Source: Pseudomonadota bacterium (GTDB lineage: Bacteria; Desulfobacterota; Desulfobacteria; Desulfobacterales; JBDRRP01). Taken from it: 29,248 bases of DNA. The stretch spans positions 62,001 to 91,248 of the forward strand of contig JBDRRP010000136.1 of the NCBI GenBank assembly GCA_043825735.1, in the 5' to 3' direction. The notes under the pieces are model-generated. The model saw only the letters and a list, made by a program, of their open reading frames with translations, was not told the DNA's origin and did not search any database. Shown here piece by piece: positions 1-29,248 of this stretch (position 1 is the stretch's first letter; the number at the start of each line of letters is the position of its first letter). The position numbers were made by a program, and so were the translations under genes.

Positions 1-1
1 C

Positions 2-352
2 GATGCCCGAACCTTCGGATTTCTTCATGAATATGAGTACATGAAGCATTTCGGGCTTGCCCAGGGCGGGTCCCTTGATAATGTCGTCGTGGTGGACGAA
101 GACGGCGTGCTCAATCCTGAAGGACTCCGATACCCGGATGAATTCGTCCGGCACAAGATTCTTGACTGTATCGGGGATTTTTCTCTCCTGGGGATGCCCA
201 TGATGGGGCATCTTAAGGTCATCAAGTCAGGCCACGCATTCAATCACGAGTTCCTGAAGACGTTTTTTCTTCAGAAAGACCGGTGGGAGACCGTGACGGT
301 CACCTGCCCGTCCGCGGCCCCCGCCTACCCATCGAATCGGCTTGCCATTTAA
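2..352 (+). CDS. lpxC: UDP-3-O-acyl-N-acetylglucosamine deacetylase, C-terminal part (5' truncated by the window)
   Basis: Frame open from base 2: ARTFGF...GGSLDNVVV...LRYPDEFVRHKILDCIGD...SGHAFN, the LpxC signature motifs (HKxLD zinc site, GH catalytic His). Confidence 0.95.
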   Translation, partial: DARTFGFLHEYEYMKHFGLAQGGSLDNVVVVDEDGVLNPEGLRYPDEFVRHKILDCIGDFSLLGMPMMGHLKVIKSGHAFNHEFLKTFFLQKDRWETVTVTCPSAAPAYPSNRLAI

Positions 353-531
353 ACAGGCATCCGTTACACAATGAAGCCATGCGAGGCCCGCAGGAAAGCA
401 ACCGTGGGCACGGCGGTGCCGGCCGTCGGGAGCCACTGCCAGGGGGCGGGCCGGGTTGACACTTTTTCCGTTTGAAAAAAGGCGAGGGCTTTTCATTGAT
501 TTGCTTTTCGCCCATGCACGGCAGGAAAAAT

Positions 532-1146
532 ATGCGACTGACCCTCCCGGCCACTGGTGCGCGCAGCGTCATGACCGTTTATATCCGTTGTCTTTTTACG
601 TCCCTGTTGCTGGCGATGATCGCCGGTTGCCTGCTCACCCCGGCCCCGGCCTCGGCCCAGGAAGCCCAACTTTCGGACGTCGTGGTCACCAACACCCGTG
701 ATGATCTTCTGCTGTACCTGACTGTCGAGGGCGCGTTTACCGAAGAGATGTCCGCTGCTATCCTCAGCGGTGTCCCGGCCACATTTTCTTTTCTGGCAAT
801 CCTTTACCAGGTTAGAAGCATGTGGCTGAACAAGAAAATTGCCTCCCGCAAGATTACACATACCATCAAATTCGACAAACTGAAGAAGACCTACACCGTA
901 ACCCGCTCCTGGGAGTCGGAACCCCAGGTGACGCAGTCCATTTCAGAGGCCCGAAAGCTCATGTCGGAAGTGGACAGCCTCAAGATTATCGCCCTCGACC
1001 GGCTGGAGAAGGGGGAGCAGTACCAGATTCGCGCCAAAGCGGAGCTCAGCAAGCGCACCCTGCCCCTGAACCTGCATTACGTTCTTTTCTTTATGTCCTT
1101 GTGGGATTTCGAAACGGACTGGTACACCATCGATTTCATCTATTGA
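532..1146 (+). CDS. DUF4390-like exported protein
   Basis: ATG at 532 after AGGA; hydrophobic signal-like stretch ending PASA-QEA; 'AILSGVP..F', 'LPLNL..LF..W.FETDW' C-terminus; lies directly upstream of an ntrY-like kinase, the usual context. Start could be 571. Confidence 0.7.
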   Translation: MRLTLPATGARSVMTVYIRCLFTSLLLAMIAGCLLTPAPASAQEAQLSDVVVTNTRDDLLLYLTVEGAFTEEMSAAILSGVPATFSFLAILYQVRSMWLNKKIASRKITHTIKFDKLKKTYTVTRSWESEPQVTQSISEARKLMSEVDSLKIIALDRLEKGEQYQIRAKAELSKRTLPLNLHYVLFFMSLWDFETDWYTIDFIY

Positions 1147-1188
1147 TGTTGATGGCTGCCGCGCTCGGGTGCTTTGCCGGCATCGACT

Positions 1189-3423
1189 ATGAATGATCCA
1201 TTGACCACCATCCCATCTGCCCCGCTTTCTCCCGACGAGAAACGCCGCCGCAAGCGCGAAAGCATCCTCATCGTCGTGATTATCGCCGTGGTGTCGATAC
1301 TGACCTATGTGGAGACCCGGGTCATCACCTTCGGCACCGAATTTCCCATTTCCAACACCATCCTCATGTTTATCCTGATCAACATCAACCTGCTGTTGTT
1401 GATCCTGCTCATTTTTCTTGTATTCCGAAATCTGGTCAAATTGCTCATTGATCGACGCAGGAAAGTCATTGGCGCCAAGTTGCGAACGCGTCTGGTCGGG
1501 GCCTTTGTCGCCCTCACGCTGCTGCCGGCCGGCGTACTGTTCTTTTTTGCGATCAGTTTTATTACCACCAGTACGGAATTCTGGTTTAACGTGCCCATCG
1601 AACAGGCCCTGGAGAACTCTTTGCGTGTGGGCAGGAGTCTCTATAACCGGGCAGAAGATACCAACCGGTTCATTATCGAGCAGGCGTCCTATCAGATCCG
1701 GACGCGAAAACTGCTGGAAGAAAAGCGTTTCGGCAAGCTGAGCAACTACATTCAGATCGTGCAGCGCGCCTTCACTGTCGATGCGGTGGAGCTTTATGCC
1801 GTCAATGCCAGCCGCATGACCTATGCCACCGCTCCGGAATTGGGGGAGGTGCCGTTTGCGGTCATCTCCACAGATCAGCTTCAGCGGGAGATGCCCCCTA
1901 GCGGGGTGAGAACCGTTACCGAGACACTCACCAACGGCGAGTTGGTGAGAACCATCGGTACGGTCCCTTTCGGTGCGGCTGCCGGCGCCGTCGAGGCCTA
2001 CCTGGCCGTGTCGATCCTGGTGCCGCCGGCACTATCGGAAAACCTAAAATCCATCTCAAACGGTATCGAAGCCTATCAGCAGATCAAGATGTTGAAAAAG
2101 CCGATCCAGATCACCTACTACATCACGCTCTCCATTGTGGCCCTGCTGGTCGTTTTTTGCGCCGTCTGGTTCGGGTTTTATATGGCCAAGACGATTACCA
2201 TCCCGATAATGGAACTGGCCGAGGGGACCCGTCGCGTGGCAGAGGGGGACCTTGGGTTTTCGATCGAGCAGGTCGCCGACGACGAAATCGGCAGCCTGGT
2301 GGACTCCTTCAACCGCATGACCCGCGATTTGCGATCCGGCCGTGAACAGTTGGAGTTGTCGGCCCGAATGCTCCGTGACCAGAACGTAGAGATCGAGGAA
2401 AAGAGACAGTTTCTGGCCATCGTACTAAAAAACGTATCGGCCGGGGTAATCACTCTGGATGCCCACGGCATCATTTCTACGGTGAATACCTCTGCCGAGC
2501 GGATGCTCAATATCCGCGGTAAAAACATCCTCAGCCGCAACTACCAGGAAATTCTCACCGGTGATTATCTGCGCCAGGCCGAGGCCATCATCACCACGTT
2601 GCTGCAGTCTCCGGAGAATGCAGCCGAGTTTCCGGTGCGGATCACCGTTGACGGCCGCCCGCGCAGTTTTCTCTTTCATGCCAGCACGCTGCGCGACGAG
2701 AATGGCAATCACATGGGAATGGTCACCGTTTTTGACGATCTGACCGCACTGGAGCGAGCACAGCGTATGGCCGCCTGGCGAGAGGTCGCGCGACGCATCG
2801 CCCATGAAGTCAAAAACCCGTTGACGCCGATCTCGCTATCGGCACAGCGTTTGAAGCGCAAGTACTCCAAGAGCATCAATGATCCGGTTTTTGACGAGTG
2901 CACCCGGATGATCATCGATCACGTGGAGCTGATTCGCAATCTGGTCAACGAGTTTTCTGCGTTTGCCCGGTTTCCGGCAGCCAATCCGGCGCCGTGCGAT
3001 CTGTTGCCCATCATCGAAGAGACCATCGCCCTCTACCGGGAAGGCCATCCAATGGTTCAATTCCACCTGTCTGCCAACGGCGATCTGCCCAGACTCAATG
3101 TGGACCGGCGGCAGATAAAGCAGGCATTGATCAATTTGGTGGACAACGCGATCAGCGCCATGCGCCGCCGGGGACGAATCGATTTTGTGGTCAATTGTGA
3201 CAAGGAAAACGCGAAAATATTTTTAGAGGTGGCCGACAGCGGACCGGGGATCGATGAGGCCGTCAAGGCGCGTCTTTTCGAACCCAATTTTTCAACCAAA
3301 ACCACCGGCATGGGATTGGGGCTGACCATTGTCAACTCCATCATTAGCGACCATCAAGGGCGGGTCCGTGTCGAAGACAACACCCCCAGCGGCGCGCGGT
3401 TTGTTATCGAATTGCCCATATAA
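1189..3423 (+). CDS. ntrY: NtrY-like membrane sensor histidine kinase (TM, periplasmic, HAMP, PAS, HisKA, HATPase)
   Basis: N-terminal TM helices, KLRTRLV motif, HAMP (DEIGSLVDSFNRMT), PAS, H-box AWREVARRIAHEVKNPLTPI, NLVDNA, DSGPG, FSTKTTGMGLGL. Confidence 0.88.
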   Translation: MNDPLTTIPSAPLSPDEKRRRKRESILIVVIIAVVSILTYVETRVITFGTEFPISNTILMFILININLLLLILLIFLVFRNLVKLLIDRRRKVIGAKLRTRLVGAFVALTLLPAGVLFFFAISFITTSTEFWFNVPIEQALENSLRVGRSLYNRAEDTNRFIIEQASYQIRTRKLLEEKRFGKLSNYIQIVQRAFTVDAVELYAVNASRMTYATAPELGEVPFAVISTDQLQREMPPSGVRTVTETLTNGELVRTIGTVPFGAAAGAVEAYLAVSILVPPALSENLKSISNGIEAYQQIKMLKKPIQITYYITLSIVALLVVFCAVWFGFYMAKTITIPIMELAEGTRRVAEGDLGFSIEQVADDEIGSLVDSFNRMTRDLRSGREQLELSARMLRDQNVEIEEKRQFLAIVLKNVSAGVITLDAHGIISTVNTSAERMLNIRGKNILSRNYQEILTGDYLRQAEAIITTLLQSPENAAEFPVRITVDGRPRSFLFHASTLRDENGNHMGMVTVFDDLTALERAQRMAAWREVARRIAHEVKNPLTPISLSAQRLKRKYSKSINDPVFDECTRMIIDHVELIRNLVNEFSAFARFPAANPAPCDLLPIIEETIALYREGHPMVQFHLSANGDLPRLNVDRRQIKQALINLVDNAISAMRRRGRIDFVVNCDKENAKIFLEVADSGPGIDEAVKARLFEPNFSTKTTGMGLGLTIVNSIISDHQGRVRVEDNTPSGARFVIELPI

Positions 3424-3542
3424 TGGCCGTAAATGGTCTCAGGCCATCGGCTGCGGTGTCTCACTGTTCCTCGGGGCTTCCGCCACAAGGCGTTGGCGGG
3501 CAGGTGCCAGGAACAGAAATCCACCACTTGTAACCGCACGCC

Positions 3543-3677
3543 ATTAAGAGCCATTGTCATCAAAACGTTCCTTTTAAACAACGACGCCGGGTGACCATCG
3601 AAATCGCTATCAGTATCGCTATCGGCCGTAGAAACAGTCGATATCGATCCCGACCCCGAGAGGGTCCTGGGATGAAA
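3543..3677 (+). repeat. ~135-bp dispersed repeat, copy A, with internal ATCGnn hexamer-periodic hairpin
   Basis: Aligns along its whole length with the reverse complement of 14069..14202, including an identical 22-mer CGATCCCGACCCCGAGAGGGTC. Confidence 0.9.
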
Positions 3678-3727
3678 CGGAACGTTATTCTGACAAATAC
3701 GATAACAGTAACAGGAGAAGTGCTCAT

Positions 3728-5077
3728 ATGTTTCCATCCATTTTAATCGTCGATGATGAATCCTCCATCATTAAGTCCCTGGGCGGGCTGCTCTCGGACG
3801 AAGGCTATGAAATCCTTTCGGCATCCAACGGCTACGAGGCGCTCAAGGTGATCGATGCCGAGTCTCCGGACCTGGTGCTGCTGGACATCTGGATGCCCGG
3901 CATCGACGGCCTGGAAACCCTCAAGGAGATCAAGCGGACCAACCCGTTTGTCCAGGTGATCATCATCTCGGGGCACGGCACCATCGAGACCGCCGTCCGG
4001 GCGACCAAGCTGGGGGCCTTCGATTTTATCGAAAAACCGCTCTCTATAGACAAGGTCATCGTGACCATCAACAATGCCCTCGAGTTCAGACGGCTGGAGG
4101 AAGAAAACCGCTACCTCAGAAAGAAGACACTCGAAAAACACTCCATTACCGGTTTCAGCGCGGTGACCCAGGAGCTCAGAAAGCAGATCGCCATTGCCGC
4201 CCCCAAAGACGCCTGGATTCTCATCACCGGCGAAAACGGGACCGGCAAGGAGCTGATCGCGCGTTCCATTCATCAGCTCAGTTCCCGGCAGAGCAAGCCG
4301 ATGATCGACGTCAACTGTGCGGCCATCCCCGACGAATTGATCGAAAGCGAACTCTTCGGGCATGAAAAAGGCGCCTTCCCGGGGGCCGCCGCCAAAAAGC
4401 GCGGAAAATTCGAACTGGCTGCCGGTGGGACCATTTTACTCGACGAAATCGGGGACATGAGCATGAAAACCCAGGGGAAAATTCTCCGGGTGCTCGAGGA
4501 ACAGCAGTTTCAGCGGCTCGGGGGGGGGCGCACCATCGCCATCAATGCCCGCATTATATCGGCAACCAATAAAAATCTGGAGCGGGAGATCGCCGAGGGA
4601 CGGTTTCGCGAAGAGCTGTACTACCGTCTCAACGTGCTGCCGATCCAGGTGCCGCCGCTTCGTGAGCGCAAGGAAGATATCCCGAAGATGGTGGAGACAT
4701 TCCTTCTGGAGGCCGCCGCCGAAAACCGCGGCGAGATCAAGACCGTCACCTCAGAGGCCATGGCGGTGCTGATGGGCTACGACTGGCCCGGCAATGTCCG
4801 GGAATTGAAAAACCTCGTGGAGCGGATGGCGATCATGGTGGACGCCGCGGTGATCGATGCGGCGGATATTCCCGCCCTGAGGCCCCCGCGGGCCGGGGGC
4901 GGTGTCTCCCCCGAGGCAGACATCCTGTTTACCATCGGACATCTCAAAGAGGCCAAGAAAGCATTCGAGAAGGAATTCATTCAGCGGAAAATGAAGGTGT
5001 GTGAGAACAACGTCACCAAGACCGCGGAAGCCATCGGCGTTGCCCGCAGCTATCTGCACCGAAAGCTGAAGGAGTAG
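3728..5077 (+). CDS. ntrX: NtrX-like response regulator (REC, AAA+ sigma54-type, Fis HTH)
   Basis: ILIVDDE/LLDIWMPG receiver, GENGTGKE Walker [35 protein letters not shown]-terminal HTH; SD AGGAG upstream. Confidence 0.88.
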   Translation: MFPSILIVDDESSIIKSLGGLLSDEGYEILSASNGYEALKVIDAESPDLVLLDIWMPGIDGLETLKEIKRTNPFVQVIIISGHGTIETAVRATKLGAFDFIEKPLSIDKVIVTINNALEFRRLEEENRYLRKKTLEKHSITGFSAVTQELRKQIAIAAPKDAWILITGENGTGKELIARSIHQLSSRQSKPMIDVNCAAIPDELIESELFGHEKGAFPGAAAKKRGKFELAAGGTILLDEIGDMSMKTQGKILRVLEEQQFQRLGGGRTIAINARIISATNKNLEREIAEGRFREELYYRLNVLPIQVPPLRERKEDIPKMVETFLLEAAAENRGEIKTVTSEAMAVLMGYDWPGNVRELKNLVERMAIMVDAAVIDAADIPALRPPRAGGGVSPEADILFTIGHLKEAKKAFEKEFIQRKMKVCENNVTKTAEAIGVARSYLHRKLKE

Positions 5078-5082
5078 CTCCG

Positions 5083-5649
5083 GTGGCAGGCGGCGTGCGT
5101 ATTGTCAGCGGGCGCCTCAAGGGGCGGCGGCTTGCGACGCCGGCCGGTTTGGGAACGCGGCCGACGGCCGACCGGGTGAGGGAGGCCGTTTTCAGCATCC
5201 TTTACGGGCGGATCGCCGGTGCGCGCGTTCTGGATCTTTTCTCCGGATCGGGCGCGCTGGCCCTGGAGGCCATCAGCCGCGGCGCCCAGAGCGCGCTGGC
5301 CATCGACAGAGATCCCGCCGCCATTTCCGTGATTCGGCGCAACATCACCCATTGCGGTGTGGATGACCGGGCTGCGGTCATCGGCTGGGACATTCGCGCC
5401 AGTCTCGACTGCCTTTCCCGGCGCCCTGAGACGTATTCCCTGATATTTCTGGACCCGCCGTATGCCAGCGATCTGGCCGGCATTGCGATGGCCCATCTGC
5501 ACGCGGCGGGCTGCGTTTCGCCCGGAGCCACGCTTGTCGTGGAGCACAGTCAACAGCAGATTCCCGAAGCGATCGAGGGTTTTTGCATGCTCACCGACCG
5601 GCGCCGTTATGGGAAAACCCTTGTCTCGTTTTTTACAACCATGCTATGA
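5083..5649 (+). CDS. rsmD: 16S rRNA (guanine966-N2)-methyltransferase
   Basis: RIVSG..KGRRL, TRPTADRVREAVF, VLDLFSGSGALALEAISRGA, FLDPPY; adjacent to coaD. Start codon uncertain (GTG 5083 or 5095). Confidence 0.93.
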   Translation: MAGGVRIVSGRLKGRRLATPAGLGTRPTADRVREAVFSILYGRIAGARVLDLFSGSGALALEAISRGAQSALAIDRDPAAISVIRRNITHCGVDDRAAVIGWDIRASLDCLSRRPETYSLIFLDPPYASDLAGIAMAHLHAAGCVSPGATLVVEHSQQQIPEAIEGFCMLTDRRRYGKTLVSFFTTML

Positions 5650-5730
5650 GGTGCCAGCATTGCCCCGGCGGACATGGCTTTCTCCGAACCACCTGAAACG
5701 GATCTGCGCAGGGAAAGGATTTCGACATCC

Positions 5731-6228
5731 ATGAAACGCATTGCCATCTATCCCGGCTCTTTTGACCCGGTGACCAACGGTCATCTCGATATTTTAGAGC
5801 GTGGGCTGAAGATGTTCGATCGGATTATCATCGGGATTTTGCACAATCCAAACAAATCGTCGCTGTTTTCGATGGATGAGAGAAAAGCGCTGCTGCACGA
5901 CAGCCTCGTGGCATTTCCAAACGTGGAAGTGGATACCTTCGATGGGCTGCTGGTCGATTACGCCGCCCAAAAAAATGCCTGCGCCATTCTTCGGGGCATG
6001 CGCGCTGTTTCGGATTTTGAATACGAGTTCCAGATGGCACTGATGAACCGGAAGCTCAATCGGGACATCCAGACCGTGTTTATGATGACCGGTCTGCGGT
6101 GGATTTTTACCAGCTCTTCCATCATCAAGGAGGCGGCCCAGTTTGGCGGCGATGTCGACGACATGGTACCCCCGCTGGTCAGCCGCAAGCTCAAGGAAAA
6201 GTACGCCCTCCTGAGGCGCGGTGCATAG
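5731..6228 (+). CDS. coaD: Phosphopantetheine adenylyltransferase
   Basis: AIYPGSFDPVTNGHLDI, RGMRAVSDFEYEFQMALMN, SSSIIKE. Confidence 0.97.
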   Translation: MKRIAIYPGSFDPVTNGHLDILERGLKMFDRIIIGILHNPNKSSLFSMDERKALLHDSLVAFPNVEVDTFDGLLVDYAAQKNACAILRGMRAVSDFEYEFQMALMNRKLNRDIQTVFMMTGLRWIFTSSSIIKEAAQFGGDVDDMVPPLVSRKLKEKYALLRRGA

Positions 6229-7146
6229 ATGGACCTGTGGCAGCTTAACATCTTTTGCAAGGTCGTCGAAAAAAGAAGTTTTTCCAAGGCGGGGCAGGCC
6301 GTTCATCTTTCCCAACCGACCGTCAGCAGTCATATCAAAGATCTGGAAGCCCATTTCCGGTGCCAGCTCATCGACCGCTTGTCCACGGCGGCGGTTCCGA
6401 CGCCTGCCGGCGAATTGCTCTACGGCTACGCCAAGCGGATGCTGTCCTTAAAAACGGAGATGGCCTCTGCGCTGTCGGAATTTTTAGGCACCATCACCGG
6501 CCATCTGACCATCGGCGGCAGCACGATCCCAGGTAACTATATTCTCCCCGGTCTGATGGGCAAGTTTTCGGCGCATTACCCGGATGTCCGCATGTCACTG
6601 GTGGTGGAGGATACCGCGGCCATCGTCGGGCATGTGGTGCGTGGCGATATTGAGGTGGGGCTCGTCGGCGGGAAAACAGACGATGCCGGTATCGCCCAGG
6701 ATGTATTTATCGAAGACGATATGGCCCTCGTCGTCCCGGCCGGGCATCCGCTGGCGGCGCGATCGGCGGTGACCCTCGCCGAATTGCACAACGCCCCCTT
6801 TATCATCCGGGAGTCGGGCTCCGGCACGCGGCAGTCTTTTGAGGAATGCCTGCGGGCGGCCGGCCATGCCGTGGACCGGCTTGCCGTCGTTGCCGAAATG
6901 GGGAGCACAGAGGCCGTGATTCAGGCTATCCGCGGCGGATTGGGCGTGTCGATTCTTTCAAGACTGGCCGTCAGCGATGCGTGCGGCGGCGGTCAGCTCA
7001 AAGCGCTCAGCATCCGTGGCGTTGACCTGAAGCGTCATTTTTATCTCACCCGACACCGTCATCGCACGCTGTCACCCACCAGCCGCGCCTTTGTGGACTT
7101 CTTGACCGCCATCCCCCCGGATCAGCGCAGCCCCCAATCCAGATAG
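6229..7146 (+). CDS. LysR-family transcriptional regulator (CysL-like substrate-binding domain)
   Basis: SFSKAG..VHLSQPTVSSHIKDLE HTH; IGGSTIPGNY, RESGSGTR, GSTEAV motifs; starts immediately after the coaD stop. Confidence 0.9.
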   Translation: MDLWQLNIFCKVVEKRSFSKAGQAVHLSQPTVSSHIKDLEAHFRCQLIDRLSTAAVPTPAGELLYGYAKRMLSLKTEMASALSEFLGTITGHLTIGGSTIPGNYILPGLMGKFSAHYPDVRMSLVVEDTAAIVGHVVRGDIEVGLVGGKTDDAGIAQDVFIEDDMALVVPAGHPLAARSAVTLAELHNAPFIIRESGSGTRQSFEECLRAAGHAVDRLAVVAEMGSTEAVIQAIRGGLGVSILSRLAVSDACGGGQLKALSIRGVDLKRHFYLTRHRHRTLSPTSRAFVDFLTAIPPDQRSPQSR

Positions 7147-7169
7147 TCTGCTTTTTCTGATAATTTCAA

Positions 7170-7299
7170 TCGCGCAGAGCCGCCGAGACGCAGAGAAACC
7201 CAAGTCGTTTCTCAATAAAGCGCCTGTGAAGTCTCAACATTCGCGGAAACGAAGTTCTCAACTCTTTGGTTTTCTCAGCGTCTCGGCGGCTCTGCGCGA
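7170..7299. repeat. REP-like inverted repeat pair (CGCAGAG family) between convergent genes
   Basis: 7170-7198 TCGCGCAGAGCCGCCGAGACGCAGAGAAA matches the reverse complement of 7271-7299 at 28/29 positions. Confidence 0.9.
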
Positions 7300-7352
7300 A
7301 AACAGGTTTTTCTTTGTTTGCCTGAAAGATGCCATTTGTGGGCGGTAACGCG

Positions 7353-8306
7353 TTACCGGGTGCGGGAGATGCGCTCGAGGAAAAGCACGGCGGCGGCCCC
7401 GAGGCAGAAGAGCGCGATGGCCACGGCGACCTCGCGCCCCATTTCCGGGGGCAGAATGGTTTGCGTGCTGATGACGTGGATTTTGCCCCGGATGATCTGG
7501 CTTTCCACGACGACCTGCCAGGGCCAGAGTTTGGGCAGGGAGCCGGCCATGAGCCCGGTGAGAAACGCGATGGTGATGTTGTAGCGGGTGATGAGCAGGT
7601 AATTGAGCAGCCGTGAAAAAACCATCAGGCCCACCAGGCAGCCGGCGCAAAAAACGGCGATCACCGCCATGTTGTAAGGAATGAAGGGGTTTTTCAGGGT
7701 TGCAGTGATAAACGCGTATTTTCCCAGAATGAGGAGAATGAACGCGCCGCTGATGCCCGGCAGGATCATGGCGCAGATGGCCACCAGTCCGGAAAAGAAA
7801 ATATACTCCCAGGTTTCCGGTGTCGAAACCGGCACATGGCTGACAATGATCCATGCGGTAGCCGTGCCGACCATCAGGGTGCCGATGGCGGCGGTGTTCC
7901 ATCGGGTGATCTTTGCCGCCACCACGATGATGGAGGCCGCCACCAGCCCCATGAACAGGCTCCAAATAAATACCGGCTGATGAATAAGAAGGTAGTTCAT
8001 CAGCCGGGACAGGCTCACGATGGCCGTGCCGATGCCAGCGAGCAGCGACAGGAGAAAACGCAGGTGCAGCCGTGCCACGGCGCCCTTGATATCTCCCGAA
8101 AAAAGGCGGCGCACTGCCGTGACGTCGGCCGATTCAATGGCCTGCAGCAGCTGCTGGTAAATGCCGGTGATCAAGGCAATGGTGCCGCCGGAGACGCCGG
8201 GAATGATATCGGCGGTTCCCATGCACAGCCCCTTGAGGCTCAAGATTCCCGCCGCGCTCAGACTGTCAGGGCCGGGGCTGCTGAAAAACGCTTCTTTCCA
8301 TGTCAT
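7353..8306 (-). CDS. DUF368-like inner membrane protein
   Basis: Duplicated motif MGTADIIPGVSGGTIALITGIY / AMILPGISGAFILLILGKY, many TM helices, GLMAGSL..LWPW. Confidence 0.85.
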   Translation of the reverse strand: MTWKEAFFSSPGPDSLSAAGILSLKGLCMGTADIIPGVSGGTIALITGIYQQLLQAIESADVTAVRRLFSGDIKGAVARLHLRFLLSLLAGIGTAIVSLSRLMNYLLIHQPVFIWSLFMGLVAASIIVVAAKITRWNTAAIGTLMVGTATAWIIVSHVPVSTPETWEYIFFSGLVAICAMILPGISGAFILLILGKYAFITATLKNPFIPYNMAVIAVFCAGCLVGLMVFSRLLNYLLITRYNITIAFLTGLMAGSLPKLWPWQVVVESQIIRGKIHVISTQTILPPEMGREVAVAIALFCLGAAAVLFLERISRTR

Positions 8307-8309
8307 CGA

Positions 8310-8966
8310 TTACTTCTTCCAGCCGTCTTCGCCAATCAATTTGACAAACCGGCAGCCGCCGAGGTTGATTTTGTTTACACCGCTGTCATCTCGAACGATC
8401 TTGATCAGCTCCTGGGTGTAGTGGTCTCCTACGGGTATGACCATCCGTCCGCCGATGGCCAGCTGTTGGACCAGCGCCTTGGGGACCTGAGGGGCCCCGG
8501 CTGTGACGATGATGGCATCGAAGGGACTCTGGTCCTTCCAGCCGGTGGTACCGTCTGAAAGGTGGGTCACGATGTTGTGGTAGCGCAGCGCGTCGAAGCG
8601 CCGGCGGGCCTGCAAGAGCAAACTATGGATGCGCTCGACGGTGTAGACCCGGAAGGCGATTTCGGCCAGAATGGCGGCCTGATAGCCGGACCCGGTGCCG
8701 ATTTCCAGAACCCGGTCTTCAGGAGACAATTGCAGGGCCTGGGTCATTTCGGCCACAATGAAGGGCTGGGAAATGGTCTGCTGCTCGCCGATGGGCAGGG
8801 GATAGTCTCCGTAGGCCTGATCGGCCAGGGCTTCACTCACGAAGCGGTGCCGGGGCACTTTGGCCATTGCCGCCAGAACGCGGGCATCGGTAATGCCGCG
8901 CGCGGTGATCTGGCGGTTCACCATCTCTTCGCGTTGGCGCTGATATGTGAGAGAGTCCACAACCAT
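8310..8966 (-). CDS. pcm: Protein-L-isoaspartate(D-aspartate) O-methyltransferase
   Basis: [57 protein letters not shown] at 8966 with GAGG upstream. Confidence 0.96.
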
Positions 8967-9027
8967 GGCACATGCCTCTACCAATATCCCTATGGACCGT
9001 CAAGCCGCAACAATGTGTGAAAACAAC

Positions 9028-9057
9028 TTGACAACTTTTAGGGAATCTGGAAAGGAT
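9028..9057 (+). promoter_or_regulatory. Putative sigma70 promoter of the trp leader/trpEGDCF
   Basis: Perfect TTGACA at 9028-9033, about 55 bp before the leader ATG; the -10 element is poor (AAGGAT at 18-bp spacing). Confidence 0.4.
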
Positions 9058-9087
9058 TTCCGCATTGGAGAAAGGTTCACCGCCGCA

Positions 9088-9171
9088 ATGAAAGATCGCA
9101 CCACCATCTTGCCGGGTCGATTTTGGTGGTGGCGGGGCTGGCTCACGCCGCCTGCCGCCGGGCAGGGATGA
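9088..9171 (+). CDS. trpL: trp operon leader peptide, 27 aa MKDRTTILPGRFWWWRGWLTPPAAGQG
   Basis: ATG 9088 downstream of GGAGAAAGG; three consecutive TGG codons at 9124-9132 plus a fourth at 9139; followed by terminators and trpE. Confidence 0.88.
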   Translation: MKDRTTILPGRFWWWRGWLTPPAAGQG

Positions 9172-9198
9172 TCCGTTCTCTTTATTGAGATGATTCCC

Positions 9199-9230
9199 AA
9201 GACCGTGGCAGATAAAGCCACGGTCTTTTT
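9199..9230 (+). terminator. Attenuator terminator 1
   Basis: AAGACCGTGGC (9199-9209) / GCCACGGTCTT (9217-9227) perfect stem, 7-nt loop, running into TTTTT. Confidence 0.88.
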
Positions 9231-9233
9231 GTT

Positions 9234-9265
9234 GGGGGCCGTGGGAGACGGTCCCCATTTTTTTT
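9234..9265 (+). terminator. Attenuator terminator 2
   Basis: GGGGGCCGT (9234-9242) / ACGGTCCCC (9248-9256) 9-bp stem with one G-U, followed by A and 8 T (9258-9265). Confidence 0.8.
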
Positions 9266-9318
9266 ACCCATAGTGAGTGTCCATCCAGAAACGGTTTGGG
9301 CATTCAGACGAGGCGCCC

Positions 9319-10821
9319 ATGAGAATCAGGCATTTTCCGGACAAGGGCCAATTTACAGCGCTGGCGCAGCACCACAATGTCGTGCCGATATGCATCGAAG
9401 TATTGGCCGACACCGAGACCCCGGTATCCTTGTTGAAAAAGCTCCATGACGGTCGTCGCGCCATCTTCTTGTTTGAAAGCGTGGAGGGGGGCGAGCGCTG
9501 GGGGCGATACAGCTTTCTCGGTACCAACGCCAGAAGCCACATCCGCGTTTTCCGCGACGCGGTGGTGATCGAGGAAAACGGCGACACCACCCGCACCCCC
9601 CACAACGGCGATCCGCTGGCCGTGTTAAAGGCGGTGGCCGGGCGCTACCGCATGGCGGAAATGGCCGGCCTGCCGCGATTTCTGGGAGGTCTGGTGGGCT
9701 ACATGAACTACGAGATGGTCTCGTTTTTCGAGGCCATCCCCAATCGCCTGGCACCGGATACACCGCTGGCGCATTTCATTATTCCCGATGAGCTTCTGAT
9801 TTTTGACAATATCCGCCATACGCTCACGGCCGCCACCGTCGTCTTCATTGCACCGGAAGATGATCCGGGCCGGCTCTTCGATGACGCACTGGCACGCACC
9901 GAAAGTCTTCTGGCCACCATCGCGGCAACCCCGCTGATCAACGGCGACGACGTGCCGGGCCCGGTGGTGCGCATCTCGCCGGTCGTGGACGCGGAGGCCT
10001 TCCGGCAGCGCGTGCGCACGGTCAAAGACCACATTTACGCCGGAGACATCATCCAGGCGGTGGTTTCCCAGCCGTTTGTCTGCGATGCGCCCGCCGATCT
10101 GTGGATGCTCTATCGGGCCCAGCGTTTCATCAACCCATCGCCGTATCTGTTCTTTCTTCATTTCGACGAACTGGCGCTGGTGGGCTCGTCTCCGGAGGCC
10201 ATGGTGCGTCTGGAAAACCGGGTGGCCACGTTGAGGCCCATCGCCGGCACGCGACCCCGCGGGCGCAGCGAACAAGAGGATCGGGCGCTGGCCGATGCGC
10301 TGCTGGCTGACGAGAAGGAGCGGGCCGAGCATCTGATGCTCGTGGATCTGGGGCGAAACGATCTGGGGCGGATCGCCGAGACGGGTACCGTGCAGGTCAC
10401 CGATCTCATGGTGGTGGAGCGCTACTCGCATGTCATGCACCTGGTGTCCAATATCTCTTGCGATATTTTGGACGGCAAGGATGCCTGGGACCTGATTCGG
10501 GCGACCTTTCCAGCCGGGACCCTTTCCGGAGCCCCAAAGATCAGGGCCATGGAAATCATCGCCGAGCTGGAGAGCTCCCCGCGCGGTCCTTACGGCGGCG
10601 CGGTCGGGTATGTGTCTTTCAACGGCAACATGGACATGGCCATCACGATTCGTACAGCGGCGGTCACCGGCGGGAAAATGATCGTCAGGGCCGGTGCGGG
10701 GATCGTGGCCGACAGCGATCCGGAAACCGAGCGCCAGGAGACTGTAAACAAGGCCATGGCCATCCAGAATGCGCTCCAGCTTATGAGCGGCGGGGACCGG
10801 CCCGAGGGAGATCAGCCATGA
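9319..10821 (+). CDS. trpE: Anthranilate synthase component I
   Basis: ADTETPVS, LFESVEGGERWGRYSF, NPSPY, GSSPE, RPIAGTRPRG, KERAEHLMLVDLGRND, FPAGTLSGAPK; ATG 9319 after GAGG. Confidence 0.95.
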   Translation: MRIRHFPDKGQFTALAQHHNVVPICIEVLADTETPVSLLKKLHDGRRAIFLFESVEGGERWGRYSFLGTNARSHIRVFRDAVVIEENGDTTRTPHNGDPLAVLKAVAGRYRMAEMAGLPRFLGGLVGYMNYEMVSFFEAIPNRLAPDTPLAHFIIPDELLIFDNIRHTLTAATVVFIAPEDDPGRLFDDALARTESLLATIAATPLINGDDVPGPVVRISPVVDAEAFRQRVRTVKDHIYAGDIIQAVVSQPFVCDAPADLWMLYRAQRFINPSPYLFFLHFDELALVGSSPEAMVRLENRVATLRPIAGTRPRGRSEQEDRALADALLADEKERAEHLMLVDLGRNDLGRIAETGTVQVTDLMVVERYSHVMHLVSNISCDILDGKDAWDLIRATFPAGTLSGAPKIRAMEIIAELESSPRGPYGGAVGYVSFNGNMDMAITIRTAAVTGGKMIVRAGAGIVADSDPETERQETVNKAMAIQNALQLMSGGDRPEGDQP

Positions 10822-11396
10822 TCATCATGATCGACAACTACGATTCGTTCACCTACAATCTGGTGCAAGATATCCGTCAGATCGGCTATCCGGTGGCGGT
10901 GTATCGAAATGATGCCCTCAGCGTGGCGGCCATTGCGGATCTGGCCCCGCGTGCCATCGTGATATCCCCGGGTCCCGGACGCCCCGAGGATGCCGGTATC
11001 TGTCTTGAGGTCGTCGCCACTTTTTCAGGAAAGATACCGCTGCTCGGCGTATGCCTGGGACACCAGACCATCGCCCAGGCCTTCGGCGGCACGATCGTCA
11101 ACGCCCGGCGGCTCATGCACGGTAAGACATCCATGGTGACCGCAGACGGGCAGACCATTTTCAAGGGTATCAAGTCGCCCTTTCAGGCCATGCGCTATCA
11201 CAGCCTGGTGGCCGATCGACAGCGCCTTCCCGAGCAGCTTGTCGTCAGCGCCGAGTCCGACGACGGCGAAATCATGGGGCTGCGCCACCGGGAGCATATG
11301 ACCGAGGGGATCCAGTTTCACCCCGAGTCCATTATGACACCGGTGGGTAAACGGCTCATGCGCAACTTCCTGCGCATGGCCATGGTCGATCATTGA
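10818..11396 (+). CDS. trpG: Anthranilate synthase component II (glutamine amidotransferase)
   Basis: IDNYDSFTYNL, SPGPG, GVCLGHQ, RYHSL, QFHPES; ATGA overlap with the trpE stop. Confidence 0.95.
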   Translation: MIIMIDNYDSFTYNLVQDIRQIGYPVAVYRNDALSVAAIADLAPRAIVISPGPGRPEDAGICLEVVATFSGKIPLLGVCLGHQTIAQAFGGTIVNARRLMHGKTSMVTADGQTIFKGIKSPFQAMRYHSLVADRQRLPEQLVVSAESDDGEIMGLRHREHMTEGIQFHPESIMTPVGKRLMRNFLRMAMVDH

Positions 11397-11430
11397 CGGA
11401 ATCGGCGGTAGAAAAATGGGGGGAGATCAC

Positions 11431-11503
11431 CACGGAGTTCACGGAGGGCACGGAGAAAAGCAACAGGATTTGTTTTTAAAAATTTATCTCCGTGTCCTCC
11501 GTG
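11431..11503. repeat. CACGGAG-family periodic inverted repeat within the trp operon
   Basis: Three 9-bp units CACGGAGnn at 11431-11457 and inverted arm ATCTCCGTGTCCTCCGTG at 11486-11503; the same 18-mer recurs at 26346-26363. Confidence 0.85.
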
Positions 11504-11557
11504 GTTCAAATCATCTTTTGGATAGTGTTTACCGCATCACGACAAAAGGAGAAAATC

Positions 11558-12577
11558 ATGGCCTTCAAGGATCTTTTGCAGCTGATCATCAAACGGCAGG
11601 ATCTGACGTCGTCGCAGATGGCGGAGATGATCTCCGAGGTGCTTTCCGGGACCGTCACCGACGCCCAGATCGGGGCCATGATGGCGGCGCTTGCCACCAA
11701 GGGGGAGACCTATGCGGAGCTGGCCGGCGCGGCTCAGGCCATGCGGCGAAAGGCGGCGCGCATTCAGGCGCCGGGTCAGACCGTCGTGGACACCTGCGGC
11801 ACCGGCGGTGACGGCGCCAGCACCTTCAACATCTCCACCACCACAGCCTTCGTGGTGGCCGGCTGTGGGGTGATCGTGGCCAAGCACGGCAACCGGTCGG
11901 TGTCCAGCCAGTGCGGCAGCGCCGATCTGCTCGAAGCGCTGGGTGTGAAGCTGGATGTGGACCCGGAGATCGTGGAGGAAGCCCTTCAGGAGATCGGCAT
12001 CGGCTTTCTTTTCGCCCCGGTGTTTCACGGGGCCATGCGGTATGCCGCCCCGGCGAGAAAGCAGATCGGTCTCAGAAGTATTTTCAACATGCTGGGGCCG
12101 CTCACCAACCCGGCCGGCGCCAACTGCCAGCTGCTGGGGGTTTACGCCCCCGAACTGACCGAAATGTTCGCCAAGGCCCTTCAGGAACTCGGCGCCCGCC
12201 GGGCCCTGGTGGTTCACGGCCACGACGGGCTCGACGAGATTTCCGTGTGTGCGCCCACCCGGGTCTCTGAGCTGAATGACGGAATGATCAAGACCTACGA
12301 CCTGTCGCCGGAAACCTATTTCGGCGAGCCGGCCGATCCCGCGTCCATGACCGGCGGCGGCCCTGCCCAAAATGCCGACATTACCCGCCGGATTCTCACC
12401 GGAGAGACCGGCCCCCGGCGGAATGTGGTTATGTTTAATGCCGGCGCGGCGCTCATGGCCGCCGGCAAGGTCGACACGGTGAAAGCGGGCATCGCCATGG
12501 CTGCCGCCGCCATCGACAGCGGCGCCGCCATGCACAAACTGGAGGCCCTGGCGGCCTACACCCGGGAGAACGGTTGA
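11558..12577 (+). CDS. trpD: Anthranilate phosphoribosyltransferase
   Basis: DTCGTGGDG, FNIST, KHGNRSVSS, GSAD, FNMLGPLTNP, GLDEIS; ATG 11558 after AAGGAG. Confidence 0.97.
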   Translation: MAFKDLLQLIIKRQDLTSSQMAEMISEVLSGTVTDAQIGAMMAALATKGETYAELAGAAQAMRRKAARIQAPGQTVVDTCGTGGDGASTFNISTTTAFVVAGCGVIVAKHGNRSVSSQCGSADLLEALGVKLDVDPEIVEEALQEIGIGFLFAPVFHGAMRYAAPARKQIGLRSIFNMLGPLTNPAGANCQLLGVYAPELTEMFAKALQELGARRALVVHGHDGLDEISVCAPTRVSELNDGMIKTYDLSPETYFGEPADPASMTGGGPAQNADITRRILTGETGPRRNVVMFNAGAALMAAGKVDTVKAGIAMAAAAIDSGAAMHKLEALAAYTRENG

Positions 12578-13371
12578 TGGCGGCAGACATCCTATCGCGT
12601 ATCGTTGCCACAACCCGGGAGACGGTGGCCGCGGCTCAGGCCAGGCGGCCGCTGGCGGACTTAAAGGCCCGCGCTTCAGGCGCATCCCCGGTGCGGCCCT
12701 TTTTGCCCGATAGCGACCCCCGGCCGGTGTCCATCATTGCCGAGATCAAGCGGGCGTCGCCGTCAAAGGGCGACATCGCCATCGACCTCGACCCCGCTCG
12801 GCTGGCGGCGTCCTATGAGGCCGGCGGTGCGGCGGCGCTGTCGGTGCTGACCGACGCGCCGTTTTTCAAGGGCAGTGCGCTGGACCTCATGACGGCCCGG
12901 GCGGCGGTTTCCCTGCCCGTCCTGCGAAAGGACTTCATCGTCACCGAGTACCAGGTCTACGAGGCGCGCAGCTGGGGCGCCGATGCCGTACTGCTCATCG
13001 CCCGCATACTTTCCCCGCACCAGATGGCCGAGCTGTGCGCCTGCGTGCGGGCGCTGGGCATGGAACCGCTGGTGGAGATCCATACCGAAGCGGATCTGGA
13101 AACAATTCCGGGCGCGTGCGCGCGTCTCATCGGCATCAACAACCGGGATCTCAAATCATTTGACACGAGCCTGGACCGGGCCATCGGCCTTGCCGGTCGG
13201 CTGGCGCCCCACCAGGTGCCCGTGGCAGCCAGCGGCATTGCCGCCCGTGAAGACATCGCCCGAAACTTGGCCCACGGCATCCGGCATTTTCTCATCGGCG
13301 AGAGTCTGGTCAGAGCCGCCGATCCGGTGGCTTTTCTCAAAGATCTTGCCAACATCGAAGAGACACCCTGA
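12577..13371 (+). CDS. trpC: Indole-3-glycerol phosphate synthase
   Basis: IAEIKRASPSKG, LSVLTD..FF.G, LRKDFI, GADAVLLI, GINNRDL, LIGESL; TGATG overlap with trpD. Confidence 0.96.
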   Translation: MAADILSRIVATTRETVAAAQARRPLADLKARASGASPVRPFLPDSDPRPVSIIAEIKRASPSKGDIAIDLDPARLAASYEAGGAAALSVLTDAPFFKGSALDLMTARAAVSLPVLRKDFIVTEYQVYEARSWGADAVLLIARILSPHQMAELCACVRALGMEPLVEIHTEADLETIPGACARLIGINNRDLKSFDTSLDRAIGLAGRLAPHQVPVAASGIAAREDIARNLAHGIRHFLIGESLVRAADPVAFLKDLANIEETP

Positions 13372-14045
13372 TGGCGCCCAACGAGCCCCAGATAAAGATC
13401 TGTGGTCTGAGAGACCCGGACATGGCCGCCGAGGCGGCCGCCTTGGGCGCCGATGCCATCGGCTGCGTCTTCTTTGCGAAAAGCCCCCGCAACGTGTCCC
13501 CGGACACCGCACGGGCCATCCGAGCAGCGGTGCCGGACGCCGTTGGGATCATCGGTGTTTTTGCGGATATCGATTACGACGGCGCCATGTCTATTGTTGA
13601 CCGATGCGGTCTGGACGGCGTGCAGCTTCATGGGCATGAAACAGCGGAGACGGTTGCTCGGCTGCGGGGGCAGGGGCTGATCGTGCTCAAGGCCCTGTTT
13701 ACGGCCAGGGCGCCGGGAATAGACCGGGCCGGCGATTACGATCCGACGGCGTTTCTCGTGGAAGCCGGAAAGGGTCCCCTGCCCGGCGGCAACGCTGAAA
13801 CCTGGCAGTGGCAGGATGTGCGGGGCTTTTCAGAGCACCATCCCCTGGTGCTGGCCGGTGGGTTAAACGCGGACACCGTGGCCGGCGCCATCGCAACGGC
13901 GGCCCCGGACGCCGTGGACGTCAGCAGCGGGGTGGAAATCCGGCCCGGGGTCAAAAGCCTGGAGAAGATCGCCGCATTTATCGCTGCGGTGCGCCAATGC
14001 AAAGGGGCTGGCCTAAAGGGGCGGAGATTGAGGAAGGTGTTCTGA
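13371..14045 (+). CDS. trpF: Phosphoribosylanthranilate isomerase
   Basis: IKICGL, GADAIG.VF..KSPR, VQLHG.E, LAGGL, VDVSSGVE; TGATG overlap with trpC. Confidence 0.96.
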   Translation: MAPNEPQIKICGLRDPDMAAEAAALGADAIGCVFFAKSPRNVSPDTARAIRAAVPDAVGIIGVFADIDYDGAMSIVDRCGLDGVQLHGHETAETVARLRGQGLIVLKALFTARAPGIDRAGDYDPTAFLVEAGKGPLPGGNAETWQWQDVRGFSEHHPLVLAGGLNADTVAGAIATAAPDAVDVSSGVEIRPGVKSLEKIAAFIAAVRQCKGAGLKGRRLRKVF

Positions 14046-14068
14046 TCTTTGACCCGGGGCGTTTTGCC

Positions 14069-14202
14069 TTTCATCGCCAAGACCCTCTCGGGGTCGGGAT
14101 CGAAATCGATGTATTCTGCGGTCGATACCGATCCCGAGAGCGATTTCGATTTTCACGGCGTTGTTGTGTAAACGGAACGTATTTATGACAATGGCTATTA
14201 AT
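14069..14202 (-). repeat. ~135-bp dispersed repeat, copy B (inverted relative to 3543..3677)
   Basis: Reverse complement reads ATTAATAGCCATTGTCAT...ATCGAAATCGCT...CGATCCCGACCCCGAGAGGGTC..GATGAAA, colinear with copy A; internal hairpin TCGGGATCG/CGATCCCGA. Confidence 0.9.
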
Positions 14203-14250
14203 ATGCCGGCCCGATGGCTCGCCGGGCTTGATACAAAAGCAGCACAGCCT

Positions 14251-16551
14251 TCAGTCTACCGCGGTCCCCACCATCGCTCTATCAATCGCGTCCTTTAGCG
14301 CCGCCTTCTGATACGGTTTGTGCAAAAAGATCTGATAGCGGGTGTCGGGATGTCCACCGCTGAACACTCTGGACTCGTCGTGTCCGCTGGCCAGGACCAC
14401 GGGAATGTCCGGCCGGATTAGTCTGAGTGCGGCCACGGTCTCCCAGCCGTTCATGCGGGGCATGCTCAGGTCACACAGGACGACGTGGATATCATCGCGT
14501 CGGTCCCGGAACAATTCCAGCGCCTCCAAGCCGTCTTTTGCCGCGAACACCTTAAAGCCAAGGCGTGAGAGCATTGTCGTGGCCATGCTGCGCATCATCT
14601 CCTCGTCTTCGACCAGCAGTACGGTACCGCTGCCTTCCATTGCCAGAGATCGGGAGGTTTTGTCGGGCGGCCGGGCGACATCTTCCAAAGGCATTGGCAG
14701 ATAAACCCGGAAGGTGCTTCCTTTCCCCTGCCGGCTCTCAACGGTAATAACGCCGCCGTGGGTCTTGACAATCCCAAGAACCACCGGCAGGCCGAGGCCC
14801 CTGCCGGTGAATTTGCTGGAGAAAAACGGATCGAAGAGTTTTTCGATATTGGCCTCCGCGATCCCGCAGCCAGCATCTGCTACTTCGATGCAGGCATAAA
14901 TCAGGTCATTGGCCTGCCAGTCGATGGGGTAGCGGTTGACATCGCTGATGTGCTCGTAAGAAACCTTTTTCAGGGTCAGATCAACGGCCCCCTGGCGCTC
15001 GCCGACAGCTTCCAGGGCGTTGGTGACAAGATGGGTCAGAACCTGCTGGATCTGGTTCGCATTGGCGCTGAGAATCAGGCCGGGGGACGGTAAATCGGCC
15101 TTGATAACAAGACCCTTGGGCGCTGCCGTCTGCAGCAGCGGCAGGCTTTGCCGGCAGGTTTCACACAGGTTCAGCGGTGTGCGCAGTCCGGTGGTTTGCC
15201 CGAGATACGTGAGCATCGAGCCGCTGACTTCCGCGGCCTTTCGGGCACCCTTCATCGCGATAGCGAGTATCTCGGTGATTTCCGCATCCCGTGGCAGCTC
15301 GTCAATGGCCAGCTCCAGACTGCCCATCACCACGCCGAGCTGGTTGTTGAAGTGATGGGCGATGGCCCCTGCCATGCTGTTGAGGCTGTTTGCCTTTTCC
15401 AGTTGTTGCTGCTGGCGCTCCCATTTTCGCTGTTCTTCTTCAAGCCGTTTTCGCTCTGCCAGTTCGTGATGCACGGCCTGATACAGGCTGGCGTTTTCGA
15501 TGGCTGCAGAGATCTGCTCGGCGTAGAGCATGGCGATCTGCAGGGAGCCGCGATTGAAGGCGATGGCCGAAAACCGCACGGCGAACAACACGCCGTGGAT
15601 GAGGTCTTTCCGGTGAATCGGAATCGCCAAAAATGCCTTCACCGGCGCTACGCTCAATGGCACCGGAGAATTCTGAAGCAAGATCGTTGTCAGATCGGCG
15701 GTGCTGTATGGCTCGCCCCGTCCGAGCGGCGAGGATGCCATCAGATGTTTGGTGATGCGGCTTAACGCGGTGGTGCATAACGCTTCAAGGCCGGTCTGTG
15801 CCGCGCAGTAAAACTCGCCGTCCGGGGCGCTGAGGACAAGCGCGGAGGCATCGGCACTGACAATGACCGGAAACATGTTTACCGCTTCAGCAGACACCGT
15901 GATGAGGTCAAGATGACAGCTGATTTCTCGGCCGCTTTGAACGATTTTTTCAAATTGTACACTTCGCTGCGCCTCGATCAGGGTTCGACCGATTCGGTAG
16001 GCCATGGTTCTGAGCAGGCCGACCTCGGACCTGGCAAAGGGGATCGGGCTGCAACGGGCGAGAATCAGCGCTCCGCGGTTGATCTGACTGCCATCTACCG
16101 GCAGGCCGATAATCGTCTCGGCGCCCATGTCGCGGAGCTGGAAATCAATTGTCGGATCGGCGTCGGCATTCTCGATCAGCACGGGTGCGTCCGTGTGCAT
16201 CAGCCGTTGTGTAAAGCTGCCCTGCGCTTCGGAAAAAGGTAGGGGCAATATATCCTCTGATAGTCCGACCGCCGCGAGAGGGGCAAATGATCCGGTTCCG
16301 ACCGGGTCGAGCAGCACGACGATATCGGCCAGAAACAACTCCGAAAGCGTTGATAAAATCCGATCGAGCAACAGATCCAACGGGCCGGAGTCATTCAGGA
16401 TAGTCAGCAGGCGGGTCAGGCGGGTCGTGTCCCGAACAGCCTCTCTGGCGGCCTGTACAGCGGCGTCGCGGCCTGCGCGCAGACGAAGAAGATCGTCTCC
16501 ACCCAGCGATTCGGTATTTTTTTCCCGTTCCCGATCGATGCGTTGGGGCAC
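14251..16551 (-). CDS. Cytoplasmic hybrid histidine kinase (2x GAF-like, HisKA, HATPase, REC)
   Basis: H-box MAGAIAHHFNN, DAGCG, FDPFFSSKFTGRGLGL, receiver VLLVEDE..DLSMPRMNG; two GAF-like segments. Start re-assigned to GTG 16551 (AAGGGA SD, 10 bp after the FIST stop). Confidence 0.88.
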   Translation of the reverse strand: MPQRIDREREKNTESLGGDDLLRLRAGRDAAVQAAREAVRDTTRLTRLLTILNDSGPLDLLLDRILSTLSELFLADIVVLLDPVGTGSFAPLAAVGLSEDILPLPFSEAQGSFTQRLMHTDAPVLIENADADPTIDFQLRDMGAETIIGLPVDGSQINRGALILARCSPIPFARSEVGLLRTMAYRIGRTLIEAQRSVQFEKIVQSGREISCHLDLITVSAEAVNMFPVIVSADASALVLSAPDGEFYCAAQTGLEALCTTALSRITKHLMASSPLGRGEPYSTADLTTILLQNSPVPLSVAPVKAFLAIPIHRKDLIHGVLFAVRFSAIAFNRGSLQIAMLYAEQISAAIENASLYQAVHHELAERKRLEEEQRKWERQQQQLEKANSLNSMAGAIAHHFNNQLGVVMGSLELAIDELPRDAEITEILAIAMKGARKAAEVSGSMLTYLGQTTGLRTPLNLCETCRQSLPLLQTAAPKGLVIKADLPSPGLILSANANQIQQVLTHLVTNALEAVGERQGAVDLTLKKVSYEHISDVNRYPIDWQANDLIYACIEVADAGCGIAEANIEKLFDPFFSSKFTGRGLGLPVVLGIVKTHGGVITVESRQGKGSTFRVYLPMPLEDVARPPDKTSRSLAMEGSGTVLLVEDEEMMRSMATTMLSRLGFKVFAAKDGLEALELFRDRRDDIHVVLCDLSMPRMNGWETVAALRLIRPDIPVVLASGHDESRVFSGGHPDTRYQIFLHKPYQKAALKDAIDRAMVGTAVD

Positions 16552-16561
16552 GCCTGATCCC

Positions 16562-17728
16562 TTAAAGTGCCAGCACCGTGAGGGTGGCGTTGTGTGTTCC
16601 AAGAACGCCGGCGGTTCGTGCAAACTCGCCGCAGCAATATATCCCGAAGGTCGACACCTCTCCAGCCGCCGCCTGCAGCCGTTGCGCTTCCTCGAGGGTG
16701 CGCGGTCCAAAGATGACCGCTCTCGCTGCACAACTGAAGGCCAGCAATACCCCTGCTTTTGGATGACGGGCCAGTGCTTCGCGCGCGACCTCGCCGGCGA
16801 CATCGAGCAAGGCCTCGGTGGAACTGCTCATTACCTGAACGGCGCTGCCTGTCGGCGGCACGCATCCCTGAATCATGAGCGTCCCCTGCGCCGTCTTGGA
16901 GCGGGCGACCCGGATCACGGCGGTACCATCGGATTGGAGCAGACCGAACGGATGAACGATGGACGTGCCCCAAAACGCCTCGGCGCTCAACTCACCCGGA
17001 GCAAATCCCAGTTGTTCCTCGTAGGCGATGGCGGCCGGTCGTCCGCCAAGCTCGATGATTTCCGTGCCTTCGGCGCGGGTCACCAGCATTGGAACGCCGA
17101 TCGGCTCCCAGCCGTGCCGCGTCACGACCGGCAGCGGCTCATCACTGGCAATCCAGAGGGCCGCGGCCCCGCCCTCAATGACCTGGTCATCATGGAACAC
17201 AAAGGTCCGCTCGAATTTGAGCTCGTCGCCGGCGGCACCGCCGGTGATGGCGACCTTCGGCCCGGTGATGCGATAGACGCCCTGCACCAACTGTTGCAGA
17301 TCCCCGGCAAGACAATCGGCGAGGAGCATCACCGCCGCGTGAGGGCTCGGGCCCGCCGCCGCTTTGCTCGTGCGGGCGATGATTTGTCCCACCTGGTCAA
17401 GATTGCCCTTGATGTCGGTGGCCGATGCCAAACCAAACCGGTATGGCCCGGCCGTCAAAGCGAGAACCCCAACGCCGCCGCCGAAGCCCAGATATTGCCC
17501 CTGCAGGATTTCACCGGAACCGGTGGCTCCAATCAGATGGGTGGCGCCGGTAACCGAGCGGATTCCCGCTATCAGCTCAGGAAGCGCGTAGCGGGGCGTA
17601 GTGAAGACAATGATGAGCGCCGGCGTTTCACCGGCAAGCCCGGCGATAGCGGCGGTTGCCGCTTCGCATCCGGCTGCGAACGCATTCTCATTGATCCTGC
17701 TAACGCCGATACCTGTTTGAATTCTCAT
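16562..17728 (-). CDS. FIST-domain sensory protein (FIST_N + FIST_C, NosP-like)
   Basis: LIGATGSGEI, GGAAGD, HGWEPIG, ELGGRPA, FSCAAR, G.Y..GE..HNAT: typical FIST motifs; ATG at 17728. Confidence 0.88.
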   Translation of the reverse strand: MRIQTGIGVSRINENAFAAGCEAATAAIAGLAGETPALIIVFTTPRYALPELIAGIRSVTGATHLIGATGSGEILQGQYLGFGGGVGVLALTAGPYRFGLASATDIKGNLDQVGQIIARTSKAAAGPSPHAAVMLLADCLAGDLQQLVQGVYRITGPKVAITGGAAGDELKFERTFVFHDDQVIEGGAAALWIASDEPLPVVTRHGWEPIGVPMLVTRAEGTEIIELGGRPAAIAYEEQLGFAPGELSAEAFWGTSIVHPFGLLQSDGTAVIRVARSKTAQGTLMIQGCVPPTGSAVQVMSSSTEALLDVAGEVAREALARHPKAGVLLAFSCAARAVIFGPRTLEEAQRLQAAAGEVSTFGIYCCGEFARTAGVLGTHNATLTVLAL

Positions 17729-17913
17729 CGGTAGCTCACCCCCGAACGGACATGGTTGGCTCAGGAATAGATGTTGATGGGCCTTGTATGAAAGATGATG
17801 GGAGCGGCGCTTGAGTCCGCCCCGCACACGCCGCATCCCGAAGGATTTGTCCACCCCCTGTCGCGTCACAGGATGCTGGCGACCCTATTAATGACATCAT
17901 CACTATTCCGAGT

Positions 17914-19830
17914 TTAAAGGGTTCTGTCAAGAAGGGGAAAATGCCCCTGCAGTGCGCGAAAGGCGTTTTTGCCCAGGGCACCCGGCCCGGCCTCAGGCTT
18001 GCCGTCGGTCCCATCGAGCACGGAGCGCACCGCCGTCGCCAGATTCTGGATCTTAACCGGTTTCATCAAATACCCGCGGATGCCAATGGCCGCGGCTTTT
18101 TCCTGACTGATCCGCTCACTGAATCCGGTGCAAAGGATGATGGGAATGTCGCTTCTGATCGATATCAATTCCGCAGCCAGGCGATCGCCGGTCATCCGGG
18201 GCATCGCCACGTCCGTTACAACGAAATCCCAGGCGTCGGGAGCGGTTTTGAAGGCCTCCAGGGCATCGATGCTGCTGGACATTGCGGTGACTTGATACCC
18301 CAAATGCACCAGCATCCGCTGCTGGGTCCTCAGCACCAGTTCATCATCATCGACCAGCAGGACCCGCTCGTTTTCCGACGGTCTGGTTATTTTTTCCGCG
18401 ACGATGTCGGTACTTGCCGGTGTTTCCATGATCGGCAGGTAGATATCGAAGGTGGATCCTCTGCCCGGTTCACTGAAAACCTCAATATCCCCGCCGTGCT
18501 CAGCGATGATGCCGTAAGCCACGGCAAGGCCAAGACCGGTCCCTTTGCCTGTTTCCTTGGTCGTAAAATATGGTTCGAAGATCTTGTCCATGACAACCGG
18601 GTTTATCCCCATGCCGGTGTCACAGATGGTGAGTCTGGCATAGGGCCCCGGCGCGAGGTGGCTTGCTGCCGAGTCCTGATCGGTGAACACCGTCTCCTGG
18701 AGGTGGATCGTGATTTTCCCACCGTCGCGTTCGACGGCATGGTAGGCATTGGTGACGATATTCATGATGACCTGATGGAGTTGCGATGCGTCCCCGTGGA
18801 CCCTGCCGCACTCGGAGTCGATGTCCTGCTCGATCTCGATATCTGCGGGGATGGTGAAGCGAACCAGCCGGGACACCTGCCCCAGGATTTGGAGAAGGTT
18901 CACCGGTGCTTTTTCCCGCTTGGTTTTACGACTGAAGGCAAGGATCTGATCGACCAACTCGGTCCCTCTTTTCCCTGCGAGCAGGATTTCCCGGGCGCTT
19001 TCGTGCTCCGGGCTGCCGGGGGGCAGTTCCAGCGTGAGCAGTTCAGCCATGCCGGTGATGGGAAACAGAATATTGTTGAAGTCGTGAGCGATCCCTCCGG
19101 CCAGATTGCCGATGGAATCCATCTTTTGCGATTGCTGAAGATGGAATTCCGCTTTTTTCCGCTCGCGGATCTCCTTTGTCAACTGATGGTACAGGCGGCG
19201 GTATTTTTCTTCCGATGTTGCCAGTCCGACATTTGCCTGCACCAAACGGCGACGGTAGACGTTTCGGGCAATCTCTGCGCTGGAAATGAAAACGCTCGAG
19301 AGCAGCAATGATAAGAAGAATCGCGGCATGAGCGCACCGGTTGACAGGAACTCCGGGGGCGAAGAAATAAAATAGGCTGAAGCAACCGCGGCGGCGAAAA
19401 CGCCGGAGATGACCGCCCCGTGCTTGACGCCGATGATGATAACGGCCACGTAACAGAAAGGAAATACCCAGGGTATCAGCTCCCAGTCTCCAATGGCGCA
19501 AATACCGTAAAGCAGAAACAGTCCGGCGGACAGGACCTGTACCGTGAAGAGGGTGTTACCGATCATCATCTTTCTCGACTGCGCGATCGGCGTTCGGTCA
19601 ATGGCGACGGCCAGCAGCGCGAGAAACAAAATCCACGATACGATGGCCGCGCTCAGGGTGCTGGCGTTCAGCCAAAAATAGCCCATCAACGCGGTCATTA
19701 ACGGGCAGATCACCCAAGTGTCCACTTTTAAGATAAATTTGTAAGCATACACCGCCAGTTCGGACTGAATCACCGTTGGCAGATCGTGCTGGATATCGTC
19801 CACCGCTTCCACTTCCTTCTTATGCTCCAA
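17914..19830 (-). CDS. Membrane-anchored hybrid histidine kinase (multi-TM, HisKA, HATPase, REC)
   Basis: About six hydrophobic segments, [60 protein letters not shown]. Start uncertain. Confidence 0.88.
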
Positions 19831-20083
19831 ATGCCGTCAAACTCTTTTCCATATCAGGCCCAGGGTGAAACCCGCAACGGTTATATGTCTGGAGAACCGG
19901 TTCGTTCATGCCGATGTCGATCTCATGAGCACCATCGCCGGAGACGGCGCGCATACTAGTGCGTTCCGATCACAACCGGGCGCCGCTGCTCCGCGATGAA
20001 TAGATTCGAGACTCTGGCTTCAGGATGAATCCAGATACAAGCGGTGTATTTAAGAATGGATACCAGTTAAGGATGGGTACCGA

Positions 20084-20845
20084 CTACCGCAAACTCCGGA
20101 TAAAAGCCTCCACTGCGCCGACGCCCTGCTCGTTCACCAGGCGGATGGTCTGGGTGCCGATGACGGCGATGTCCACCTTTCCCTTTAAAAAATCCACATC
20201 CTTTTTGTCTTTTACGCCGAACCCCAGAGCCAGCGGCAGTGCGGTGGCCTTGCGGCAGCGCTTCAGGTAGGTGTCCAGATCGTCGGAAAACTGGGTTTCC
20301 CTGCCGGTGACCCCTTTTCGGGCCACGCAGTACACGAACCCGCTGGCGTGGGAATCGATTTCGGCCATTCGGGCCTCGGGGGTGGTCGGGGCGTAGATGA
20401 AAATGGGGGAGAGATCCCGGCGCTTCATGGCCGCCAGGTAGTCGCCGCCTTCTTCCGGCGGCAGGTCGGGGACGATGGCCCCCTTCAGGCCGCGTTCGGC
20501 CATGGCATCGGCAAAGGCGTCGATGCCGTATTTGTAAAGGATGTTGTAGTAGGTCATGAACAGAAAGGGGATGTCGTGCGCCGCGGCCACGCTGGCGGCG
20601 AAATCGAGGCACTGGGCCACCCGGGCGCCGCGGGCCAGCGCCTCCTGGTTGGCCTTGAGGATCACCGGGCCGTCGGCCATGGGCTCTGAAAAGGGGATCT
20701 GCAGTTCCATGAGATCCACTCCGGCGGCCACCATAGCGGCCACGATATCGCGGCAGGCCTCGAAGCTGGGATAGCCCAGGACGATATGGGTCATGAGCAG
20801 GATGTCTTTGGTCTTCAACCGGTCACGGATATAGCTCTCAAGCAT
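20084..20845 (-). CDS. trpA: Tryptophan synthase alpha chain
   Basis: GYPS, ELQIPFSEPMADGPVI, MTYYN, IVPDLPPEE, APTT, GVTG, LGFGV; ATG 20845 overlaps the trpB end by 8 bp. Confidence 0.96.
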   Translation of the reverse strand: MLESYIRDRLKTKDILLMTHIVLGYPSFEACRDIVAAMVAAGVDLMELQIPFSEPMADGPVILKANQEALARGARVAQCLDFAASVAAAHDIPFLFMTYYNILYKYGIDAFADAMAERGLKGAIVPDLPPEEGGDYLAAMKRRDLSPIFIYAPTTPEARMAEIDSHASGFVYCVARKGVTGRETQFSDDLDTYLKRCRKATALPLALGFGVKDKKDVDFLKGKVDIAVIGTQTIRLVNEQGVGAVEAFIRSLR

Positions 20846-22064
20846 TGTAACCCTCTGCTTTCTTCCGGATGAACGCTTTCCACTCGGGATCCCCGAAGGC
20901 GTCGGCGATGGTGAAGATATCCTTGTCGCCCCGGCCGGACTGATTGATGATGATGCTGTCCTTGGGCGACAGGCCGGGGGCGTCCTTGAAGGCCTGGACA
21001 AAGGCGTGGGCCGATTCCAGGGCCGGGATGACGCCCTCCATCTGCATGGTCATCTTCATGGCTTCGATGACTTCGCTATCGGTTGCCGCGGTAAACTGCA
21101 CGCGGCCGCTTTCTCGCAGCGAGGAGAGAATCGGCGAGACGCCCACGTAGTCCAACCCGGCGGCCACGCTGTGGGTCTCCTTCATCTGTCCATCGTCGTC
21201 CTGAAGGAAAAAGGTCCGGTATCCCTGGGCGACGCCGATGCTGCCATCCTTGGATGCCAGCCGCGCCGCGTGCTCGCCGCTCTCGAGGCCCCGGCCGCCG
21301 GCCTCCACCCCCACCAGCGCGACCGGGTCGTCCATGAATCCGGTGAAAATGCCCATGGCGTTGGAGCCGCCCCCCACGCAGGCGTAGATGCGCGCCGGCA
21401 GTCGTCCTTCGGCCGATAGAATCTGCTTTCGGGCCTCCTTGCCGATGATGCTCTGAAAATGGGTCACCATCTCGGGAAACGGGTGGGGTCCGCAGGCGGT
21501 GCCCAGCACATAGTGGGTGTCGTCCATGTGGGTCACCCAGTCGCGGAAGGCCTCGTTGATGGCGTCTTTGAGAATCCGGGTGCCGTCGGTGACCGGGACC
21601 ACTTCGGCGCCGAGGCGCTGCATCCAGAACACGTTGGGCCGCTGGCGCTCCACGTCCACCTCACCCATGTAGATGGTGCAGCGGAATCCGAACTTGGCCG
21701 CCATGGTGGCCGTGGCCACGCCGTGCTGGCCGGCCCCGGTTTCGGCGATGACCCGTTTTTTGCCCATGCGCCGCACCAGCAGCCCCTGGCCCATGACATT
21801 GTTGGCCTTGTGGGCGCCGGTGTGGTTGAGGTCTTCTCGCTTGATGTAGATCCGGGCGCCGCCGAAATGCCGGGTGAGGTTTTCGGCAAAGGTCAGTGGC
21901 GTCGGCCGGCAGGAATAGGTGCTCATGAGCTGGACGTATTCCGCCCAGAAGGCCGGATCATCGCGGATCTCCAAAAACGCCGCTTCGAGTTCGTCGAAGG
22001 TGGCCACCAGCACTTCGGGCAGAAACGCCCCGCCGAAGCGGCCGAAATATCCGCGGTTACGCAT
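20838..22064 (-). CDS. trpB: Tryptophan synthase beta chain (TrpB1 type)
   Basis: GYFGRFGG, KREDLNHTGAHK (PLP lysine), AETGAGQHG, CVGGGSNAMG, GLDY.GV, IPALESAHA, SGRGDKD; ATG 22064 after GGAGG. Confidence 0.97.
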   Translation of the reverse strand: MRNRGYFGRFGGAFLPEVLVATFDELEAAFLEIRDDPAFWAEYVQLMSTYSCRPTPLTFAENLTRHFGGARIYIKREDLNHTGAHKANNVMGQGLLVRRMGKKRVIAETGAGQHGVATATMAAKFGFRCTIYMGEVDVERQRPNVFWMQRLGAEVVPVTDGTRILKDAINEAFRDWVTHMDDTHYVLGTACGPHPFPEMVTHFQSIIGKEARKQILSAEGRLPARIYACVGGGSNAMGIFTGFMDDPVALVGVEAGGRGLESGEHAARLASKDGSIGVAQGYRTFFLQDDDGQMKETHSVAAGLDYVGVSPILSSLRESGRVQFTAATDSEVIEAMKMTMQMEGVIPALESAHAFVQAFKDAPGLSPKDSIIINQSGRGDKDIFTIADAFGDPEWKAFIRKKAEGYNA

Positions 22065-22791
22065 CGGTAAATCCTCCAATGGTTTGAGAAAAGACAAACT
22101 GGTCGGTGCGGCAATACATCGCGGCGTAGACGGCGTTTTCCTTGTCGGAAAAATTGATGGTCCGGTTGACCAGCAGGATCGGCGTGGCGGCGGCCACTTC
22201 GAGCGCCGCCGCGCGCCGGCCCTGGACATAATCGATTCTGAACTGCTGCTTGCCGCCGGTGGGCCGCAGAAAGTAGTGCTCTTCCACGATCCGGCTGAGC
22301 GACTGGTGCCGCAGGTCCATGCGGTCGATGTCCCGAAAGACCGTGCTGTCTAAATAAATGTCCTCGATAAGGACGGGGCACCCTGCCACGGTGCGCAGGC
22401 GTGAAATGAAATAAGCGGGTTGACCGGTCAGCGGGTTGGCCTCGTCACCGGCGGGGACGGTCTCCAGGCGGGGGCCTTCCAGGAGCGTCGTGGTTACGGA
22501 AATGCCTTCCTGGTGAAAGGCGGCAGTGGTCCCTGCCAGCGAAAAGAGGTTCACTTCCTTGGTGGCCTGCCGGACAAAGGTGCCCGAGCCCCGGCGGCGC
22601 ATGAGAATGCGTTTTCGCACCAGAAGATCGGTGGCCTGGCGGGCGGTGGGCCGTCCGATGCCGTACGCAGCGGCGAGCTGGTGTTCCGAGGGGATCCGTT
22701 CGCCCGGCGGGTATTCGCCGCAGCGGATCTTGGCCAGCAGAATGTCCGCCAGTTGATAGTAGAGCGGCACCGGTGATTGGAGGTTGAGCAT
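22057..22791 (-). CDS. GntR-family regulator, HutC subfamily (wHTH + UTRA)
   Basis: PLYYQL, YPPGERIPSEHQLAAAYGIGRPTARQA..RRRGSGTFV; C-terminal UTRA-like pattern (ISRLR..PVLIE..YL, SL..IVE, PILLVNR, YCRTDQF); overlaps the trpB start by 8 bp. Confidence 0.92.
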   Translation of the reverse strand: MLNLQSPVPLYYQLADILLAKIRCGEYPPGERIPSEHQLAAAYGIGRPTARQATDLLVRKRILMRRRGSGTFVRQATKEVNLFSLAGTTAAFHQEGISVTTTLLEGPRLETVPAGDEANPLTGQPAYFISRLRTVAGCPVLIEDIYLDSTVFRDIDRMDLRHQSLSRIVEEHYFLRPTGGKQQFRIDYVQGRRAAALEVAAATPILLVNRTINFSDKENAVYAAMYCRTDQFVFSQTIGGFTDA

Positions 22792-23000
22792 GGTCTTGCC
22801 TCGATCGGGTTTTTGCGGTTTGCGTCCAAAACGCATCCGGCGGTGTTTTGACATCATCTCCGTCGAAACGGGACTCCGGTCTTTGACGCAGCAGCGTTAC
22901 TCCGCTTTTCAGGGGAGCGGCGGGCGCTTGCGGTAGCCGGCCCCCTGCCAGGTCTCGGTCGCGCCATCGGCGGCAGACCAAGGGGTAGGCAAAATTGGTA

Positions 23001-23018
23001 AAGTTGTCAAGACAAATT
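23001..23018. promoter_or_regulatory. Putative HutC/GntR-type operator overlapping a minus-strand TTGACA (-35)
   Basis: AAGTTGTCAAGACAAATT, imperfect palindrome with core TTGTC-aa-GACAA (23004-23015), fitting the GT-N-(T/A)A-N-AC pattern of HutC-subfamily sites; about 210 bp upstream of gntR. Confidence 0.65.
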
Positions 23019-23116
23019 ATTCATCCGCTCAGGATCCACTCGAAAAACCCGGGCCTGGCCGCAGGCAAGGCGCAACCGCTGCCGGATACCCTTTTCGGTG
23101 GTCGATACCGGGGCGC

Positions 23117-24643
23117 TCATCCTCTATAGATGCGGAAGTCGATGCCGAACTTTTGTGCCTTGTAGTTGAATTTGCGGACGGTGGTCTTGAGCAGGGCTGC
23201 GGCGGCAGTGGAGTTGCCCCGGGTATTTTTCAGAGAATCGATGATCATTTCCCGCTCCATATTGGCAATGGCATCCTCCAGTGACTGGGCCGGAAGGGTG
23301 CCTGATTCTTCGCCGGTCTGAAGGGTGGGGGGCAGGTGGTAGCTGTGGATGACGCCTTCCTCGCACAGCAGCACCGCCCGCTCGATGCAGTTTTCAAGCT
23401 CCCGCACGTTGCCCGGCCAGTGATAGGCCATGAGCATGTCGATGGCCGGCGTTGAAAACCGCTTGATGTCTTTCTGGTTTTCTTTCGCGTAGCCCTCGAG
23501 AAAATGGTCGGCCAGCAGCAGGACATCGGTTTTACGTTCCCTCAATGGGGGCATGTAGATGGGAAAAACATTGAGGCGGTAATACAGATCGTCCCTGAAA
23601 ATGCCCTCCTCGACGGCTTCTTCCAGGTTCTTATTGGTCGCGGCAACGATCCGGACATCCACCTTGATGGTTCGCTGGCCGCCGACGCGCTCGAGCTCCT
23701 TTTCCTGAAGGACCCTGAGCAGGTTGGCCTGCACATCGAGGCCGATGGAGCCGATTTCGTCGAGAAACAGCGTGCCGTTGTGGGCCAGCTCGAATTTGCC
23801 CAGTTTGAGTTTGATCGCTCCGGTGAACGCCCCTCTTTCATGCCCGAAGAGCTCGCTCTCGATGAGGTTTACCGGGATGGCCGCACAGTTGACCTTGATA
23901 AAGGGCCCCTTGGCCCGGGGGCTGTTGTAGTGGATCGAATTGGCGGCAAGCTCTTTGCCGGTGCCGCTTTCGCCGCGGATCAGCACGGTGGCGTTGCTGT
24001 GGCTCACCTGCGAGATCATCTGGAACACTTCGCGCATCTTGTTGCTGTTGCCGATGATGTTGGTGATGCTGTACTTGTTTTCCAGCTCGTTTCTGAGCCG
24101 CTTGTTTTCATCGCGCAGCATTTCCTTTTCGCGCTTGATGTTTTCGATGTTGATCACGTGCTGGGCGATCATGGTGGCCACCACCGAGAGCAGCTTCTGG
24201 CTGTTTTTAAGCGGATAAGCGTCGTTGAACGCCTGATCGACGCTCAGGGCGCCGATGACGTGGTTGCCCTTTTTCACAGGTACGCAGATAAAGGAGCGCT
24301 CCTGGTCCTGTTTGGATTTGCGCGAAGCCGTGCGGTTGAGAAATCCGGGTTCCTCGCTGATTTTGGGAATGATCACGGGTTGGCCCGATTCGATAACCCG
24401 CCCGGTGATGCCCTCGCCGAGCTTGTATTTGGCTTTTTCCATGGCGGATTTGGAAAGTCCGTGGGCCACTTCGATGCGGATTTCATCCCGCAGCGGGTCG
24501 AGCAGAGTAACGGTGCCGCGGGCCATGTTGAGCGAGTTGGACAAGTTTTCAAGGACTATGTATAGGGCTTTGCGAAGGTCCAGATTTTCGTTGAGGGCCT
24601 TGCTGATTTCATAGAGCAGGGTGACTTCTTCAATGCGTTTCAT
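23117..24643 (-). CDS. GAF-domain sigma54-dependent activator (NifA-like architecture GAF-AAA+-HTH)
   Basis: [11 protein letters not shown] motif, [40 protein letters not shown]-terminal HTH; ATG 24643. Confidence 0.9.
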
Positions 24644-24741
24644 GGGGCGCTCTCGTCCTTGGTTGACATTTTTGAAGGGCAATTCATCCGGGCGAACAGT
24701 TTTGTAACAAATTGCCGCATTTTTCAAGGATTACTTTTGAC

Positions 24742-25914
24742 GTGATTCTCCATGTGGACATGGACGCTTTTTTTGCCGCGGTGGAGCAGCGCGACGACCC
24801 CGCGCTGAAGGGAAAATGCGTCATCGTGGGCGGCACCTCCGGAAGGGGGGTCGTGTCGGCGGCCAGCTACGAAGCCCGGCGCTTTGGCGTGCATTCGGCC
24901 ATGCCGGTGTTCCAGGCCCGGCAGCGGTGTCCCCACGGCGTGTTCGTTCATCCCCGGATGGGTCGCTACAAGGAAGTATCCGCCGAGGTGATGGCCATTT
25001 TCCACAGGTATTCGCCGCTGGTGGAGCCGGTGTCCGTGGACGAAGCCTATCTGGACGTCAGTGGGTGCGGCCGCCTGCTCGGGGCGCCGGTGGATATCGC
25101 CGCGCGCATCAAGGCCGCGGTGCATGCGGAAACCGCGCTGACCTGCTCCATCGGTATCGCCCCCTGTAAATTTCTGGCCAAGATCGCCTCCGATATGAAT
25201 AAACCCGACGGGCTCACCCACATTCTCCCTGAAACCATACCCGAGTTTATCGACGCCCTGGACATCCGCAAAGTGCCGGGCGTGGGGGCCGCCACCGAAC
25301 CGGTGCTGCGGCAACTGGGGATTCACCGGCTCGGGGATGTGCGGCGTATTCCCGAGGCGCTGCTGGAGCGGCACCTGGGCCAGTACGGGCGGCGCCTCAG
25401 GCAGCTGGCCGAAGGCGATGACGGCTCCCCGGTGGTTCCCTCGACGCCGGCCAAATCGGTGAGCTCGGAAACCACCCTGCAAAAAGACACCGCCGATGCG
25501 GGTATTTTACGCCGTCACATGCTCCAGCAGTCGGAAACGGTGGCACGGCAGCTCCGGCGCGGCGGGGTCAAGGCCTGCACCGTTCAGATCAAGATGAAAG
25601 ATGCCGCCTTTCACCAGATCACGCGCCGCACCACCCTGGCGGCGCCAACTCAGTCCGGGCGCGCCATCTACGGCGCCGCCTGCGCCCTTCTGGAGCGCCA
25701 CCCGCCCCAGGGGAAGCTGCGTCTCATCGGCGTGGGGGCCGCCGGGCTCACCACCGAGAGCCGCCCCCGGCAGGCATCACTTTTTGACGCCGGGGCGTGC
25801 ACAGACGGCGATTGGGAAAAGGCCGATACGGTGATGGACCGCATCGCGGACAAATTCGGCCGCGATGCCATCCGGCGCGCGGCGCTGGTTGAGCGGGAAG
25901 AAGATGACGGATGA
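24742..25914 (+). CDS. dinB: DNA polymerase IV
   Basis: ILHVDMDAFFAAVE, ASYEARRFGVHSAM, SVDEAYLD, KIASDMNKPDG, C-terminal clamp-binding-like QASLF; probable GTG start at 24742. Confidence 0.96.
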   Translation: MILHVDMDAFFAAVEQRDDPALKGKCVIVGGTSGRGVVSAASYEARRFGVHSAMPVFQARQRCPHGVFVHPRMGRYKEVSAEVMAIFHRYSPLVEPVSVDEAYLDVSGCGRLLGAPVDIAARIKAAVHAETALTCSIGIAPCKFLAKIASDMNKPDGLTHILPETIPEFIDALDIRKVPGVGAATEPVLRQLGIHRLGDVRRIPEALLERHLGQYGRRLRQLAEGDDGSPVVPSTPAKSVSSETTLQKDTADAGILRRHMLQQSETVARQLRRGGVKACTVQIKMKDAAFHQITRRTTLAAPTQSGRAIYGAACALLERHPPQGKLRLIGVGAAGLTTESRPRQASLFDAGACTDGDWEKADTVMDRIADKFGRDAIRRAALVEREEDDG

Positions 25915-26075
25915 CAGACGACAGAGGACAGACGACAGAGGACAGAAACACCGAAAGCAAAGAGGTTTTGACAGGATTTACAGGATCAACAGGATATGAA
26001 TGGCGGCTGGGTCGCGAAATCAACGGCGACACCAACTGCAGAATTCACCGCAGATGACGCCGATTGCGCGGATGA
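25906..26075 (+). repeat. Cluster of short-period tandem repeats (7-mer x6, 9-mer x3, 9-mer x3)
   Basis: GACRGAn x6 at 25906-25947; ACAGGATnn x3 at 25971-25997; CGCnGATnn x3 at 26049-26075. Confidence 0.85.
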
Positions 26076-26154
26076 AATGGGCGGCCTTCCGCCTTCGCAA
26101 AACCCAACACTGCGGCGGACAGGTCGGCCGAAGAGCAACTACAACAGCTTCTCG

Positions 26155-26458
26155 CGCAGAGACGCGGAGGCGCAGAGAAAACCGTGAAGTAAAAGCATTT
26201 GTCCTTTTCCCGTCATCCCGGCGAAGGCCGGGATCCAGGCCTTTGGCCGATGGGCATCACTGCTGATTATCTGTCGCGGCAACACAGCTTTCAAAATGTG
26301 TTTCGGAGGCCACGGAGAAACTCGAAAGTAGGTGATGATTGCAAAATCTCCGTGTCCTCCGTGACTGGTTCAACATCACTGAGGGAAAAGACCAATTAAA
26401 GTTATTCTGTATAAGCCTAAAAATTACTGGATTTTCTCTGCGCCTCCGCGTCTCTGCG
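26155..26458. repeat. Perfect 27-bp inverted repeat (CGCAGAG family) enclosing two other palindromic repeats
   Basis: CGCAGAGACGCGGAGGCGCAGAGAAAA (26155-26181) is the exact reverse complement of 26432-26458. Inside: ATCCCGGC-GAAG-GCCGGGAT hairpin (26215-26234) and a CACGGAG pair (26304-26318 / 26347-26361, 14/15). Confidence 0.9.
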
Positions 26459-26497
26459 AGAATTTCGGTTTGGGTGTTGGTTTTCGGGGTGTTTCAG

Positions 26498-27010
26498 CTA
26501 CTCCGGCGCCAGTGCCTTCAGCACCTCGCTGACGGTCTGGTCGGGAGTCAGCGACGAGCAGTCCACGGTAAGGTGGGCCCAGCGGTCATACAGCGGGGTG
26601 CGCGCTGCGTAGAGACCTTCGATGCTCTGGCCCGGGGCGATCACCACCCCCCGGCTGCCCAGATCGTCGAGCCGACGGGTGAGGCGGGGCAGATCGATAT
26701 CGAGATGGACGACGCGCCCCGAGCAGGACAAGTGGCGCATGGACCGGGCGCGGTAGACAACGCTGCCGCCGGTGGCGATGACGTGGGCGTGTACGTCAAG
26801 CCCTTCCATATAGTCCGCTTCCAGATCGCAGAAGCCTTCAGGTCCCAGTTGGGCGATGAGCGATGGCAGCGTTTCGCCTTCACCGGTCTGGATGAGGATG
26901 TCGGTGTCGATAAAGCCGTAGCCCAGCCGCTTGGCCAGCAGCACGCCGACCGTGCTTTTACCCACGGCCGGCATACCGATGAGAACGATGTTTTCTTTCG
27001 GACTGTCCAT
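26498..27010 (-). CDS. aroK: Shikimate kinase
   Basis: NIVLIGMPAVGKSTVG Walker A, FIDTD, F..LE, VIATGGS, R.PLY. Confidence 0.9.
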   Translation of the reverse strand: MDSPKENIVLIGMPAVGKSTVGVLLAKRLGYGFIDTDILIQTGEGETLPSLIAQLGPEGFCDLEADYMEGLDVHAHVIATGGSVVYRARSMRHLSCSGRVVHLDIDLPRLTRRLDDLGSRGVVIAPGQSIEGLYAARTPLYDRWAHLTVDCSSLTPDQTVSEVLKALAPE

Positions 27011-27087
27011 GATAAGATGTTTTCCGCCCAAAGAGGCGGAGTGCCCTATTTCATGAAGCGGCGTCTGCGTCGCTATGGGTTAAAGTG

Positions 27088-27115
27088 CTCTGCGCCTCAG
27101 CGTCTCTGCGCGAGA
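27088..27115 (-). repeat. Additional CGCAGAG-family arm
   Basis: CTCTGCGCCTCAGCGTCTCTGCGCGAGA, near-identical to 26436-26458 and similar to 7274-7299. Confidence 0.8.
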
Positions 27116-27193
27116 TATTCTTTTTGGTGAATACAAATTGTATAAGGCTAAATGCAATTTTCAATGGGTTGTGCAGATAACCGGATTCCATAA

Positions 27194-28111
27194 ATGATTA
27201 TGACTGCCGCTTCGCTTGAAGACAAAACCTCGGCGCTGGCCCCCGTGCCCCCCCTGCCGCGTTGCCTGGGCGCGCACTACTCCATTGCCGGCGGCTATGA
27301 AAACGCGCTTTTCGCCGCCGCCCGCTACGGCTGCCGGGCGGTTCAGATCTTCACCAAGAACGCCAGCGCCTGGGCCGAGCGCACCGTCACCAACGAGGAC
27401 CGCGCAGCCCTGGACCGCGCGCGGCAGGAAACCGGCATCACCCGCATCCTCTCACACACCGCCTACCTGATCAACCTGGCATCCCCCGACGATGCCCTTC
27501 ACCGGCGCTCGGTGGATGCCCTGGCCGCGGAACTGGCGCGCTGCGCGGCGCTGGGCATCGGGGAGGTGGTCATGCATCCGGGCGCCCACACGGGCTCCGG
27601 GGCGGACGCCGGGCTGCGCCGGGTCATCTCCGGCATCGATGCGGCCCTGGACCGGCAGCCCGATGCCGCGGTGCGTCTTCTGGTGGAGACCACGGCCGGC
27701 CAGGGCACCGGCATCGGGCACACCTTCGAGCAGCTTGCCGCCATCATCGACGGCGTGTCACAAAAACAGCGCCTGGGCGTGTGCCTGGACACCTGCCACG
27801 TGTTTGCCGCCGGCTACGACATCCGGGATGCCGAGGCGGTGGCTATCGTTCTGGACATTTTCGACGCCCTCATCGGCCTGGAGCGCCTCCACGCGCTCCA
27901 CATCAACGATGCCAAGCGGGAAGCGGGCTCCCGCGTCGATCGCCATGCCCATATCGGCGAGGGGTGCATCGGCCTTGCCGGTTTCAAGGCGCTGATGAAC
28001 GATTCCCGGCTGGCAGGCATTCCCAAGGTATTGGAAACACCCAAAGAAGGCGGCGGCCGCGACTGGGACCGCATCAATTTCGACCGCCTGCGGCGATTGG
28101 TCCGGGATTGA
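27194..28111 (+). CDS. nfo: Endonuclease IV (AP endonuclease)
   Basis: LGAHYSIAGG, QIFTKN, H.AYLINLAS, HPG, ETTAGQG, CLDTCHVFAAGYD, HINDAK..GSRVDRHAHIGEG, LETPK. Confidence 0.96.
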   Translation: MIMTAASLEDKTSALAPVPPLPRCLGAHYSIAGGYENALFAAARYGCRAVQIFTKNASAWAERTVTNEDRAALDRARQETGITRILSHTAYLINLASPDDALHRRSVDALAAELARCAALGIGEVVMHPGAHTGSGADAGLRRVISGIDAALDRQPDAAVRLLVETTAGQGTGIGHTFEQLAAIIDGVSQKQRLGVCLDTCHVFAAGYDIRDAEAVAIVLDIFDALIGLERLHALHINDAKREAGSRVDRHAHIGEGCIGLAGFKALMNDSRLAGIPKVLETPKEGGGRDWDRINFDRLRRLVRD

Positions 28112-28296
28112 CCGGGCAACCGCGAAGCATGACAAATTCGTAAAAAAACAATTTTCTCGCAAAGACGCCAAGCGCGCTAAGAAAACCAAAAGAGAATTTA
28201 CCGCGGATCGTAAGAAGACGGCTTTTGGCTGAAAGGCAACTGCAGAAAGCGAATGGGCGTGTGGAATGGGGGAATGCGGGAATGGTAAAGCTGGAA

Positions 28297-29243
28297 TGGG
28301 GTCGCACCAAGCCAAGTAGAAGTAATCACGATTAAAGATAAGAAAATACCCCCAAGAAACGGGCCAATAATGAGTTTTTTGATGCCAAAAAAGAGGATAT
28401 AGCGTTTTCATGGCCAGAGCGCATCGACATTTTGTTCCCGGTCAGGTTTGGCACATCACACATCGGTGCCACAAAAGAGAATTTTTACTGAAGTTCGCTA
28501 AAGACCGGCACCGCTATCTGCAATGGCTTTACGAAACCAGGAAGCGATACGGATTGGTGGTATTGAATTACACCGTGACAAGCAATCATATCCATTTGCT
28601 CGTCTACGATGATGCTGCCAGCGCTCCTGATGCGATCGCCAAATCGATTCAACTGGTGGCGGGAAGAACCGGACAGGAGTTCAATCAGCGCAAGAAGCGA
28701 AAAGGGGCATACTGGGAGGACCGGTACCATGCCACCGTCATCGAGGATGGCGAGCACCTGTTGCGCTGCATCGTGTATATCGACTTGAACATGGTTCGCG
28801 CCGGTGTGGTTACCCATCCCGTGCAATGGCTGCACGGCGGCTACAATGAGATTCAGGCGCCTCGGCGCAAGTGTATTCTGATCGATTACGATGCGCTTTG
28901 CAGTTTATCTGGATATAATGATTACGCAGTTTTCAAGAACGCACATCGAAAATGGGTTGATGCCGAGGTAGCAAAGGCCGGTTTGAAAAGGCAGCCCCAA
29001 TGGTCCGAGGCGATTGGCGTAGGAAGCGCATCCTTTGTTGCATCAGTGAAAGAGCAGATGAAAGCGATGGCCATAGGACGTAGCCTGAAATCGTCGGATG
29101 GGGCAGGCAGTTTCGAATTGAGGGAGGCGGTCACATCCTATAATCCCCATTTTAGGCCTGAAAAGAGCGATATTGGGCAAGAAAACACCCTGTTTTGGGA
29201 TAAAGTTTGAGCAATTATAGAGGGATAGCTTGGTGCGACCCCA
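28297..29243 (+). mobile_element. Putative ~947-bp element: RAYT-like gene bounded by 16-bp perfect inverted repeats
   Basis: TGGGGTCGCACCAAGC (28297-28312) and GCTTGGTGCGACCCCA (29228-29243) are exact reverse complements; the interior looks more AT-rich than neighbouring genes. Confidence 0.7.
28410..29210 (+). CDS. Y1 HUH transposase, REP-associated tyrosine transposase (RAYT)-like
   Basis: MAR..R..PG..WHIT.R, TSNHIHLL (HUH), G.YWEDRYHA, YIDLNMVRAG (catalytic Tyr region), HP..W; SD AGAGG. Confidence 0.88.
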   Translation: MARAHRHFVPGQVWHITHRCHKREFLLKFAKDRHRYLQWLYETRKRYGLVVLNYTVTSNHIHLLVYDDAASAPDAIAKSIQLVAGRTGQEFNQRKKRKGAYWEDRYHATVIEDGEHLLRCIVYIDLNMVRAGVVTHPVQWLHGGYNEIQAPRRKCILIDYDALCSLSGYNDYAVFKNAHRKWVDAEVAKAGLKRQPQWSEAIGVGSASFVASVKEQMKAMAIGRSLKSSDGAGSFELREAVTSYNPHFRPEKSDIGQENTLFWDKV

Positions 29244-29248
29244 AGACG

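Follow-up and report, generated by a model that had tools for sequence, protein, structure and literature searches.

A tryptophan leader with two serial terminators and a conserved relay helix upstream of trpE: a probable double attenuator in the Desulfobacterales

The trpE leader and its alternative structures

The tryptophan biosynthesis genes studied here are preceded by a short reading frame with a run of Trp codons and by two hairpins with U-rich tails, which raises the question of how a single leader peptide might govern two terminators placed in series. The locus lies in a stretch of 29,248 nucleotides, referred to as the window, whose nearest named relatives belong to the Desulfobacterales. 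An NCBIfam scan placed a pcm gene on the minus strand (8310-8984) ahead of trpE (9319-10821), trpG (10818-11396), trpD (11558-12577), trpC (12574-13371) and trpF (13371-14045), which together occupy 9319-14045 on the plus strand; the matches of trpE, trpC and trpF were strong, yet mostly under the curated cut-offs. The gene order suggests that trpEGDCF are co-transcribed. The trpG-trpD spacer contains an imperfect inverted repeat of CACGGAG units (11428-11506, plus strand), possibly a REP-like insert, and a gene for a REP-associated tyrosine transposase is located at 28410-29210. The trpB and trpA genes lie apart from this cluster on the opposite strand (20084-22857, minus strand), behind a gene that we take to be GntR-like from our own reading of its sequence, and a scan of the genome for leaders listed no Trp leader there.

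A TTGACA hexamer at 9028-9033 (plus strand) is the probable −35 element of the leader promoter, accompanied by a weak −10 element. A promoter scan of the window called nothing near the leader; among the 134 related leaders described below, TTGACA or TTGACT occurs at most 190 nt 5′ of the first Trp codon in 124. The genome, whose completeness is estimated at 100%, gave no match to the TrpR family, and TrpR operators were rejected on this ground. A T-box or riboswitch leader was likewise rejected, as no T-box or aptamer family of Rfam matched. No Rfam family reached its gathering score in the window, the best sub-threshold match being BjrC68 (23.9 of 39 bits), which reflects two hairpins plus a U-tail, and the Trp_leader family RF00513 was missing from all nine matches up to an E value of 10. 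The region 9060-9325 folds with a z score of −3.5. Three metatranscriptome contig sets from the same study left the leader uncovered and contained only short trpE-like fragments from other organisms.

The leader ORF, designated trpL, encodes 27 amino acids by translation (9088-9171, plus strand) and carries its control codons at W13-W14-W15 (9124-9132) and W18 (9139-9141), a stretch that we call segment 1 (9124-9141, plus strand). Three consecutive Trp residues are found in just 66 of the 52,052 short ATG-initiated ORFs of the genome. Downstream follows terminator T1 (9199-9233, plus strand; −19.9 kcal/mol), which is composed of segment 3 (9199-9211) and segment 4 (9217-9227), with 11 pairs in the stem (9199-9227) and a U5-G-U2 tail at 9226-9233. 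Terminator T2 (9233-9265, plus strand; −20.0 kcal/mol) is composed of segment 5 (9233-9244) and segment 6 (9248-9257), with 10 pairs including one G-U in the stem (9233-9257) and a U8 tail at 9258-9265; the tail of T1 is thus weaker than that of T2. A terminator scan called four sites against 0.9 expected, two of them being overlapping calls of T2. An extra hairpin is predicted at about 9274-9307 (plus strand), between T2 and the ribosome-binding site of trpE.

Segments 4 and 5 can also pair with each other. This relay helix (9218-9228 with 9234-9244, spanning 9218-9244 on the plus strand) consists of seven Watson-Crick and four G-U pairs, amounts to −17.0 kcal/mol as a hairpin whose loop contains the end of the U-tail of T1, and is mutually exclusive with both T1 and T2. 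As a duplex it reaches −16.0 kcal/mol, a value matched by 146 of 20,000 random arm pairs that were combined from 231 terminator-like hairpins elsewhere or here in the genome. Inspected by eye, the window offers segment 6 a toehold of at most one base on the relay. An initial annotation of the locus had described a 27-residue ORF with a WWW-R-G-W pattern just before trpE, two U-tailed hairpins and a relay of exactly these pairs; the ORF and the relay were recovered as described, and the terminator scan and folding found both hairpins.

The antiterminator has segment 2 (9152-9161, plus strand) as its 5′ strand and 9203-9211 as the partner: 9152-9158 pair with 9205-9211 and 9160-9161 with 9203-9204, giving −12.7 kcal/mol. 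The helix proposed as a candidate antiterminator in the initial annotation is therefore present, its extent having been understated by one pair. Ribosome states were modelled as footprints on equilibrium folds of truncated transcripts. For a transcript of the window ending at 9213, the probability of 2:3 pairing was 0.99 with the ribosome at W13, 0.94 at W15, 0.31 at W18 and 0 at the stop codon, where the modelled footprint leaves 2:3 unable to form. In the equilibrium fold of the window, 2:3 forms even without a ribosome. A local hairpin at 9151-9166 (plus strand; −12.4 kcal/mol), once feared to win in every case, loses to 2:3 at equilibrium as soon as segment 3 is present (P of 0.94-0.99 for 2:3 with the ribosome on the Trp codons). 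According to the model, however, this hairpin would form before segment 3 exists and would need displacing, which is a real kinetic caveat in this genome. It is a peculiarity of this genome: only 4 of 134 leaders have a local fold reaching −10 or lower at the equivalent place. The pairing of segment 1 with segment 2, suggested for 9128-9134 and 9146-9152, fared less well: the two stretches are complementary, but their probability of pairing is about 0.001 in an unconstrained fold from 9060, in which the Trp codons pair upstream instead.

Conservation of the leader and of the relay helix in relatives

Related loci were picked via the TrpE protein and not via an RNA motif. The 229 loci comprise 30, a further 19, 80 of 119, and 100 top-ranked new genomes drawn from the 150 listed among 237 matching genomes of 301. 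An upstream region was obtained for 226 of the 229 loci (214 unique). The order set of 167 takes in entries named "delta proteobacterium" as well as a single entry under Nitrospinaceae (L041), and L060 was left out of it; 161 of its regions measured at least 400 nt. A short ORF with WW or WxW was present upstream of trpE in at least 150 of these 161 regions, a floor value since leaders of the WxxW type (e.g. L230) are missed, and the leader ORF and its Trp codons are hence conserved in relatives, as had been anticipated for a functional attenuator. A motif-free finder detected two U-tailed hairpins in 122 of these 150 leaders; of the others, 23 had one, 4 had three and 1 had none.

Pair counts were based on 151 leaders, namely the 150 plus two shorter regions and minus L145, in which trpE is not the first gene. 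Using a profile common to T1 and T2, all four arms were found in 135 of the 151, and 134 were kept; the 17 leaders outside the four-arm set include leaders with T1 only and L002, a leader from the same genus with a diverged T2 that escaped the profile. The four-arm set was selected by this motif profile, and the relatives are kin rather than independent samples, which inflates all p values. Clustering at 62% identity left 89 representatives. At least six U in eight follow both hairpins in 109 of the 134 four-arm leaders and follow hairpin 1 in 121.

Across these leaders, segment 2 pairs with the 5′ arm and the loop of T1, and the 2:3 duplex averages −19.5 kcal/mol, compared with −16.0 for cross-species combinations and −12.1 for shuffled sequences. 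The distance from the first Trp codon to the start of segment 2 is 19-27 nt in 127 of 134 leaders, irrespective of the position of the stop codon. In transcripts ending before segment 4, the probability of 2:3 exceeded 0.5 in 124 of 134 leaders when the footprint covered the first Trp codon, in 119 when it covered the last one, in 21 when it lay at the stop codon and in 56 without a ribosome, the median without a ribosome being 0.28. A duplex of the 1:2 type averages −17.6 in relatives against −16.0 for cross-species and −13.4 for shuffled combinations, which lends modest support, from sequence comparison, to a pairing of this kind across relatives.

T1 and T2 are near-copies of each other in sequence, and some complementarity between segments 4 and 5 might thus be expected from duplication. 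The mirror pair 3:6 served as a control for this, since duplication alone predicts equal pairing for 4:5 and 3:6. The mean number of pairs kept out of eight was 7.76 for T1, 7.74 for T2, 7.78 for the relay and 6.16 for the control. In 938 cells from the 134 leaders, a count that omits one column with a mostly ancestral difference, mismatches numbered 30 for T1, 35 for T2, 30 for the relay and 132 for the control. The relay was better paired than the control in 73 leaders and worse in 9 (48 against 6 among the representatives), and cross-species shuffles yielded z scores of −9.8 (relay) and −1.3 (control), the representatives taken by themselves giving −8.5 and −2.2. Changes from paired to mismatched, counted on a FastTree phylogeny of 44 full-length TrpE proteins, amounted to 11 in T1, 13 in T2, 10 in the relay and 37 in the control; a weak tree covering all 134 rows gave the respective values 24, 33, 26 and 95. 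When 87 of the 89 representatives were aligned with MAFFT, without fitting to the structure, 97.1% of the positions were paired in T1, 96.8% in T2, 97.1% in the relay and 77.6% in the control. This addresses the covariation check proposed for the two stems and the relay, and the difference between 97.1% and 77.6% indicates that the relay is not a by-product of hairpin duplication. The same alignment contains 35 double changes in the relay, a number reached by none of 500 shuffles; the control covaries slightly, with 9 of 500 shuffles reaching the observed value.

The direction of the differences between the two hairpins was informative as well. Where both stems are Watson-Crick paired but differ from each other, the relay contains G-U rather than A-C by 27:9, 41:4, 113:0 and 7:1 in the purine columns 1, 2, 3 and 8, and by 13:0, 4:0 and 11:4 in the pyrimidine columns 4, 5 and 7 (28 vs. 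4 in the latter class); column 9 runs contrary to this direction (0 vs. 4). T2 is GC-richer in the purine columns and AU-richer in the pyrimidine columns, and therefore a T2 that is simply stronger fails to explain the asymmetry. Tests of independent pairs on the tree, performed per column, were not significant (median p of 0.25 for relay column 7) and are underpowered, with at most six pairs among the results listed. In summary, the pairings 2:3, 3:4, 4:5 and 5:6 are conserved and covary in relatives, and the comparison with the control argues that the relay helix is under selection.

Variants, extra copies and wider spread

The genome contains two further leaders of this kind. A second copy on contig C64 (plus strand, about 51567-51760; L111, L158) has a Tyr/Phe-rich leader of 25 amino acids, two U-tailed hairpins and a relay, and precedes genes for a DAHP synthase and further shikimate-pathway-like proteins. 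A third copy on the minus strand of contig C27 (leader start at 179579) encodes a 16-residue leader ending in WWRWWC and has a his-like layout, with a weak U-tail behind hairpin 1 and U8 behind T2; the gene downstream is, by our own reading of the sequence, presumably a second DAHP-synthase-like gene. The 58 aro loci that we collected comprise 28 picked via the protein and 30 picked solely via Tyr codons together with T1. They contain 24 distinct four-arm leaders, the rest being duplicates, leaderless, T1-only or mis-assigned (L111, L113, L118, L335, L338). In these 24 Tyr/Phe leaders, mismatches in 192 cells numbered 2 for T1, 12 for T2, 4 for the relay and 33 for the control.

Trp leaders with T1 only occur in L019, L038, L039, L148, L152, L225 and L229, as do several such aro leaders, and T2 is therefore dispensable; in L020, L264 and L277, a short second hairpin persists without a U-tail. 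The reverse case is found in five of the 134 leaders (L022, L191, L241, L244, L285), where hairpin 1 is followed by at most four U, 2:3 is strong (−17.5 to −29.1) and the relay is kept; four of these five have a long U-run behind T2. In leaders lacking the U-tail of T1, the Trp signal could reach the terminator solely via 4:5.

A first search pattern for tandem hairpins matched 165 of 301 genomes with substantial control matches; as this pattern predetermines segment 5, the loci found with it did not enter the pair statistics. A strict pattern of segments 4, 5 and 6 had hits in 51 of 401 genomes from across the phylum, and its reversed control had none. Of 30 strict-pattern loci that were fetched, 26 had a Trp- or Tyr/Phe-rich leader ORF; L299 and L300 show a Trp codon run upstream, and L292 and L304 show neither. 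The genes downstream of these loci, which we assigned by our own reading of their N-termini, presumably encode TrpE, TrpD, TrpB2, DAHP synthases and an AroA′-like aldolase. Outside the order, Trp leaders with tandem terminators and the same arm motif were present in L060 (Sedimentisphaeraceae) and in L073-L075. The TrpE of L060 is 59% identical to that of the window, and the operon may have been transferred together with its leader. Single-terminator Trp leaders were found in L076, L077, L090 and others.

Some arrangements differ from these types. L069 and L071 (Dehalococcoidia) have two elements of a hairpin plus U-run 5′ of trpE with no convincing ATG-initiated Trp leader, and their leader type is possibly T-box-like. 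Back-to-back divergent attenuators occur in L153 and L183, where in the latter one Trp leader faces trpE and the other a DAHP synthase gene, and L179 has a divergent pair of one Trp leader and one Tyr leader.

Proposed mechanism, rival explanations and known attenuators

We propose, with a probability of roughly three in four, that the element is a ribosome-mediated transcription attenuator with two serial terminators joined by the relay helix. With plentiful Trp, the ribosome would reach the leader stop codon and mask segment 2, so that T1 (3:4) forms and terminates transcription. Segment 4 would then be locked in T1 and segment 5 left free, and a polymerase escaping T1 would meet T2 (5:6) about 39 nt further on. 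With scarce Trp, the ribosome would stall on the Trp run, and segment 2 would take segment 3 including the T1 loop before segment 4 emerges. T1 would thus be prevented, and the freed segment 4 would capture segment 5 before segment 6 is made; with 4:5 formed, T2 could not form and trpEGDCF would be transcribed. That the leader is translated, that ribosomes stall, that both U-tracts terminate transcription and that the helices fold in this order is assumed by analogy with established trp and his attenuation. Because no TrpR was matched, attenuation may carry more of the Trp control in this genome, which could plausibly explain a second lock: the second terminator would presumably lower the leak.

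The energetics put one restriction on this mechanism. With segment 3 held and before segment 6 appears, the probability of 4:5 exceeded 0.5 in 133 of 134 leaders. At equilibrium, however, the combination of T1 and T2 is favoured in the window under all ribosome states that were modelled. As soon as segment 6 exists, the relay outcompetes T2 in only 35 of 134 leaders, and T2 is the more stable structure in 98. The state permitting transcription must therefore be kinetically trapped, and the minimal toehold for segment 6 is consistent with this. The domino-like opening of both terminators envisaged in the initial annotation is accordingly backed by the covariation of all four helices, but it could operate only kinetically.

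A more tentative and rather doubtful extension is that the element acts as a kinetic-proofreading attenuator with two checkpoints, in which a stall must outlast two decisions about 39 nt apart. If the ribosome resumed translation after the polymerase had passed T1, segment 3 would recapture segment 4 (−19.9 for 3:4 vs. −17.0 for 4:5), and T2 would re-form and terminate. If true, the response would be sharper and wider than that of a single terminator, and in a large lineage the element would take the place of repressors at aromatic amino-acid operons.

Three other explanations were weighed against the double attenuator. The relay may be real, with T2 as the sole effective terminator and hairpin 1 mainly in the role of a pause hairpin or anti-antiterminator, as in the his leader (PMC10989985). 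We regard such a single-terminator cascade as unlikely: it would suit the five leaders with at most four U after hairpin 1, the C27 copy and the weaker U5-G-U2 tail of T1 in the window, but 121 of 134 leaders retain at least six U in eight at this place, and hairpin 1 is the only terminator in T1-only leaders such as L019, L038 and several aro leaders. We give very little credence to the view that T2 is an unregulated, leaky copy of T1 and that the relay complementarity is a by-product, even though T1 and T2 are near-copies, T2 outweighs the relay in most leaders (98) and the control 3:6 covaries slightly (9 of 500 shuffles). Duplication would have left 4:5 and 3:6 equally paired instead of at 97.1% and 77.6%, the asymmetry tracks G-U geometry, and a strong U8 terminator would prevent induction if it were unregulated. 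Moreover, T2's own pair is broken in 35 cells, and the relay pair is retained in 26 of these.

Equally improbable is a different purpose of the conserved arms, with 4:5 serving as a nuclease or protein site or as an mRNA-stabilising hairpin on read-through transcripts, or with the palindromes serving as DNA operators. The core sequence of the arms is indeed unusually conserved for terminator stems, which would suit such a role, but this conservation follows from each arm having two partners. In addition, the loops vary widely in length, G-U exceeds A-C in the plus-strand stems (64:22 in T1 and 90:11 in T2), pointing to pairing in RNA, and the genome has no TrpR match. The serial attenuator thus remains our preferred reading.

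Several known systems, as described in the respective papers, share single features with this element. The E. coli trpL leader has a short ORF with tandem Trp codons before trpE and a 2:3 antiterminator competing with a 3:4 terminator followed by a U-tract (PMC4615214). The Trp-codon ORF upstream of trpE and the 2:3 vs. 3:4 switch are shared, whereas trpL is described with four segments, one terminator and TrpR as backup, compared to six segments, two terminators and no TrpR found here; segment 2 also lies inside a longer leader ORF here, and RF00513 does not match. The hisL leader of E. coli and Salmonella alternates between AB/CD/EF and BC/DE, with DE relaying the ribosome signal to the distal terminator (PMC10989985). 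Common to both are the six-segment cascade and a relay that joins the middle hairpin, through its 3′ arm, to the 5′ arm of the final hairpin. In the described hisL leader, only EF is U-tailed, whereas here the middle hairpin is U-tailed too and is a near-copy of the last (both U-tailed in 109 of 134), and the control codons specify Trp or, in front of aro operons, Tyr/Phe; relatives lacking the tail of T1 have the his layout.

Tandem arrangements are on record elsewhere. The ermK leader of Bacillus licheniformis is reported to be a leader-peptide attenuator with two adjacent Rho-independent terminators (PMC4335068); it is induced by antibiotic stalling instead of amino-acid starvation, and the likeness lies in the two adjacent terminators. 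The suggestion that two leader-controlled terminators are unprecedented was thus too strong, given the two reported for ermK and the his leader with the same cascade and one terminator. The rimP leader of some Gammaproteobacteria combines tandem terminators with a potential antiterminator (PMC2965389) and is described without an amino-acid leader peptide, unlike the Trp leader here. The mgtCBR leader of Salmonella contains tandem attenuators (PMC3641672), with two ORFs for two signals, whereas one ORF and one signal govern both terminators here. The element is unmentioned in the accessible parts of PMC4833913, PMC9413887, PMC2700814 and PMC8632094, and a literature search, with thin coverage of subscription papers, returned no description for this lineage.

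Three features of a classical attenuator were found, namely an ORF with control codons, a terminator between this ORF and the first gene, and an antiterminator gated by the ribosome as modelled by footprints. A 1:2 protector or pause hairpin over the control codons, a fourth feature of the class, has modest support in relatives and is disfavoured in the window. The comparative surveys of the Lyubetsky group (by Lopatovskaya, Seliverstov and Lyubetsky in 2010) are said to have predicted attenuators in delta-proteobacteria. The element belongs to the classical leader-peptide attenuators and not to RF00513, and is set apart by its two relay-linked terminators.

The compact layout could be used as a low-leak synthetic switch, and it makes a general question testable: whether serial terminators that obey a single ribosome signal have a multiplicative effect on the dynamic range or make the response sharper. 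The relatives provide a natural series of variants with T1 only, both terminators or T2 only, which suggests how a four-segment attenuator of the trp type could turn into a six-segment cascade of the his type via terminator duplication. For the bacteria concerned, the element represents a conserved regulatory RNA family without an Rfam match, which is associated with aromatic amino-acid synthesis in an order of sulfate-reducing bacteria and in other families of the phylum.

Follow-up and report, generated by a model that had tools for sequence, protein, structure and literature searches.

Tryptophan biosynthesis is a textbook model of gene regulation in which few dedicated regulators are on the list; the classical controls are the TrpR repressor, leader-peptide attenuation, TRAP, the T-box and TrpY. 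To our knowledge, the well-known HutC-type regulators of the GntR superfamily all control catabolic or uptake genes. The closest described control of tryptophan synthase is that of TrpI, a LysR-type activator of Pseudomonas trpBA that is induced by indole-3-glycerol phosphate (InGP; PMC9105386, citing Chang and Crawford 1990), and the same report describes TrpI control as identified solely in members of the Pseudomonas family. A TrpI-based reporter presented there also responds to added indole, its design relying on TrpA to convert indole and InGP into each other (PMC9105386). For the HutC subfamily, a comparative study gives the operator consensus as GTMTAKAC, with GT and AC 4 nt apart (PMC4494728). 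The structural account of NagR reports a crystal palindrome 5'-GTGGTCTAGACCAC-3' in which G-7, G-5 and G-4 are contacted specifically by Gly69, Arg38 and Arg48, respectively, and states that effectors abolish repression (PMC4333415).

The window analysed here, a stretch of 29,248 nucleotides from a Desulfobacterota genome, contains a three-gene operon on the minus strand. Its first gene (22057-22791; 244 aa) encodes a HutC/UTRA-subfamily GntR regulator, identified by Pfam, and is followed by trpB (20838-22064, tryptophan synthase beta chain; NCBIfam TIGR00263, 590.5 bits against a cut-off of 392) and trpA (20084-20845, tryptophan synthase alpha chain; NCBIfam TIGR00262, 215.9 bits against a cut-off of 102). 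A whole-genome tblastn search identified this trpB as the sole canonical copy, with one other TrpB-like frame at 28% identity, and trpA is likewise single copy. An initial annotation of the sequence had proposed that the three genes overlap by 8 bp each and form one unit apart from trpEGDCF. The minus-strand ORF coordinates bear out the overlaps (ATGCGTAA at 22064-22057 between the regulator and trpB; ATGCTTGA at 20845-20838 between trpB and trpA), and the separateness of the unit is strongly supported, with trpEGDCF lying in its own plus-strand operon (9277-14045). The trpB ribosome-binding site GGAGG (22073-22077, minus strand) is embedded in the 3'-terminal codons of the regulator (C-terminal ..IGG..), and in the loci whose regulator stop codon overlaps the trpB start a GGAGG-like sequence is found 8-10 nt ahead of the trpB ATG. 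The N-termini shared by the orthologue set (MLNxxSPxPLY) assign the regulator start to the ATG at 22791 rather than to the longest-ORF ATG at 22857, so that ~200 nt separate the start codon from the upstream operator (described below) in this genome. The overall explanation that we favour as probable is that a dedicated HutC-subfamily GntR repressor of regulator-trpB-trpA is released by a ligand, with InGP as the leading candidate.

The assignment of the regulator to the HutC/UTRA type, made in the initial annotation, is strongly supported. The protein matches the GntR winged helix-turn-helix profile over its full length (PF00392, profile positions 1-64, 66 bits against a cut-off of 27), which places it in the GntR superfamily, and the UTRA effector domain of chorismate-lyase fold (PF07702, 67 bits against a cut-off of 23.8), which places it in the HutC subfamily; HutC, PhnF and the other curated HutC-subfamily regulators have the same two domains. 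Curated NCBIfam profiles match partially (LSA1692 subfamily, 92.7 bits against a cut-off of 275; HutC TIGR02018, 84.9 against 220; PhnF TIGR02325, 77.1 against 156.8). Because all of these scores are far under their cut-offs, the regulator does not qualify as an equivalog of a named regulator, and public records give its family no more specific name than 'GntR family transcriptional regulator' or 'UTRA domain-containing protein'. The AF2 model (mean pLDDT 87.4) has NagR/YvoA, DasR and PhnF as its top Foldseek matches and aligns with the effector domains of DasR, PhnF, HutC and TreR at TM 0.78-0.85. NagR/DasR are the best PDB match by sequence (E 9e-21) as well as by fold (Foldseek E 3e-18; effector-domain TM 0.83-0.84), and the order of domains is shared with NagR (YvoA, B. 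subtilis) and DasR (Streptomyces coelicolor; PDB 2wv0, 4u0v, 4wwc, 4zs8). In contrast to these two proteins, with which identity is ~26% and which target amino-sugar genes, the regulator has tryptophan synthase as its predicted target; its gene heads its own operon and often shows translational coupling to that of the enzyme.

The regulated pathway is the one addressed by the classical trp controls, and this genome uses one of them, leader-peptide attenuation, for trpEGDCF. The trpE-G-D-C-F operon, identified by Pfam, makes InGP, the substrate of TrpA. Ahead of trpE on the plus strand lie a leader peptide containing four Trp residues (MKDRTTILPGRFWWWRGWLTPPAAGQG, 9088-9171) and an attenuator terminator hairpin followed by a U-run (9201-9233), whose 11-bp stem is present in both the MFE and the centroid structures; comparable WWW leader peptides, likewise with a terminator, were found upstream of trpE in four of five other genomes. 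These hallmarks of attenuation belong to trpE (9088-9233) and not to regulator-trpBA, where the 203 nt between operator and regulator start contain no Trp-rich leader ORF and the sole ATG-initiated ORF lacks Trp. Pfam detected no Trp-repressor domain, and no Rfam family was matched at gathering thresholds across the whole window.

The arrangement resembles that of TrpI in that a dedicated regulator adjoins a trpBA pair split from the remaining trp genes. The protein families are unrelated, however: Pfam gives GntR and UTRA only, without the LysR domains (helix-turn-helix and substrate-binding) that characterise TrpI. Moreover, TrpI is a divergently transcribed activator, whereas the regulator gene shares its orientation with trpB, with which it overlaps, and the host is a member of the Desulfobacterota rather than Pseudomonas.

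The initial annotation had named loss of gntR-trpBA linkage in other genomes, beforehand, as a refuting outcome of a neighbourhood search. The linkage proved to be conserved, with trpB directly downstream on the same strand in 49 of the 50 orthologue-bearing genomes examined (10/11, 30 new loci, 5/5, 3 and 1 in successive batches); in the one remaining genome the contig stops too early for trpB linkage to be scored. The regulator stop codon overlaps the trpB start in 36 of these 49 loci. A contig search with the regulator protein alone returned three true relatives only, and the breadth of the family comes from the wider genome search, in which a single-copy orthologue was present in 112/401 Desulfobacterales genomes and in five genomes from other orders of the phylum. 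Orthologues average 61% identity, and across 40 loci the pairwise identities of the regulator correlate with those of TrpB (r = 0.76; reached by 0/999 permutations). In one genome (G033), trpBA of the same clade follows trpC-trpF, and both the regulator and its motif are missing; the enzymes thus do not require the regulator. Co-regulation by the product of the upstream sigma-54/GAF activator gene (23117-24727) was weighed and rejected: a terminator-like hairpin with a T-run (23043-23066, minus strand), 3' of the activator gene, parts that gene from the operator, and an activator of this kind occurs with the regulator in this bacterial family only (2/11 loci, and 0/28 loci of the order-wide search).

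A palindrome overlapping a TTGACA upstream of the operon had been reported from the sequence, and its coordinates confirm this: AAGTTGTCAAGACAAATT spans 23001-23018, with TTGACA at 23010-23005 on the minus strand. It is unique in the window and was matched in 0/100 shuffles at up to two mismatches; a repeat search with a seed of 6 did not list it, its perfect arms being 5 nt, and a pattern search confirmed it. Motif discovery upstream of orthologues, proposed at the same time, extended it to a conserved 26-nt block, TAATTTGTCTTGACAACTTTACCAAT (AAATTTGTCTTGACAACTTTACCAAT), at 22994-23019 (minus strand), to which the regulator is predicted to bind. The block contains a 20-bp imperfect palindrome with 8/10 pairs matching and a third half-site, ACCAAT (reverse complement ATTGGT). 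It covers the -35 hexamer TTGACA (23005-23010, minus strand), invariant in 45/45 sites, together with the promoter spacer. The block was located upstream of the regulator at 48 loci (10/12, 30/31, 4/5, 3/3 and 1/1 in successive batches), among them all loci whose upstream sequence exceeds 282 nt, and all five misses are loci with at most 282 nt of upstream sequence or a contig ending within the gene. Seventeen of its 26 positions are invariant among 45 orthologous sites, while its flanks carry ~0.05 bit. The -35 hexamer itself accounts for part of the block's conservation.

Such a block might be read as a mere strong, conserved promoter or as the site of another factor, with the regulator acting elsewhere or simply being co-transcribed. 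This reading, which draws on the perfect -35 hexamer, is in our estimate very improbable, since conservation runs through the spacer and across the 9 nt that precede the -35 box, regions in which sigma-70 does not require particular bases. The block is also missing at each of the 19 trpB loci from genomes that lack the regulator, where the best PWM score is 9.2 compared with 33.5-48.8 at regulator loci. Within its own 6.8-Mb genome the block is the best match overall (47.1), and the next is a second, weaker copy ~250 nt upstream of ilvD (23.2), which would suit a promoter element, as would the CTTGACAACTTT that the block has in common with the trpE promoter of this genus. The trpE similarity (own-genome PWM match 12.1) recurs only within the same genus. 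In ten other genomes, zero-mismatch matches to the block occur only ahead of the regulator gene, and none of 22 imperfect matches adjoins a trp gene or ilvD; the ilvD and trpE sites were accordingly rejected as regulon members. The lack of any recurrent second target across 11 genomes further argues against a general promoter element, and indicates in silico that the regulon is confined to the regulator-trpBA operon. Taken from comparative genomics, the idea that the palindrome is a likely operator over the promoter, through which the regulator controls its own gene, is strongly supported, and we consider it very likely that the regulator acts locally on trpBA through the 26-nt site.

The composition of the site also fits the residues with which the protein is predicted to read DNA, a further point against a promoter without a dedicated binding protein. 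Its core GTCTTGAC agrees with the HutC consensus GTMTAKAC at 7/8 positions, with the usual 4-nt spacing of GT and AC, and lies inside the 20-bp dyad; by comparison in silico it is a putative HutC-type operator. The operator is of the same type as that of NagR, reading here TTTGTCT followed by TGACAAC. When residues are mapped onto NagR by one pairwise HMMER alignment at ~26% identity, the counterparts of Arg48 and Gly69 (R47 and G68) are invariant in the regulator family, and G-4 is present in both half-sites. In contrast to NagR, the Arg38 position is occupied by His or is variable, and position -5 is T in both half-sites.

These features suggest a mechanism whereby a regulator dimer would bind the 20-bp palindrome, composed of AAATTTGTCT and TGACAACTTT, with the -35 box inside it and a further half-site in the promoter spacer. 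The bound protein would occlude the sigma-70 promoter and, through this occlusion, repress both its own gene and tryptophan synthase. A repressor role fits because the site covers the -35 box, and we judge the regulator to be, with good probability, a repressor rather than an activator. By analogy with the family, binding of a small anionic ligand, most likely phosphorylated, in the UTRA domain would lower DNA affinity, releasing the protein from its operator and switching the operon on. Tryptophan shortage could then be sensed once, at the attenuated trpEGDCF operon, and relayed to trpBA via InGP, as with TrpI; if InGP is the ligand, the regulator would be a functional analogue of TrpI, sharing with it the signal and the feed-forward logic.

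The same NagR alignment bears on the nature of the ligand. Among the counterparts of the NagR phosphate binders, T88, R131 and S164 are invariant and L165 is conserved in at least 90% of sequences, while the second phosphate-binding arginine (R135) is variable, being R in this genome and S, T, Q or W elsewhere. At the positions of the NagR sugar contacts E222, S226, Y228 and Y167 the family has V/I, M/L, an invariant C and S/A, respectively, and trpBA is the only conserved target; neither the pocket nor the regulon is that of an amino-sugar (nag) repressor. Substrate induction by InGP, indole or Trp had been suggested in the initial annotation. Family precedent and the partly conserved phosphate site suggest that the inducer is probably a phosphorylated pathway intermediate, and InGP is our leading, though tentative, candidate. 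The conserved anion site would also suit a carboxylate, such as that of tryptophan.

Accordingly, the same repressor and operator might instead work in the manner of TrpR, with tryptophan as a corepressor and DNA bound only by the Trp-loaded protein. End-product corepression is the usual logic for a biosynthetic target, the Arg/Ser/Thr anion site, in which just one of NagR's two arginines is invariant, could take the carboxylate, and the hydrophobic pocket positions V/I221, M/L225 and C227 would suit the indole ring. Against this, we know of no HutC member that needs a corepressor, and tryptophan is already sensed at trpEGDCF through the leader peptide. Given also that effectors abolish repression in NagR (PMC4333415), we regard tryptophan corepression as unlikely.

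Free indole, alone or together with InGP, could also be the inducer of the same repressor, making trpBA an indole-salvage module responsive to environmental indole and independent of the early pathway. The uncoupling of trpBA from the Trp-attenuated trpEGDCF and the hydrophobic substitutions within the pocket would accommodate this, and the TrpI-based reporter too answers added indole (PMC9105386). However, an uncharged ligand would have no need of the invariant anion site formed by a helix N-terminus and arginine (T88, R131, S164). In addition, trpC is present in 11 of the 12 regulator-bearing genomes of the relatives set, so no carrier examined looks like a pure indole salvager, and we hold induction by indole to be rather improbable.

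If the InGP-induced repressor is the correct reading, the regulator would be the first HutC-family member known to us that governs an amino-acid biosynthetic step. The want of a known precedent for an anabolic target, the well-known HutC-type regulators governing catabolic or uptake genes, also weighs against this reading. A full-text literature search found no description of a GntR/HutC regulator controlling trpBA or tryptophan synthase, in agreement with the earlier statement that no characterised example was known. The main text of the GntR comparative genomics study contains no occurrence of tryptophan, trpB or Desulf, although its supplements may list such a group (PMC4494728). It is possible, although we put this forward tentatively, that an InGP-sensing repressor of HutC type represents a new class of trp regulator. 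It would have arisen, independently of the LysR-type TrpI, upon separation of trpBA from trpEGDCF by an inversion, and would now be fixed, with a near-invariant operator, in roughly one in four of the sampled Desulfobacterales as well as in Desulfobacterota outside that order. The presence of an unrelated regulator family on tryptophan synthase would then point to convergent evolution of feed-forward control following operon splitting, within a system that occurs widely in a sulfate-reducing order of environmental importance. The proposed system is better delimited than most, comprising a single protein, a single 26-nt site and a single operon, and it lends itself readily to testing. Should the ligand be InGP or indole, the protein and its operator would constitute a compact repressor-type biosensor complementing the TrpI-based one. 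Rule-based annotation of the family could rest on two features, a HutC-type gene ahead of trpB and the presence of the motif.

The candidate -10 hexamer of the promoter in this genome, TACCCC (22982-22987, minus strand; 17-nt spacer), is weak, and because it matches the consensus at only 2/6 positions a simple sigma-70 consensus scan did not flag the promoter; the 45 sites nevertheless show conservation of T (0.71) and A (0.82) at two positions of the candidate -10. With so poor a -10 element the transcription start in this genome is tentative, and the leader would be ~180 nt long. Among 46 loci the -35 box and the ATG are never less than 34 nt apart, and in seven of them the A of the start codon lies exactly 35 nt past the first T of the -35 hexamer, the geometry of a leaderless mRNA.

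The HutC/UTRA-type GntR gene (22791..22057), trpB (22064..20838) and trpA (20845..20084) lie consecutively on the minus strand and are joined by two 8-bp overlaps, ATGCGTAA between the regulator gene and trpB (22064-22057, minus strand) and ATGCTTGA between trpB and trpA (20845-20838, minus strand), as the initial annotation had described. Its assignment of the regulator to the HutC/UTRA type is borne out by Pfam, whose matches in the protein are a GntR winged helix and a UTRA domain; no curated NCBIfam model claims it. NCBIfam assigned the trpB product to tryptophan synthase beta at 590.5 bits (cut-off 392) and the trpA product to tryptophan synthase alpha at 215.9 bits (cut-off 102). The regulator start was placed at ATG 22791, giving a protein of 244 residues, and not at the in-frame upstream ATG 22857, because orthologue N-termini read MLNxxSPxPLY. 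The window's own genome contains no second trpA, and its TrpB-like PLP-enzyme paralogue (contig C57, 50217-51167, minus strand), which may be of the TrpB2 type, is only 28% identical to TrpB, so the operon encodes the genome's only canonical tryptophan synthase. The trpE-G-D-C-F genes form a separate plus-strand operon (9277-14045), again as annotated.

Gene order was compared in 50 genomes besides the window's own (11 + 30 new + 5 + 3 + 1; one of the 31 loci in the second set duplicates a locus of the first 11 and was left out). The proposed gntR-trpB-trpA linkage is conserved: trpB was found directly 3′ of the regulator gene on the same strand in 49 of the 50, and in the fiftieth the contig stops at the regulator gene. 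Wherever the locus is long enough, trpA follows trpB (29 of 31 loci in the second set and 5 of 5 phylum loci). In 36 of the 49 loci the end of the regulator gene overlaps the beginning of trpB, by 8 nt (25), 11 nt (7) or 23 nt (4), the remaining 13 having a gap of 18-382 nt, and the trpB Shine-Dalgarno sequence GGAGG sits inside the C-terminal codons of the regulator. Pairwise identities of regulator and TrpB correlate (r = 0.76 across 40 loci, 0 of 999 permutations as high; descriptive only, since kin are not independent), as would be expected for inheritance as one unit. The orthologue group is sharply set apart, with 12 of 41 relatives matching at E <=1e-74 and the next-best match at 1e-21. 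Orthologues were present in 112 of 401 genomes of the order sample (E <=1e-40, 46-83% identity), single-copy in all carriers but one, and in 8 of 401 genomes of the phylum sample, five of them outside Desulfobacterales; both counts rest on samples whose members are related. At E <=1e-30 the public protein collection yields 1240 clusters, and the names shown among the best 120 are only generic.

Searching upstream of the orthologues revealed a 26-nt block 5′ of the regulator gene with the consensus AAATTTGTCTTGACAACTTTACCAAT (window 23019..22994, minus strand). The palindrome initially reported there (23001-23018) does overlap TTGACA (23010-23005); it is unique in the window, and 0 of 100 shuffles produced a match. 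Across five sets of loci the block was found in 10/12, 30/31, 4/5, 3/3 and 1/1, and at the five loci without it only 102, 175 or 282 nt precede the gene, or the contig ends inside it. At one of these (L004), the first 175 nt, at a contig end, hold a tandem array of CCGATAAC/CCGACAAC-like units directly 5′ of the regulator gene, and an operator would be looked for beyond this array. In an alignment of 45 sites, drawn from 47 loci (one without the motif, one with too little flank), 17 of 26 positions are invariant and the flanks carry ~0.05 bit per position. The block is thus near-invariant despite regulator proteins that average just 61% identity.

The block contains the −35 hexamer, and a TA conserved across 45 sites (T 0.71, A 0.82) follows at a spacing of 17 nt, which fits a predicted −10 box. 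The start codon lies 34-286 nt from the first T of the hexamer (46 loci), and the sharpness of this minimum speaks for the promoter assignment. The distance is exactly 35 nt at seven of the 46 loci and 34, 37 or 40 nt at three more. At 35 nt the A of the ATG coincides with the canonical +1, as in a leaderless mRNA, and the species of all ten loci with 34-40 nt (L033, L037, L038, L040, L045, L046, L050, L054, L058 and L036) probably make the regulator from a leaderless transcript. The regulator leader in the window's genome is ~180 nt and is unconserved even within the genus; no trpE-like Trp-rich leader ORF was found in the regulator's own 203-nt leader, and Rfam returned no family match for this leader or for the attenuator region ahead of trpE.

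Both the site and the protein conform to the HutC subfamily. The block forms a 20-bp dyad, AAATTTGTCT followed by TGACAACTTT, in which 8 of 10 pairs are complementary; the core, GTCTTGAC, shares 7 of 8 positions with the subfamily consensus GTMTAKAC, and its GT-AC distance of 4 nt is the typical one (PMC4494728). A conserved ACCAAT (ATTGGT on the other strand) constitutes a third half-site, separated by 8 nt from the adjacent AGTTGT and with its centre ~13 nt away; weaker extra boxes are reported 7-12 nt from site centres in GntR-family sites (PMC4494728). The AF2 model of the regulator (mean pLDDT 87.4) gave NagR, DasR and PhnF as best Foldseek matches, and among solved structures NagR/YvoA and DasR come closest (E 9e-21). 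In NagR, Arg48 reads G-4, Arg38 reads G-5 and Gly69 reads G-7 (PMC4333415). The counterparts of Arg48 and Gly69 (R47 and G68) do not vary among 41 family members, and both predicted half-sites carry G-4; Arg38 corresponds to His or a variable residue, and both half-sites have T at position −5. The protein is therefore consistent with the predicted site.

At regulator loci the block scores 33.5-48.8, and it is absent from the trpB loci of regulator-less genomes (best score 9.2 on either strand, 19 loci). Within the window's own genome the operator scores 47.1, the next-best site 23.2 and the rest <=15.6. In 10 other genomes, a degenerate 17-nt pattern is matched perfectly only 5′ of the regulator gene, once per genome and twice in the genome with two regulator copies; the 22 imperfect matches, against 18 for a reversed control pattern, include none beside a trp gene or ilvD. 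From these matches the regulon appears to be the regulator-trpBA operon alone, and the protein would accordingly be autoregulated, as had been proposed. We consider it very likely that the protein is a local regulator acting through the block; that the block, with its −35 hexamer, is a mere promoter, or that the regulator acts elsewhere, is highly improbable.

The second-best operator-like site of the own genome (contig C113, 8804-8829; locus L022; 23.2) lies ~250 nt upstream of an ilvD-like ORF, and no ilvD-linked site was found among the pattern matches in the 10 other genomes. The trpE promoter region carries a direct repeat, ACAACTTGACAACTT (9023-9038, plus strand), and shares CTTGACAACTTT with the operator (PWM 12.1); this likeness recurs in a genome of the same genus (G001) and not in four other carriers, and may reflect chance or a weak second site particular to this lineage. 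At locus L062 (G232:C1, about 3989-4740), a second operator copy precedes a regulator gene with a TAG interruption that covers residues 1-213 only and has no trpB after it, which looks like a duplicated promoter-regulator fragment.

The other trp genes of the window are probably controlled differently from trpBA. A 27-residue leader peptide with four Trp (MKDRTTILPGRFWWWRGWLTPPAAGQG; 9088-9171, plus strand) and a terminator hairpin with an 11-bp stem and U-run (9201-9233, plus strand) lie 5′ of trpE, and 9088-9233 is a classical trp attenuator; WWW-containing leader peptides precede trpE in 4 of 5 other carriers. In 41 relatives TrpB falls into two classes, 75-100% identical (13 genomes) versus 49-55% (22 genomes), the former comprising all 12 regulator carriers plus one genome (G033), the latter showing the classical order trpC-trpF-trpB-trpA without the regulator in 17 of 18 loci. 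In G033 (locus L092), TrpB and TrpA of the regulator-associated clade (79% and 65% identity) are encoded behind trpC-trpF after a 190-nt gap, with neither regulator nor motif at the locus, an arrangement that may be ancestral or reverted. The trpEGDCF and regulator-trpBA units are convergent within ~6 kb in 5 of 12 carriers and directly adjacent in three; this layout is compatible with an ancient inversion that would have separated trpBA from the attenuated promoter.

In NagR the ligand phosphate is bound by Thr90, Ser165-Tyr167, Arg133 and Arg135 (PMC4333415). The counterparts here, T88/T89, S164-L165 and R131, show little or no variation, and that of Arg135 is not conserved in this way; the sugar contacts E222, S226 and Y228 are replaced by V/I, M/L and an invariant Cys. 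This one alignment, at 26% identity, points to an anion as the ligand, probably phosphorylated and more hydrophobic in its body. We tentatively propose indole-3-glycerol phosphate (InGP); trpC, which makes it, was found in 11 of the 12 carriers, and the genome of the other one is 85% complete. Tryptophan would be an unlikely corepressor and indole itself an even less probable inducer, other ligands accounting for the remainder.

Coverage of the −35 box and spacer by the block implies repression by promoter occlusion, and an effector would, by family precedent, release the repressor, InGP being the most economical signal. When tryptophan is scarce, the attenuator would open trpEGDCF, InGP would rise, the repressor would leave and tryptophan synthase would be made; when it is plentiful, InGP would fall and enzyme and repressor would both return to a low level. 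The outcome would be that of TrpI in Pseudomonas, an InGP-dependent LysR-type activator (PMC9105386). In its domains, fold, operator type and autoregulation the regulator is a typical member of the HutC subfamily; its novelty lies in the target and probably in the ligand. The initial annotation knew of no characterised example, and indeed no description of a GntR/HutC regulator of trpBA was found in a full-text literature search or in the main text of a large GntR comparative study (PMC4494728).

Between the convergent trp units, two hybrid histidine kinase/response-regulator genes (14251-16803 and 17914-19830, minus strand) fill the 6 kb. On the other side, a terminator-like hairpin separates the operator from a gene for a sigma-54-dependent activator with a GAF domain (23117-24727, minus strand; NifA model 528.3 bits, just below the 528.85 cut-off), which lies 5′ of the regulator only in same-family genomes (L002, L010). 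Further along are a DinB/ImpB-type translesion polymerase gene (24712-25914, plus strand) and an IS200-like Y1 transposase ORF (28410-29210, plus strand).
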